From positions 1 to 32,000 of the forward strand of contig JAPZAR010000031.1 in assembly GCA_027460535.1 (NCBI GenBank): a DNA stretch of 32,000 nucleotides, written 5' to 3'. Both the position numbers and the translations under genes were made by a program. The notes below the pieces were generated by a model. That model did not search any database. It was not told the origin of the DNA and saw nothing but the letters and a program-made list of their open reading frames with translations. The stretch is from Candidatus Methanoperedens sp. GTDB lineage: Archaea > Halobacteriota > Methanosarcinia > Methanosarcinales > Methanoperedenaceae. Of the stretch, positions 1 through 32,000 are shown piece by piece; the first letter of the stretch is position 1; every line of letters begins with the position of its first letter.

Positions 1-1164
1 CGTTCACCAATTGAGCCAACTGATAAAGACAATGTTATAATTGCCATTAATGCAAGCGATAATGGTATTTTAGGCAAAGTAGAATTGTACTGGAACGATG
101 GGACATGGCATAACGAAACATGGAACTCGCCCAGCAATCCATTTTCTAATAGCACGAATTTAGGAAAATTTGATGTTGGAAAAACAATTCAATATTATTC
201 GGTTGCAAATGATACAAGTGGAAATACTCAAGAGACGTCCACATATTCATTTACAGTTTTAGACAGGACTCAGCCTAACATTTCAGTATCTCGTTCACCA
301 ATTGAGCCAACTGATAAAGACAATGTTATAATTGCCATTAATGCAAGCGATAATGGTATTTTAGGCAAAGTAGAATTGTACTGGAACGATGGGACGTGGC
401 ATAACGAAACATGGAACTCGCCCAGCAATCCATTTTCCAATAGCACGAATTTAGGAAAATTTGATGTTGGAAAAACAATTCAATATTATTCGGTTGCAAA
501 TGATACAAGTGGAAATACTCAACAGACGTCCACATATTCATTTACAGTTTTAGACAGGACTCAGCCTAACATTTCAGTAGCTCGTTCACCAATTGAGCCA
601 ACTGATAAAGACAATGTTATAATTGCCATTAATGCAAGCGATAATGGTATTTTAGGCAAAGTAGAATTGTACTGGAACGATGGGACATGGCATAACGAAA
701 CCTGGAACTCGCCCAGCAATCCATTTTCTAATAGCACGAATTTAGGAAAATTTAATGTTGGAAAAATAATTCAATATTATTCGGTTGCAAATGATACAAG
801 TGGAAATACTCAACAGACGTCCACATATTCATTTACAATTTTAGATAGGACTCAGCCTAACATTTCAGTAGCTCGTTCACCAATTGATCCAACTGATAAA
901 GACAATGTTATAATTGCCATTAATGCAAGCGATAATGATATTTTAGGCAGAGTAGAGTTATATTGGAATAATGGAACTCTGCAATCTCAAACATGGTTCC
1001 CAAACTCAAATTCTCTTTCCTTAAATTATAATATTGGGGCATTTGAAAACGGCACAGTCGTCCAATATTATGCAAAAGCCTATGACAGATCTGGTAATGT
1101 AAATACAACTTACACTTACAGTTTTACGCCGACAACTCTAGATACAACTCCTCCCGCCAGCATT
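1..1164 (+). repeat. Intragenic tandem repeat, 291-bp unit, 4 copies in window (1-291, 292-582, 583-873, 874-1164); the first three are near-identical and the fourth is diverged
   Basis: cgttcaccaattga(g/t)ccaactgataaagac recurs at 1, 292, 583 and 874. Only a handful of substitutions separate copies 1-3. The array continues upstream of the window. Confidence 0.95.
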
Positions 1165-1701
1165 AATAACCTCAAAAATATAAGCTATGCCCACAACTAC
1201 ATTAATTGGACCTGGACAGATCCATCTGATTTTGATTTTGATCGAGTGATGGTTTATATCGATGGAATATTCCAGAAAAATATCTCAAAAGGTGAACAGT
1301 ATTACAATGCTACTGGTTTAGCTCCAGCAACCTACACAATCGGGACAAGAACAGTGGATACAAATGGCAATATCAATACCACCATGGTAACGCATATGTC
1401 AACCACAATACTTCCATCAGTGAGGTTCATTAACGGTACAGTAATGGACAGTGTAAACAAAACTGGTATTCCCGGAATAAAGGTATCCACTAACCCCAGC
1501 ATTTCAACAACGACCAATGCATCGGGTTTCTATTCGTTCTCAGTCACTTCGGGTACATATAATATTGTGGCGACGTTCGAGCCGACGTATTATACGAACA
1601 GTTCAATCGTCTCAACGGTGTTAAGTGCTGTTGTTGTGCATGATATTGAACTCGAGAAGAAGCCGACTGGAACTATAACAGGAAGTGCTACAAATGTTTA
1701 A
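1..1701 (+). CDS. Cell-surface repeat protein, 5' end outside window: at least 4 tandem 97-aa beta-sandwich modules, then an fn3-like domain and a carboxypeptidase-regulatory-like domain
   Basis: Frame 1 is open from base 1, so the track ORF 85..1701 is only the first internal ATG. The unit RSPIEPTDKDNVIIAINASDNGILGKVELYWNDGTWHNETW... recurs. TPPASINNL..INWTWTDP..VYIDG is fn3-like. INGTVMDS..TGIPG..TTTNASGFYSF is CarboxypepD_reg-like. N-x-S/T sequons are dense. Confidence 0.75.
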   Translation, partial: RSPIEPTDKDNVIIAINASDNGILGKVELYWNDGTWHNETWNSPSNPFSNSTNLGKFDVGKTIQYYSVANDTSGNTQETSTYSFTVLDRTQPNISVSRSPIEPTDKDNVIIAINASDNGILGKVELYWNDGTWHNETWNSPSNPFSNSTNLGKFDVGKTIQYYSVANDTSGNTQQTSTYSFTVLDRTQPNISVARSPIEPTDKDNVIIAINASDNGILGKVELYWNDGTWHNETWNSPSNPFSNSTNLGKFNVGKIIQYYSVANDTSGNTQQTSTYSFTILDRTQPNISVARSPIDPTDKDNVIIAINASDNDILGRVELYWNNGTLQSQTWFPNSNSLSLNYNIGAFENGTVVQYYAKAYDRSGNVNTTYTYSFTPTTLDTTPPASINNLKNISYAHNYINWTWTDPSDFDFDRVMVYIDGIFQKNISKGEQYYNATGLAPATYTIGTRTVDTNGNINTTMVTHMSTTILPSVRFINGTVMDSVNKTGIPGIKVSTNPSISTTTNASGFYSFSVTSGTYNIVATFEPTYYTNSSIVSTVLSAVVVHDIELEKKPTGTITGSATNV

Positions 1702-1932
1702 CGATGCAACAAAGTCATAACTATTTTCGAGTATTCATCCAATGCATTGTGGTTAATGCTCCAAAAGAATCGATTAACGCTTTCCCTGTCCTCTATGGGC
1801 AACTTTGATAGATAACGCGCTCAGTATCCCTTTCCAGTACACTTTTAAATTGTGTATGTCCTCAACCATGCTAAACCTCACTCTTTTACCAGCTTTTATA
1901 CTCCAAAGTGGGCTTTTGCTATGGTTTCATGA

Positions 1933-2004
1933 AGCCCCGGGAGGGATTTGAACCCTCGACCTCGTCCTTACCAAGGACGCGCTATACCCCTAAGCCACCG
2001 AGGC
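1933..2004 (-). tRNA. tRNA-Thr (anticodon GGU)
   Basis: The reverse complement folds as a cloverleaf by hand. Acceptor GCCTCGG/CCGGGGC, anticodon arm CGTCC-TTGGTAA-GGACG, T arm GAGGG-TTCAAAT-CCCTC. 72 nt, no encoded CCA. Confidence 0.85.
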
Positions 2005-2037
2005 GCTTTTGATTTTATTGCCGGGATATTTTTGTAA

Positions 2038-2112
2038 CGGGCCCGGAGGGATTCGAACCCTCGACATCCGGGTTAGAAGCCCGGCGCTATATCCGAGCTA
2101 AGCCACGAGCCC
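2038..2112 (-). tRNA. tRNA-Arg (anticodon UCU)
   Basis: Reverse complement GGGCTCGTGGCTTAGCTCGGATATAGCGCCGGGCTTCTAACCCGGATGTCGAGGGTTCGAATCCCTCCGGGCCCG. Anticodon loop CTTCTAA. 75 nt. Confidence 0.85.
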
Positions 2113-2175
2113 AGCGCGAAACCCCAAGATGTCTTGATTATTTAAAAAGCTTTGGCATTGAACTCATGATTTCTG

Positions 2176-3219
2176 CTAAACACTGTATTCTCTCTTCATG
2201 TCCTCGATTTCAGGAAGAAGAATATAATCCAGTGACGTGCCTTTTGCCTCTTTTATTTTCATTACATCAACAAGTTCCCTATATTTCCCTCCCATCAGTC
2301 CATTGGCTATGAGCGCCGCACCCTGGGCAGCCTCTTTGACTTTCTTAACAGGGAAACCATTAAGCCTTCTTATCGGGGCAAGATCAATGCGCTTTTTTAA
2401 TTCCTCAAACAATCCTGAAACCTTTGAAATCCTGCCTGAAACAAGGATTTCCTCTGGTTCTACGGAAGCTGTCAATGATAAGACATCTTTAACAGCGCCT
2501 TCCAGATATGCATTCAGAGCATCTTCATTTTCCATAAGTTTTTCAGGTGTTCCTGCAATAGTCCCGGCTCCGCCTTTAAATATCAGATCTTTATTAAATC
2601 CTCCCAGAAGGTAAGCAACCTCCGAATCCATAGATCCCATTGAAAGAAAACCAATGTTACCTGAACTCCCCCCGATGCCGTCCACGATTCTTCCTTCCTC
2701 TACGGCAACTGCCGCGGTATATCCAAAGCCCATCTCCAGCATTATAAACGATGTTTTATCATAACTCTTTTCACCCCTCTCCGCCTGGTCCCGAATCCCG
2801 AGTGCTGCGCAGCAGAGTTTATCAGCAGTGCCCATATCAATCCTGTTTAATTTCCGATAAAAGGGAACGGTTGGAAGATGAATGACCCCGGGAATGAAAA
2901 CTACTGGAAGCTCCAATTGTATCATCCTGTTTATCGATTTACGCATGCCTAGGAAGCTTTTATTATCCTCTCGTTTGATAAGGGACATTAAAAATAGCTC
3001 CCTCTCTCCGACATCTTTGATATCGGTGAGCGGAATGCCAAAACCCGAGGGCCCCACGACAAGGTCCGGGCTGGTTCTTGTTATTATGTCCGCGATTGCC
3101 CCGGAATCTTCTATGATGTCCCGCGTTGCGATAGAAATATCAAGAATTACATCATCGTCATCCAGACCGCAAAAATCAAAACTTTTTGTTCCCGGGTCTA
3201 TGCCGATTACTCTTACCAT
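2176..3219 (-). CDS. ASKHA-fold (actin/Hsp70/sugar-kinase-like) ATPase-superfamily protein, DUF1464-like
   Basis: 347-aa ORF. The N-terminal VIGIDPGTKSFD phosphate-1 motif is typical of ASKHA proteins. Size and overall pattern match my recollection of archaeal DUF1464. Confidence 0.55.
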   Translation of the reverse strand: MVRVIGIDPGTKSFDFCGLDDDDVILDISIATRDIIEDSGAIADIITRTSPDLVVGPSGFGIPLTDIKDVGERELFLMSLIKREDNKSFLGMRKSINRMIQLELPVVFIPGVIHLPTVPFYRKLNRIDMGTADKLCCAALGIRDQAERGEKSYDKTSFIMLEMGFGYTAAVAVEEGRIVDGIGGSSGNIGFLSMGSMDSEVAYLLGGFNKDLIFKGGAGTIAGTPEKLMENEDALNAYLEGAVKDVLSLTASVEPEEILVSGRISKVSGLFEELKKRIDLAPIRRLNGFPVKKVKEAAQGAALIANGLMGGKYRELVDVMKIKEAKGTSLDYILLPEIEDMKREYSV

Positions 3220-3267
3220 ACCCTCAAGTAATCGTTCAACCTCATAAATGTTTATGTATTGATTATT

Positions 3268-3450
3268 TTAGGTCTTGGATGGTTTTCTATCAACCACTTT
3301 TACCCAATGACCTGGACTCACCTCTGCAAGAACCGGGGTATCGGGTGGAAGCTCGTCAAAATATACAGCTTCATCACCTAGCGGATGGATGTCACCACCA
3401 CACATCGGGCATTTTTCAGAATATGTTTTCCTTTTAGTTAGCAAGAACAA
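3268..3450 (-). CDS. Small hypothetical protein (single CPxC motif)
   Basis: 60-aa ORF sitting 48 bp upstream of, and co-oriented with, the DUF1464-like gene. No family recognised. Confidence 0.3.
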   Translation of the reverse strand: MFLLTKRKTYSEKCPMCGGDIHPLGDEAVYFDELPPDTPVLAEVSPGHWVKVVDRKPSKT

Positions 3451-3634
3451 TACCTCCCATATATGTTTGAGGTTTTGAAACGCCTTAACTGTATTGGTTA
3501 TAAAGAAAGAAGTCCGGACCGAACGTTCAAATTTTTGTTTAACATCTATGTAGTGTCTAAATTTATTTATTTGCCCAATTCCTTCAACCTATGCGGCATC
3601 TTCGTAGATGCTCCCACGGCAACCGCAACCAACA

Positions 3635-4036
3635 TCATTTCTTAAACTTCCTTCCGATTAGCGCGCCAATCACTGCGAATGCTGTTCCGAACATAAGATT
3701 GATTATACCCATAAACAGTAAATTAAAAAGCAAATAAAATCGGGATGCAAAACTTATTCCAAGAACTGGTTTATGCATGGTCATCCCGATAAATATACCC
3801 ATGTAAACTGTAATAACTGCGGCAAGCGTTACAATGCCGCCTTTTATCGCAGCTTCTTTGAAGCCGGAGCCTGAAAATATCCATCCCGTGTAACCAATAA
3901 TTGCTAGGCGAGCAAGTAGAAACAACGTGTTGACCGAAGAATTGGTGGATAAAGGAGGCAAAATCCCCCCAAGGATTAATCCTGCTTGTATACCCGTTAA
4001 TGTTATCATGAGGGCAATGATGTGAATCTCTTTCAT
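3635..4036 (-). CDS. Integral membrane protein (about 4 TM helices), unknown function
   Basis: 133-aa ORF with hydrophobic segments throughout and a basic C-terminus (RKFKK). Confidence 0.5.
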   Translation of the reverse strand: MKEIHIIALMITLTGIQAGLILGGILPPLSTNSSVNTLFLLARLAIIGYTGWIFSGSGFKEAAIKGGIVTLAAVITVYMGIFIGMTMHKPVLGISFASRFYLLFNLLFMGIINLMFGTAFAVIGALIGRKFKK

Positions 4037-4198
4037 AATCTCTTTTAATGATTTTTTGTAATACTATATATTTCCATTGGATAAATAAGGTTAATTGATG
4101 GAATAGGCGTGTTGCGTGCCAATGTATCAGCCGTTGCTTTTTAGTACCAATTAAACCTAATCTTTAGCCACAGAGTAATGAATTTATTGACTCATTAA

Positions 4199-4508
4199 AA
4201 GATATGGATCCATATTATCCAAAAGAAATACCTTCGAATGCACACTTCAAAAGAAACACAAAAATATCTTGAAACAGTTCCACAAAGATTTTCAATTTGT
4301 TTTTACTCCTAAACACGTTTCGCAGCTAAACGTTATTGAGAATTTATTCAGTAAAATGACAGGAAGCTTTTTGAGAGGAATTAGAGTAATTTCAAAAGAT
4401 GAATTAACCGAACGTATTTGTCAGTATTTTGATGAATTGAACGAAAGGCCTGTTTTTTCAAATGGAAATTATAAATGGATGGGATGCCTGGCGCGATTGA
4501 ATCATTAG
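4199..4508 (+). pseudogene. IS630-family transposase relic (C-terminal about 100 aa, internally frameshifted)
   Basis: MHTSKETQKYLETVPQRF (frame 2, from 4238) joins after a frameshift to FQFVFTPKHVSQLNVIENLFSKM...ELTERICQYFDELNERPV. This matches the conserved DDE-transposase tail (H.s..v..yl...f.f.P.h.S.LN.IE..fs). No N-terminal part is present. Confidence 0.6.
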
Positions 4509-4596
4509 AGTATTAATTTGGAGTCGCTATACCAGTCGTCCACATTTAGTGCGCAGTCCACATTCAAGCCATTGATCAAATTCCTAAAAATCGTAA

Positions 4597-5418
4597 TCAT
4601 CCTCTCCTGATTGATTTCAAAATATATTCTTCAGCTGTTATAAATTCATTTAGTCTTTTCTCGATGGTTGGTTTTCCATCCTGAGTAACTGAATATTTTT
4701 TTGTTCTCATGTTACCTTTCGCAAATTCAACCTGTAAAATATTATCTCGTTTCAAGGAATATAGAACTGGGTATACTGTCCCCTGGCTCAAGAAAACATT
4801 ATATTTAGAAAAAATTTGTTTTATTATGTCGTAGCCGCACAACGGTTCTTTAGATAACATTTCAAGTATGATGATTTCAAGATGGTTTTTAACAATACCT
4901 TCTATGTGTGGATTCATTTTTAATAATGGATGCGATATATCCACTATTTCTTGATCAGATGAATTCGGTGGAACCGGTGGCTTTTGGTCCCTGTTCTTTA
5001 CAAACTCTGATTTTTCTCTATTCGCATCTATTAAATTATCATAATATCGCTTAACCCTGAGCAGTGATTTCACTTTTGTACATAATATATCCATATCAAT
5101 AGGTTTGGTTAGAAAATCGTCTGCACCAGCCTCAATAGCCATAATCCTATCTTTCTTTTCCATAAGAGCTGTTACCATTATGATAGGTATAAACATGGTT
5201 TTGTCCTTATCTTTAAGCAATCTACATATCTCATAACCGTCTAAACCAGGCATTAATATATCCAAAAGTATCAGGTCAGGCAAATCATTTTCAACTCTGA
5301 GCAATGCTTCGTTTCCATCGCATGCTGTTATAACCTCGTAATCTTTTTCGAAAATTAACCTTAGCAGTTCACTATTTGATCCATCATCATCCACTAAAAG
5401 TATTTTCTGCCTATTCAT
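4597..5418 (-). CDS. Response regulator: N-terminal REC receiver domain fused to a C-terminal PadR-like winged-helix domain
   Basis: KILLVDDD...DLILLDILMPGLDGYE...TKP is a receiver signature. The C-terminal LCGYDIIKQI...SQGTVYPVLYSLKRDNIL is a PadR-type motif. Confidence 0.8.
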   Translation of the reverse strand: MNRQKILLVDDDGSNSELLRLIFEKDYEVITACDGNEALLRVENDLPDLILLDILMPGLDGYEICRLLKDKDKTMFIPIIMVTALMEKKDRIMAIEAGADDFLTKPIDMDILCTKVKSLLRVKRYYDNLIDANREKSEFVKNRDQKPPVPPNSSDQEIVDISHPLLKMNPHIEGIVKNHLEIIILEMLSKEPLCGYDIIKQIFSKYNVFLSQGTVYPVLYSLKRDNILQVEFAKGNMRTKKYSVTQDGKPTIEKRLNEFITAEEYILKSIRRG

Positions 5419-5544
5419 ATTTCACAAATATTTCTATATTTTTTCCTTAATTTGAAAGTCATTTGAGTATTTCTACACCGCAGACAATCGATACGCACTT
5501 TTGTCACCAACCCAATTTTTCTATTATCATCAATGTATGTATCT

Positions 5545-5606
5545 ACTATTTAAATTTTTTGAATCAAATTCTGAATAAAATTCAGAAATAAAAATTGAAA
5601 ATAAGA
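5545..5606 (+). repeat. Conserved AT-rich intergenic element, copy 1 (short form)
   Basis: actatttaaa TATA-like box followed by ttttgaatcaaattctgaataaaattcagaaataaaaattgaaaataag. Homologous to the copies at 6605 and 7576. Confidence 0.7.
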
Positions 5607-5943
5607 TAGTTGAGAAGTTGAAGCTTGAAGAAAAGACACTCGTAAATGCCTGAAAAATATAAAGGAATGAAGCCAAATGTATTTATTTTCCTGCTTGATT
5701 AATAAAAACTATGAATCCGCCTCTGTAGATAACTTAGAGAATATATATCTTAATTGCTTCAATAAGTACCTGATGTGAAATCCACAACAATCAGATACTG
5801 ATAGTGACAGTGGAAAAATGATACACATCCTTATCCTCGCTTTGCCCGGAAATAGCTTCGACACCTGCCAGTATAAGAAGAGTCCAGCGATGAAGAATAG
5901 AGTCAATCTGTTCATACTCAAGCCTGTAAGAATCCAGTGGTTA

Positions 5944-6252
5944 CTATTTTATCACGGCGCCAGATTCTTCATACATGATTCTTTCTTTCTCTAGTTTGAG
6001 TTCTTCCTCCCTGCGCGCAATGGCTTTCATAGCCTCAGTTGGTTTTACAACGACCGTGATCCTGTTCTTCCTGTCCTTCATAGATACCACAAGCCCGTAG
6101 GCCAGAAGTACAACGACAGCCACTGGAATAAGGAACAGCCATCCCAGTACGAAAGCCATAAAAACTCCAGCTATCAAAGAAGTTGTGTACTTTGCCCATC
6201 TGGGCATCTTCCATTTTTCCCTGTTGAATTCGTCCATGTTGCATTTACTCAT
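5944..6252 (-). CDS. Small membrane protein (2 TM), unknown function
   Basis: 102-aa ORF with a central hydrophobic hairpin and a charged C-terminal helix. Its start overlaps the stop of the upstream ORF by 4 bp (ATGA). Confidence 0.45.
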   Translation of the reverse strand: MSKCNMDEFNREKWKMPRWAKYTTSLIAGVFMAFVLGWLFLIPVAVVVLLAYGLVVSMKDRKNRITVVVKPTEAMKAIARREEELKLEKERIMYEESGAVIK

Positions 6253-6500
6253 ATCGATGTCCTCCTTTTCTCGAAAAACAACTTATATATCAAAATCACT
6301 ATCAAGATTAACGGGATGCCAGGAGACACCCACAAAACAAAAGCAATGAACGCCTCTGCCGGGTAATAATAAGCAGCTAACATAACAGCACCAGCTACTG
6401 CAGCGGCTGTAACATATTTTAATCTTTTATCCACGAGTTGCTCCCTTACGGCACCTGCAATATTCGTATCATCACCTCGCAATATATTATATCGGCCCAT
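6249..6500 (-). CDS. Small membrane protein (2 TM), unknown function
   Basis: 83-aa ORF, translationally coupled to 5944..6252. Confidence 0.45.
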   Translation of the reverse strand: MGRYNILRGDDTNIAGAVREQLVDKRLKYVTAAAVAGAVMLAAYYYPAEAFIAFVLWVSPGIPLILIVILIYKLFFEKRRTSI

Positions 6501-6604
6501 GCGTAAGCATAATCACACAGGCTGTTGATTTTTCGTCATATGAATGGGCGTTAGCCTCTTATGTCTCGTTCTTCATTTTTCATAATTATAATAATTACCA
6601 TATT

Positions 6605-6732
6605 AACTATTTAAACATACCATGTTTCAATTTTTGAACCAAATTCTGAAAAATAAATGGTTATATTGTGCACAAAATCATTATAATTATAATAATGATG
6701 ACTGCATACGCATTGGAATTAGTATTTCTTAC
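6605..6732 (+). repeat. Conserved AT-rich intergenic element, copy 2 (upstream of the proteolipid gene)
   Basis: actatttaaa, then ttcaatttttgaaccaaattctgaaaaataaatggttatatt ... ataatgatga..tacgcattggaattagtatttcttac. Aligns with copy 3 over about 110-130 nt. Confidence 0.75.
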
Positions 6733-6760
6733 AAAACCAAAGACAAAAGGAGGAAAGTAA

Positions 6761-6976
6761 ATGGTAGGAGATTTAGCAATAATCGGAGCGGGAGTAGCAT
6801 TTGCTGGTGGCGCAATTGGCGCAGGATTAGCAGAACAGACGATAGGAGCAGCGGCAATCGGAGCCATGGCAGAAGATGAAAAATTCTTTAGCAAAGGTCT
6901 CATAATGACTGTAATTCCTGAAACCATCGCGATCTTCGGACTCGTGATTGCCCTGATCGTATTATTTGTGAATTAA
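6761..6976 (+). CDS. atpK: A/V-type ATP synthase subunit K (c-ring proteolipid)-like protein, single hairpin, not in an ATPase operon
   Basis: The 71-aa sequence GAGLAEQTIGAAAIGAMAEDEKFFSKGLIMTVIPETIAIFGLVIAL carries the Gly/Ala-rich TM1 and the PET ion-binding Glu motif of archaeal K subunits. A GGAGG-like RBS lies upstream. Confidence 0.7.
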   Translation: MVGDLAIIGAGVAFAGGAIGAGLAEQTIGAAAIGAMAEDEKFFSKGLIMTVIPETIAIFGLVIALIVLFVN

Positions 6977-6989
6977 GGAGGTGACAACC

Positions 6990-7103
6990 ATGATAGAAAT
7001 GATACTTCTTATAACTGTATCCCTTGCTGCAATATACATCATAGCATTCGTAGCGATTGTATTGAAAGAAATGAAGCCATACATTGAAGGAAAATACGAG
7101 TAA
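6990..7103 (+). CDS. 37-aa single-pass membrane peptide (below the track cutoff)
   Basis: MIEMILLITVSLAAIYIIAFVAIVLKEMKPYIEGKYE. A strong RBS (taaggaggtga) lies 7 nt upstream, and the ORF starts 13 nt after the proteolipid stop. Confidence 0.5.
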   Translation: MIEMILLITVSLAAIYIIAFVAIVLKEMKPYIEGKYE

Positions 7104-7124
7104 AAATACAAATGGGATATTAAT

Positions 7125-7166
7125 GGAGGACTCTATATTTAATCTCTATTTAAAAATTAGTCCTCC
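7125..7166 (+). terminator. Hairpin after the proteolipid/peptide pair (8-bp stem ggaggact/agtcctcc, AT-rich 26-nt loop)
   Basis: A perfect inverted repeat at 7125-7132 and 7159-7166. The functional assignment is a guess. Confidence 0.25.
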
Positions 7167-7184
7167 TGCTCTTGTATAATTTAC

Positions 7185-7520
7185 ATGCGTGTAGATAGAT
7201 GTCGCGTGTGCCAGACAGGTACTACTCAGGTCAACGTTGACCTGATCACTGGTATCTTGATTAGACAGGGAGTGCCTTTCATCATTAATCCGTTTGATAC
7301 CTACGCTTTAGAGGAAAGCCTCAGATTCCAAGAAAAATATGGGTTTCGCCTAGCGGTTATTTCAATGGGGCCCCCTAATACTGAGGCAACATTGCGAAAA
7401 GCTCTGGCACTGGGAGCTGACGAAACGATACTCTTGAGCGACCGCTCTTTCGGCGGAGCTGATGCACTGTCTACCAGTCTGGTTCTTGAATAAGCAATAA
7501 AGAAGCTTTTGTCCAGAAGG
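7185..7520 (+). pseudogene. etfB: Electron-transfer flavoprotein beta subunit (EtfB) N-terminal fragment
   Basis: GILIRQGVPFIINPFDTYALEESLRFQEKYG..VISMGPPNTEATLRKALALGADETILLSDR.FGGADALSTS matches the EtfB N-terminus. An in-frame TAA sits at 7491-7493, after which homology (AIKKL) briefly continues. The N-terminal codons look frameshifted. About 60 percent of the gene is missing, and the fragment ends at repeat copy 3. Confidence 0.7.
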
Positions 7521-7575
7521 AAGAGGTGGGTATTGTAGTTTGCTTCCATTTTTGAAAATATTCCAATGTCTGTTA

Positions 7576-7711
7576 TTTTCAATTTTTGAACCAAATTCTG
7601 AAATAAATTGAGAAATAAAATTTGAAAAATGAATGGTTATATTATTTTCCAACTCATTATTCTGAGCATAATGATTAGAACTACTTACGCATTGGAACTG
7701 GTGTTTCTGAC
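7576..7711 (+). repeat. Conserved AT-rich intergenic element, copy 3 (long form)
   Basis: ttcaatttttgaaccaaattctgaaataaattgagaaataaaatttgaaaaatgaatggttatatt...ataatgatta..ttacgcattggaactggtgtttctgac. Confidence 0.75.
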
Positions 7712-7912
7712 ATTTATAGCAGCCAGCAATATCATAGCGTATATTCAGAAAAGATTCACTACTGACAGAACCGAGTCAGGAAGCGCAAAAAGTTTCTGAT
7801 AAATCCGGAGGTCTGATATTATGTGTAAATATCCAAAGATTGATTGTCATCTCCTCATAAACAAAAATGTGGAGATGTCCGTGAGGAATAAATAAATTAA
7901 GAGGTGAATTGA

Positions 7913-8197
7913 ATGGAATTTAAAGAAATAGATGTACCAGAGGATTCCGTCCAGCAAATTAATTATGAAGGGTCATTTGCTAACGTCAACCTTGATGGGT
8001 TATACGAAGATACGCTTGAGGATATAGAGAAGAAATTGGGATCAGTTCCTGACTTGATGAAGGGTTTCCCCAAGAGAAGACTTATCCATGAATGGCCTTC
8101 ATGGAAGAATGTTGGGGAGATAGACCTGGAAAGATCAAGATATCTTCTAAGTACCGATGAAATTTTAGAAGAAATGTTGAGCAAAAACCAGGGGTAA
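7913..8197 (+). CDS. Hypothetical acidic protein
   Basis: 94-aa ORF with an RBS (aagaggtgaa) upstream. It has only a weak resemblance to the N-terminal part of CMD/AhpD-like proteins (KKLGSVPDLMK..P..L...W), which is not enough to call. Confidence 0.35.
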   Translation: MEFKEIDVPEDSVQQINYEGSFANVNLDGLYEDTLEDIEKKLGSVPDLMKGFPKRRLIHEWPSWKNVGEIDLERSRYLLSTDEILEEMLSKNQG

Positions 8198-8208
8198 GTT
8201 GGCGAAAC

Positions 8209-8477
8209 ATGGATATATTTGATGTATTGACAGCTATCTCGGAAAGAAGACCTTCATGCATAGCGGTACGAACGAACATGAAGCTATGATGAAAGCTATA
8301 CTTGATATATCCAGAGAATACCACATACCACTGCTTGATATCAAGAAGTTGGTAGGAGAGAGAGATCCATCCCGGACTGAAGCCAGCAGGCATCAGCGAC
8401 TCTTTTTCCAAATGTTTTCCCCATCTTCTGGAGCTGCTGAGCATCGACCTACTAAGGCGTTGAGGCTTTTGGATTAA
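8209..8477 (+). pseudogene. Frameshifted paralog of the 52-aa ORF at 28499..28657
   Basis: MDIFDVLTAISERR (frame 1, from 8209) then MHSGTNEHEAMMKAILDISREYHIPLLDIKKLV (track ORF 8256..8477, a different frame). Together these align with the intact MDIFDVLSAISKRKKAFMHSGINEQEALMKAQADVSKDYHIPLFDIKKLLRS. A 4-nt length difference lies near 8245-8256, and the stop is lost. Confidence 0.55.
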
Positions 8478-8523
8478 AAAATAAATTAAAATAGTAAATA
8501 AAATTAAAAAGATGTGAATAAAC

Positions 8524-9609
8524 ATGGTTAAGAAAACTGAAGAAAGAAAAGATATAAAAGAAGAAAAGAAGGATATTTTCAAGACATGGGCTGACAGCTA
8601 CACAGCCGTTTCAAAAATGTGGGAGGATTCCTACATAAAGCTATACAAGCCCTGGCTCGAATCCACAGGAGAGCTATTTGAGAAGGCGGCTCTACTCCCG
8701 AAGGATGCTGCACCAAAGCAATATAAGGAATTTTATGACGAATGGGTGAAAACATACCAGAATACCTTTGGTGATTTTTATCCGATCCCGACTCTGAAAT
8801 CCAATAAAGAGACACTCGAGAGACTGCTGATCGGTGCAGAGGAATCGAATAAGCTCTACAGGTCATGGATTGCCAGGTTAGAGGAGAATTCCCAGAAGAC
8901 AAGAGAGGTACTTAAAGGCGAACCTGATCCTGTAAAATATAAAGAAGCCTATGATCTATGGATAAAATCGTACGGAAAAATATTCGATGAGCTTCTTGAA
9001 CTGCCAGCCCGGGAAAATATAAAAAATCTCTTCGAAAATTACACAGGCATACCCGATTTCTACTCTGAGACATTTTTACAGATATCAAAACTATGGAAAA
9101 ATTCGTATGCGAAACTCTACGAGCCGTGGATGGCGTCTGTATCGAAACTTTCTGAGAAAGCAGCAGAAATCTCCAAGGGAGGAGCAAGTCCCGAAGCTTA
9201 TAAGGAATTTTATACACTATGGCAGGTTACATATCAGGAGACCTACGGCAAGTTGTTTGATTTCCGATCGCAGCCTTCAAAGGAAGTATTTGAGAATTTC
9301 GCATTGAGTGCAAACATTTATCTGAACCTTTACAAGTCCTGGATAGCTGCACTTGAAAACCTGTCTGAAAAGGCTGAGGAGCTATCAAAACGAACTGCTG
9401 ATCCAGAGGCGTCTAAAGAATTTTATAATTTATGGGTAAGGATGTATGAAAAGGCTTTTGACAGCTTCTTTGAGGACACTCCTGCGGTCGGACCAATGAA
9501 AGAGATTCTGGAGCCCGTAAAGAATGCAGCTAAGATATATGCAGACACATTTACCAAGATTTCCAAGATGTGGGTGAAATCATATTCAAGCTCTGCAAGC
9601 CAGGCTTAA
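8524..9609 (+). CDS. PHA-granule-associated (phasin-like) protein built from 4-5 tandem PhaE-N-terminal-like modules
   Basis: 361 aa with a recurring W..SY.KLY.PW...........P..YKEFY..W...Y...F motif. The last module (EFYNLWVRMYEKAFDSFFEDTPAVGPM) parallels PhaE EFFDLWLRTYNATMGRLVEMPALGPT. The gene sits immediately upstream of phaE-phaC. Confidence 0.65.
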   Translation: MVKKTEERKDIKEEKKDIFKTWADSYTAVSKMWEDSYIKLYKPWLESTGELFEKAALLPKDAAPKQYKEFYDEWVKTYQNTFGDFYPIPTLKSNKETLERLLIGAEESNKLYRSWIARLEENSQKTREVLKGEPDPVKYKEAYDLWIKSYGKIFDELLELPARENIKNLFENYTGIPDFYSETFLQISKLWKNSYAKLYEPWMASVSKLSEKAAEISKGGASPEAYKEFYTLWQVTYQETYGKLFDFRSQPSKEVFENFALSANIYLNLYKSWIAALENLSEKAEELSKRTADPEASKEFYNLWVRMYEKAFDSFFEDTPAVGPMKEILEPVKNAAKIYADTFTKISKMWVKSYSSSASQA

Positions 9610-9611
9610 AT

Positions 9612-10160
9612 ATGGAAAAATCCAGTTTCGAATCCACCCAGGAATTTTTTGACCTGTGGTTAAGGACATACAATGCCACAATGGGCAGGCTCGTCGAGAT
9701 GCCTGCCCTTGGTCCAACACGTGAGAAATCTGAAAAAATGATGAAGGGTTTCTCTACCTTTATCAACCTTTATACTGCAGGGATGGATTCCAATTTCAAT
9801 TTCCAGAGTATATTTACAGAAGCAATGCGCAGAGTGCGTGAAAAGACTGCAACTGATATGGAAGGGGAAATCACCCCTGAGAAATATAAGGATTTTTACA
9901 AGATCTGGATTGAAACTTACAGCGAGACCTTCAGGGAATTCCTGAAATCAGGTCATTTTGCGTCGGACATGGGGAAATTGAATTCGTATTTAATAGAATT
10001 TCAAAAATACAACAGGGAAATGCTTGAAGAGAATTATCTGAAACCTATGAATCTCCCTACAAAGACGGATATCGACGAGATCAACAAAGAGTTGTATTCT
10101 CTAAAGAAAACAGTAAAAGAACTGACCAGCCAGATCAAAGAACTAAAAGAGAAAAAATAG
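9612..10160 (+). CDS. phaE: Class III PHA synthase subunit PhaE
   Basis: The likely start is the ATG at 9612, 2 nt after the upstream stop; the track start 9570 overlaps the upstream gene. The N-terminal W..TY....G...E.PALGP motif and the C-terminal LPTKTDIDEINKELYSLKK coiled tail are typical of PhaE. The gene is adjacent to phaC. Confidence 0.75.
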   Translation: MEKSSFESTQEFFDLWLRTYNATMGRLVEMPALGPTREKSEKMMKGFSTFINLYTAGMDSNFNFQSIFTEAMRRVREKTATDMEGEITPEKYKDFYKIWIETYSETFREFLKSGHFASDMGKLNSYLIEFQKYNREMLEENYLKPMNLPTKTDIDEINKELYSLKKTVKELTSQIKELKEKK

Positions 10161-10181
10161 GTTTTTGGGTGATGAGATACC

Positions 10182-11339
10182 ATGAACGCACTTAATTTAA
10201 TAGGAGATTATGAGAAATTCAAACATGGGGTGGAACTATTCCTGGAGCCCCCCGATTTTTCGGTTGGAACCACGCCTTCAGAGATAATATTTCGCGAAGA
10301 TAAGATGAAACTTATCCATTATATCCCGATCGTAGAAAAAACATATCCAGTTCCAATACTCATAGTGTACGCACTTGTGAACCGGTACTATATTCTGGAT
10401 CTCCAGCCAGATAAAAGTGTGATAAAGAAGCTGCTGGATGAGGGTTTTGATGTCTATATCATTGATTGGGGGTATCCCTCGGGCGCAGACAGATATCTTA
10501 CAATCGACGATTATGTGATCGGTTATGTAAATAATGCAGTGGATAAGATTCGAGAACGGTCTGGATTGGATAAGATCACGCTGCTCGGTGTATGCCAGGG
10601 AGGAACCTTTTCTGTGATGTACGCTGCACTGCACCCAGAAAAAGTAAAGAACCTGATCACTTTAGTGGCCCCCATAAACTTTGATACAGATAAAGGACTT
10701 CTTCATATCTGGGCAAAGAGCTTAGACGTGGACAAAATCGTGGACTATTATGGAATTGTTCCAGGAGATTTCCTTAATGGGGGATTCTTGCTCACAGACC
10801 CATTCAGGCTTATGATTGACAAGTATGTAGGCCTGCTTGAGAGAATTGAATGTGAACCTGGTGATGCTGCATGCGAGCTTCGCAATGAAGAAACTGTCAG
10901 CAACTTTTTGAGAATGGAAAAATGGATATTCGACAGCCCAGGACAGGCGGGTGAGGCCATCAGGCAGTTCGTCAAAGACTGCTACCAGAAGAACTTGCTC
11001 ATTAAAAACAAGATGGTGATCGATGGAAAGGAGATTAATTTGAAAGAGATCTCCATGCCACTGCTTAATATCATGGCGGAATTTGACCATTTAGTTCCCA
11101 ATGAAGCAAGTAAACCACTGAATGATGCGGTATCAAGTTCTGATAAAGAAATGCTTGTTTTTCCGACAGGGCATATAGGTATATTTGTGGGTTCAAAATC
11201 CCAGAAAGTGGTTTGTCCTAAGATTACTGAGTGGTTAAAACCAAGGTCCCTTGATGGAAGCGAGAAGAGAAGTTTGAACAAATCGAGGAAAAGAAATTCA
11301 AACAAAAAGGAAAGAGTCGCAAGGCAAGGAGGAGTATAA
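10182..11339 (+). CDS. phaC: Class III poly(3-hydroxyalkanoate) synthase catalytic subunit PhaC
   Basis: Alpha/beta hydrolase with the lipase-box variant G-V-C-Q-G-G (Cys codon at 10593-10595). Candidate Asp (EFDHLVP) and His (PTGHIGIFVGS) complete the triad. The size of about 355 aa plus a basic tail fits class III. Confidence 0.85.
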   Translation: MNALNLIGDYEKFKHGVELFLEPPDFSVGTTPSEIIFREDKMKLIHYIPIVEKTYPVPILIVYALVNRYYILDLQPDKSVIKKLLDEGFDVYIIDWGYPSGADRYLTIDDYVIGYVNNAVDKIRERSGLDKITLLGVCQGGTFSVMYAALHPEKVKNLITLVAPINFDTDKGLLHIWAKSLDVDKIVDYYGIVPGDFLNGGFLLTDPFRLMIDKYVGLLERIECEPGDAACELRNEETVSNFLRMEKWIFDSPGQAGEAIRQFVKDCYQKNLLIKNKMVIDGKEINLKEISMPLLNIMAEFDHLVPNEASKPLNDAVSSSDKEMLVFPTGHIGIFVGSKSQKVVCPKITEWLKPRSLDGSEKRSLNKSRKRNSNKKERVARQGGV

Positions 11340-11340
11340 A

Positions 11341-12078
11341 ATGAGACTTGAAAATAAGGTTGCAATTATTACTGGGGCAGGAAGCGGTATTGGTAAAGAG
11401 ACTGCACTCCTGTTTGCAAAAGAAGGAGCTAACGTTGTTGTCGCCGATGTAAATGAAAAGGCTGGTGAGGAGACAGTGGCAGAGATCAAGAAAAATGGAG
11501 AGGCATTTTTTGCTAAACTGGATGTAACCAACAGGGAACAATCAAAACAGATGGTTAAAACTACTCTGGAAAAATATGGTAGAATAGATGTTTTGATAAA
11601 TAATGCAGGCATTGTTCAGGATGCCCTCGTAACAAAAATGACAGAGGAACAGTGGGACAGGGTTATTAATATCAATCTTAAAGGGCCTTTTAATTGTATC
11701 CAGGCTGTGGTTGAAGCTATGATCAATCAAGGAAGTGGTGCAATTATCAATACATCTTCCATCGTCGGACTGAATGGCAATGTCGGGCAGACCAACTATG
11801 CTTCAACCAAAGCCGGTCTAATTGGCATGACAAAGACCCTGGCAAAGGAACTTGGGAAAAAGGGGATAAGGGTCAATGCAGTGGCACCTGGATTTATAAT
11901 GACTCCAATGACCTCAAATGTACCTGAAAAAATACTTGAAATGATGAGAGAAAAAACTCCACTGCGCAGGCTGGGTGAACCAAAAGATGTTGCACATGCA
12001 TATTTATATCTTGCTTCAGAAGAGGCGAGGTTTGTTACCGGTGCGGTGCTTTGCGTTGATGGAGGACTCATAATATAG
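11341..12078 (+). CDS. fabG: Short-chain dehydrogenase/reductase, FabG/PhaB-like (candidate acetoacetyl-CoA reductase)
   Basis: TGAGSGIG Rossmann motif, NNAG, and a S...Y..SK catalytic set. The start lies 1 nt after the phaC stop. Confidence 0.8.
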   Translation: MRLENKVAIITGAGSGIGKETALLFAKEGANVVVADVNEKAGEETVAEIKKNGEAFFAKLDVTNREQSKQMVKTTLEKYGRIDVLINNAGIVQDALVTKMTEEQWDRVININLKGPFNCIQAVVEAMINQGSGAIINTSSIVGLNGNVGQTNYASTKAGLIGMTKTLAKELGKKGIRVNAVAPGFIMTPMTSNVPEKILEMMREKTPLRRLGEPKDVAHAYLYLASEEARFVTGAVLCVDGGLII

Positions 12079-12087
12079 GTGAGAAGT

Positions 12088-13266
12088 ATGAATAATGTAG
12101 TTATTGTATCGGCAACAAGAGCCGCAGTCGGGAAATTCGGGGGAATTCTTAAGGATTTTAGCCCAGGACAGCTTGGTTCTGTTGTATTGAAAGATGCCTT
12201 GAAAAGGGGTAATGTTGAATCAAATGACGTTGATGAGGTAATCCTGGGAAATGTTCTTTCAGCAGGTCATGGTCAGAATGTGGCAAGGCAGGCTGCAATC
12301 GGAGCGGGGATTCCAAAAGAGATACCCTCCTATTGCGTGAACAAAGTATGCGGCTCGGGTTTGAAGTCAGTCGTTCTGGGGGCACAATCTATCATGCTCG
12401 GTGATGCAGATGTTGTTCTGGCAGGCGGCGTCGAGTCCATGTCCATGGCTCCGTATGCGCTGAAAAAAAACCGCTGGGGAGCAAAGATGGGAAACGATGA
12501 AGTTGTGGATTTGATGATATATGATGGGCTGTGGGATATTTTCAACAATTACCATATGGGTATAACAGCAGAGAACGTAGCGGAAAAATATAATGTTACA
12601 CGGGAAGAACAGGATGAATTCTCGGCACAAAGCCAGAATAAAGCAGAGGCTGCTATCAAGGCAGGCAAGTTTAAAGAGGAGATTATTCCAGTAGAAGTTC
12701 CCCAGCCAAAAGGCGAGCCTGTGTTCTTTGATACAGATGAGTTTCCCAGATTCGGCACAACGAAAGAGATACTTGCAAAATTAAAACCTGCATTTAAAAA
12801 GAACGGGACAGTAACTGCGGGGAACGCATCAGGAATTAACGATGGAGCCGCTGCGGTTCTTTTGATGTCTGAAGAAAAGGCAAAAGATAAAGGACTTGAG
12901 CCTCTGGCGACTATCAAAAGCTACGGGTTAGGCGGCGTGCCTCCGGAAATAATGGGCATTGGGCCTATTGATGCAAGTAAAAAAGCTCTACAGCGTGCCA
13001 ATATCTCCGCAGGTGAGCTTGACCTGATAGAACTCAATGAAGCCTTTGCAGCGCAGAGCATCGCTGTTATCAGAGAACTGGGTTTTAATCCAGAACATGT
13101 TAACGTTAACGGCGGCGCTATAGCCCTGGGGCATCCCATAGGAGCAAGCGGTGCAAGGATATTGGTTACTCTTCTCTATGAATTAAGGAGAAGGAAAGGC
13201 ACATACGGCCTTGCTGCACTCTGTATCGGAGGTGGGCAGGGTATTGCTATGGTGGTAAAGAGGTGA
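12088..13266 (+). CDS. phaA: Acetyl-CoA acetyltransferase (bacterial-type thiolase II, PhaA/AtoB-like)
   Basis: VVIVSATR...[11 protein letters not shown] (nucleophilic Cys), [31 protein letters not shown]. The ATG at 12088 is preferred; a GTG at 12079 is the alternative. Confidence 0.9.
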
Positions 13267-13270
13267 TATT

Positions 13271-14125
13271 ATGAACATGAATGGAAAAAAATTGGAAGGA
13301 AAAGTTGCTCTGGTCACTGGAGGCTCAAGAGGAATCGGGCGGGCGATTGCCTTGCGGCTTGCGGAAGACGGCGCTGACGTTGTTATCAACTATCAGAACA
13401 CAAGAGAGCATGCCGAGAAGGTATCAAAGCTGATTGACCAGATTGGCATGGCAGATGAACTTGAAAAATTAACCATAAAGATAAACCACATGGATAATAA
13501 AGAGCAAGCAAAGGAAATATCAAAGTTAATAGAGGCTATCGGAAGGCACTCTTATGTATACCAGGCAAACGTCAGTAATCTTGAGCAGGTAAACAGGATG
13601 CGGGACGAAGTGATCGGGCAGTTCGGGAAAATAGACATTCTGGTTAATAACGCAGGAATAGTCAGGGATAAATCTTTTGTCAAAATGACTCCTGATATGT
13701 GGGGAGATGTTATGTCGGTGAACCTGGATGGAACCTTCTACTGCACCAAAGCATTCATAGAAGGAATGCTGGAAAGGAAATATGGCAGGATTGTGAACAT
13801 TTCATCGGTTGTGGGAAGAATGGGCAATTTCGGCCAGGCGAACTATACAGCTTCAAAGGCAGGCATGATAGGTCTTACAAAAGCACTGGCAAAGGAGTTT
13901 GCTGGCAAGGGTATAACTGTAAATGCAATAGCCCCGGGATTTATAGATACTGATATGGTAAAAGGGGTTCCTGATGAAATAATCGAAAAGATTCTTGCCA
14001 AAATACCACTTGGAAGACTGGGGAAGGCATCCGAGGTCGCAGGTGCGGTGGCCTACTTGGCATCACTGGACGGGGATTACATAACAGGTCAGGTGATAGA
14101 TATAAATGGGGGACTTTATATCTGA
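13271..14125 (+). CDS. fabG: Second FabG/PhaB-like SDR reductase, with an internal insertion of about 33 aa
   Basis: TGGSRGIG, NNAG, S...Y.ASK and PGFIDTDM motifs. The extra segment lies between beta2 and beta3 (see finding). Confidence 0.8.
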   Translation: MNMNGKKLEGKVALVTGGSRGIGRAIALRLAEDGADVVINYQNTREHAEKVSKLIDQIGMADELEKLTIKINHMDNKEQAKEISKLIEAIGRHSYVYQANVSNLEQVNRMRDEVIGQFGKIDILVNNAGIVRDKSFVKMTPDMWGDVMSVNLDGTFYCTKAFIEGMLERKYGRIVNISSVVGRMGNFGQANYTASKAGMIGLTKALAKEFAGKGITVNAIAPGFIDTDMVKGVPDEIIEKILAKIPLGRLGKASEVAGAVAYLASLDGDYITGQVIDINGGLYI

Positions 14126-14142
14126 GTGAAGGGTTCCCATAA

Positions 14143-14148
14143 TTTTTT
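14143..14148 (+). terminator. Oligo-T tract 18 nt after the last PHA-operon stop (possible archaeal terminator)
   Basis: A tttttt run sits directly downstream of 14125. Archaeal RNA polymerase terminates at T tracts. Confidence 0.3.
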
Positions 14149-14326
14149 GCATTGGTGGGGTTAGAGGATTTTTGGCCATGGAAGGAAGGAGATATGAAAA
14201 TAGCTATTGCGATAATCTCGATGAACTGGTGAGAAGGTGAACTTTAAAAGTCTGAAGCAAGCACGAGTGCAAGTGCACTATAGAAATATTATTAACACTA
14301 TGTAGGGATTTGAACAAAAAAAAGGA

Positions 14327-14399
14327 CGTCCGGACCGGGATTTGAACCCGGGTCGGGGGCTCGACAGGCCCTCATGATAGGCCGCTACACTATCCGGAC
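14327..14399 (-). tRNA. tRNA-Asp (anticodon GUC)
   Basis: Reverse complement GTCCGGATAGTGTAGCGGCCTATCATGAGGGCCTGTCGAGCCCCCGACCCGGGTTCAAATCCCGGTCCGGACG. Anticodon loop CTGTCGA. 73 nt. Confidence 0.85.
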
Positions 14400-14522
14400 T
14401 TTGCAGGGATTCGCTTAAATGGTTTTTTCGCATTTAAGCCTTTTGTTAAATGCAGGATTTTTGGGAGTCCAGCTTTAATAACGATAATCTTATGAGGAAT
14501 AGATACTATCAGACAAAAGAAA

Positions 14523-14596
14523 GGGCTCGTGGTCTAGTCGGCTATGACGTCGCTCTCACACAGCGGAGATCCTGAGTTCGATTCTCAGCGGGCCCA
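14523..14596 (+). tRNA. tRNA-Val (anticodon CAC)
   Basis: GGGCTCGTGGTCTAGTCGGCTATGACGTCGCTCTCACACAGCGGAGATCCTGAGTTCGATTCTCAGCGGGCCCA. Anticodon loop CTCACAC. 74 nt. Confidence 0.85.
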
Positions 14597-14603
14597 TACA
14601 AGT

Positions 14604-17600
14604 TCATTTTCGAACCAGCTTTGAAATCGAGTATAATCTCCACAAAGGCTTTGAATAGAAAAGGTATGCTGCCGTTAATCCGGTTATTAAAGCAAGTATG
14701 ACTGAACCAAGTACGTTGTGGATGACCTTCTTTATGTCGGATACCATTGATTTCTCAGTTATCGTAAAATTTACAGGATAGAACTCCCCCCAATTATTGT
14801 TCCTCTCCATAGCATGTATATAAATTACATGTGCTCCGACTGAAATATTAGTTGTATTTATCTCTGCTGTAACATCCTCTACCTGCGAGTCATATGTACC
14901 ATTTATCAGGCCAAGCGGTGTTCCATTCCCGGAAGTGCCCATTCTATCCATAAAATACTCGGCTGCCCTTATTTTCATCTTATAACCTGCCATTGCCCTC
15001 GCAGTCAGTTTTAACTTTTCGCCTTTGACAGCTTCGATATTATCCAGAGCCGCCTCCCTTATCACCGGTGAAACCAGAAATCTTTTTAGATTGTGTGATT
15101 GCAGGATGTGACAGGATTCGCAATTCTGTTCCAGCGCATGTGGCTCGTCGCTGATATTTATTGCCCCAAAATTTGGATTTTCCTGATAGATGTGACAGGA
15201 TTTGCAAGATCTTGGTGTAGTGTATGTTGGAACATGCGACTGCGGCTCTTGGCTGTCCAAAGTGTGGCATGCCCAGCATGCTTTATCAATCGAATCCGAC
15301 AAAAGGGTATCAATGGATGCATTTCCGTTCAATCTGTCGTGCTTTCCTAATCTTGATGAAACTGCATCAAAATTAGGAATATTAAGTTTTCTTGATGTAT
15401 CATGGCAGTTAACGCAATCAGCCCACATCCTTTGATCGGTATACAGGTTCGGTATGTGAAGATTTTCCGGTACTTTCCCCACTATGAAGGTATCATTGGG
15501 AAAAAGCCAGCTGCTATTATACCCAAAAGCTGTGGTGTTGGCGGTAGTTTTCATTATCGAGGGTGAAATCGCCAGCACGTCCTTAAGTATTACGAAATTT
15601 GGATTTGCCTGAACAACTGACGTAAGGTTTGCGCTGAAAATTGTTACATTGATATCTTGGTATCCTTTATATCTGATTGGACGGGTATAACTAAACTCAG
15701 AACCGCTGGTAACTGCCCAATCCTCGACAACGCTATTGTTAATCATTAAAGCCAGCAATGCCTGTTTGCTATCAGTACTAACGTCATTAAGTTTCAGAGA
15801 AATGTTCTCTCCAAGGTTCCACGTTTCCCCCACCTTTAGATATTTCTGTAACGAGGGAGAGGGAAGGAATGTCCCAAAATCGGTGTTGATCTGGTTTAAA
15901 ACATAATCGTCGCCATTATAGTATATCTTACTTTTATTTTCAGATATGAAATCAACGAATACATTGGTGAAATATATGATATCATTATTGGGGTTTTCTT
16001 CTAGATCTCTGTCAATAACCAGATACCGTTGTTTTTCTGGAGAATACCGGTACAGATGACAGGCAAAGCACGCAGTGCTGTTGGTTTCTGCATGGACTCT
16101 AGCTGTCCTGAATCCACTGAACTGAATGAGGCTTTGATTTGCGCCTTTGAATATTGATGTTATATTCAGGATAATAATAGGCATCTTGAACGTTCCATTG
16201 TCTATAGTAGTATATTCCTCATAGTTATATTGAGAGCCAACACCTATTGAGAATTCATCTACAATACTATAGTTCTTTAAAAGCTGAATTAAAGCCTCAC
16301 TCCTTTCTGAGGAGATCTCCACCACTTTCAAAGAATATCCATTACCGAGATATACGCTCTCTCCCTCAAAAGCTGTTAGTTTATTTCGTTCTTTTTCAAG
16401 TTCAATAAGCGAGGTTGTATTCTTGTATATTAAAGTTGCATTGCCCCAGGCTTCACTATTGTTTTTAACCAGATGGCAATAGGTGCACTTGAAAGAATCA
16501 ATTAAATTATCTGTCGACGCGTAATGTGATGTAAGAGCCAGATCCGTATTATTATCCGTTATCACCAGACTGTTTAGATGGCAGATTTGGCATTGTACTG
16601 AAGTGGTTATATTATAATTTGTAGCATTATTTTGATTACCATTTAGGCTTGCATTCTGGAAATGCGAATAAACCATAGGCTCTTGATAGGGGGATTGTGA
16701 GAGTGAATGGCAGTCATTGTTGTTACAGTTTTTTGGAGTTTTGTAATTTAGTGGATGCCCACCTGCAGGCTGTGCATTCTCACTTCCATCCCCATCTCCA
16801 TGGCAAGCCCAGCAGCGGAGATTGTTGCTGTTTAAAGAAGTTATAGCATTTGCATTCAGAGTCCTATGTACCGCTTTATCGTCATTGGCGGCTGAAAAAT
16901 TAACATGGTATGGCGCAGCTCCTCCAATATCGTGACAGCTAATGCAATTTTTGTTACCCCCTAAACCCATGGTACTATCGTGGAAAGTTGGAGGAGTTCC
17001 GCCGCCGCGCACATGGCAGCCATAGCATTCTGTGCTGGCTGTAAATGGAGTATGGTTCAAGGCAACAAAGGAGATTCTGGGATCATTTGGTGCCCCCCAT
17101 ATACTATTTCCACTGTTATTGTAATGGCAAAAGGCGCAATCCTTTGATTGGATAAGGTTATTGGTTGTTCCATAATGAGATACCCGGTCAAATATGTTAA
17201 AATAAGAGGCATTCGTATCTACACTGTTGCTATGGCAGGTAGTACAGCTCGTGGATATGTTAATGTCTTTACCATTTTGTATGTGCTCGCTAACCAAAGG
17301 TGCATTGAAAAGATTGCTGACATGACAATCTGAACACATTTTTACCAGGCTTAGATCTATTGGATGGATTTTTGGAGGAGTGCCATCCCAGTGGCAGGCA
17401 TAACAAGCATAGTTCAAATCATTTACATTGTTCACTCGTCCATGCATACTGTTATTTAAGGAAGTAAGATTTACGTATGGCATCCCCGCCAAAATAGTCC
17501 CATGACAATCAATGCAGTTTTCAAACCCTGCCATTGCGGCAGGCATCAGGTTTATAGTGATAAATAGGAGCAGACTGAAAATTATAGATCTGTTATTTAT

Positions 17601-17609
17601 GACATGCAT
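14604..17609 (-). CDS. Membrane-anchored multiheme c-type cytochrome (16 heme motifs) with two inserted S-layer-like beta domains
   Basis: N-terminal signal peptide. By eye I count 15 CxxCH plus 1 Cx4CH (CNNNDCH). Two paralogous non-heme domains lie at about aa 405-505 and 585-700. There is a C-terminal TM helix (VLGSVILALITGLTAAYLFY) with a basic tail. Confidence 0.9.
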   Translation of the reverse strand: MHVINNRSIIFSLLLFITINLMPAAMAGFENCIDCHGTILAGMPYVNLTSLNNSMHGRVNNVNDLNYACYACHWDGTPPKIHPIDLSLVKMCSDCHVSNLFNAPLVSEHIQNGKDINISTSCTTCHSNSVDTNASYFNIFDRVSHYGTTNNLIQSKDCAFCHYNNSGNSIWGAPNDPRISFVALNHTPFTASTECYGCHVRGGGTPPTFHDSTMGLGGNKNCISCHDIGGAAPYHVNFSAANDDKAVHRTLNANAITSLNSNNLRCWACHGDGDGSENAQPAGGHPLNYKTPKNCNNNDCHSLSQSPYQEPMVYSHFQNASLNGNQNNATNYNITTSVQCQICHLNSLVITDNNTDLALTSHYASTDNLIDSFKCTYCHLVKNNSEAWGNATLIYKNTTSLIELEKERNKLTAFEGESVYLGNGYSLKVVEISSERSEALIQLLKNYSIVDEFSIGVGSQYNYEEYTTIDNGTFKMPIIILNITSIFKGANQSLIQFSGFRTARVHAETNSTACFACHLYRYSPEKQRYLVIDRDLEENPNNDIIYFTNVFVDFISENKSKIYYNGDDYVLNQINTDFGTFLPSPSLQKYLKVGETWNLGENISLKLNDVSTDSKQALLALMINNSVVEDWAVTSGSEFSYTRPIRYKGYQDINVTIFSANLTSVVQANPNFVILKDVLAISPSIMKTTANTTAFGYNSSWLFPNDTFIVGKVPENLHIPNLYTDQRMWADCVNCHDTSRKLNIPNFDAVSSRLGKHDRLNGNASIDTLLSDSIDKACWACHTLDSQEPQSHVPTYTTPRSCKSCHIYQENPNFGAINISDEPHALEQNCESCHILQSHNLKRFLVSPVIREAALDNIEAVKGEKLKLTARAMAGYKMKIRAAEYFMDRMGTSGNGTPLGLINGTYDSQVEDVTAEINTTNISVGAHVIYIHAMERNNNWGEFYPVNFTITEKSMVSDIKKVIHNVLGSVILALITGLTAAYLFYSKPLWRLYSISKLVRK

Positions 17610-17688
17610 TTTTATAATTTAATTACGTTTTTATTATTATTAAGGACATGTAAGAATTTGGATAAATATTAAAAAATGATAGGGGCCA

Positions 17689-18753
17689 TCACCTCTTCCG
17701 TCCGAACATATAACCTGCCAAAAGCAATATCATTGCCATGGCGGCATTAAATCCCGGTGTCTTCTTTACAGGTATTGTCACTGCAGTTGGCCCTGGTTTT
17801 TGTGGTGTTTCTTCCCCCGCTACAGGTGTTTCAGCCGGTACCACCACGCCCTTCAAGCTTGTTATTGCAAATGGCGAGAAGGAATTTGTCTTTGCCTCAA
17901 AGTGAGTGAAAAGCTCATCTTTTCCTTTGGATCCAGTTTCCAGGAGTTCCCATTTTGTTCCATCCCATCTTTCAAGGGCAACATCGGTATCTTTGAATTC
18001 GTTCGATATGAGCCATGAATTCTCGACCTTGAATCTTACAGTAGCTTCTTTTATGTTCTTTGGAACTGCGAAGCCAGATGTTCCGACCCAGATATTGACG
18101 TATCTATAAACGGTCCCAGGTGCGCTTGTTTTTACAAGTGTTGACGTATCTTTTAGAAGTTCGATCTGAGTATTTATCAACCCTGCACTGACAGCCCCAA
18201 TGATTTCGAGCTGATAGACTGGGAGTATTGGAGTAGTGAAATTGTATCTTGTCGGCAGATCCTTGGCTATGAACTCTTCTTTGGACTCTTTAGCCTGGAT
18301 ATTTGAGTAATTCTCACCTGATGTCCCGCCGCCACCGCCGCCGCCTGATGGGCCACCACCACCGCCACCTGATGGACCACTGCCGCTGCTTCCTGTTGAA
18401 AGTTGTAGATTTTCCTCCTGGTCATCTAAAGCTGCTCTTGGTCCGGTCCATGAAGCCGACTTCCCGGTAGCAGTTGCTGTTATCGTCATGGAATCGCCTG
18501 CATTGACACTGACTGGCAGGTTTGCGAGCTGGAATACATAATATCCGCTGGCAATACCTCCAGTTGTCTGAGTCACATTTGCGGTGGTAGTACTATTTGA
18601 ACCTCCAGAAACTGAAAGCACTACTGTCACACCATTTATGGGCGTGCCATCGGTATCAGTTACCCGGCCGAATACAGTAAATGGGTTCCCATCCGATGCC
18701 ATTACAGGTATTATTGCTAACAGGAAAAAAATTGAGAAGAGAATTTTTTTCAT
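17689..18753 (-). CDS. PGF-pre-PGF domain surface protein with a PGF-CTERM archaeosortase sorting signal
   Basis: The likely start is MKKILFSIFFLLAIIPVMA at 18753, 10 nt after the upstream cytochrome stop; the track start 18810 overlaps that gene. Domain order is CarboxypepD_reg-like domain, poly-Gly linker, ENYSNI...YRYVNIW...FSPFAI (PGF-pre-PGF pattern), a Pro/Thr linker, then TPGF plus TM plus GRKR at the C-terminus. Confidence 0.8.
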   Translation of the reverse strand: MKKILFSIFFLLAIIPVMASDGNPFTVFGRVTDTDGTPINGVTVVLSVSGGSNSTTTANVTQTTGGIASGYYVFQLANLPVSVNAGDSMTITATATGKSASWTGPRAALDDQEENLQLSTGSSGSGPSGGGGGGPSGGGGGGGTSGENYSNIQAKESKEEFIAKDLPTRYNFTTPILPVYQLEIIGAVSAGLINTQIELLKDTSTLVKTSAPGTVYRYVNIWVGTSGFAVPKNIKEATVRFKVENSWLISNEFKDTDVALERWDGTKWELLETGSKGKDELFTHFEAKTNSFSPFAITSLKGVVVPAETPVAGEETPQKPGPTAVTIPVKKTPGFNAAMAMILLLAGYMFGRKR

Positions 18754-18763
18754 AATATCCTCT

Positions 18764-21700
18764 CTATTTTGTTCCCACAAATGTGTACGTGTTTCCATTG
18801 GTGGTACCATTCCCTTTTATAAAGTAAGGTTTGTAGCCTGCCATGGTGAAATTGGTTCCTGAATAAAATCCGACACCTCCACTCGGCACTATGATCTGGT
18901 AACTGACCCATATCTGGTTGGTTGAATCCCATTTGAGCACTTTTGAGACGCCAGGAATACCTGTTGAAGATGTATACAGGAGATTTCCTGCATACAACGT
19001 CGGGTTCGGGTTAAGCCAAAGCACGATGAGATTATATTCTGATACCAGTGTGTCGGTAGTGTAGTATGTGGTGCCGCCGCTTGTCAAATTCGGGGCGATC
19101 GATCCATTAAAAACCGACCTTGCACCGTGGCATTTGTTACAATCTATAGTCTTACTGATATTATGGAACGTCCAATCTGTAGCTGTACTGGTTCCTCTGT
19201 AAGTTGTCCATTTATTGGTGCTTTGATTCCTGTAGACACCACCTTTGACTTTTCCTGTACTCACATTAACCACATAGTCTGTACTATTCCTTACAAAAGT
19301 ATCGTCATGACATGCATCGCATGTTACATTCCCGTGGCTTGAATATTCCCTGAAGTTAGAGGTAGTGTGCTCGGATGTTGCTACATGGCATGCTTCGCAA
19401 CCTGTTTTAGTTGTGGCAATGTTATTGACCTCGAACGTATGTTCTGAACCATTATTGATGGTTGAATTCATATGGCAGTCAGCACATGTGAAACCCAGGG
19501 AAGTTTTATGGGATCCGTCATAATAAATATCACGGTCAGAGATGTGATGAGAACTTCCGTTGTGGCATTTCTCGCACAACTCCGTAACATTCCCCACTGT
19601 ATCATAGACAGGCGACCCGGCTGAACTGCTTGAGGTGGCATTGTAAAATGCAATGTATATCGGTGATGTGCCATTACCACTATATGTATCGTTGTGGAGG
19701 TTATGACAAACCCTGCACTGGACACCTTGGTTATTTGATGTGTTATAACGCGCGCTGTTTGACTGATTATACATCGGAGGTGAATGACATTTTAAGCAGT
19801 AGCCGCTGTAATATGTTCCATGAAGACTTGATTGAGCATGGCCGCTCTGGTTCCATGCTATGGTTTCATTCTCTATCTTAGGTTGTCCTCCACCAGTTCC
19901 ATTGTGGCATGTCAAAGTACATGTATAATACGGGAACATGCCTTTACCAACACCGCCATTGGTGCTGAGGGGAATACCTGTAAGATTGTAGTTATAGAAG
20001 TTGTACTCAACAGTCAGATTATGGTCATGGGTGTATAGCGATGAGTTAAGGGCGAACTGCTGCGTTGTGTTCGCAAAGTGGCACTGCGTGCAGTCTGCAT
20101 AATTCTGCCCGTACCCGTGATTTCCATGGCTTTCACTAAGGTTAACACCTTCAACGTGACAATTCCTGCATGAGTTGCTTTCATTCACGATGTAACCTGT
20201 GTAACCATTATGCTGTGTATCATAGCCAGCATGGCAATCTGTGCAGTTTGGTGCAGCGACATTCATTGTCTGGTTATGATTTGAGTTGTTGACTGCACTG
20301 GCGTATGAAGAGTGGCATTTGACGCAACCAATGTCTCCAAATGTCGGCGCTAATAATGAGCTCGTTACAGCGGACTTGGTACCATGACACTTATCACAAC
20401 TAACATCCTTACTTATATTGTGCAATGGCCATGTTGTTGGAGCTGCAGACCCATCTTTGTAGCTGGATATTAATCCTGTTGCTGTGTCATTATAGAGACC
20501 ATAAATTATTTTGACTCCCGTACTGTTAAGGCCGACTGCATAGCCAGTTGCATTCCTTGCAACTGTCTTGTCGTGACAGGCTTCGCATGTAACTTTACCT
20601 GTATGGTTCGCTGTGAACTGGAATGTATGGTCTCCTGATTTATGGCACACTTCACACCCAGTTACACCTGTTGTTAAGTTCGTGACTTCGAACATATGTG
20701 ATTGGTAATTGAATCTTGCACCACTAGTAGTATTCAAATGACAATCAGCACAATCAAAGCCAACTTGGGTCTTGTGAGTTCCTGCAAACTTGCTGTCGTG
20801 GCCATCTCCATAATGGCATTTTTCACACAAAACTGTAGCATTGGCAACCGTGTCATAGATTGTGTAACCCGCAAGAGAACTTAAAGTTGCGTTATAGAAC
20901 GCCAGTATTCCTGTCCCTGGACTACTAAACGATCTATTGTGGAGGTTATGACATACCCTGCAATTAATACCCTGCCAATCGGCTACTGGAATAAGTGTAC
21001 CCGATGATGCACTCGCATTATAATTCAGAGGCGACTTGCATTTGGCACAGGAATTCTTCTGGTCAGTGGGGGGTTCTACCAATGACTGGGCATGCGCACT
21101 CTGGACCCAGGTTTGTGATGCATTGTCGACTTTTACATTGCTACCATCGTGATGATGGCATGATGCCGCATCGCATGAATAGTATGGAAACGTTCCTACG
21201 CCCACACCACCATTACTCTTTAGAGGCATCTGTATCGTTCCTGTTAGATTGTATTGATAGAAGTTACGGATAATTGTCAGATTGTGGTCATGTACATAGA
21301 GTGACGCATTCAAACTGAAAGACGTGTTCATATTTGCAAAGTGACACATCGTACAATCATCGGTTGATGTATGTTTTTCATCTTTGGTTTGATGGCACCC
21401 TGAATTCCTGCACGTGTTACTTTCGTTCACTGTAAAACCCTTGGCTCCTGTTGTATGACCGTAGCTGGGTACATATCCTACGTGACAGTCAATACATGCA
21501 GGCGCGCTTGCATTCAGGGTCTGGTTATGCTTTGAGGCGTTATATGCAGTGGCGTATGTAGGATGGCAATCTGCACATACGAGGCCAGTCGTAATCGTGC
21601 CGTTAAATACAGAGGTTGCATTGTGGCATTTGCTGCAATCTACACTCTTGGTTATATTATGCAGGGGCCATGTTTTAGGTTTACCTCTGTCCAATACATA

Positions 21701-22969
21701 AGTAGTCCAATTACTGGTCGGGGTCGGTTTCCACAGACCGTAATTACCGTCACTTGATACGGAATAGTTCGTAGCATTTACTGTTGTAAAAGTTTGATCA
21801 TGGCATGCTACGCATTCAACTTTACCTGTATGCATTGACGTGAACTGGAATGTATGGTCTTCTGATTTATGGCACACTTCACAGCCGGTCACATTTGAGG
21901 TAGTGTTCTTGACCTCGAATGTATGGAACTGCGTTAAATCACTTTCGATTGATCTGTTCGCATGGCAACTGGCACAGGTGAAATTCGCACCAGCTGGGTC
22001 TTTGTGAATTCCTGCAAACTTACTGTCATGAGAGGTAGTTGTGTGGCATTTCTCGCACAATTCGGTAGCATTGTGAACCTGTACATAGACCGGGTAGCCC
22101 GCACGAGAGCTTAGAGTTCCATTATAGAACGCTAGCGGTTCTCCATTCACCGGGCTGCTATAAGAAACATTATGCATGTCATGGCATACCCTGCACTGGA
22201 TGCCCTGCCAGTCGGCCGCTGCCACAGGTGCGCTCTGGTTGGCACTTACGTTATAGTTGGGCGGTGACTTGCATCTGGCACATGACATCGTCTCACTGCC
22301 GGTATATGATTGTGCATGTTTACTCTGGTTCCAGCCGATGGTTATATTTTCCTTACTTTTGCTTGTATGGCAGGTCAGAGTACAGGTATAGTACGGGAAC
22401 ATGCCCTTGCCTACATGGCCGTCGGCGCTGAGGGGCATTCCTAAAAGATTGTAATTATAAAAATTGTATTCAACGGTGAAATTATGGTCATGTTGGTAAT
22501 AAGTATGAGAACTAGAAAGAGGAAACACTTTAGTAGTATTGGCGAAATGGCATTTTGTGCAGTCTGCGGGACTAGCTGCATTGCCGGTATGGGTGTTTGT
22601 ATCAACAGGACGCGATCCACTGGTTGCATGGCATCCAGGTTGACCATTTTGTAACGTATTACAGGTTGTCACTGTGACCTGGTATCCGATATAACCGCTA
22701 ACTGTATGCGTGCTAGTATCATATGCCCCCCTGTGGCAAATAAGACAGGCAGTTGTTTGGGAGTTATCTATATTATCATGTTGCCTCGGTAAAAAAGTTA
22801 TCGCGCTGTTGGAAGCGATGGCTGAAACATATGCAGGATGGCAGGCATTACAAGCATTATTTGTAACATCTTGAGCCGTATAGGTTGCAATCGCTTCCGG
22901 TATGGCTACCGCCACAGCCAATAAAATCAAACACATCAATATGCCGTTTCGTTTCATAGTACCCATCAT
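18764..22969 (-). CDS. Giant secreted multiheme c-type cytochrome, 1401 aa, about 36 heme-binding motifs in three 12-heme modules plus a C-terminal non-heme domain
   Basis: Signal peptide (ILMCLILLAVAVAIPEAIA). By eye I count 29 CxxCH, 2 CxxCK, 2 Cx3CH, 2 Cx4CH and 1 Cx9CH. There is no C-terminal TM. Confidence 0.9.
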   Translation of the reverse strand: MMGTMKRNGILMCLILLAVAVAIPEAIATYTAQDVTNNACNACHPAYVSAIASNSAITFLPRQHDNIDNSQTTACLICHRGAYDTSTHTVSGYIGYQVTVTTCNTLQNGQPGCHATSGSRPVDTNTHTGNAASPADCTKCHFANTTKVFPLSSSHTYYQHDHNFTVEYNFYNYNLLGMPLSADGHVGKGMFPYYTCTLTCHTSKSKENITIGWNQSKHAQSYTGSETMSCARCKSPPNYNVSANQSAPVAAADWQGIQCRVCHDMHNVSYSSPVNGEPLAFYNGTLSSRAGYPVYVQVHNATELCEKCHTTTSHDSKFAGIHKDPAGANFTCASCHANRSIESDLTQFHTFEVKNTTSNVTGCEVCHKSEDHTFQFTSMHTGKVECVACHDQTFTTVNATNYSVSSDGNYGLWKPTPTSNWTTYVLDRGKPKTWPLHNITKSVDCSKCHNATSVFNGTITTGLVCADCHPTYATAYNASKHNQTLNASAPACIDCHVGYVPSYGHTTGAKGFTVNESNTCRNSGCHQTKDEKHTSTDDCTMCHFANMNTSFSLNASLYVHDHNLTIIRNFYQYNLTGTIQMPLKSNGGVGVGTFPYYSCDAASCHHHDGSNVKVDNASQTWVQSAHAQSLVEPPTDQKNSCAKCKSPLNYNASASSGTLIPVADWQGINCRVCHNLHNRSFSSPGTGILAFYNATLSSLAGYTIYDTVANATVLCEKCHYGDGHDSKFAGTHKTQVGFDCADCHLNTTSGARFNYQSHMFEVTNLTTGVTGCEVCHKSGDHTFQFTANHTGKVTCEACHDKTVARNATGYAVGLNSTGVKIIYGLYNDTATGLISSYKDGSAAPTTWPLHNISKDVSCDKCHGTKSAVTSSLLAPTFGDIGCVKCHSSYASAVNNSNHNQTMNVAAPNCTDCHAGYDTQHNGYTGYIVNESNSCRNCHVEGVNLSESHGNHGYGQNYADCTQCHFANTTQQFALNSSLYTHDHNLTVEYNFYNYNLTGIPLSTNGGVGKGMFPYYTCTLTCHNGTGGGQPKIENETIAWNQSGHAQSSLHGTYYSGYCLKCHSPPMYNQSNSARYNTSNNQGVQCRVCHNLHNDTYSGNGTSPIYIAFYNATSSSSAGSPVYDTVGNVTELCEKCHNGSSHHISDRDIYYDGSHKTSLGFTCADCHMNSTINNGSEHTFEVNNIATTKTGCEACHVATSEHTTSNFREYSSHGNVTCDACHDDTFVRNSTDYVVNVSTGKVKGGVYRNQSTNKWTTYRGTSTATDWTFHNISKTIDCNKCHGARSVFNGSIAPNLTSGGTTYYTTDTLVSEYNLIVLWLNPNPTLYAGNLLYTSSTGIPGVSKVLKWDSTNQIWVSYQIIVPSGGVGFYSGTNFTMAGYKPYFIKGNGTTNGNTYTFVGTK
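19127..22852 (-). repeat. Intragenic triplication: three paralogous modules of about 417-425 aa (first Cys of each at aa 40, 465 and 882)
   Basis: The motif order is conserved in all three modules. DNA-level identity persists, e.g. tgaactggaatgtatggtct.ctgatttatggcacacttcaca at about 20614 and about 21841 (offset 1227 bp). Confidence 0.9.
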
Positions 22970-23194
22970 CTATCCATTGTTCTGCTTGAAATGGCGTTTT
23001 TTTCTGCAGATATGAATATAATATCGTTTATGTACTACCCCTACTTATATATTTCGCATGATAGTAATTATAATGATGAAATATTTAATGATTATAAGTC
23101 TTTATGGATGTTACTGACTTTTGCCAGAAAGACATTTAGAAACAGATAAATTCTTAAATCAAAAATGCTATTATGCCCCTGTAGAGGTGCTAAC

Positions 23195-24466
23195 ATGAAA
23201 TTGATTGCGTATTTATTTTCACTATTGATCCTGGCGGCGCCGGCGGTCGCCTCGGATTGGAGCCAGTTCGGATATGATAGTTCTCATTCTGGATTTACAA
23301 CGGATAGCGTTGTACCTCCGCTTGTCTTGAAATGGACTGCAAACCTCTATTATAATACGGATTCATCCCCTGTAGTCGTGAACGGGGTTGTTTATGTAGG
23401 CTCAAACGGTGGAGTCCATGCGCTCGATGCAGAATCCGGAAAAGAGATCTGGAGGTCCCCGACAGATGGATTCATAGGAGCTGTTCCCATGGTCATGGAT
23501 GGGACACTGTACGTTGGGGGGAATGACGAACACTTTTATGCAATCGATATAAAAGATGGCTCTAAAAAATGGATCTATAAGGATGCTACCGGTGGGTTCG
23601 TTTCCTCCGCCACTGCTGCCGATAATCTTATTTATGTAGCATCAGAAGACGGCTCTCTCTATGTATTTAATCCCCAGGTCGGAGAACCTTCGTGGACTAA
23701 ATTAACAGGGAAAAGCATAGATTCGTCTCCTGCCGTTTCAAATAACACGGTTTACTTCGGGAATGACAATGGGGCTTTTTTTGCCCTTGATGCCGGGAAT
23801 GGCAGGGAGATGTGGCATTATTACACAGACATAGGTATGATAAAATCTTCACCTGCTGCTGCAAATGGCATCCTGTTCTTCGGTTCAAATAATGGAAATG
23901 TGTATGCTCTGACGGATAAAGGGGCTTTGAAATGGAAATTTTCGACAGGGAGCGATGTGGTATCATCTCCTTCGGTTAAAGATGGTACGGTCTTTGTAGG
24001 CTCAAAAGATTTTAACTTTTATGCTATTGATTCTGCAACAGGAAACATGAAATGGAAATTCCAGACAGCGGGCTTTGTTGATGCTTCATCTGCGATTTCA
24101 AATGATGTCATTTATTTCGGGTCGAAAAATAATTTCATCTATGCTCTTGATACTAATACAGGGAATCTCCTCTGGAAAAACTTGACTGGAATGGATACCA
24201 CAGATTACATAACCTCGCCTGCTATCTCCGGTAATATGCTTTATGCAGTAACCCATAGCGGAAAAGTATATGCATATTCTATTGCAGGGGAGGTTCAGAC
24301 AACTCCGGCCATAACACAGACAATAAAGGCTACAACAATATCGCCTACGCCAACACCTGTCCAGACACCGGCAGTTACCACCCCACAAAAGACGCCGGGA
24401 TTTGAATATGCAGCATTAATACTGTTAATAGCAGCGATAGTAAGGAAAAGAATTAATTCTAAATGA
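23195..24466 (+). CDS. PQQ-like (BamB-type) beta-propeller repeat protein with a PGF-CTERM sorting signal
   Basis: The start at 23195 (MKLIAYLFSLLILAAPAVA) has a gaggtg RBS. About 8 repeats of the SSPAV.NG.VYVGS.DG..YALD...G...W type are present. A Thr/Pro linker is followed by TPGFEYAALILLIAAIVRKR. Confidence 0.85.
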   Translation: MKLIAYLFSLLILAAPAVASDWSQFGYDSSHSGFTTDSVVPPLVLKWTANLYYNTDSSPVVVNGVVYVGSNGGVHALDAESGKEIWRSPTDGFIGAVPMVMDGTLYVGGNDEHFYAIDIKDGSKKWIYKDATGGFVSSATAADNLIYVASEDGSLYVFNPQVGEPSWTKLTGKSIDSSPAVSNNTVYFGNDNGAFFALDAGNGREMWHYYTDIGMIKSSPAAANGILFFGSNNGNVYALTDKGALKWKFSTGSDVVSSPSVKDGTVFVGSKDFNFYAIDSATGNMKWKFQTAGFVDASSAISNDVIYFGSKNNFIYALDTNTGNLLWKNLTGMDTTDYITSPAISGNMLYAVTHSGKVYAYSIAGEVQTTPAITQTIKATTISPTPTPVQTPAVTTPQKTPGFEYAALILLIAAIVRKRINSK

Positions 24467-24605
24467 AATCTTCTTAGAGCCGATAGTATTAACAAAATGA
24501 ATTGCACCCAGGGAGGATTTTTTCTCCTTTCTTGGTAATATATGGTTTGAATATAGGAACCTGAATAGAGATATTTTATATTAATCCAGCATCGTATTGT
24601 AAATT

Positions 24606-25532
24606 ATGTTCAGGATACGTCTGCGTGATTTTATAATTACCAGTGATGACTGGATATTCGCGGTTGCGGATTATTGTCACGAGAAGGGCATCCGTTCTGT
24701 TCTCAGATACGTGCCTGACCCAGAGGGTTCAAGAGGAACGCGTAAAAAATTCCGCAAGCTGGACTTCGACGATGCCTTCAGCTTTATGAAAGCGAATCGC
24801 CCTCAGTGGGTGGATGATGTACATATTGTCCCATGGGATTGTGTCAAACAGGTGCTTGCTCCAGAGAAAAAACTCCCTATTTTGCTGAAAGACAATAAGA
24901 AACTGAGAGACATAGTAAACACTCTCCTGAAAGGGGATGTGCCACTTGAAAAAATGGGAGTGACGGGGTCTCTACTTGCCGGCTTGCAGAACGAATTCTC
25001 AGATATAGATTTCATCGTATATGGAAAATCCTGGTTCCAGGCGCGGGATATCATAGCAGAGGCAAAAAAGGAATGTTCTACCGTTAAAGAGATAAGCGAT
25101 GAAATGTGGCATGATATTTACAGGAAAAGGAAGCCCGAGCTTTCCTTTGATGAATTTCTCTGGCATGAGGTAAGAAAAGGAAACCGCGGCATGGTGGATG
25201 GGACATATTTTGACCTCCTTTATGTAAGGGACTGGGAAGATATCACCCGGTGTCTGAGGGGAAAAGATATAGGTATGGAAACGATCCGGGCAAAGGTCAC
25301 GAATGCCGATTTTGCATTTGACAGCCCCGCTATCTTTGAAATCGACCATCCCGAGATAAGCTGCGTGCTGTCCTATACCCACACCTATGCAGGCCAGGCA
25401 CTGGTAGGGGAAAGGATCGAGGCTCGGGGAATGGTAGAGGTCGTGGGTAATATCAAAAGGCTCGTTGTTGGGACATCAAGAGAACCAAAAGGGGAATGGA
25501 TACGTTCCCTCACGCTTCTTGAGAAGGAATAG
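24606..25532 (+). CDS. Predicted nucleotidyltransferase (Pol-beta superfamily; archaeal COG1665-like)
   Basis: GVTGSLLAGLQNEFSDIDFIVYG is the G-S ... D-x-D minimal NTase motif. It is preceded by an N-terminal domain of about 115 aa. Confidence 0.55.
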   Translation: MFRIRLRDFIITSDDWIFAVADYCHEKGIRSVLRYVPDPEGSRGTRKKFRKLDFDDAFSFMKANRPQWVDDVHIVPWDCVKQVLAPEKKLPILLKDNKKLRDIVNTLLKGDVPLEKMGVTGSLLAGLQNEFSDIDFIVYGKSWFQARDIIAEAKKECSTVKEISDEMWHDIYRKRKPELSFDEFLWHEVRKGNRGMVDGTYFDLLYVRDWEDITRCLRGKDIGMETIRAKVTNADFAFDSPAIFEIDHPEISCVLSYTHTYAGQALVGERIEARGMVEVVGNIKRLVVGTSREPKGEWIRSLTLLEKE

Positions 25533-26730
25533 GCTCTTTCCCGTATCCTATTTCTTCCTTTGTCAAATAGCATGCCGGGTCATCCGCCCAGACGTTGCCA
25601 TATATTGCCTCTGCACGCACGCGGAAGTTCCCGTTACATATTTCGAACCATTTGCATCGGGCGCACCTGTCCGCATTTGCTTTTATCAGGGGCTTCCTGT
25701 TCTTGAGACCAGCCATCAGTGGATTGCTTTTATCTGTCCATATCTCGCTGAATTTCCGCTCCTTTACGTTACCGAAGGAATAATGTCTCCAGAACTGGTC
25801 TGCATGTACCGATCCGTCCCATGAAACACAGGCTATGCCGATGCCTGAGGAATTGCCCTGGTTCATCTGGAGAAGTTCATACACCTCTGCCGCACGTTTG
25901 GGATATTCTTTCAGCAAACGGAAGTAAACATAAGGACCGTCTGCGTGGTTATCTACAGTCAACACCTCAATAGGGAAGCCATTATCATGCAAAGCCTTTG
26001 TCCTGTCCATAATGAGATCGAGCGTCTTTCGGCTTTCTTCATGTGATAGTTCTTCTTTTACCAGTTTTGAGCCGCGCCCTGCATATACAAGATGGTAAAA
26101 ACATACTCGGGGGATTTTTTCCTTTTCAAGCAGGTCGAATATGGCCGGGATATCCTTCACGTTCTTCTTATTGATAGTGAAGCGCAGGCCCACCTTAATG
26201 CCTTCTTCAAGGCAGTTGCGCATACCCTGCAATGCCAGATCGAATGAGCCTTTTACGCCCCTGAATTTATCGTTGGTCTCTCTCGTCCCGTCCAGCGAAA
26301 CACCCACGTACGAAAGCCCAATCTCTTTCAAGACCTTCGCCTTCTTTTTGTCGATCAGTGTACCATTCGTGGAGATGACCGCACGCATCCCTTTTGACCT
26401 TGCGTACAGCGCAAGCTCAGGTAGATCAGGACGCATGAGCGGCTCACCGCCGGAGAAAAGGATTACTGGCGCGCCGAACTGTGCAAGGTCGTCGATGAGC
26501 TCCTTTCCTTGCTGCGTCGTTAGCTCGTTCTTATACTCAATGTCCTTTGACTGGGCATAACAGTGCACACATTTCAGGTTGCAGCGCCTGCCCATGTTCC
26601 AGACCACTACCGGTTTTTTATCCTTTGAGAACTGCAATAAATGCGAGGGAAGTTTCCCGGAATCGCGCCCGTACCTGAGAGCGTCTGAGGGTTCAACGGT
26701 TCCGCAGTAAAGCTTTGAAATTCCTATCAT
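25510..26730 (-). CDS. Radical SAM/SPASM enzyme, NirJ-like; candidate alternative heme biosynthesis AhbC/AhbD
   Basis: CNLKCVHCY (Cx3Cx2C) and a C-terminal Cys-rich SPASM region (CARCKWFEICNG...ACY). The N-terminal LYCGTVEPSDALRYG motif is, as I recall, typical of the NirJ/Ahb group. Confidence 0.6.
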   Translation of the reverse strand: MIGISKLYCGTVEPSDALRYGRDSGKLPSHLLQFSKDKKPVVVWNMGRRCNLKCVHCYAQSKDIEYKNELTTQQGKELIDDLAQFGAPVILFSGGEPLMRPDLPELALYARSKGMRAVISTNGTLIDKKKAKVLKEIGLSYVGVSLDGTRETNDKFRGVKGSFDLALQGMRNCLEEGIKVGLRFTINKKNVKDIPAIFDLLEKEKIPRVCFYHLVYAGRGSKLVKEELSHEESRKTLDLIMDRTKALHDNGFPIEVLTVDNHADGPYVYFRLLKEYPKRAAEVYELLQMNQGNSSGIGIACVSWDGSVHADQFWRHYSFGNVKERKFSEIWTDKSNPLMAGLKNRKPLIKANADRCARCKWFEICNGNFRVRAEAIYGNVWADDPACYLTKEEIGYGKEPIPSQEA

Positions 26731-26788
26731 CCTTTTTCTCCTTTGTTCGATATATTACGAATTAATTTTATTTAAAGATTTCCTCGTT

Positions 26789-27058
26789 TCATTCAAAATT
26801 TATAGTTAATCCTTTTCTTTCATCGAATCCTATTTCTATGGTCTTTATTTTATTGACCAGTTCTTTCTCAACATGCACCGTAATTCCGCTTTGCTTGAAC
26901 GTGACGTCCCCGGCGAGCGCTTGTTTTACGGGAGTTAATTCAAACTGCTTGCAGCATCCACCCCCGCTTATAAATAACCGCATCGCTGGAAGGTTCTCTT
27001 TTTCAAGTGCATTTTTCATGAACTCGATAGCTTTGCCGTCTATAAAAAGTTTGCTCAT
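26789..27058 (-). CDS. HesB/IscA-fold-like small protein with a GGGCC motif
   Basis: 89 aa. The sequence A..F....L.......LR.FISGGGCC..FEL resembles the IscA/HesB N-terminal half, but it lacks the C-terminal CxC. Confidence 0.45.
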   Translation of the reverse strand: MSKLFIDGKAIEFMKNALEKENLPAMRLFISGGGCCKQFELTPVKQALAGDVTFKQSGITVHVEKELVNKIKTIEIGFDERKGLTINFE

Positions 27059-27113
27059 TATTTGGATAAGAAAGAAAGTTGAATGGATAAATACGCTTGC
27101 ATCAAAGGCAAGA

Positions 27114-27563
27114 TCATACTGCTTCTATCTCAGCTTCGATGACTACTTCGGTCCTCATCGAGTTGGCTACAAGGCATCGCTTTTCAGCATGGTTGAGTAT
27201 CATCCTGATTTTTTCCTCGCTTTCTTTTGCTTTTATCTTTGGTCTTATTATTATCTTCGTGAATATTTTCAATTTATCTACTGTCTCCAGAATCCCTTCA
27301 GCTTCAGATTGGTAGGATACCAGTTCCACTCCCATGTTCTTTATTGTGCCAAGCAGCGTGGTCATGAAACAAACATTAGCCGATGAAACAAAAAGGTCTT
27401 CAGGACTGATTGTGCCCTCATGTCCCCCGAATTCGGGCGGTGTTGCGACCTCTATCTCCTTGTCACTTTCAATGAACCTGAGGTCTGCTTTTTTCTCGCC
27501 TTTCCATTTTAGAATATTGTGATATAACCATTTTTCCTCTTCCATGGCATCTCCGTCTCCCAA
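27114..27563 (-). CDS. OsmC/Ohr-family peroxiredoxin-like protein
   Basis: ...PPEFGGHEGTISPEDLFVSSANVCFMTTL...AEKRCLVANSM... shows the OsmC pattern with two conserved Cys. Confidence 0.75.
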   Translation of the reverse strand: MGDGDAMEEEKWLYHNILKWKGEKKADLRFIESDKEIEVATPPEFGGHEGTISPEDLFVSSANVCFMTTLLGTIKNMGVELVSYQSEAEGILETVDKLKIFTKIIIRPKIKAKESEEKIRMILNHAEKRCLVANSMRTEVVIEAEIEAV

Positions 27564-27661
27564 TTGTTTCTGGATAAAGCTAATTAAGAATGTTTATAGT
27601 TTTCTATTTGTATGCTGTCAACTCCCAAAATAATAATAACCCGTAGTAGTAATAAGAGCGC

Positions 27662-28165
27662 ATGATCCCCCTGCACATCTATCATGCCAGGCAGTGCGAC
27701 CCCAGGAAATGCTCCGGGAAAAAACTTGCAAGGTTCGCACTTGCAAAACTGCATGAGAATCCCAGAGCCCTCCCGCGGGAAGCCATACTTCTCGACCCCT
27801 TTGCAGAGCAGGCGCTATCACCCGCGGATGATTATGGGAATGGGATCGTTGTGCTCGATTGTTCCTGGGTAGAGGTGGAACGCGTTTTCCCTGTGCTGCA
27901 GAAACTCAGGCTGCGCCACCGCGCCCTGCCTTTCCTCCTCGCTGCCAACGCTGTGAATTTCGGCAAACCTTTCAAGCTCAGCACGGTCGAGGCTTTTGCG
28001 GCAGCGCTTTACATACTCGGGGAAAAAGAGCAGGCCGCACTCATCCTGAACAAGTTCAAATGGGGTCCGGTATTCCTGGAGGTGAACCGCGAGCCTCTTG
28101 AGAGGTATTCAGAAGCAAAGGACAGCTCAGAAGTTGTGAGGATACAGGGAGATTATATGGTGTAA
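27662..28165 (+). CDS. tsr3: 16S rRNA aminocarboxypropyltransferase Tsr3 (DUF367 family)
   Basis: [49 protein letters not shown] and [11 protein letters not shown] are signatures of Tsr3. Confidence 0.85.
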
Positions 28166-28498
28166 TAGGTAAAAAATAACTTCTTCAATAATACATTTCG
28201 GATGCGTTGGCGAAATCCTTATTTAAAAAGATATAACAGTAACTGAAAATGAAAAGAATCTACGAGCGGATAATCGGGTTCATATTGTGCCTTCCATTCA
28301 AATATTTCCTGTATGTTTGTCGGCCACTCAACCTGCCCTATTGATTTTACCCTGTACCCTGGGTCAAGCCTAACACCCATGACTGATAAAGCATTAGCTA
28401 TCAGTCTTTACCTACTTACTGCAGGTTCTGGAAAAGATTAGTAAGAACTTGAAGTCCGATATGAATCTTGTGCACCTCGGACTCCATTACGATTGAAT

Positions 28499-28657
28499 CT
28501 ACGATCTTAATAACTTCTTTATGTCAAAAAGCGGTATGTGATAATCTTTAGAAACATCAGCTTGTGCTTTCATCAGAGCTTCTTGTTCATTTATTCCGCT
28601 ATGCATAAACGCTTTCTTTCTCTTTGAGATGGCGGATAATACATCAAATATGTCCAT
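28499..28657 (-). CDS. 52-aa hypothetical protein (below the track cutoff); intact paralog of the 8209..8477 locus
   Basis: MDIFDVLSAISKRKKAFMHSGINEQEALMKAQADVSKDYHIPLFDIKKLLRS. An aaggagg RBS lies 9 nt upstream, with an AT-rich TATA-like box further upstream. Confidence 0.55.
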   Translation of the reverse strand: MDIFDVLSAISKRKKAFMHSGINEQEALMKAQADVSKDYHIPLFDIKKLLRS

Positions 28658-28877
28658 TTAAGCCTCGCCTCCTTATAACCGTATACTATTTCTATAAATA
28701 TAAAACTATTTGAAAATTAATAATAATTAAAATTGTTAATTATGATATAAGAGTCCAGAGGAAGGCATCTCATGGAAACCTATATTGGGAAATCGCGGCT
28801 TCTGGCATAAGCCGCAAGATATAATGGAAAACGAAATCCACTTGTAGTGTATAATTTGATTAGGATTTCCTTCACCA

Positions 28878-29381
28878 TTAAAGCTTTTCAGCAGGTATGA
28901 AATGATATCCGCTTTTTATCACTTCATAGATGATATTTACATCAATCCTTTCTATTTCTGACCACTGCTTTAATTCTTCAACCAGGTTGTTAAGCTTCAA
29001 CTGATCCTTTGCCCTGGCAGTGGCGACGATAGAATGAGTGGGGCCAAGAGAAAGTGAGACAAAAAAGAATTCATCGATTTTTGACAGCTTCTTAGCAACA
29101 TTTCTAACATCAGTCCCCGGCACAAGCATAATCCCCATGAAAAAAACACTTGTGAATCCGAATTTCCAGGGATTCAGCATTGCTTTGACCTTCAGGTAGC
29201 CCATTTCATCAAGTCGTTTTCTCCGCCGCTTGGAAGTGTCATCAGATATTCCAAGCTTTTTGGCAATTTCGATGTCCTGCATCCTGCCTTCTTCCTGAAG
29301 CAGGGCGATTATACTTTTGTCGATTTCATCAAGTTTGATCTGCTTCTTTTCCGGCATAGCAGTTTTGAGATTTTTACTCAT
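28878..29381 (-). CDS. Lrp/AsnC-family transcriptional regulator
   Basis: LDEIDKSIIALLQEEGRMQDIEIAKKLGIS is the HTH, followed by a C-terminal RAM-like domain. Confidence 0.85.
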   Translation of the reverse strand: MSKNLKTAMPEKKQIKLDEIDKSIIALLQEEGRMQDIEIAKKLGISDDTSKRRRKRLDEMGYLKVKAMLNPWKFGFTSVFFMGIMLVPGTDVRNVAKKLSKIDEFFFVSLSLGPTHSIVATARAKDQLKLNNLVEELKQWSEIERIDVNIIYEVIKSGYHFIPAEKL

Positions 29382-29562
29382 GATTTTTCAATTATATACG
29401 ATATATTCTAAATTATTGATGCAACTTTGTATAACAAACGATATATACGCTTCGTTCGCCTTTGTAACTTTTTCTGGCACTTCTTGGAGCGCTCAACCCT
29501 GTATATGGAAATTGAGATTCAGGGCATCAATAGGTGTGCTGGGGCGATAAAATTATGAGGGC

Positions 29563-31005
29563 TCATTTCGGGATATCTTCCGTTCCACGCATTGCAGAGA
29601 CAATTATTGCAGGCACGGTTATTATCGAAGATAAAATAAATGCACTGGCTATACCCCCGGTAAAGGCCTCCTGTACAGCTACAGGCATGTTTGCTCCGCC
29701 AACAACGAACATATCCATCATCTCGGTGAGAGAGATCGCTCCCATTATCAGAGGAAAGGCTATTCCCATACTCAGTACCATGCCGGCGCTGTTGAAAAAT
29801 GCCCTCATGGATGATGCTACACCGCGCCGCTGCGGGGGGACTGACGACATAATGGCGCTGGTATTCGGAGGCTGGAATAATCCTGAACCAAAGCTGTTGA
29901 TGAACATCCATACAGCCAGTATCCAGTAAGGTGTATTGTAATGCATTGTCGCAAGGCCCAGGAGACCGACGAGGGATATAACAAGCCCGACCGTGCTTAT
30001 CATTCTCGATCCATATTTATCTGAAAGCACTCCCCCTATTGGGCCTGTTATTGCAAGACCAATTGCAAGAGGTATGGTGAGTATGCTTGCCGTAAGCGGG
30101 TCATAGCCCCTCGGTCCCTGGAAGAAGAGGATTAGAAGAATCATTACCGCCCCTCTGGCTATTGAATTTAATAGGGCGCTCAGCTGCCCGTAGGAGAAGA
30201 TTCTTATTTTGAACAGGTTCAGGTCCATCAATGGATATATCGCTCGCTTTTCGACGCGCAGGAAGGCGGTAAAACTAACGATAGCGATAACAAGTGACAG
30301 AAGCATTGGAGGCGATGTCAAACCAAATATAAACCCTGCCGTGAGATATATCATGGTCGTGATGAAGGCGATCGTGAATAAGACCATTCCAGTGAGGTCG
30401 AATTTTTCTCCTTTCGGCAGCTCTGCCACATCTTTCAATTTCAAATGCGCCCAAACCGTAGTTACGATACCAATTGGAACATTAAAAAAGAAAATCAGCC
30501 GCCAGTCTATCAATGTAAGGAGCCCTCCCAATATCGGACCCACGACAAATGCTGCGGCCATGATCATGCTAAGGATCCCCATTGCTTTTCCCAGTTCGTT
30601 CCGCCTGAAAGCATCGGTGACAATGATGGTGCCGTTGGACACAAGCATCGATCCTCCCACAGCCTGCAATACCCTGAAAGCGATAAGCTGGTTTATGTCA
30701 GCTGCAAAACCGCAAAGCAATGAACCAATTGTAAAGACTGCCAATCCATAGACGTAGAGTTTCTTCCGCCCGTAAATATCTGCAAGCCTGCCCCAGGCTG
30801 GAGCAAGTATTGTGAGGAGGAGTGAATAACTTATCAGTACCCACATTATCCCGAAGAGGTCTGTCTTCAGTTTCACCATCATAGTGGGAAGAGCGATTAT
30901 CAGGGTGCTGGCATTAAGAATCCCGACAAGCATTCCGAGAGAGGTCACCGAAAGGGCGGTCCATTTATAGCTTTCCTGAATGCTGCTATTAAAGTTAGAG
31001 TTCAT
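29563..31005 (-). CDS. MFS transporter, DHA2 (EmrB/QacA-like, about 14 TM) family
   Basis: GRLADIYGRKK motif A, with 14 hydrophobic segments. The start is uncertain: I prefer M50 of the track ORF (31005), with 31032 or 31152 as alternatives. Confidence 0.8.
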   Translation of the reverse strand: MNSNFNSSIQESYKWTALSVTSLGMLVGILNASTLIIALPTMMVKLKTDLFGIMWVLISYSLLLTILAPAWGRLADIYGRKKLYVYGLAVFTIGSLLCGFAADINQLIAFRVLQAVGGSMLVSNGTIIVTDAFRRNELGKAMGILSMIMAAAFVVGPILGGLLTLIDWRLIFFFNVPIGIVTTVWAHLKLKDVAELPKGEKFDLTGMVLFTIAFITTMIYLTAGFIFGLTSPPMLLSLVIAIVSFTAFLRVEKRAIYPLMDLNLFKIRIFSYGQLSALLNSIARGAVMILLILFFQGPRGYDPLTASILTIPLAIGLAITGPIGGVLSDKYGSRMISTVGLVISLVGLLGLATMHYNTPYWILAVWMFINSFGSGLFQPPNTSAIMSSVPPQRRGVASSMRAFFNSAGMVLSMGIAFPLIMGAISLTEMMDMFVVGGANMPVAVQEAFTGGIASAFILSSIITVPAIIVSAMRGTEDIPK

Positions 31006-31337
31006 AGTAATTCTTACAAAAGATGAAGCCATCTTTAATAATTCTCGCATATTTAAGATTATGTGCGAATAAACCGTATTGGATACACATCTGCAGGATT
31101 CAGATGTTTTTCCTGCTAATCCTTTGGTTCTTTTAACCGGCCAGGCGTTCAATATTGAGGTATCAGTGGCACAGAGTATTTCCCATCGCTTTCAGCGATG
31201 TTGTACCCTGAAACAATGCGATAGGTATTTGTGTATCGTGAACCAAAATCTCAATTGAAGCACAAGAAATATGTACAATCAACGCAAATCCTAAAAAAGA
31301 GAATAAAATAACATCTCAAAATAAGGTGGTATTTTTC

Positions 31338-32000
31338 ATGAATGTCACAGATGCACTGAATTCCCGTTATAGTACACGCGCCTTTAGACCCGATCAAGTG
31401 GATAAGGAAACGATCCTCAATATCCTGGAAGCTGCGACCCGCGCGCCCTCATGGGCCAATACACAGCCGTGGGAAATATTTGTTGCCGGTGGAGAAGTGT
31501 TAAACAGGATACGCGGGGAATATCTGGCAAATTTCCAGAATGGCGTGCCCGGTAAACCGGATGTGGTGGCGCCGCAGAAATGGCCCCCAGCCATGAAAAA
31601 GCGTATGGAAGAGCTGGGAGAGACACGCTTTAATATCGCCGGAATAAAGCGTGATGATAAAGCGGCTAGACATGCCATTTTTGAAATGAACTATAAGTTT
31701 TTCGGAGCGTCGGTAGTCATTTACCTGTGCATGGATCGCAGCCTTACACCGTGGTCGATATTTGATATTGGAATGTTGGCTCAGAGTATTATGTTAGCAT
31801 CGCAGGAACATGGTCTGGGCTCGATCCCGGCTTATATGCTGGTATCCTACCCTGATCTTATTCGCACAGAACTGGAAATTCCGGAACACCTCTCTATTAT
31901 AATAGGTATAGCGCTTGGCTATAGTGATATACAACATCCGCAGAATAAGTTCAGGAGCCCCAGGCGGCCAATCCTGGAAGTTGTCAGGTTTAAGGGGTTC
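31338..32000 (+). CDS. Nitroreductase-family protein, 3' end outside window (not in the ORF track)
   Basis: ATG at 31338 with an aaggtgg RBS. MNVTDALNSRYSTRAFRPDQV..ILEAATRAPSWANTQPWEIFV is the classic nitroreductase N-terminus. The frame is open to base 32000. Confidence 0.85.
   Translation, partial: MNVTDALNSRYSTRAFRPDQVDKETILNILEAATRAPSWANTQPWEIFVAGGEVLNRIRGEYLANFQNGVPGKPDVVAPQKWPPAMKKRMEELGETRFNIAGIKRDDKAARHAIFEMNYKFFGASVVIYLCMDRSLTPWSIFDIGMLAQSIMLASQEHGLGSIPAYMLVSYPDLIRTELEIPEHLSIIIGIALGYSDIQHPQNKFRSPRRPILEVVRFKGF

Follow-up and report, generated by a model that had tools for sequence, protein, structure and literature searches.

The window, i.e. the whole 32,000-nucleotide stretch of DNA analysed here, derives from the chromosome of Ca. 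Methanoperedens. Three co-oriented genes on its minus strand encode a large multiheme cytochrome (MHC), a PGF-pre-PGF surface protein and an S-layer MHC, and a beta-propeller gene is transcribed divergently from them (Table 1). All four open reading frames reported in an initial annotation of the sequence are present in the ORF listing, and the two short gaps and the AT-rich divergent region described between them were confirmed. The first listed ATG of the 354-aa gene lies at 18810 and the start bearing the signal peptide at 18753. The propeller start at 23195 is preceded by GAGGTG and agrees with the public 423-aa gene call. The junction between the first two genes of the trio reads TAG, AGAGGATATT (10 nt), ATG. 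In the 79-nt spacer that follows, a T6 run is located 12 nt past the stop codon of the 354-aa gene, and this spacer could possibly act as a partial terminator or an internal promoter. The GC content of the divergent spacer is 29.8%, as compared to 42.1% across the window, and this region is presumed to hold the promoter of the trio.

Table 1. Coordinates of the genes, domains and spacers of the locus, with the basis of each assignment
Feature	Position	Strand	Basis or remark
Upstream multiheme cytochrome, 1401 aa	18764-22969	-	ORF listing, heme motif count, orthologues
12-heme unit 1, residues 28-452	21614-22888	-	52% / 50% identical to units 2 / 3
12-heme unit 2, residues 453-869	20363-21613	-	Internal repeat comparison
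12-heme unit 3, residues 870-1290	19100-20362	-	Internal repeat comparison
Non-heme C-terminal domain, about residues 1296-1401	18767-19084	-	Sequence comparison
10-nt spacer AGAGGATATT, GAGG Shine-Dalgarno-like motif	18754-18763	-	10-12 nt spacing conserved in orthologous loci
PGF-pre-PGF surface protein, 354 aa	17689-18753	-	ORF listing, profile search
N-terminal beta-sandwich (transthyretin/CarboxypepD_reg-like), residues 25-120	18394-18681	-	Domain profile
PGF-pre-PGF domain, residues 147-298	17860-18315	-	TIGR04213, 154 bits (cut-off 28), E 2.9e-45
C-terminal anchor TPGFNAAMAMILLLAGYMFGRKR, PGF-CTERM-like	17692-17760	-	By eye
AT-rich spacer, 79 nt, 20% GC	17610-17688	-	Separates 354-aa from 1001-aa gene
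S-layer multiheme cytochrome, 1001 aa, ANME MHC-A type	14604-17609	-	ORF listing, motifs, profiles, alignment
N-terminal 10-heme region, residues 27-379	16473-17531	-	Motifs, alignment
S-layer subdomain 1, residues 377-499	16113-16481	-	PF07752
Heme motif CFACH, residues 514-518, linker between S-layer subdomains	16056-16070	-	Invariant in alignment
S-layer subdomain 2, residues 556-687	15549-15944	-	TIGR01567 stretch, PF07752
Membrane-proximal 4-heme region, residues 732-834	15108-15416	-	Motifs, Pfam search, alignment
C-terminal transmembrane helix, residues 962-985, then basic tail	14655-14726	-	
Divergent spacer, 225 bp, AT-rich	22970-23194	.	Counted from ATG 23195
PQQ/BamB-like beta-propeller, PGF-CTERM-like tail, 433/423 aa	23165/23195-24466	+	Neighbour, not a member of the conserved module

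The 1001-aa protein displays 16 heme motifs (15 CxxCH and one Cx4CH). In an alignment of 14 sequences, 15 of these are invariant and the C158 motif is kept in at least 90%. The S-layer profile PF07752 matches in two stretches with 64.2 bits (cut-off 30), and a single heme motif between S-layer subdomains is a described feature of ANME MHC-A (PMC9012536). Motifs, profile and C-terminal helix thus bear out the membrane-anchored 16-heme cytochrome with S-layer-like domains that had been proposed. The topology suggested by the C-terminal anchor predicts a location outside the S-layer for the N-terminal 10-heme region.

The 36 heme motifs counted earlier in the 1401-aa protein (29 CxxCH, two Cx3CH, two Cx4CH, two CxxCK and one Cx9CH) were all found again and their positions are kept without exception in four orthologues displaying 52-61% identity; by our own rough estimate, ~0.003 CxxCH per 1400 aa is expected by chance. 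The motifs are grouped in three sets of 12 followed by a non-heme tail of about 95 aa, and the variant motifs occupy equivalent positions across the units, which are about 50% identical. The non-heme C-terminal domain belongs to an unannotated domain family and occurs only in free-standing versions of the cytochrome. No sequence match to the solved nanowire cytochromes was found. The protein had been described as secreted. It carries a signal peptide and no membrane anchor; its free secretion is doubtful, since the C-terminal domain resembles a docking module.

The 354-aa protein comprises, in this order, a signal peptide, the N-terminal sandwich, a Gly-rich linker, the PGF-pre-PGF domain, a Thr/Pro linker and a PGF-type anchor. 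The profile of the N-terminal domain matched 19 ORFs in the loci, including three copies on the window's own contig, and all 19 are PGF-pre-PGF genes adjoining an S-layer cytochrome. At the level of sequence, the domain is specific to such copies. The PGF-pre-PGF domain is modelled with a pLDDT >90, Foldseek returned only weak matches for the protein (GAIN and SlaB, E about 1e-3) and a search of published papers retrieved no literature on the domain. The tails of this protein and of the propeller show by eye a tripartite signal (TPGF, about 16 hydrophobic residues and RKR) and neither matches a Pfam or NCBIfam profile. The earlier designation as a PGF-pre-PGF/PGF-CTERM protein is hence secured by TIGR04213 for the domain, whereas its second part was recognized by eye and lacks profile support.

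The trio proteins bear signal peptides and lack cytoplasmic domains, and N-glycosylation sequons are strongly enriched. The 1401-aa cytochrome contains 69 N-x-S/T sequons, and the densities in the 1401-aa and 1001-aa cytochromes reach 4.9 and 3.5 per 100 aa, as compared to 0-1.1 in the seven cytoplasmic or membrane proteins of the window and 5.0 in another putative surface ORF (85-1701). This enrichment fits a surface exposure of the two cytochromes.

The synteny check suggested by the initial annotation was performed and the order of the three genes was found in at least seven loci including the window. The succession of the secreted MHC, PGF-pre-PGF and S-layer MHC genes was met again on six or more Methanoperedens contigs besides that of the window, with about four additional flanking contexts (five different contexts when L004 is counted). 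In the window and in L005, L009, L082/83, L084 and L086, the first two genes are separated by 10-12 nt and the last two by -4 to 89 nt; identities amount to 45-61% (MHC), 53-67% (PGF-pre-PGF) and 57-59% (S-layer MHC). In the closest relative, L004 (76% identity), the PGF gene is inverted and no cytochrome is visible up to the contig end. A paralogous trio, which is older, consists of a 15-17-heme MHC, a PGF-pre-PGF protein with the N-terminal domain and a 23-heme S-layer MHC; it is colinear in L007, L036, L039 and L059, and its genes are inverted with adjacency kept in L035, L038 and L071. The loci of ANME-2a present a PGF-pre-PGF gene and an 8-heme MHC, then a 28-31-heme S-layer MHC. The partners are not obligatory, since they are missing from about half of the loci that encode a 23-heme S-layer MHC, including that of Ca. 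M. nitroreducens ANME2D (L037). Gene order identifies the three co-oriented genes as a genuine, conserved unit centred on the S-layer multiheme cytochrome.

Natural fusions of two types were also encountered. In P0029, P0042, P0047, P0048, P0099 and P0256, an S-layer MHC carries the 12-heme units as an N-terminal fusion; in P0036 and P0040, a PGF-pre-PGF domain and then a transmembrane helix come after the S-layer MHC. The C-terminal domain of ~95 aa seen in the 36-heme cytochrome is missing from the fused proteins (matches end at query residues ~1297-1310), and where S-layer MHCs are long or fused, the locus contains no gene combining PGF-pre-PGF and N-terminal domains; the domain and the gene appear to be lost together. 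The position of the PGF-pre-PGF domain next to the membrane anchor in P0040 is hard to square with cytochrome docking outside the S-layer.

Ca. Methanoperedens is known to perform extracellular electron transfer and expresses S-layer MHCs during Mn(IV) reduction (PMC7082337). In the data of Ouboter et al. 2024 (PMC10874420), the MHC genes _00015 and _00017 (S-layer MHC) flank one non-MHC gene and show higher transcript levels with the anode than with nitrate (log2FC 0.8-2.2 and 1.7-2.8, respectively), with transcript counts roughly 10-fold apart; the S-layer gene is the only one of the three discussed by these authors. From the gene numbering, _00015 to _00017 probably correspond to the paralogous trio. 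This count difference, together with the T6 run and the AT-rich 79-nt spacer, points to a possible, partly independent transcription of the third gene (1001-aa).

On balance, the three minus-strand genes probably function together as a unit that conducts electrons at the cell surface of Ca. Methanoperedens. The outward conduit of the initial annotation is retained as the best reading for the trio in view of synteny, fusions and the apparent paralogue transcripts, without its propeller component. The 1001-aa protein would be a type-I membrane protein, embedded in the cytoplasmic membrane by its C-terminal helix, with its four C-terminal hemes in the space beneath the S-layer, the two S-layer subdomains and the heme between them built into the protein shell, and the ten N-terminal hemes facing outward. 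The 36-heme protein would lengthen the chain at this outer end, where other species carry covalently fused 12-heme units. Methane oxidation would supply electrons that exit from the membrane quinol:cytochrome c oxidoreductases, pass the shell via the 16-heme protein and are then distributed by the 36-heme protein to minerals, humics, electrodes or partners. The 354-aa protein, presumably made in a fixed ratio with the 36-heme protein owing to the coupled 10-nt spacer and tethered to the membrane, could serve as a docking or assembly subunit that keeps the free-standing cytochrome attached to the conduit, with the non-heme C-terminal domain of this cytochrome as the probable contact.

It is also conceivable, if unlikely, that the 36-heme protein is located beneath the S-layer, held by the lipid- or TM-anchored 354-aa protein, and acts as a pseudo-periplasmic reservoir or relay rather than as an outer wire. 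The PGF-pre-PGF domain directly precedes the membrane anchor in P0036 and P0040 and would thus be membrane-proximal; the tight coupling of the 36-heme and PGF genes, the loss of the PGF gene along with the C-terminal domain, and the possible charge storage by 36 hemes also agree with such a location. However, in the fusions the 12-heme units occupy the N-terminus of the S-layer MHC, away from its anchor, and the 69 sequons suggest the heavy glycosylation typical of exposed proteins, although pseudo-periplasmic proteins can be glycosylated too. This arrangement would retain the three-gene unit, with the 36-heme protein linking the membrane oxidoreductases to the base of the S-layer cytochrome. 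The sequence itself does not indicate whether the conduit runs outward or inward, and multiheme chains are reversible in principle. Reduced minerals, humics, cathodes or partner cells could act as electron donors, for instance to nitrate reduction or to a methanogenesis-like metabolism, and such uptake would suit the flexible redox metabolism indicated by the adjacent PHA storage operon (8524-14125). Such an inward flow is quite improbable given the S-layer MHC expression during Mn(IV) reduction (PMC7082337) and the published data in which the paralogous trio is apparently up when the anode is the acceptor.

A four-gene system, in which the propeller is a fourth structural component and archaeosortase processing of two scaffold proteins is integral, was rejected as highly improbable, being largely refuted by synteny. 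The propeller shares the 225-bp AT-rich spacer with the trio, both it and the 354-aa protein end in TPGF tails, and L026 contains one further propeller (59% identical), with 2.6 kb between it and an unrelated S-layer MHC paralogue; a metagenome scan yielded no additional case. No propeller is present beside any other trio, whether in the other type-I loci or in all seven type-II loci, which removes it from the conduit. It matches the PQQ_2 profile with 176.6 bits (cut-off 27.6) and scores 99.9 bits against a 480-bit cut-off for PQQ-dehydrogenase, so that no redox role is indicated. For the middle protein, 25 full-length orthologues were compared: the tail is PGF in 5, SGF/AGF in 8 and a plain TM helix in 12. 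The two archaeosortase substrates of the initial annotation are therefore not a conserved property, and its four-gene architecture is reduced to a three-gene module. That the genes merely cluster and encode independent surface proteins, the middle one serving as a generic adhesin or S-layer accessory that takes no part in electron transfer, is scarcely credible: Methanoperedens genomes do contain dozens of MHC and PGF-pre-PGF paralogues and certain S-layer MHC loci lack partners, but order and 10-12-nt spacing are repeated in five flanking contexts, the neighbourhood outlasts inversions, two fusion types are known and the N-terminal domain is confined to cytochrome-adjacent copies.

The conduit proposed for the trio is functionally analogous to the porin-cytochrome conduit MtrCAB of Shewanella/Geobacter, where neighbouring genes also encode a heme chain facing the periplasm, an element that spans the layer and a cytochrome directed outward, and weak Pfam matches to MtrC/MtrF domain II/IV were obtained. 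The two are not homologous as systems: the trio has neither beta-barrel porin nor outer membrane, its barrier being a protein lattice crossed by an S-layer-fused cytochrome. As in ANME MHC-B/MHC-C and the ANME-3 fusion 'MHC-D' (PMC12180501 and preprint), two large cytochromes are encoded adjacently and a natural fusion is read as a sign of joint function; unlike the trio, MHC-B/MHC-C possess peptidase-M6-like and pectin-lyase-like domains and a dedicated CcmF, and no PGF-pre-PGF partner (PMC12180501). The 36-heme protein would resemble the OmcZ/OmcS-type nanowires of Geobacter as an extracellular multiheme protein proposed for long-range transfer. The OmcZ-like cluster of Methanoperedens also holds 37- and 15-heme MHCs (16-heme in the supplementary table) (PMC10874420), and no OmcZ or OzpA-like protease gene is reported in the window. 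The paralogous trio (Ca. Methanoperedens BLZ2, METP1 and others) shares the gene order, the middle protein with its N-terminal domain and the non-heme C-terminal tail of the upstream cytochrome (hhalign probability 54%, E 1.3e-4), with 35-48% identity between S-layer MHCs; its upstream cytochrome has 15-17 hemes and about 25% identity in place of the triplicated 12-heme unit, and its S-layer cytochrome has 23 hemes instead of 16. The closest described counterparts of the 1001-aa protein are the ANME MHC-A proteins, in which ANME-2 and ANME-3 fuse S-layer domains to multiheme cytochromes (McGlynn 2015, as cited; Chadwick et al. 2022, PMC9012536). By its sequence features the protein is a member of this class, with every defining feature present: an S-layer (DUF1608/PF07752) double domain with a single linker heme motif, over 10 hemes in total, a TM helix at the C-terminus and neither peptidase-M6 nor pectin-lyase domain; the role proposed, a conduit through the S-layer, is also the same. 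It is smaller (16 hemes) than most described members and its gene travels with two dedicated partner genes, for which no description was found in the literature searched. Since the S-layer cytochrome belongs to an already described class (PMC9012536), the novelty resides in the partnership only.

The synteny of the trio, formed on the minus strand by the genes of a 1401-aa 36-heme cytochrome, a 354-aa PGF-pre-PGF protein and a 1001-aa 16-heme S-layer MHC, was determined in a set of 78 genome loci around S-layer cytochrome homologues, supplemented with 5 loci retrieved by exact-protein look-up. Each locus was mapped, using profiles built in this analysis, for ORFs rich in hemes, for PGF-pre-PGF domains and for the N-terminal beta-sandwich domain (NTD) of the 354-aa protein. 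A gene combining the NTD with a PGF-pre-PGF domain (PGFpre+NTD) adjoins every 16-heme orthologue provided with enough flanking DNA, namely those of the window and of the fetched loci L004, L005, L009, L082/83, L084 and L086. The three-gene order is identical in all of these except L004, the upstream cytochrome being followed by a gap of 10-12 nt. The flanking genes vary: PHA and propeller genes in the window, oxidoreductase, HAD and glutamate-synthase genes common to L005, L009 and L086, and others in L082, L084 and L004. The size of the upstream cytochrome changes by whole units, from 966 to 1403 aa, with, in addition, a gene call of 560 aa and 11 motifs in L083, a second contig with the L082 protein. 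An older paralogous trio unites a 15-17-heme MHC, PGFpre+NTD and a 23-heme S-layer MHC. Four loci have it in colinear form and three more with the genes rearranged yet adjacent; about seven other 23-heme loci, including that of Ca. M. nitroreducens ANME2D, are devoid of it. Five ANME-2a loci display a PGF-pre-PGF protein, an 8-heme MHC and then a 28-31-heme S-layer MHC. In the synteny check across ANME-2d and ANME-2a that the initial annotation had proposed, the trio order thus recurs in Methanoperedens loci, and ANME-2a has a version of the trio.

Giant S-layer cytochromes encoded by single genes were also encountered in this set (L034 2-14179; L022; L012) and none has a PGF-pre-PGF neighbour. 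The one of MnB_21 (4725 aa, 112 motifs) matches the published 113-heme protein, and the two others have 62 motifs in 2856 aa and 47 motifs in 2161 aa. Directly beside S-layer cytochromes in L042, L072 and L026 (two ANME-2a loci and one Methanoperedens locus), there is an ORF with an N-terminus that appears thermosome-like by eye.

The four ORFs originally reported were confirmed with their strands, as were the gaps of 10 and 79 nt between the co-oriented genes and the 225-bp AT-rich spacer of the divergent pair; the TATA-like and oligo-T signals of the spacers in this archaeal host come from reading the sequence by eye only. The four-gene architecture could not be maintained, as the beta-propeller has no place beside any other trio of the synteny set. 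It is likewise absent beside the ANME-2a loci; its one other occurrence in the set is in L026, at 2.6 kb from another S-layer MHC paralogue. A metagenome scan for it was uninformative, with one 1.4-kb contig and distant matches. The likely start of the propeller at 23195 (423 aa) displays a GAGGTG motif and a signal peptide and matches the public gene call. Its sequence passes only generic propeller families (PQQ_2/BamB-like; PF13360, PF13570) and scores 99.9 bits against the quinoprotein dehydrogenase profile TIGR03075, for a cut-off of 480. A tripartite PGF motif, hydrophobic helix and basic residues are visible by eye in the tails of both the propeller and the 354-aa protein; neither tail matched the PGF-CTERM profiles in Pfam and NCBIfam scans, even at E <= 10. 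The suggestion of two archaeosortase substrates is not supported as a conserved property of the middle protein, whose full-length orthologues end with the canonical PGF in 5/25 cases, with SGF or AGF in 8/25 and with a plain TM helix in 12/25. The conserved feature of these orthologues, as judged from their tails, is membrane tethering and not archaeosortase processing. ArtA domains have been reported in ANME-2d genomes (PMC5244752).

In the published definition of the ANME MHC-A class (Chadwick et al., PMC9012536), the protein couples an S-layer domain to a C-terminal TM helix, has a single heme motif in the linker between the two S-layer subdomains and is free of the extra domains of MHC-B and MHC-C. 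The 1001-aa protein contains 15 CxxCH motifs and one Cx4CH motif, starting at residue 32, i.e. the more than 10 expected of MHC-A; 15 of them do not vary among 14 homologues, and the remaining one, at C158, is kept in at least 90% of the alignment. The S-layer domain (DUF1608/PF07752) is recognised in two stretches with 64.2 bits, for a cut-off of 30; the NCBIfam model TIGR01567 reaches 66.1 bits, under its 121.9 cut-off. A single linker heme, CFACH 514-518, lies between the S-layer stretches 377-499 and 556-687, with C514, C517 and H518 invariant among the 14 homologues. The C-terminal TM helix appears as a hydropathy peak (962-985) with a basic tail behind it, and no Pfam match to a peptidase-M6-like (MHC-B) or pectin-lyase-like (MHC-C) domain was obtained. 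Because all the MHC-A features tested are present, the 1001-aa protein is, by sequence, a new member of this known class. At least 135 S-layer cytochrome homologues were collected, nearly all from Methanoperedens and ANME-2/3. Both cytochromes of the trio possess one N-terminal signal-type hydrophobic segment, only the 1001-aa protein having a C-terminal helix, and their N-x-S/T sequons amount to 4.9 and 3.5 per 100 aa versus 0-1.1 in the cytoplasmic and membrane proteins of the window.

The 354-aa protein matches TIGR04213 (PGF-pre-PGF) with 154 bits for a cut-off of 28, over positions 1-152 of 153. Its structure is modelled well (pLDDT 78.7), as a transthyretin/CarboxypepD_reg-like sandwich joined by a Gly-rich linker to a second beta-sandwich, which is the PGF-pre-PGF domain; a Thr/Pro linker then leads to a terminal helix. 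The Gly-rich linker (GPSGGGGGG, twice) originates from a 24-bp tandem repeat. Foldseek comparison of the model to the PDB produced weak mixed matches (GAIN domains, SlaB, carboxypeptidase regulatory domains; E about 1e-3, TM <= 0.36), which were taken only as a description of the folds. A PDB sequence search returned only Gly-linker noise, and essentially no literature on the PGF-pre-PGF domain was found.

The 36-heme count of the 1401-aa protein (29 canonical CxxCH motifs and 7 variants) was borne out by its architecture: it contains three units of 12 hemes that share about 50% identity and have their variant motifs at matching positions. Four orthologues (52-61% identity) retain all 36 motif positions. 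In each unit, the sixth motif (residues 230, 641 and 1058) is CxxCK, of the NrfA-like lysine type, in 4/4 orthologues for units 1 and 2 and in 3/4 for unit 3; unit 3 of the window's own protein has CLKCH instead. Such a K/H swap would fit a variant axial ligand better than a catalytic site. The protein ends with a non-heme domain (consensus GYNLI...W.S..Q.W...G.GYF) for which there is no Pfam model. A full-library profile search identified it in surface proteins from both archaea and bacteria, 99 representatives in all, mostly as a C-terminal tandem pair; 77 of them have tandem copies and 63 have it at the extreme C-terminus. None of the 99 has a hydrophobic tail or membrane anchor and only a handful are cytochromes. 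AlphaFold2 modeling of a 115-aa segment from 9 input sequences gave an unusable model (pLDDT 35.8). Alignment by hhalign of the C-terminal tails of the 36-heme protein and of the 16-heme upstream cytochrome of the paralogous trio (probability 54%, E 1.3e-4) is suggestive of a relationship, short of proof.

Natural fusions bear on how these parts might be arranged. One or two 12-heme units are fused to the N-terminus of an MHC-A-type protein in the Methanoperedens homologues P0029, P0042, P0047, P0048, P0099 and P0256 (1998 aa), and in P0036 and P0040 a PGF-pre-PGF domain is located between the last extracellular domain of MHC-A and the membrane helix. Such fusions support a functional link between the parts of the trio and indicate its polarity, placing the 12-heme units at the far end from the anchor and the PGF-pre-PGF domain close to the membrane. 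The fused forms lack the non-heme C-terminal domain of about 95 aa, the matches stopping at residue about 1300, and they also lack a neighbouring PGFpre+NTD gene. Since domain and gene are lost together, it is proposed that the two dock to each other. A candidate fusion of a 44-heme MHC to a PGF-pre-PGF domain in L024 was dismissed, its ORF spanning a stretch of N with partial domain matches.

The trio is best read as a three-protein outward conduit, which we regard as probable, the direction of flow being not legible from sequence. The membrane-anchored MHC-A would take electrons from the sub-S-layer space across the lattice, the 36-heme protein would prolong the heme chain outside, and the 354-aa protein, co-translated with the latter, would tether or assemble it. 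The main alternative keeps the same three-gene unit but would have the 36-heme protein act beneath the S-layer, as a relay or reservoir. The outward conduit, as a three-gene version of the originally proposed system, is favoured; the version including the propeller and two archaeosortase substrates is unsupported by synteny and tail conservation. A bolder reading of the co-loss, which we consider rather unlikely, would make the PGF-pre-PGF/transthyretin-like protein a dedicated membrane-tethered receptor and the C-terminal domain of the cytochrome its ligand, together forming an unrecognised non-covalent system hanging proteins, here the 36-heme wire, on the cell envelope; both would become dispensable once the wire is fused to the S-layer cytochrome.

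The locus is part of the host chromosome. Its DNA is 100% identical to part of a 155-kb ENA metagenome contig, the proteins of the window are annotated by NCBI as Candidatus Methanoperedens sp. and the GC content of the window is 42%. A viral-contig scan, which may not cover Borgs, contained no relative of the S-layer MHC. The features of the window are collected below. The two tRNA genes together divide the cytochrome locus from the PHA operon: tRNA-Val is found 7 nt past the stop codon of the 1001-aa gene, on the opposite strand, and is followed by tRNA-Asp, which terminates in a T8 run. The far side of the locus is occupied by a nucleotidyltransferase and a radical-SAM/SPASM gene scoring as AhbC, an enzyme of the alternative heme pathway (TIGR04546, 758.8 bits, cut-off 650), 2.5 kb from the start of the 1401-aa cytochrome gene. 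In L007, hemD, cobA, hemC and hemL directly follow the paralogous trio, with AhbA further on (L007 13154-16890 and 22048-22503), so that heme-synthesis genes adjoin two different trio loci. At the left edge, a putative surface protein with 27 N-x-S/T sequons and a CarboxypepD_reg-like C-terminal domain comprises a 291-bp unit (97 aa) repeated 3.3 times with 97% identity; near-perfect tandem repeats kept in frame are reported to be a trait of Borgs that Methanoperedens chromosomes rarely show (PMC9879509). Further on, a low-GC region is followed by short ORFs only, up to about 8200, among which are an ETF-domain fragment and a 71-aa fragment of ATP-synthase c present in the public gene calls; these may be gene remnants.

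Features of the window with their coordinates
Feature	Position	Strand
291-bp tandem repeat	1-968	
ORF of putative surface protein (probably continues past left edge)	85-1701	
Low-GC region with short ORFs (33% GC at 4001-6000)	4001-8200	
ETF-domain fragment, 102 aa	7185-7493	
PHA-type operon, complete: two PhaE-like genes (361 and 196 aa), PhaC, SDR, thiolase, second SDR	8524-14125	+
tRNA-Asp and tRNA-Val, between PHA operon and cytochrome locus	14327-14399 and 14523-14596	- and +
1001-aa S-layer cytochrome	14604-17609	-
24-bp tandem repeat of the Gly-rich linker	18328-18386	-
1401-aa 36-heme cytochrome	18764-22969	-
Non-heme C-terminal domain of the 1401-aa protein, about 90-95 aa	18767-19084	-
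PQQ-like beta-propeller	23195-24466	+
AhbC (radical-SAM/SPASM)	25510-26730	-

Electron movement across the protein shell of anaerobic methane oxidisers is still a model derived from single genes. The present locus narrows the problem to a defined and conserved set of three proteins, and the fusions indicate which of their ends meet; structural and biochemical work thereby gains a concrete target. The trio would also be a better marker of extracellular electron transfer capacity in genome surveys than the presence or absence of an S-layer MHC, and its delimitation corrects the over-reading that all neighbouring surface genes and PGF tails are part of the system. The initial annotation's statement that the system was not described holds in part: the MHC-A class and the S-layer conduit idea are already published; what is apparently new within the literature searched is that a PGF-pre-PGF protein and a secreted cytochrome of modular build are conserved partners of the S-layer MHC, together with the orienting fusions, the co-loss pattern and the unannotated docking-type domain. 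No mention of the PGF-pre-PGF partner or of a conserved trio was found in the papers searched, and this uncharacterised partner appears to be left out of published models. The result is useful and testable for specialists, though no surprise.

Published expression data concern related genes. S-layer MHCs are highly expressed during Mn(IV) reduction (Leu et al. 2020, PMC7082337), and a 23-heme S-layer MHC is upregulated in anode-grown Ca. Methanoperedens (Ouboter et al. 2024, PMC10874420). The supplementary table of the latter study lists the MHC genes _00015 and _00017, the second being the S-layer MHC, with normalised counts rising from 314 on nitrate to 534-1402 at four anode potentials and from 26 to 82-179, respectively (PMC10874420). 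One non-MHC gene separates the two, and by this numbering they probably correspond to the paralogous trio. The window was also compared by gene content with the OmcZ cluster described by Ouboter et al., whose MHCs carry 37 and 15 hemes according to the main text (16 instead of 15 in the supplementary table); this counterpart was rejected, no OmcZ/OzpA-type gene having been reported in the window. PDB sequence searches with the three trio proteins returned no informative relative; no ANME S-layer cytochrome is among the solved structures compared and no report of a purified complex was found. In these searches the trio cytochromes showed no similarity to the solved OmcS/OmcE/OmcZ nanowires, the 1001-aa protein giving no PDB match and the 1401-aa protein one marginal c7-type match (3oue, E 0.002). 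It also differs from the MtrCAB conduits, where the beta-barrel porin MtrB, of which there is none among the ORFs of the window, is encoded with the cytochromes; archaea are devoid of an outer membrane.

Follow-up and report, generated by a model that had tools for sequence, protein, structure and literature searches.

We observed that a 1001-aa cytochrome with 16 heme motifs, encoded in a 32,000-nt stretch of DNA from Candidatus Methanoperedens sp. (the whole stretch analysed, hereafter the window), contains two beta domains, A and B, that share homology with the core in the middle of DUF1608 (PF07752), the S-layer domain of the Methanosarcinales. As judged from sequence comparisons, A and B appear to be two copies of the same central module of ~100 aa, one for each repeat of a canonical S-layer protein, and exactly one heme motif lies between the two cores in every heme-bearing relative examined. 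The architecture of this cytochrome is already known and the protein is already annotated (a 100% identical NCBI entry is named 'S-layer protein domain-containing protein [Candidatus Methanoperedens sp.]'); the first-pass annotation, which had proposed S-layer-like domains between the heme blocks, rediscovered a published model. What is added here is the strict core-heme-core rule and the assignment of A and B as copies of one DUF1608 sub-module, the latter being a refinement of the published description of ANME MHC type A cytochromes.

The gene lies at 14604..17609 on the minus strand, as do all the features of the protein given below, and was defined from the ORF, a motif scan and Pfam. The interval 15512-16397, singled out by the first-pass annotation, corresponds to aa 405-699 of this ORF. 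The protein begins with a probable signal peptide (aa 1-27, MHVINNRSIIFSLLLFITINLMPAAMA; 17529..17609), read from the sequence as a hydrophobic stretch followed by AMA. The NCBI model, P0001, has 976 aa and is 25 aa shorter than the ORF, consistent with a start at M26, which would leave out the signal peptide. The motif scan placed 11 heme motifs in an N-terminal block (aa 32-379; 16473..17516), starting at aa 32, 69, 92, 122, 158, 195, 222, 266, 295, 340 and 375. Ten of these are CxxCH, and the one at aa 295 is CNNNDCH, of the CX4CH type. The block is followed by domain A, the single motif CFACH, domain B, a membrane-proximal block of four heme motifs (aa 732-834; 15108..15416) starting at aa 732, 778, 802 and 830, an Ig-like domain, and finally a C-terminal membrane helix at aa ~966-985 (14655..14714) with a basic tail (SKPLWRLYSISKLVRK), both seen by hydropathy and direct reading. 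A C-terminal hydrophobic segment was also seen in nearly all homologs. The layout originally proposed, including a C-terminal domain of ~110 aa (here ~110-130 aa) and a transmembrane anchor, agrees with this order. The total is 16 heme motifs (11 + 1 + 4), all 32 cysteines of the protein fall inside them, and the hemes are predicted c-type sites on the strength of these motifs and of conserved histidines. Pfam assigned PF07752 together with the cytochrome c7, c3 and MtrC-like families.

To describe the two heme-free regions, an AlphaFold2 model of aa 379-731 was built with 57 sequences. The model had a mean pLDDT of 75, with both beta domains mostly above 90, and showed two all-beta domains whose limits are close to those claimed earlier (A ~aa 405-505, B ~aa 585-700). 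Domain A, the first copy of the core module, occupies aa 401-502 (16104..16409; Pfam, AlphaFold2 strands and hhalign), and the core of domain B, the second copy, occupies aa 588-689 (15543..15848; Pfam, pLDDT >90 and hhalign). The B core is accompanied by extra strands at aa 527-553 and 707-710. The former are two confident strands (15951..16031; pLDDT ~92) between the heme site and the B core, and no homology could be detected for them outside the cytochrome family when the inter-core segment was aligned by hhalign with canonical S-layer proteins (probability 0.1%). The heme linker between A and B had a pLDDT below 50, as expected for a model without heme. Behind B lies a conserved segment (aa 690-731; 15417..15542) with a GYNxSWL motif, in which G696, N698, G711, P714 and H718 are invariant in an alignment of 57 sequences.

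The domains A and B are paralogs, as had been claimed. A single BLASTP comparison (E=2e-10) aligned 48 aa, of which 35% were identical and 73% positive, and these were exactly the two strings that the first-pass annotation had set side by side. In most of the ~100 homologs, queries derived from A also matched region B and vice versa, and the family alignments of A and of B could be aligned with each other over ~100 columns.

Each domain also matched the S-layer profile PF07752 (formerly DUF1608), for which the gathering score is 30 bits. The whole protein scored 64.2 bits in two stretches, and the isolated domains both cleared the gathering score, A with 41.7 bits and B with 32.9 bits. These matches covered profile positions 95-201 (A) and 110-213 (B) of 259, and neither domain extended over the full PF07752 length of about 259 positions. 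The NCBIfam S-layer duplication domain, TIGR01567, was likewise matched in two stretches at 66.1 bits (E=2.9e-18), a significant homology, though below the curated cut-off of 121.9. The earlier claim of a DUF1608/TIGR01567 match therefore held for PF07752, domain by domain, while membership in TIGR01567 did not follow.

A profile built from 42 sequences of A and B matched the sequence of the MA0829 crystal structure (3u2g) at E=1.1e-11, and it met this chain only once, at residues 105-202. A profile was needed to detect 3u2g, since a single-sequence phmmer search of aa 379-731 against the PDB was weak (E=0.11 only). When the AlphaFold2 model was compared with the PDB by Foldseek, 3u2g was the first match (E=1.5e-6) and 3u2h the second (E=3.8e-5), with a probability of 1.00, while the next match was about 1000-fold weaker (E=2.9e-3). 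The TM-scores to the two structures were low (0.30 and 0.37), since roughly one domain was superposed at a time. The comparison with MA0829 thus returned the S-layer protein as the top match of the predicted fold, and with HMM and structural matches both significant, the S-layer homology stands.

For comparison, canonical Methanosarcina-type S-layer proteins (~670 aa) were retrieved from genome contigs. These contain two full PF07752 repeats (aa 55-297 and 328-571), each scoring 230-257 bits over profile positions 8-259, and carry PGF-CTERM at their end. With the A/B profile, exactly two significant core matches were obtained in canonical proteins of 644-764 aa; in the MA0829-type proteins of ~670 aa the two lie ~272 aa apart, one per repeat. 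A search for such proteins in the word-indexed homolog collection was less productive, the A/B profile matching only three short proteins and the MA0829 segment only fragments. Using hhalign, we observed a colinear alignment of the cytochrome with canonical S-layer proteins (probability 97.7%, E=2.3e-12) in which A falls on the core of repeat 1 and B on that of repeat 2. The pre-A, heme-bearing inter-core and post-B segments showed no similarity to canonical S-layer proteins by hhalign. A forced hhalign path had set 'ACFACHLY' against 'NFAGFFYDL', and a derivation of the heme linker from the pre-core 'FAGFFYD' region of DUF1608 was considered; it was rejected, as the inter-core segment alone gives only the 0.1% probability mentioned above.

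As A and B cover the same Pfam positions and the core is found once per canonical repeat, they would be two copies of a sub-module and not one split DUF1608. The A-B pair resembles, in sequence, the two cores of the canonical repeat-1/repeat-2 tandem, the ~185 aa of non-core sequence between the canonical cores apparently being replaced in the cytochrome by a heme-bearing linker of ~90 aa. The remainder of DUF1608 is absent from the cytochrome, with ~170 aa of flanking sequence per repeat missing. This would explain the sub-threshold TIGR01567 score, and any lattice contacts made by those parts would be lost.

We further examined how strictly this arrangement is kept. More than 100 homologs were found, all from Methanoperedens or ANME-2 and all combining PF07752 with cytochrome families. 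Exactly one heme motif lay between the cores in 97/97 homologs containing both modules, and in 96 of these it was placed 2-9 aa past the end of the domain-A match. Exactly four heme motifs followed B in 95/97. The number of motifs before A ranged from 4 to 31 across the same 97 homologs, which makes the outer block the variable part of the cytochrome. A library-wide search with the A/B profile found the module in at least 1044 protein clusters, and among the best 150, which were looked at, another 20 heme proteins with two modules were present, carrying 6-73 hemes and measuring up to 3428 aa. In 20/20 of these representatives the two cores were 142-188 aa apart with one heme between them, bringing the core-heme-core layout to 117/117 heme-bearing relatives examined (97 + 20). 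The conserved part runs from module through heme, module, four hemes and Ig-like domain to helix.

The inter-domain heme site lies at aa 506-518 (16056..16094) and was delimited from the invariant columns of the 57-sequence alignment: H506, E508 and C514-F-A-C-H518. Around this twelfth heme, the invariant residues are H506, E508, C514, C517, H518 and H718. H506 precedes heme motif 12 by 8 aa, and H718 precedes heme motif 13 by 14 aa.

The Ig-like beta-sandwich domain occupies aa 835-960 (14730..15107; AlphaFold2 pLDDT 88.9), and its invariant residues are H839, G875, G925, H927 and W940. Pfam assigned no family to this domain. A specific function was sought by folding and Foldseek, and the matches of aa 835-960 were to generic Ig-like/E-set folds only (NPC2, sulfite oxidase C-terminal domain, FN3 and cohesin; best E=1.9e-5).

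The gene is the last of a co-directional cluster of three. The first gene (18764..22969, minus strand; ORF, Pfam and motif scan) encodes a secreted multiheme cytochrome of 1401 aa that contains 35 heme motifs and lacks a membrane anchor. The middle one (17689..18810, minus strand) encodes a PGF-pre-PGF surface protein with a PGF-CTERM-like end (TIGR04213, 153.8 bits), and its true start is probably M20, at about nt 18753. An identical gene order was found beside a 58% identical ortholog of the cytochrome, where the middle gene is 59% identical; the gene of the 23-heme paralog of M. nitroreducens stands alone. No porin-like protein was found in the cluster, and no CcmF among the scanned window ORFs of 120 aa or more. 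Upstream, on the opposite strand, lies a polyhydroxyalkanoate synthesis operon. Four tRNAs were the only Rfam matches in the 32,000-nt window.

The best explanation of these observations, and one that we consider probable, is that the protein is a cell-surface cytochrome of the ANME MHC type A, or MHC/S-layer fusion, group, with A and B at the S-layer, and that it serves as an electron conduit. The C-terminal helix would anchor the exported cytochrome in the cytoplasmic membrane, and the Ig-like domain and the four-heme block would span the space beneath the S-layer. Domains A and B would be placed among, or instead of, the DUF1608 subunits of the S-layer, and heme 12 would then lie at the level of this layer, linking the inner four-heme block with the outer 11-heme block. 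The outer block might in turn pass electrons to secreted cytochromes, metal oxides or an electrode, and the 35-heme protein encoded two genes upstream is a possible recipient. Such a path from inner to outer hemes would make the function analogous to that of the Gram-negative MtrCAB conduit, without relatedness. That a single heme may bridge the S-layer plane has been hypothesised before (Chadwick et al. 2022, PMC9012536). According to published InterPro counts, ANME-2d genomes have 16-26 hits of the DUF1608 domain (IPR006457), which makes a DUF1608-based envelope plausible. The S-layer protein of the organism itself was not found among 10 non-heme cluster representatives, of which those with a source name belonged to Methanolobus, Methanococcoides or Methanosarcinales.

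The main rival to this explanation, which we consider unlikely, is that A and B are generic beta-sandwich modules for spacing or adhesion that scaffold heme 12 and raise the outer heme block off the membrane without being integrated in the lattice, the name 'S-layer domain' reflecting shared ancestry only. The wide distribution of the core module, in at least 1044 clusters, speaks for this, all the more as many non-heme surface proteins carry it back-to-back in tandem arrays with a period of ~100 aa. These arrays indicate that the core module is an autonomous unit, and it may serve general purposes at the cell surface. The cytochrome also has no DUF1608 sequence beyond the core, and its TIGR01567 score is under the cut-off. 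However, the copy number of a plain spacer should differ from protein to protein, as is seen in the non-heme proteins, while the heme proteins had exactly two cores and one heme in 117/117 cases. The cytochrome family is, moreover, confined to lineages with DUF1608 envelopes.

It is far less probable that A and B are subdomains I and II of one DUF1608 with the heme in the linker between them, as worded by Chadwick et al. 2022 (PMC9012536). Apart from this published statement, the length over which Foldseek aligned the model with 3u2g, a single-repeat structure (315 columns, target 274 residues), would favour it. Against it, A and B are paralogous to each other and lie over one and the same part of the Pfam model (A at positions 95-201, B at 110-213 of 259); the joint profile meets 3u2g once and the canonical proteins once per repeat; in the hhalign alignment, A and B fall on the cores of consecutive repeats; and the TM-scores of 0.30 and 0.37 mean that about one domain was superposed. 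Finally, a chance or compositional match, in which the heme-free stretches would be unrelated linkers, could be refuted with near certainty: the identity to MA0829 is low and a single-sequence phmmer search of the PDB reaches no better than E=0.11, but each domain clears the Pfam gathering score, the profile search (E=1.1e-11) and hhalign (E=2.3e-12) are significant, and the top Foldseek match is specific, with a runner-up about 1000-fold weaker.

Within the conduit explanation, the positions of H506 and H718 near motifs 12 and 13 raise the possibility, which we put forward tentatively, that A and B are insertions in a continuous heme wire and that the A-B pair replaces one subunit of the lattice, forming an electrical port. 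We speculate that H506 could be the distal ligand tying heme 12 to heme 11 and that H718 could tie heme 12 to heme 13. Hemes 11, 12 and 13 would then follow one another in a chain without a break, with both DUF1608 cores projecting sideways, and the A-B pair might imitate the two cores, one from each repeat, of a single canonical S-layer subunit. If true, this would give the lattice an electrical port of fixed stoichiometry.

The exit of electrons through the protein cell wall of methane-oxidising archaea is central to methane-cycle microbiology and also to the bioelectrochemical uses of anaerobic methane-oxidising archaea, and S-layer-fusion cytochromes are the leading candidates for this step. 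The window holds no new kind of system. It does hold a 16-heme member that is compact, has a clear conserved module and could suit structural or heterologous-expression work. That one DUF1608 sub-module is apparently kept, in two copies, sharpens what models of lattice insertion must include.

By published definition, an ANME MHC type A protein is a large cytochrome that combines an S-layer domain with a transmembrane helix at its C-terminus, and a single heme motif inside the S-layer domain has already been described ("S-layer conduits"; Chadwick et al. 2022, PLoS Biol, PMC9012536). The same authors proposed electron transfer through the S-layer, with a role analogous to that of MtrCAB, and the idea of S-layer conduits is used in earlier and later papers (including PMC7082337 and PMC10874420). 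In PMC10874420, MHC/S-layer fusion cytochromes are credited to McGlynn et al. 2015. Expression of MHC/S-layer proteins has been reported in Mn-dependent and electrode-dependent growth (PMC7082337, PMC10874420), and low expression under some AOM conditions (PMC9012536, PMC10874420, PMC7082337).

The 16-heme cytochrome showed every feature of type A for which we tested. It has more than 10 heme motifs (16), an S-layer domain with one internal heme motif (CFACH at aa 514) and a C-terminal transmembrane helix (aa ~966-985, from hydropathy and direct reading). The marks of type B, an N-terminal heme-free peptidase-M6-like region and an adjacent CcmF2, were not found, the first heme motif being already at aa 32 and the scanned window ORFs of 120 aa or more containing no CcmF; Pfam gave no match in the 1001-aa protein to peptidase-M6-like domains or to pectin-lyase domains, a mark of type C. 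It shares with type A the more than 10 hemes, the PF07752/DUF1608 region within the heme array and the ANME-2d host, and nothing essential is different. The ~1180-aa, 23-heme protein of M. nitroreducens is 36% identical to it, and the 16-heme member of ~990 aa represents a distinct subfamily, in which the gene belongs to the conserved three-gene cluster with the large secreted cytochrome and the PGF-pre-PGF protein.

The comparison with MA0829, the major S-layer protein of Methanosarcina acetivorans (3u2g/3u2h, tandem DUF1608), showed that the beta-sandwich core of ~100 aa in its repeats is homologous to A and B and that each of the two proteins has a pair of cores, arranged in the same order. 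The mature cytochrome would, like MA0829, be extracellular and held by a C-terminal anchor. The repeats of MA0829-type proteins are, however, complete (259 positions, 230-257 bits each, with the pre-core and post-core parts of DUF1608 kept), while the domains of the cytochrome score 33-42 bits and lack both parts. The cores are spaced ~272 aa apart in the former and ~182 aa apart in the latter. MA0829-type proteins have no hemes and end in PGF-CTERM, whereas the cytochrome ends in a plain membrane helix.

Archaea lack an outer membrane. The MtrCAB and other porin-cytochrome conduits of Shewanella and Geobacter have the same proposed job, namely a heme chain across the outermost layer of the cell, and the heme blocks of the cytochrome have a weak similarity to MtrC/MtrF domain II/IV (PF22113, 42.3 bits). 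The defining arrangement of those conduits, a beta-barrel porin sheathing a periplasmic decaheme cytochrome, was not found in the gene cluster. MtrCAB has a beta-barrel porin and an outer membrane; the cytochrome has no porin, and the barrier is a protein lattice. Unlike MtrCAB, the cytochrome itself carries the lattice-type modules, and the likeness between the two is one of analogy and not of family membership.

The gene cluster opens with a secreted multiheme cytochrome of 1401 aa (18764-22969, minus strand), in which we observed 35 heme motifs, including two of the CxxCK type and several CX3-4CH variants. The protein carries 69 N-glycosylation sequons and is without a membrane anchor. It is likely to be an extracellular partner of the anchored cytochrome, the 16-heme S-layer-domain protein encoded by the last gene of the cluster.

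Between the two cytochrome genes lies the gene for a PGF-pre-PGF surface protein (17689-18810, minus strand), which contains a Gly-rich linker and terminates in a PGF-CTERM-like sequence. This position is kept at L075, the locus of a 58% identical ortholog of the anchored cytochrome, where the corresponding gene (3619-4695 of that locus) encodes a protein of 59% identity. The listed ORF start gives a 47-nt overlap with the upstream gene, and the alignment with the ortholog points to M20 (at about nt 18753) as the real start. When we examined the cytochrome homologs, we observed that two of them (P0036 and P0040) extend for about 458 aa beyond module B, the second DUF1608 core copy, and that a source labels both as PGF-pre-PGF proteins. 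The extension, taken together with this naming, suggests a fusion of the cytochrome gene with the PGF-pre-PGF gene.

The NCBI entry identical to the anchored cytochrome (P0001) is 976 aa long, 25 aa less than the 1001-aa ORF, a length consistent with a start at M26. Such a start would drop the signal-peptide-like N-terminus (17529-17609, minus strand), and the deposited start codon is therefore probably too far downstream.

At its other end, the anchored cytochrome has a membrane-proximal Ig-like domain (14730-15107, minus strand), in which H839, G875, G925, H927 and W940 are invariant in 54 homologs. From aa 506 onward, seven conserved free histidines are available for the five hemes 12-16, so that one histidine of the Ig-like domain might contact heme 16.

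Four tRNA genes were found in the window (1933-2004, 2038-2112 and 14327-14399 on the minus strand; 14523-14596 on the plus strand), one of them ending 8 nt from the anchored cytochrome stop codon. A polyhydroxyalkanoate synthesis operon (8524-14125, plus strand) comprises two PhaE-like genes, a class III PhaC-type synthase, a PhaB-like short-chain dehydrogenase, a PhaA-like thiolase and a second short-chain dehydrogenase. The 2.6 kb at 5419-8081 lack long ORFs and overlap the lowest-GC 2-kb bin of the window (4001-6000, GC 0.33). Two short ORFs lie on the plus strand here. Judged by sequence reading alone, the first (6761-6976, 71 aa) resembles the c/K subunit (proteolipid) of an ATP synthase, and the second (7185-7493, 102 aa) a truncated electron-transfer-flavoprotein beta subunit.

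Among proteins P0144-P0278, from the best 150 of at least 1044 core-module clusters, the DUF1608 core also occurs in non-heme surface proteins. Three spacings of the cores are seen here: core-only arrays have a period of about 100 aa, full DUF1608 domains one of about 270-290 aa, and a further regime lies at about 190-210 aa. Different spacings are often mixed within a single protein, whose length can reach 3800 aa. Given these spacings, the Pfam DUF1608 domain seems to be made up of separable modules.

What the first reader, a model, noticed from the sequence alone, without database searches (positions are those of the whole stretch)
18764..22969. 1401-aa cytochrome is a triplicated 12-heme module in which heme-motif spacing varies at homologous positions
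Modules start at aa 40, 465 and 882. Each has 12 Cys-...-Cys-His/Lys sites in the same order, which indicates tandem duplication of a cassette of about 1.25 kb.

At homologous site 3 the motif is Cx9CH (CNTLQNGQPGCH), Cx4CH (CRNSGCH) and CxxCH (CRNCH) in modules 1, 2 and 3. At site 5 it is Cx3CH (CTLTCH), Cx4CH (CDAASCH) and Cx3CH (CTLTCH). Paralogs inside one polypeptide therefore sample different heme-attachment loop lengths. This is a natural experiment in non-canonical heme ligation and raises the question of which maturation system attaches them.

The last 100 aa or so (nt 18767-19070) form a heme-free beta-rich domain of unknown role.
Basis: seen in the sequence. Interest (0 to 1): 0.75.

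Follow-up and report, generated by a model that had tools for sequence, protein, structure and literature searches.

The report
36-heme modular cytochrome of Methanoperedens
A methane-oxidising archaeon encodes a secreted, heavily glycosylated protein predicted to carry 36 hemes, made of three old copies of a 12-heme building block in which only a few heme-attachment sites tolerate loops of different length; it is an uncharacterised variant of the known archaeal "electron wire" cytochromes, not a new kind of system.

Summary
ORF 18764-22969(-) encodes 1401 aa. All 72 mature cysteines lie in 36 C-x(n)-C-[H/K] motifs, arranged as three 12-site modules that are 50-52% identical, with a DNA period of about 1.23-1.26 kb.

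The variant motifs are positionally homologous. The gene comes from a Candidatus Methanoperedens genome.

The module is family-wide and essentially confined to Methanoperedens-like archaea. It occurs once, twice or three times per protein.

Across 47 modules the variation is site-specific:
- Site 3 is Cx2, Cx3, Cx4 or Cx9 (25/3/18/1 modules), with at least 13 changes on the tree.
- Site 5 is always Cx3 or Cx4.
- Site 6 is CxxCK in 43 of 47.
- Sites 2, 4 and 7-12 are always CxxCH.

Cx9CH is unique to this protein and looks like a 5-residue insertion into a Cx4CH.

The triplication is old. Each module is closer to modules in other proteins (57-76%) than to its siblings.

The gene heads a conserved three-gene cassette, followed by a PGF-CTERM surface protein and a 16-heme S-layer cytochrome. 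This supports a role as an extracellular electron conduit. Heme attachment was not tested.

Extended motifs and CcmF paralogs in ANME cytochromes are already in the literature. Both structure predictions failed. Interest is moderate.

The parts
18764..22969 (-). CDS of the 36-motif multiheme c-type cytochrome. It is 1401 aa. The NCBI model starts 4 codons later and gives 1397 aa.
   Evidence: ORF list. Motif scan. 100% match to P0001 from a Candidatus Methanoperedens MAG.
22886..22969 (-). N-terminal signal peptide, aa 1-28, ending AIA|TYT. It holds the only non-motif Cys.
   Evidence: It is the only hydrophobic stretch in the protein. Sequence verified. The cleavage site is inferred.
21602..22885 (-). 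Module 1, aa 29-456, with 12 heme motifs.
   Evidence: HMM domain boundaries. Alignment. Coordinates verified.
20357..21601 (-). Module 2, aa 457-871, with 12 heme motifs.
19100..20356 (-). Module 3, aa 872-1290, with 12 heme motifs.
   Evidence: The Pfam MtrC/MtrF II-IV domain hit falls at aa 930-1092.
22628..22663 (-). Site 3 of module 1: Cx9CH (CNTLQNGQPGCH). It is unique among 47 modules and is read as a 5-aa insertion into a Cx4CH.
   Evidence: Orthologous modules have CNQPYCH, CNQAQCH or CKGTNCH.
21392..21412 (-). Site 3 of module 2: Cx4CH (CRNSGCH).
20156..20170 (-). Site 3 of module 3: CxxCH (CRNCH).
22367..22384 (-). Site 5 of module 1: Cx3CH (CTLTCH).
   Evidence: Site 5 is Cx3 in 41 of 47 modules.
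21155..21175 (-). Site 5 of module 2: Cx4CH (CDAASCH).
19904..19921 (-). Site 5 of module 3: Cx3CH (CTLTCH).
22268..22282 (-). Site 6 of module 1: CxxCK (CARCK), followed by SP.
21035..21049 (-). Site 6 of module 2: CxxCK (CAKCK), followed by SP.
19784..19798 (-). Site 6 of module 3: CxxCH (CLKCH), one of only 4 of 47 modules with His here.
18767..19099 (-). Heme-free C-terminal domain of 111 aa. It is conserved at the C-terminus of orthologs and of a different cytochrome (P0068). It has no Pfam or PDB match.
   Evidence: AlphaFold pLDDT of 45 is too low to use.
17689..18753 (-). Downstream gene 2 of the cassette: a secreted PGF-pre-PGF domain protein with a PGF-CTERM anchor. It starts 10 nt after the cytochrome stop codon.
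   Evidence: NCBIfam TIGR04213, E = 3e-45. Orthologs are 66-67% identical and in the same position in L001 and L002.
14604..17609 (-). Downstream gene 3 of the cassette: a 1001-aa S-layer-domain cytochrome. It has 16 heme motifs, one between the two S-layer subdomains, and a C-terminal transmembrane helix.
   Evidence: Pfam S-layer domain. Motifs. Orthologs are 61% identical in L001 and L002. It fits the ANME MHC-A description in PMC9012536.

Best explanation
**What it is**
- The gene encodes a secreted, heavily N-glycosylated extracellular multiheme c-type cytochrome of a Candidatus Methanoperedens archaeon.
- It is built from three anciently diverged copies of a 12-heme module specific to Methanoperedens-like archaea, followed by a heme-free C-terminal domain.

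**How it most likely works (inferred, not shown)**
- The 36 hemes form one continuous chain.
- The chain extends electron transfer outward from the cell surface.
- It probably receives electrons from the co-encoded 16-heme S-layer cytochrome that spans the S-layer.
- It may be held at the surface through the C-terminal domain and/or the co-encoded PGF-CTERM protein.

**What the motif variation means**
- The variation in Cys-Cys spacing is loop-length polymorphism at a few structurally permissive sites.
- Site 3 is freely variable. Site 5 is fixed at 3-4 residues.
- The other sites are constrained to CxxCH.
- Site 6 carries a conserved CxxCK, so that heme is probably Lys-ligated.

**Heme attachment (inferred)**
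- Attachment would be by the archaeal Ccm system (System I*).
- The extra CcmF paralogs known in ANME genomes may contribute.
- None of these genes lies in the window.
For: **Shown by the sequence**
- 36 motifs use every mature Cys.
- The three modules are in register.
- There are 13 conserved non-motif His columns per module, enough to supply distal ligands for 12 hemes.
- The only hydrophobic segment is the N-terminal signal peptide.
- There are 69 N-x-S/T sequons against 25.7 +/- 4.3 in shuffles. Thirteen sequon positions are conserved per module. Both point to an extracellular glycoprotein.

**Family and origin**
- The protein is 100% identical to a Methanoperedens MAG protein. All homologs come from Methanoperedens or ANME-2.
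- The full module is found in only about 20 of 1.84 billion cluster representatives.
- Among GTDB species genomes it is found only in Methanoperedens-like archaea.
- The module is present once, twice or three times per protein.

**Site-specific variability**
- Site 3 spacing is 2/3/4/9 in 25/3/18/1 modules, with at least 13 changes on the tree.
- Site 5 spacing is 3/4 in 41/6 modules.
- Site 6 is K/H in 43/4 modules.
- Sites 2, 4 and 7-12 are invariant.
- Relatives also carry Cx5, Cx6 and Cx11 pairs and no free cysteines.

**Continuity of the heme chain**
- The c7/c3 Pfam hits and the GSU1996 (3oue) match span the junction between modules.
- Sites 8-11 align to NrfB hemes 1-4 with hhalign probability 91.5%.

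**Gene context**
- The three-gene cassette is conserved in three genomes with different flanks.

**Literature**
- ANME S-layer cytochromes are proposed as conduits, and modified motifs and CcmF paralogs are noted (PMC9012536).
- Surface cytochromes mediate extracellular electron transfer in Methanoperedens (PMC10542353).
- The extended CX14CH loop of OmcZ is solvent-exposed and functionally relevant (PMC11208441).
Against: - There is no experimental evidence for heme occupancy, localisation, glycosylation or expression of this particular gene.
- Both AlphaFold models were unusable (pLDDT 44.9 and 45.4). Heme-chain continuity, surface exposure of the site 3 and 5 loops, and axial ligation at site 6 are therefore inferred only.
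- The Cx9CH is seen in a single MAG-derived sequence with no close relative to confirm it.
- No anchoring mechanism has been demonstrated.
- The near-invariant CxxCK could point to a catalytic rather than a purely conductive role.
Confidence: 0.7

Rival explanations
1. The protein is, at least partly, an enzyme. The conserved CxxCK-S-P sites would be Lys-ligated catalytic hemes, as in NrfA-type nitrite reductases or octaheme reductases. The remaining hemes would feed electrons to two or three active sites. The variable loops at sites 3 and 5 would tune substrate access.
For: - CxxCK is conserved in 43 of 47 modules and sits in a conserved W-x-x-S-x-H-A...C-A-K-C-K-S-P context.
- Kletzin et al. 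note that motif variations usually occur in enzymatic multiheme cytochromes (PMC4429474).
- There are weak sequence hits to OTR (1sp3, E = 2e-4), MccA and NrfA chains.
- The NrfA heme-1 motif CWSCKSP looks locally similar. This rests on my own knowledge of the E. coli sequence.
Against: - hhalign of the module profile against E. coli NrfA gives only 8% probability, and it aligns sites 9-10 to NrfA hemes 4-5. It does not align site 6 to heme 1.
- All NCBIfam hits to Nrf, OTR and HmcA families are far below their cut-offs.
- K is replaced by H in module 3 of this very protein and at least 3 times on the tree.
- At the homologous site in relatives the residue is H, M or V. That does not suggest a conserved active site.
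- There are 13 conserved non-motif His for 12 hemes, which leaves room for six-coordination at site 6.
Confidence: 0.12
2. The three modules arose by a recent tandem triplication within this gene. The motif differences would then be fresh divergence among young paralogs.
For: The three modules are adjacent, have the same length and are in the same order. The DNA periodicity is about 1.25 kb. Some relatives do show young intragenic duplicates, for example P0006 m1/m2 at 70% identity and the clustering of P0008 m1-m3.
Against: - Intra-protein identity is only 50-51%.
- Each module has closer relatives in other proteins: m3 is 76% identical to P0002 m3, m2 is 66% to P0003 m2, and m1 is 57% to P0003 m1. 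The three fall in separate clades.
- Orthologs in other Methanoperedens genomes already have three modules.
Confidence: 0.05
3. The Cx9CH at site 3 of module 1 is not a working heme site. It could be a decayed site, or an assembly or sequencing artefact in a metagenome-assembled genome. The protein would then carry 35 hemes.
For: It is a singleton among 47 modules. It is known only from this MAG sequence; the cluster has 2 members, both from the NCBI record. Long-spacing motifs such as CX15CH need dedicated lyases in bacteria (PMC3601427).
Against: - Both cysteines and the His are retained, the frame is intact, and no other free Cys exists in the protein.
- The flanking residues match orthologous Cx4CH motifs (CN..QP.CH), as expected for a clean 5-codon insertion.
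- Relatives carry Cx5, Cx6 and Cx11 pairs in the same all-Cys-paired pattern.
- CX11, CX14, CX15 and CX17 motifs bind heme in other cytochromes (PMC11492766; PMC11208441).
Confidence: 0.15

Closest known systems
Large ANME multiheme cytochromes (ANME MHC types A, B and C of Chadwick et al. 2022, PMC9012536; first noted by McGlynn et al. 2015)
   Same: - Same organism group.
- Tens of heme motifs, including motifs with extra residues between the cysteines.
- Predicted extracellular role in electron transfer.
- The gene lies next to an S-layer-domain cytochrome that fits type A, with one heme motif between the S-layer subdomains and a C-terminal helix.
   Different: - This protein has no S-layer domain, no transmembrane helix, no peptidase-M6-like domain and no pectin-lyase domain. 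It therefore fits none of the three defined types.
- I did not find its 12-heme repeat unit, or the site-specific pattern of motif variation, described in the papers I searched.
GSU1996 of Geobacter sulfurreducens (a dodecaheme 'nanowire' made of four c7-type triheme domains; PDB 3oue holds one fragment)
   Same: - A modular, repeat-built, elongated multiheme electron-transfer protein.
- The Pfam Cytochrome_C7 hit scores 100 bits over 4 stretches.
- phmmer matches 3oue with E = 0.002 across a module junction.
- The concatenation-of-modules idea is discussed in PMC11492766.
   Different: - The repeat unit here has 12 hemes (about 415-428 aa), not 3.
- It contains Cx3CH, Cx4CH and CxxCK sites.
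- The protein is archaeal, extracellular and glycosylated.
- Sequence similarity is marginal.
MtrC/OmcA/MtrF outer-membrane decaheme cytochromes (Pfam PF22113, domains II/IV)
   Same: A Pfam hit of 63 bits, above the 30-bit cut-off, covers sites 3-7 of module 3. Both are cell-surface terminal reductases used in extracellular electron transfer.
   Different: - There is no four-domain architecture with beta-barrel domains and no lipoprotein signal.
- Only one of the three modules reaches the reported hit.
- MtrC hemes are all CxxCH (my own knowledge).
NrfB pentaheme electron-transfer subunit and NrfA nitrite reductase (CxxCK catalytic heme)
   Same: hhalign aligns sites 8-11 to E. coli NrfB hemes 1-4 at 91.5% probability. 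Site 6 has the CxxCK motif type known from NrfA (PMC3601427).
   Different: - The NCBIfam scores for NrfB and NrfA are far below their cut-offs.
- hhalign against NrfA gives 8% probability and does not pair site 6 with the NrfA catalytic heme.
OmcZ nanowire cytochrome (CX14CH loop) and its Methanoperedens and Borg homologs
   Same: It is a precedent for an extended Cys-Cys loop at one heme site that is solvent-exposed, functionally relevant, and present or absent among homologs (PMC11208441).
   Different: No sequence relationship to OmcZ was detected. No OmcZ or OzpA genes lie in the window. The variation here is among repeated modules and across a gene family.

Membership tests
Multiheme c-type cytochrome | Several CxxCH-type heme-attachment motifs in one polypeptide | tested here: met
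   36 C-x(n)-C-[HK] motifs use all 72 mature cysteines. Pfam Cytochrome_C7 (100 bits), c3_2 and PF22113 score above their cut-offs.
Multiheme c-type cytochrome | Export signal, because heme attachment happens outside the cytoplasm | tested here: met
   There is an N-terminal hydrophobic signal-like segment and no other hydrophobic stretch. No dedicated predictor was available.
Multiheme c-type cytochrome | Covalently bound heme at the motifs | not testable with these tools
   This needs heme-peptide mass spectrometry, heme staining or a structure.
ANME MHC type A (Chadwick 2022) | S-layer domain with a heme motif in its linker, plus a C-terminal transmembrane helix | tested here: not met
   There is no S-layer Pfam hit and no C-terminal hydrophobic segment in the 1401-aa protein. 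The neighbouring gene 14604-17609 does meet these features.
ANME MHC type B / type C (Chadwick 2022) | N-terminal peptidase-M6-like domain (type B) or pectin-lyase-like domain (type C) | tested here: not met
   Pfam and NCBIfam scans show only cytochrome families.
MtrC/OmcA decaheme family | Two pentaheme domains (PF22113) alternating with beta-barrel domains, on a lipoprotein | tested here: not met
   There is one PF22113 stretch (aa 930-1092, 63 bits), and no beta-barrel domains or lipobox were detected. The architecture differs.
NrfA-type cytochrome c nitrite reductase | Pentaheme core homologous to NrfA, with the CxxCK heme as the catalytic heme 1 | tested here: not met
   hhalign probability is 8%, and site 6 is not aligned to heme 1. 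There is no Pfam PF02335 hit for the window protein. The NCBIfam NrfA models are not matched.
NrfB-like pentaheme wire | Profile similarity over the pentaheme domain | tested here: inconclusive
   hhalign gives 91.5% probability over 4 hemes. The NCBIfam TIGR03146 score is 16.5 bits against a cut-off of 166.6.
Cytochrome c7 polymer (GSU1996-like) | Tandem triheme c7-type domains | tested here: inconclusive
   Pfam Cytochrome_C7 matches 4 stretches. The match to 3oue has E = 0.002. This covers only part of each 12-heme module.
Methanoperedens 12-heme module family (defined here) | A module of about 415 aa with motif order 2-2-[2/3/4/9]-2-[3/4]-K2-2-2-2-2-2-2 | tested here: met
   There are three full-length matches to the module HMM, each scoring about 730 bits. 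47 of 48 family modules share the pattern.

The most novel reading that the evidence does not exclude
The 12-heme module is a structurally new cytochrome domain in which one conserved heme (site 6) has a switchable proximal-ligand slot. The residue is Lys in Methanoperedens modules, His in a few modules and in bacterial relatives, and Met or even Val at the homologous C-A-x-C-X-S-P site in other relatives. The loop lengths at sites 3 and 5 would act as tuning elements for redox potential or acceptor docking. On this reading, archaeal surface cytochromes use motif variants such as CxxCK, CxxCM and CxnCH as a design vocabulary in electron conduits, not only in enzymes. Cx9CH would then be a new working heme-attachment spacing, and its maturation would need a CcmF paralog.
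Probability: 0.15. Interest if true: 0.7.

Novelty: new variant of a known kind. Interest (0 to 1): 0.42.

Why it matters
- Methanoperedens archaea oxidise methane while passing electrons to metals, electrodes or partner cells. The proteins that carry those electrons beyond the S-layer are not characterised.
- This gene gives a clearly delimited 12-heme building block, and a conserved three-gene cassette that links it to an S-layer cytochrome. That is a concrete target for purification and cryo-EM.
- The site-by-site map of where Cys-Cys spacing can and cannot vary is a ready-made set of natural variants. Site 3 takes 2, 3, 4 or 9 residues and site 5 takes 3 or 4, while eight sites are always CxxCH and site 6 is CxxCK or CxxCH. 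These variants could be used to test the substrate range of the archaeal Ccm system and its CcmF paralogs.
- The same map allows a test of what a Lys-ligated heme does inside an apparent electron wire.
- None of this changes the general picture of ANME extracellular electron transfer.

Tried and rejected
1. **AlphaFold2 of module 3 plus the C-terminal domain.** A 36-row alignment gave mean pLDDT 44.9. The C-terminal domain alone, with 11 rows, gave 45.4. Both are too poor to use, so no fold search was run, because its matches would be meaningless.
2. **Sequence and profile searches of PDB.** Only marginal hits appeared (3oue, 1sp3, MccA, NrfA, NrfB). There were none for the C-terminal domain.
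3. **The idea that site 6 (CxxCK-S-P) is the NrfA catalytic heme.** This was tested by hhalign against E. coli NrfA and rejected at 8% probability.
4. **Homolog search with the C-terminal domain alone.** It returned a single fragment. A local HMM search was more useful.
5. **Maturation genes and OmcZ/OzpA genes in the window.** None were found among ORFs of at least 120 aa.
6. **Link to the 37-heme cytochrome in the OmcZ cluster of Ouboter et al. 2024**. The gene context differs and no link was established.
7. **Borg or other extrachromosomal origin.** The window carries tRNAs, PHA-synthesis genes and a ribosome-biogenesis gene on both strands. This fits a chromosome.
8. **Tandem Repeats Finder.** It does not detect the 1.25-kb modules, because they are too diverged and the period exceeds 500. 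The repeat finder does detect them.

Full report
**1. Checking the observation**

The ORF 18764..22969 on the minus strand is real and encodes 1401 aa. A motif scan finds 36 C-x(n)-C-[H/K] motifs:
- 29 CxxCH.
- 2 CxxCK, at aa 230 and 641.
- Cx9CH at aa 103.
- Cx4CH at aa 520 and 599.
- Cx3CH at aa 196 and 1017.

Of the 73 cysteines, 72 sit in these motifs. The remaining one (C13) lies in the N-terminal signal-like segment.

Aligning the three modules gives 50-52% identity, with all 12 motifs in the same columns. This includes sites 3, 5 and 6.

At DNA level, conserved patches recur with spacings of 1227-1263 nt at 63-83% identity. The "beta-rich" label for the tail is the exception, because it rests only on a low-confidence model.

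**2. Origin and family**

The protein is 100% identical to a hypothetical protein of a Candidatus Methanoperedens MAG. All 31 other homologs retrieved come from Methanoperedens, ANME-2 or unnamed metagenome contigs. The window also carries tRNA genes, a PHA-synthesis cluster and housekeeping genes on both strands. This fits a chromosomal region.

An HMM built from the three modules finds the same unit in varying copy number:
- Three copies in the roughly 1380-aa orthologs P0002, P0003, P0005 and P0006, and in P0008.
- Two copies in P0009, P0010, P0011, P0014 and P0016.
- One copy in many proteins, where it is fused to S-layer, carboxypeptidase-regulatory-like or other heme regions.
- One copy standing nearly alone in P0035 (462 aa).
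- No four-module protein was seen.

An exhaustive profile search of 1.84 billion cluster representatives finds the full-length module in only about 20 clusters. Beyond those, only sub-module matches appear: positions 7-95 (c7-like), and roughly 140-405 in small bacterial cytochromes. Among GTDB species genomes the full module occurs only in Methanoperedens-like archaea. Remote partial relatives occur in Anaerolineae.

**3. Pattern of motif variation**

Over the 47 modules that have 12 motifs:

| Site | Motif | Count | Minimum changes on NJ tree |
|---|---|---|---|
| 3 | Cx2 / Cx3 / Cx4 / Cx9 | 25 / 3 / 18 / 1 | 13 |
| 5 | Cx3 / Cx4 (never Cx2) | 41 / 6 | 3 |
| 6 | CxxCK / CxxCH | 43 / 4 | 3 |
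| 1 | one Cx4, otherwise CxxCH | 1 / 46 | not computed |
| 2, 4, 7-12 | CxxCH | 47 / 47 | 0 |

The variation is thus confined to particular sites and recurs across the family. It is not a peculiarity of this polypeptide.

The Cx9CH is unique. Orthologous module-1 sequences read CNQPYCH, CNQAQCH or CKGTNCH, so CN-TLQNG-QPGCH is best read as a clean five-codon insertion into a Cx4CH.

Other proteins of the family contain Cx5 (8 cases), Cx6 and Cx11 pairs. In each case both cysteines are otherwise unpaired and are followed by His. That argues these extended pairs are used.

Each module has 13 conserved non-motif His columns, enough for distal ligands of 12 hemes.

**4. Age of the triplication**

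The window's modules are 50-51% identical to each other. To modules in other proteins they are:
- Module 1: 57% identical to P0003 module 1.
- Module 2: 66% identical to P0003 module 2.
- Module 3: 76% identical to P0002 module 3.

They fall in different clades of an NJ tree. The three-module architecture therefore predates the divergence of these genomes. Elsewhere in the family modules have duplicated more recently (P0006 m1/m2 at 70% identity; P0008 m1-m3 cluster together). Duplication, and possibly conversion, is therefore an ongoing family trait.

**5. Context**

The gene is followed after 10 nt by a PGF-pre-PGF domain protein with a PGF-CTERM anchor (TIGR04213, E = 3e-45).

Next comes a 1001-aa cytochrome with the following features:
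- 16 heme motifs.
- Two S-layer subdomains with one heme motif between them.
- A C-terminal helix.

This matches the published description of ANME MHC-A (PMC9012536).

The same three genes, 61-67% identical, occur in the same order in two other Methanoperedens contigs whose flanks differ from the window's.

Features of the 1401-aa protein itself:
- It has no hydrophobic segment apart from the signal peptide.
- It has 69 N-x-S/T sequons against 25.7 +/- 4.3 expected from shuffles.
- It has 13 sequon positions conserved across modules.
- Its 111-aa C-terminal domain is conserved in the orthologs and at the end of a different cytochrome, P0068. That domain has no Pfam or PDB relative.

**6. Relationship to known folds**

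- Pfam reports Cytochrome_C7, c3_2 and one MtrC/MtrF domain II/IV stretch.
- NCBIfam hits (DmsE, HmcA, OTR, NrfB) are all far below their cut-offs.
- phmmer and hmmsearch against PDB give only marginal hits: GSU1996 fragment 3oue, OTR 1sp3, MccA and NrfA/NrfB.
- hhalign of the module profile aligns sites 8-11 to E. coli NrfB hemes 1-4 at 91.5% probability.
- hhalign gives only 8% probability against NrfA, and it does not pair site 6 with the catalytic heme.
- Both AlphaFold2 runs were unusable (pLDDT 44.9 and 45.4). No fold comparison was attempted.

**7. Mechanism**

Shown:
- A secreted polypeptide with 36 potential heme sites.
- A modular architecture.
- Conserved linkage to an S-layer cytochrome and a surface-anchored protein.

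Inferred:
- The hemes form one chain. The c7/c3 hits and the 3oue match span module junctions.
- The protein acts as an outward extension of the S-layer conduit for extracellular electron transfer. This process has been shown experimentally to depend on surface cytochromes in Methanoperedens (PMC10542353).
- The loops at sites 3 and 5 are surface-permissive. The precedent is the OmcZ CX14CH loop, which is solvent-exposed, affects reduction of soluble acceptors, and is absent from some homologs (PMC11208441).
- Site 6 is probably a Lys-ligated heme of unknown consequence.
- Attachment would be by the archaeal Ccm system. Chadwick et al. already proposed that extra CcmF paralogs in ANME may handle very large apoproteins or motifs with extra residues. 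Bacterial CxxCK and CX15CH need dedicated lyases (PMC3601427). No such gene is in the window.

**8. Novelty**

- Cx3CH, Cx4CH, CxxCK and CX11/15/17CH are listed motif types (PMC11492766). Cx9CH is not on that list.
- Modular evolution of multiheme cytochromes is an established idea.
- In the papers I searched, I did not find a description of this specific 12-heme module, its restriction to Methanoperedens-like archaea, or the site-specific map of motif variability.
- I rate it a new variant of a known kind, with moderate interest.

Noticed in passing
window 19784-19798, 21035-21049, 22268-22282; proteins P0038, P0040, P0042, P0043, P0048, P0052, P0059: Site 6 lies in a conserved context, W-x-x-S-x-H-A...C-A-[KR]-C-X-S-P. 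Across 170 collected relatives, the residue X in the usual proximal-ligand slot varies. It is Lys in Methanoperedens modules and His in bacterial-like relatives and a few modules. It is Met in six proteins (CAHCMSP, repeated up to 9 times per protein) and Val in one (CARCV, 4 times). I do not know of CxxCM as a described heme motif.
   Followed up: partly
window 1-968 (ORF 85-1701, +, runs off the window start): A 291-nt tandem repeat is present in 3.3 copies at 97% identity. It lies inside a sequon-rich, Cys-free surface-type protein with a carboxypeptidase-regulatory-like domain. This is a recent repeat expansion, in contrast to the old cytochrome modules.
   Followed up: partly
window 8524-14125 (+): A polyhydroxyalkanoate synthesis cluster: two PhaE-like genes, a PhaC-like alpha/beta hydrolase, an SDR reductase, a thiolase and a second SDR.
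   Followed up: no
window 23165-24466 (+): A PQQ/BamB-like beta-propeller protein with a signal peptide and a PGF-CTERM anchor. It is divergently transcribed from the cytochrome gene. It is not conserved next to the orthologs in L001 or L002.
   Followed up: partly
window 25510-26730 (-): A radical SAM protein with a SPASM domain lies about 2.5 kb upstream of the cytochrome cassette. A link to peptide or protein maturation is possible but was not examined.
   Followed up: no
window ~5420-8080: An AT-rich stretch (GC about 0.33-0.39) with no ORF of at least 120 aa. It holds short ORFs, and by eye two of them look like gene fragments. ORF 6761-6976 (+) resembles a proteolipid or c-subunit. ORF 7185-7493 (+) resembles the N-terminus of an electron-transfer flavoprotein beta subunit. 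These may be small genes or pseudogenes.
   Followed up: no
window 14604-17609 (-), aa 295-301: The neighbouring S-layer cytochrome also carries an extended motif, Cx4CH (CNNNDCH), among its 16 motifs.
   Followed up: no
window 18767-19099 (-); P0068 C-terminus: The roughly 110-aa heme-free C-terminal domain is shared with a 986-aa cytochrome that lacks the full 12-heme module. It may therefore be a portable attachment or sorting domain of secreted Methanoperedens cytochromes. Kletzin et al. 2015 also mention a Methanoperedens cytochrome cluster defined by a conserved C-terminus. Whether that is the same domain was not checked.
   Followed up: partly

Follow-up and report, generated by a model that had tools for sequence, protein, structure and literature searches.

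Gene and module architecture

The window, a 32,000-nt stretch of Candidatus Methanoperedens sp. DNA, carries a gene for a 1401-aa cytochrome (nt 18764-22969, minus strand, as are all features given below), which shares 100% sequence identity with a hypothetical protein from a Ca. Methanoperedens sp. MAG and contains 36 haem-binding motifs in three 12-motif modules, followed by a haem-free C-terminal domain. Module 1 spans residues 31-457 (nt 21599-22879), module 2 residues 456-870 (nt 20360-21604) and module 3 residues 873-1290 (nt 19100-20353), and their alignment gave a repeat length of approximately 415 aa. The motif tally was 29 CxxCH, two CxxCK, four CX3-4CH and one CX9CH, with 12 motifs in each module, which bears out the chain of 36 haems reported in a preliminary description of this DNA. 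The C-terminal domain (residues 1291-1401, nt 18767-19099) is without a transmembrane segment.

Inspection of the N-terminal sequence revealed a signal-peptide-like segment, MMGTMKRNGILMCLILLAVAVAIPEAIAT (nt 22883-22969), with a putative cleavage site. Moreover, 69 N-x-S/T sequons were observed in the protein, against an expectation of 26 +/- 4.3. The signal peptide and the sequon excess suggest an extracellular location.

Gene neighbourhood and related ANME cytochromes

The downstream gene (nt 17689-18810), whose true start is likely the internal MKKILF at nt 18753, encodes a secreted protein in which an N-terminal Ig-like/CarboxypepD_reg-like domain is followed by a Gly/Ser linker and a PGF-CTERM-like tail. 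The second downstream gene (nt 14604-17609) encodes a multihaem cytochrome of 1001 aa, which has an S-layer domain, a C-terminal hydrophobic helix and 15 CxxCH motifs but no CxxCK, and this protein is probably the S-layer conduit that supplies the 36-haem protein. The arrangement recurs, again with an S-layer cytochrome, beside the gene of the orthologue P0006; P0018 is a fusion of the module with the S-layer protein. The slot matching nt 17689-18810 is occupied at the P0006 locus by a gene of comparable length (359 aa, without Pfam hits), the likeness being one of size and position.

The type A, B and C large cytochromes of ANME archaea described by Chadwick et al. 2022 (PMC9012536) belong to the same organisms and have the same presumed role, and relatives fuse the module to S-layer domains. 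Types A and B are characterised by an S-layer domain and a C-terminal helix, and type C by an N-terminal pectin-lyase domain (PMC9012536), whereas the 36-haem protein has none of these elements and fits none of the three types. Where that paper deals with haem motifs, a figure legend marks CxxCH and the text mentions longer Cys spacings, and CxxCK appears in these parts only as an NrfE precedent, not as an ANME feature. No description of the CxxCK sites of this giant cytochrome was found in the searchable literature.

A Lys-type haem motif at site 6

Site 6 reads CARCK in module 1 (residues 230-234, nt 22268-22282, followed by SPPNYNVS), CAKCK in module 2 (residues 641-645, nt 21035-21049, followed by SPLNYNAS) and CLKCH in module 3 (residues 1058-1062, nt 19784-19798, followed by SPPMYNQS). 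The preliminary description had located both Lys motifs exactly; its CLKCH is equally real, but had been put at nt 19774-19788, 10 nt too low. The three motifs fall into a single alignment column across the repeats, as expected from its claim that they occupy an equivalent site.

Elsewhere in the 36-haem protein all CxxC+1 positions are His. Among 55 homologous modules from 32 relatives the site-6 column contains K in 50 and H in five, whereas both x residues within the motif are variable, and the pattern is thus beyond chance. On this comparison the Lys at site 6 is under selection and the H modules, including module 3, are derived. Conservation of the Lys in orthologues, which the preliminary description had named as a check to be made, was therefore found, and selection on the Lys upholds its argument against a sequencing error. 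The case is in fact stronger than the preliminary description made it, since K is not only the consensus but also the ancestral residue of this column, from which module 3 departs with its derived His.

At the site-6 position, H, M or V is found in remote relatives, the Val case being accompanied by additional upstream histidines. This variation can be taken as a sign of ligand tuning no less than of catalysis, which speaks against an open reactive haem.

Tolerance of Val together with extra upstream histidines would also be compatible with a CxxCK that is not Lys-ligated, either because no haem is attached or because the ligand comes from elsewhere in the chain, with the lysine as a structural relic. 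In octahaem tetrathionate reductase (OTR) the residue after CxxC is indeed not the ligand (PMC12285233), and some bacteria require a special lyase for CxxCK, none of which is linked here: no NrfEFG/CcmF-type lyase gene was found within the 32,000-nt window. The missing gene is uninformative, however, since lyase genes may be unlinked and no dedicated lyase is needed for CxxCK maturation in Shewanella (PMC12285233). The organism must, moreover, already mature the CxxCK of its own NrfA. Loss of Lys ligation is also at odds with the retention of both Cys and the Lys in 50 of the 55 modules, in a fully conserved haem-site register, and with a CK[ST]P context equal to the one in which Lys serves as ligand in NrfA. 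We consider it highly improbable.

Sites 6-10 as an NrfA-family pentahaem core

Profile comparisons identify sites 6-10 of each module as an NrfA-family pentahaem core. In module 1 this core spans residues 204-384 (nt 21818-22360) and consists of WxxSxHA, site 6 (CxxCK) and sites 7-10; its counterparts are residues 612-793 in module 2 (nt 20591-21136) and residues 1030-1215 in module 3 (nt 19325-19882). A profile of sites 6-10, mixed from Methanoperedens and remote sequences, had its best solved match in OcwA of Thermincola potens (PDB 6i5b), a nonahaem cell-surface terminal reductase, with E=4.8e-24 over chain residues 256-433 (haems 5-9). NrfA structures were matched at E=1e-8 to 1e-11 overall: 2j7a in two stretches (E=3.6e-11), with CakCkSP on CWNCKTP of haem 1 and sites 7-10 on haems 2-5, E. 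coli NrfA 1gu6 in one stretch (E=2.9e-8), and 6v0a likewise in one stretch. The mixed profile was judged free of drift because its Methanoperedens-only and remote-only sub-profiles match each other (hhalign probability 99.9%, E=1e-35).

The Methanoperedens-only sub-profile retained the OcwA match (hhalign probability 97.1%, HMMER E=7e-9 at PDB size) and placed the K column on the OcwA motif CLKCH. When the Cys and His residues of OcwA were held fixed and all other residues were shuffled (200 shuffles), the score fell from 39.0 bits to 9.1 +/- 5.1, with a maximum of 25.3, and the match therefore exceeds what motif spacing alone would give. Against NrfA, the Methanoperedens-only profile reached probabilities of 11% for the haem 1-3 segment and 66% for the haem 4-5 segment. 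With the mixed profile, all five haem motifs were thus found to be colinear with those of NrfA, in the same order and at like spacing, those of haems 4-5 being significant with the Methanoperedens-only profile, and since the direct haem 1-3 alignment is not significant, the equivalence of site 6 and NrfA haem 1 rests on OcwA and intermediate sequences. In the OcwA crystal structure, haems 5-9 superimpose on haems 1-5 of NrfA (PMC6703420). By this register, and with the CK[ST]P context common to site 6 and NrfA, the CxxCK column (CxxCH in module 3) is the counterpart of OcwA haem 5 and NrfA haem 1, the open, high-spin haems that face the substrate in those two proteins. As in OcwA and OmhA, the putative open-haem counterpart comes first in the sequence of an NrfA-like core.

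Comparison with solved multihaem cytochromes

The modules share with OcwA the register WxxxxHA, haem 5 at site 6 and four more haems, and a loop, in the modules a candidate one, for the distal pocket between equivalent haem motifs; OcwA is, moreover, an extracellular electron-transfer protein of a host without an outer membrane. The open haem of OcwA differs from site 6 in being bound by CxxCH under an HH distal motif, whereas the modules have CxxCK and the loop SHDSK. Each OcwA chain also has one core only, with a c554-like tetrahaem part N-terminal to it and a three-helix bundle C-terminal to it, in contrast to a core that lies inside a 12-haem module, is repeated three times and is predicted to lack long helices. 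AlphaFold2 modelling was poor for the whole module (pLDDT 53.6), and a Foldseek search with the core model (pLDDT 72.9) returned no match. Neither of these low-confidence models contained long helices, including an OcwA-type C-terminal three-helix bundle; the core was followed by sites 11-12 and predicted beta-strands.

The second-best solved match was PDB 6qvm ('Multiheme cytochrome cf'; E=1.4e-14, same five-haem register), which we take to be the OmhA-type undecahaem surface cytochrome of Carboxydothermus ferrireducens. This protein, another surface cytochrome that Soares et al. group with the NrfA family, carries CxxCH (CLECHS) in place of the site-6 motif, and its overall architecture differs from that of the modules.

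Similarity to OTR of Shewanella oneidensis (PDB 1sp3) was obtained by an independent alignment, in which a whole-module profile placed sites 7-11 on OTR haems 3-7 (E=2e-5), with three distal histidines among the aligned residues. The second haem motif of OTR thereby falls opposite site 6; Mowat et al. reportedly described it in 2004 as that of the Lys-ligated active-site haem (haem 2). In OTR, however, this motif is CxxCH, and the lysine is supplied by another part of the chain.

A relationship to the decahaem MtrC/OmcA/UndA cytochromes of the outer surface, whose role is likewise extracellular electron transfer, was indicated by the pentahaem domain II/IV model PF22113, which scored 63.4 bits over residues 930-1092 (sites 3-7; cut-off 30), and by a match to UndA (E=1.3e-10). 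The Pfam search detected no MtrC-type beta-barrel domains I/III, and the modules are contiguous 12-haem units rather than ten-haem ones. To our knowledge, the haem sites of the MtrC family are all CxxCH and bis-His. The OcwA/NrfA register explains more of the conserved non-haem residues than the MtrC-family match does.

Relationship to nitrite reductase

As in NrfA (PDB 2j7a, 1gu6 and 1fs7), CxxCK followed by S/T-P stands at the first haem of the colinear five-haem core, at the motif level in modules 1 and 2 and in 50 of the 55 family modules, and haem 4 comes after GxHxK ... V/F-x-C-x-D-C-H; NrfA clades are themselves known to alternate naturally between K and H at the equivalent position. 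Unlike NrfA, the modules have neither the Tyr and Glu of CH-V-E-Y nor long C-terminal helices, and family models stay below their cut-offs. After haem 3 they read CEKCH-TTTS, CEKCH-YGDG and CEKCH-NGSS, against CGQCH-VEYY in NrfA, and alignment to NrfA showed the catalytic Tyr and the Ca-binding Glu (CH-x-E-Y) to be absent from all three modules. The scores for PF02335 were 14.0-14.4 bits against a cut-off of 24.1, no NCBIfam NrfA model was matched by the 36-haem protein, and TIGR04315 (OTR) gave 28.8 bits against a cut-off of 375, with only sites 7-11 aligning. The NrfA analogy drawn in the preliminary description thus gains an evolutionary basis in a homologous pentahaem core, but does not extend to the catalytic Tyr and Ca-site Glu or to the family cut-offs.

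As a family assignment, an NrfA-type nitrite reductase proper is unlikely, given the missing Tyr and Glu and the failure of any NrfA or OTR family model to reach its cut-off. The related proposal that the modules are true NrfA-like enzymes, whose physiological role would be to reduce nitrite, or else hydroxylamine or sulfite, by six electrons outside the cell, would account for the CxxCK-SP motif and the colinear core, and would suit an organism that respires nitrate and forms ammonium (PMC4683180); OcwA, too, slowly reduces nitrite and hydroxylamine. This organism, however, owns a separate canonical NrfAH with all catalytic residues, and the pairing of the 36-haem protein with an S-layer conduit is what would be expected for extracellular electron transfer. 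Together with the missing residues and subthreshold scores, these points make such an enzyme improbable.

The site 8-9 loop and the distal side of the site-6 haem

The loop between sites 8 and 9 (TTTSHDSKFAGIHK in module 1, nt 22001-22042; YGDGHDSKFAGTHK in module 2, nt 20771-20812; NGSSHHISDRDIYYDGSHK in module 3, nt 19505-19561) is homologous to the loop that bears HH380/381 in OcwA and the catalytic Tyr/His in NrfA, and is therefore a candidate distal-pocket loop over the site-6 haem. In OcwA this loop, between haem motifs 7 and 8, places the HH motif above haem 5, which is His/open, high-spin and solvent-exposed (PMC6703420). No OcwA-type His-His motif was found in the K-type modules, where SHDSK offers a single His; SSHH occurs only in module 3, whose loop is a longer H-clade form with HH, Arg and YY.

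In module 1 this His is His314, a candidate pocket residue or ligand for the site-6 haem. Its position is His in 45 of 55 modules (82%) and is the least conserved of 11 consistently alignable non-motif histidines, the other 10 being kept in 49-55 of 55; two further His segments align poorly. Replacements take N-x-R forms in approximately 10 modules, with no compensating His. The loop, which corresponds to that between haems 3 and 4 of NrfA, also offers Lys or Arg; this residue and the His stand at another offset from the GxHxK histidine than the catalytic His and Arg of NrfA.

With approximately 13 conserved non-motif histidines per module for 12 haems, the numbers would allow site 6 a distal His. 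Site 6 could then be an ordinary six-coordinate, low-spin Lys/His transfer haem, in which the Lys would only shift the potential or reorganisation energy, as a deliberate step along the wire, and substrates would have no access. The presence of His314 in 82% of modules, the strong-field ligands (H, M) found in relatives at the equivalent position, as expected for tuning, and the missing NrfA catalytic residues are all in keeping with such a haem. Its homologues are open, however, in both solved relatives that underlie the alignment, OcwA and NrfA, and the sole candidate distal His is the least conserved one, with Asn/Arg in approximately 10 modules. In addition, on an NrfA-type side branch, the position that we infer for site 6, a potential step would be of little use for through-conduction. 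We regard a purely tuned transfer haem as less likely than a reactive one, though not as improbable.

A proposed lateral reactive haem in each module

We favour, with somewhat more confidence than doubt, a secreted and heavily glycosylated wire with one lateral, lysine-ligated and probably reactive haem per module. OcwA haem 5 and NrfA haem 1 lie beside the main chain next to the haem-3 equivalent, and in each the protein provides a single ligand, Lys or His, while the distal pocket is open towards the solvent. By homology, electrons would arrive from the neighbouring S-layer cytochrome and pass along sites 7-8-9-10 and beyond. Site 6 would form a lateral tap in each module, Lys-ligated and probably high-spin or weakly six-coordinate, covered by the site 8-9 loop SHDSK[F/Y][A/G]G with its His and its Lys or Arg. 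At this haem, electrons may be exchanged in either direction with substrates, be they soluble or solid. If this is true, the 36-haem surface protein of Methanoperedens may be more than a passive electron wire.

Organisation of the 36-haem cytochrome

The cytochrome is encoded by a single long ORF of 1401 aa on the minus strand (nt 18764-22969). Its product was 100% identical to a hypothetical protein in a genome bin of Candidatus Methanoperedens sp.; every close relative came from Methanoperedens/ANME-2 bins or metagenomes. A signal-peptide-like N-terminus is followed by three repeats of ~415 aa (modules 1 to 3), alignable residue for residue, and by a haem-free domain of ~110 aa. The haem motifs comprise 29 CxxCH, two CxxCK, four CX3-4CH and one CX9CH, 36 in total and 12 per repeat, so that counting CxxCH only overlooks haems and would give 29 for this cytochrome, not 36. 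In the three modules in turn, haem site 3 was CX9CH (CNTLQNGQPGCH, nt 22628-22663), CX4CH (CRNSGCH, nt 21392-21412) and CX2CH (CRNCH, nt 20156-20170), all on the minus strand; since the spacing differs between modules, one homologous site accepts two to nine residues between its cysteines. Site 5 was either CX3CH or CX4CH.

At the sixth haem motif of each module (site 6), the CARCK of module 1 (nt 22268-22282) and the CAKCK of module 2 (nt 21035-21049) were confirmed at exactly the positions in the preliminary description. The CLKCH recorded there for module 3 was also found, but at nt 19784-19798, 10 nt from the place assigned to it. An N-x-S/T sequon lies within a conserved NYN[AV]S directly behind each site-6 motif.

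Conservation of lysine at site 6

The CxxCK sites had initially been read as a sign of NrfA-like catalysis or of a redox step, a reading that depended, as set out beforehand, on the lysine being conserved in orthologues. An HMM built from the three window modules was used to excise 55 modules from 32 homologues, and these were aligned. The reading survived this test: the site-6 column held Lys in 50 of the 55 modules (K modules) and His in five (H modules), with both residues between the cysteines variable and the S-P after the motif almost invariant. In a neighbour-joining tree, four H modules, including module 3 of the 36-haem protein, grouped in a single clade that consists mostly of terminal modules and also contains one nested K module, and the fifth had a separate origin. 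The tree label 'H' of module P0006_m2, assigned by a regular expression, was an artefact; the HMM alignment gives K. As judged from the alignment, lysine is the ancestral, selected state at site 6 and histidine the exception, the ancestry following from the prevalence of Lys and the placement of the H modules in the tree. Module 3 has the same site in a derived, His-bearing form.

The Asn four residues past the site-6 Lys was kept in 88% of K modules and the Trp of the DWQG element just ahead of site 7 in 100%, and both were lost from the H clade; as four of the five H modules are monophyletic, these losses describe the clade and do not prove coupling with the K/H exchange. Covariation of other columns with K/H was rejected as evidence because it was confounded by phylogeny, and only these two positions were used, descriptively.

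Relationship of the module core to OcwA and NrfA

The NrfA, NrfB, OTR, DmsE and HmcA family models (Pfam, NCBIfam) all scored far under their cut-offs, and the only models above threshold in these curated libraries were generic multihaem domains (cytochrome c7, c3_2 and the MtrC/MtrF pentahaem domain). When a single sequence was searched against the PDB, all hits were marginal. Searching 1.8 billion representative proteins with a whole-module profile recovered 137 relatives at E<=1e-10, with the recurrent unit WxxSxHA ... CxxC-X-SP ... W-x-G-[IV]-x-CxxCH ... L-CxxCH, where X is K, H, M or V. The whole-module profile aligned sites 7-11 with OTR haems 3-7, three distal histidines included, which makes site 6 colinear with the second haem motif of OTR. 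The haem of this motif is reported to be the Lys-ligated active-site haem (haem 2; Mowat et al. 2004). The lysine ligand of the OTR active-site haem comes from outside its CxxCH motif (PMC12285233).

A sub-profile of sites 6-10, the core of the module, was built from Methanoperedens modules and remote relatives and searched against the PDB. It matched OcwA of Thermincola potens (6i5b, chain residues 256-433) at E=4.8e-24, the Carboxydothermus surface cytochrome 6qvm at E=1.4e-14, NrfA of several species at E=1e-8 to 4e-11 and OTR at E=8e-9. OcwA and NrfA were matched solely by this sub-profile, the whole-module profile having found OTR and not OcwA. In the NrfA alignment, CakCkSP of the profile fell on CWNCKTP, the CxxCK of haem 1, and sites 7, 8, 9 and 10 fell on haems 2, 3, 4 and 5. 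In the OcwA segments shown by the search, CLKCH is the fifth of nine CxxCH motifs. Haems 5-9 of OcwA superimpose on haems 1-5 of NrfA (PMC6703420).

Because the sites 6-10 profile included remote sequences, drift tests were run. The Methanoperedens-only and remote-only sub-profiles matched each other with an hhalign probability of 99.9% (E=1e-35). The Methanoperedens-only sub-profile matched the OcwA segment directly (hhalign probability 97.1%; HMMER E=7e-9 at PDB size), with the K column on CLKCH. When the Cys and His of OcwA were fixed and the rest was shuffled, the score fell from 39.0 bits to 9.1 +/- 5.1 (maximum 25.3, 200 shuffles), showing that the match is more than motif spacing. Against the haem 4-5 segment of NrfA the probability was 66%, with GTHK..GFDCADCH on GTHGAAGVTCADCHM, and against the haem 1-3 segment there was no significant match (11%). 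At the level of profiles, the link with OcwA survived the drift controls, whereas the direct link with the NrfA haem 1-3 segment did not.

AlphaFold2 modelling of the whole of module 2 with a 50-sequence alignment gave a pLDDT of 53.6, and a Foldseek search of the PDB with this model returned noise only. The 182-aa core, modelled with a diverse alignment of 37 sequences, reached 72.9 (>90 around sites 6-8), and Foldseek found nothing with it.

NrfA shares with the modules the CK[ST]P context at its CxxCK and differs from them in having CH-V-E-Y (Ca-site Glu, catalytic Tyr), which is replaced in the modules by CH-TTTS, CH-YGDG and CH-NGSS. Owing to this replacement, to the family-model scores under cut-off and to the separate canonical NrfAH of Methanoperedens (PMC4683180), assignment of the 36-haem protein as an NrfA, OTR or OcwA orthologue was rejected. 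On the evidence of the alignments, this protein contains an OcwA-type core belonging to the NrfA family. Previous work has already described the CxxCK motif, the NrfA family with its surface reductases, and the grafting of modules between such cytochromes. The searchable literature yielded no description of a conserved CxxCK haem in large ANME-2d cytochromes and no link between these and OcwA ('OcwA' and 'Methanoperedens' never occurred together), and in the Methanoperedens literature no mention of CxxCK was found except for NrfA.

Two groups from the representative library carry further unusual motifs. Remote relatives made of ~95-aa three-haem repeats (P0038, P0040, P0042, P0043, P0050, P0056, P0069) have CxxCM-SP or CxxCV-SP at the site-6 equivalent, extra histidines 8-12 residues upstream of it (NHGYN, YHxGxxH) and, in several cases, a transmembrane helix at the C-terminus and a strongly acidic tail that contains CPECG pairs. 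CxxCM and CxxCV are absent from the list of non-canonical haem-binding motifs of one survey. Cytochromes of ~300-350 aa (P0133, P0103, P0157, P0094, P0101) have CxxCH-SP-xNW-xP and, 16 residues later, a second unusual motif, CxSCK-F(P); by this motif they are another non-NrfA group with CxxCK.

Proposed ligation and distal pocket of the site-6 haem

From the solved relatives we infer that the site-6 Lys would be the proximal haem ligand, its CK[ST]P context being the same as in NrfA; that site 6 is not a Lys-ligated haem at all seems very improbable, and less likely than either of the two leading readings below. By the same analogy, the haem would sit beside site 8, in the manner of NrfA haem 1 next to haem 3, and off the through-path 7-8-9-10, with its distal face covered by the loop between sites 8 and 9 and open or weakly ligated. 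Haem 5 of OcwA has a proximal His, an open distal position and a high-spin g~6 signal, and lies in a solvent-exposed pocket beneath His380/His381 (PMC6703420). Given a 29-residue offset between the numbering of the paper and that of the chain, this HH motif falls between haem motifs 7 and 8, in the loop that joins them. The equivalent inter-motif segment of NrfA holds the catalytic Tyr and His. In the modules the homologous loop (minus strand; nt 22001-22042, 20771-20812 and 19505-19561 in modules 1, 2 and 3, the last having the longer form given below) reads x-G-x-S-H-D-S-K-[F/Y]-[A/G]-G-x-H-K in its common form, and its second His aligned with that of GxHxK in NrfA and OcwA.

The first loop His (His314 in module 1) is a candidate distal residue. 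It was present in 45 of the 55 modules, the other ten of eleven consistently alignable non-motif histidines being found in 49-55. The loop took three forms: SHDSK[F/Y][A/G]G in most K modules; N-x-R in about ten K modules, with no compensating His and often with the Asn four residues past the lysine replaced by Gln; and, in the H clade, a longer H(H)-containing form with Arg and Tyr-Tyr (H..SRDIYY).

On balance, and by analogy, we slightly favour a lateral Lys-type haem in each module that serves as an electron exit or entry site, its distal face open or weakly ligated, through which electrons would pass out to soluble or solid acceptors or in from donors. The main rival, that site 6 is a six-coordinate Lys/His transfer haem, is possible but distinctly less probable; it draws on the H, M and V variants at this position among the relatives and on the 13 histidines available for 12 haems per module, a count that can neither assign ligands nor decide between five- and six-coordination. 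OcwA is an iron-oxide reductase that also binds FMN and has slow activity on nitrite and hydroxylamine (PMC6703420). In NrfA, both the natural clades and a Lys134His variant show that activity is compatible with K/H exchange (PMC13562315). A physiological nitrite or sulfite reductase is improbable beside the exit-site and transfer-haem readings.

Gene neighbourhood and probable cellular location

Downstream of the cytochrome gene on the minus strand are a gene for a PGF-CTERM-type secreted protein (nt 17689-18810) and one for a cytochrome of 1001 aa (nt 14604-17609) that carries an S-layer domain and is hydrophobic at its C-terminus. As listed, the former ORF shares 47 nt with the end of the cytochrome gene. 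A typical signal peptide (MKKILFSIFFLLAIIPVMA) comes only after its first 19 residues, so that translation probably starts at nt 18753 instead. The product contains a long run of Gly and Ser (SGSGPSGGGGGGPSGGGGGGGTSG) and ends in a PGF-CTERM-like sequence. In another Methanoperedens genome, the orthologue P0006 is likewise followed by a protein of 359 aa and an S-layer cytochrome of 995 aa (L006 10001-18287), matching nt 14604-22969 of the window. At the same chromosomal position in a third genome (L001 9236-12883) there is a single protein, P0018, in which one K-type module is fused to an S-layer part. The shared position is flanked by POR, methyltransferase and peptidase M24 genes upstream and by HAD and glutamate synthase genes downstream.

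The 36-haem protein has 69 N-x-S/T sequons, compared with 26 +/- 4.3 in composition-preserving shuffles. From this excess and the gene neighbourhood, the protein seems to be glycosylated, to lie outside the membrane and to work together with a conduit that spans the S-layer, which fits the ANME model of Chadwick et al. (PMC9012536). Sequons are abundant in ORF 85-1701 and in the S-layer cytochrome as well.

Other neighbours are a divergent PQQ-like/BamB-like beta-propeller gene directly upstream (nt 23165-24466, plus strand), a polyhydroxyalkanoate cluster (nt 8524-14125, plus strand; two PhaE-like ORFs, PhaC, two short-chain dehydrogenases and a thiolase), consistent with the PHA formation of Methanoperedens, and a radical SAM/SPASM gene ~2.5 kb away (nt 25510-26730, minus strand). 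A second radical SAM gene (L003 17142-18323) is found immediately downstream of P0016, an S-layer cytochrome that bears a module; the presence of radical SAM genes in both places could be coincidence or reflect a maturation factor.

No CcmF/NrfE-like haem-lyase gene was found in the window or beside four relatives. In Shewanella oneidensis, CxxCK is matured by the Ccm system in the absence of NrfEFG (PMC12285233). Chadwick et al. described several CcmF paralogues and CcmH in ANME-2d and cited NrfE as an earlier example of a specialised lyase; CxxCK in ANME cytochromes was not reported, and the figure legend marks CxxCH motifs (PMC9012536).

Conclusions

The debate on electron transfer from anaerobic methane oxidisers to metals, electrodes or partner cells still relies on gene lists in which CxxCH motifs are counted. 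A conserved Lys-type haem at the active-site position of an NrfA/OcwA-like core, once per module, offers a testable hypothesis of where electrons leave, and extends the known evolution of multihaem cytochromes by module grafting to archaea and to a tandem-repeat format. The CxxCK sites are also a possible reason for the extra CcmF haem-lyase paralogues of ANME genomes. We suggest, tentatively, that the giant extracellular cytochromes of ANME-2d may be not plain wires but reductase units of the OcwA/NrfA type in tandem, each carrying a high-spin, Lys-ligated haem that substrates can reach, so that each molecule would present several catalytic or electron-exit sites on the Methanoperedens surface, and that one unexplained ANME CcmF paralogue may be the archaeal counterpart of NrfE dedicated to the CxxCK sites. 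How giant cytochromes hand off their electrons is now a question specific enough for experiment.
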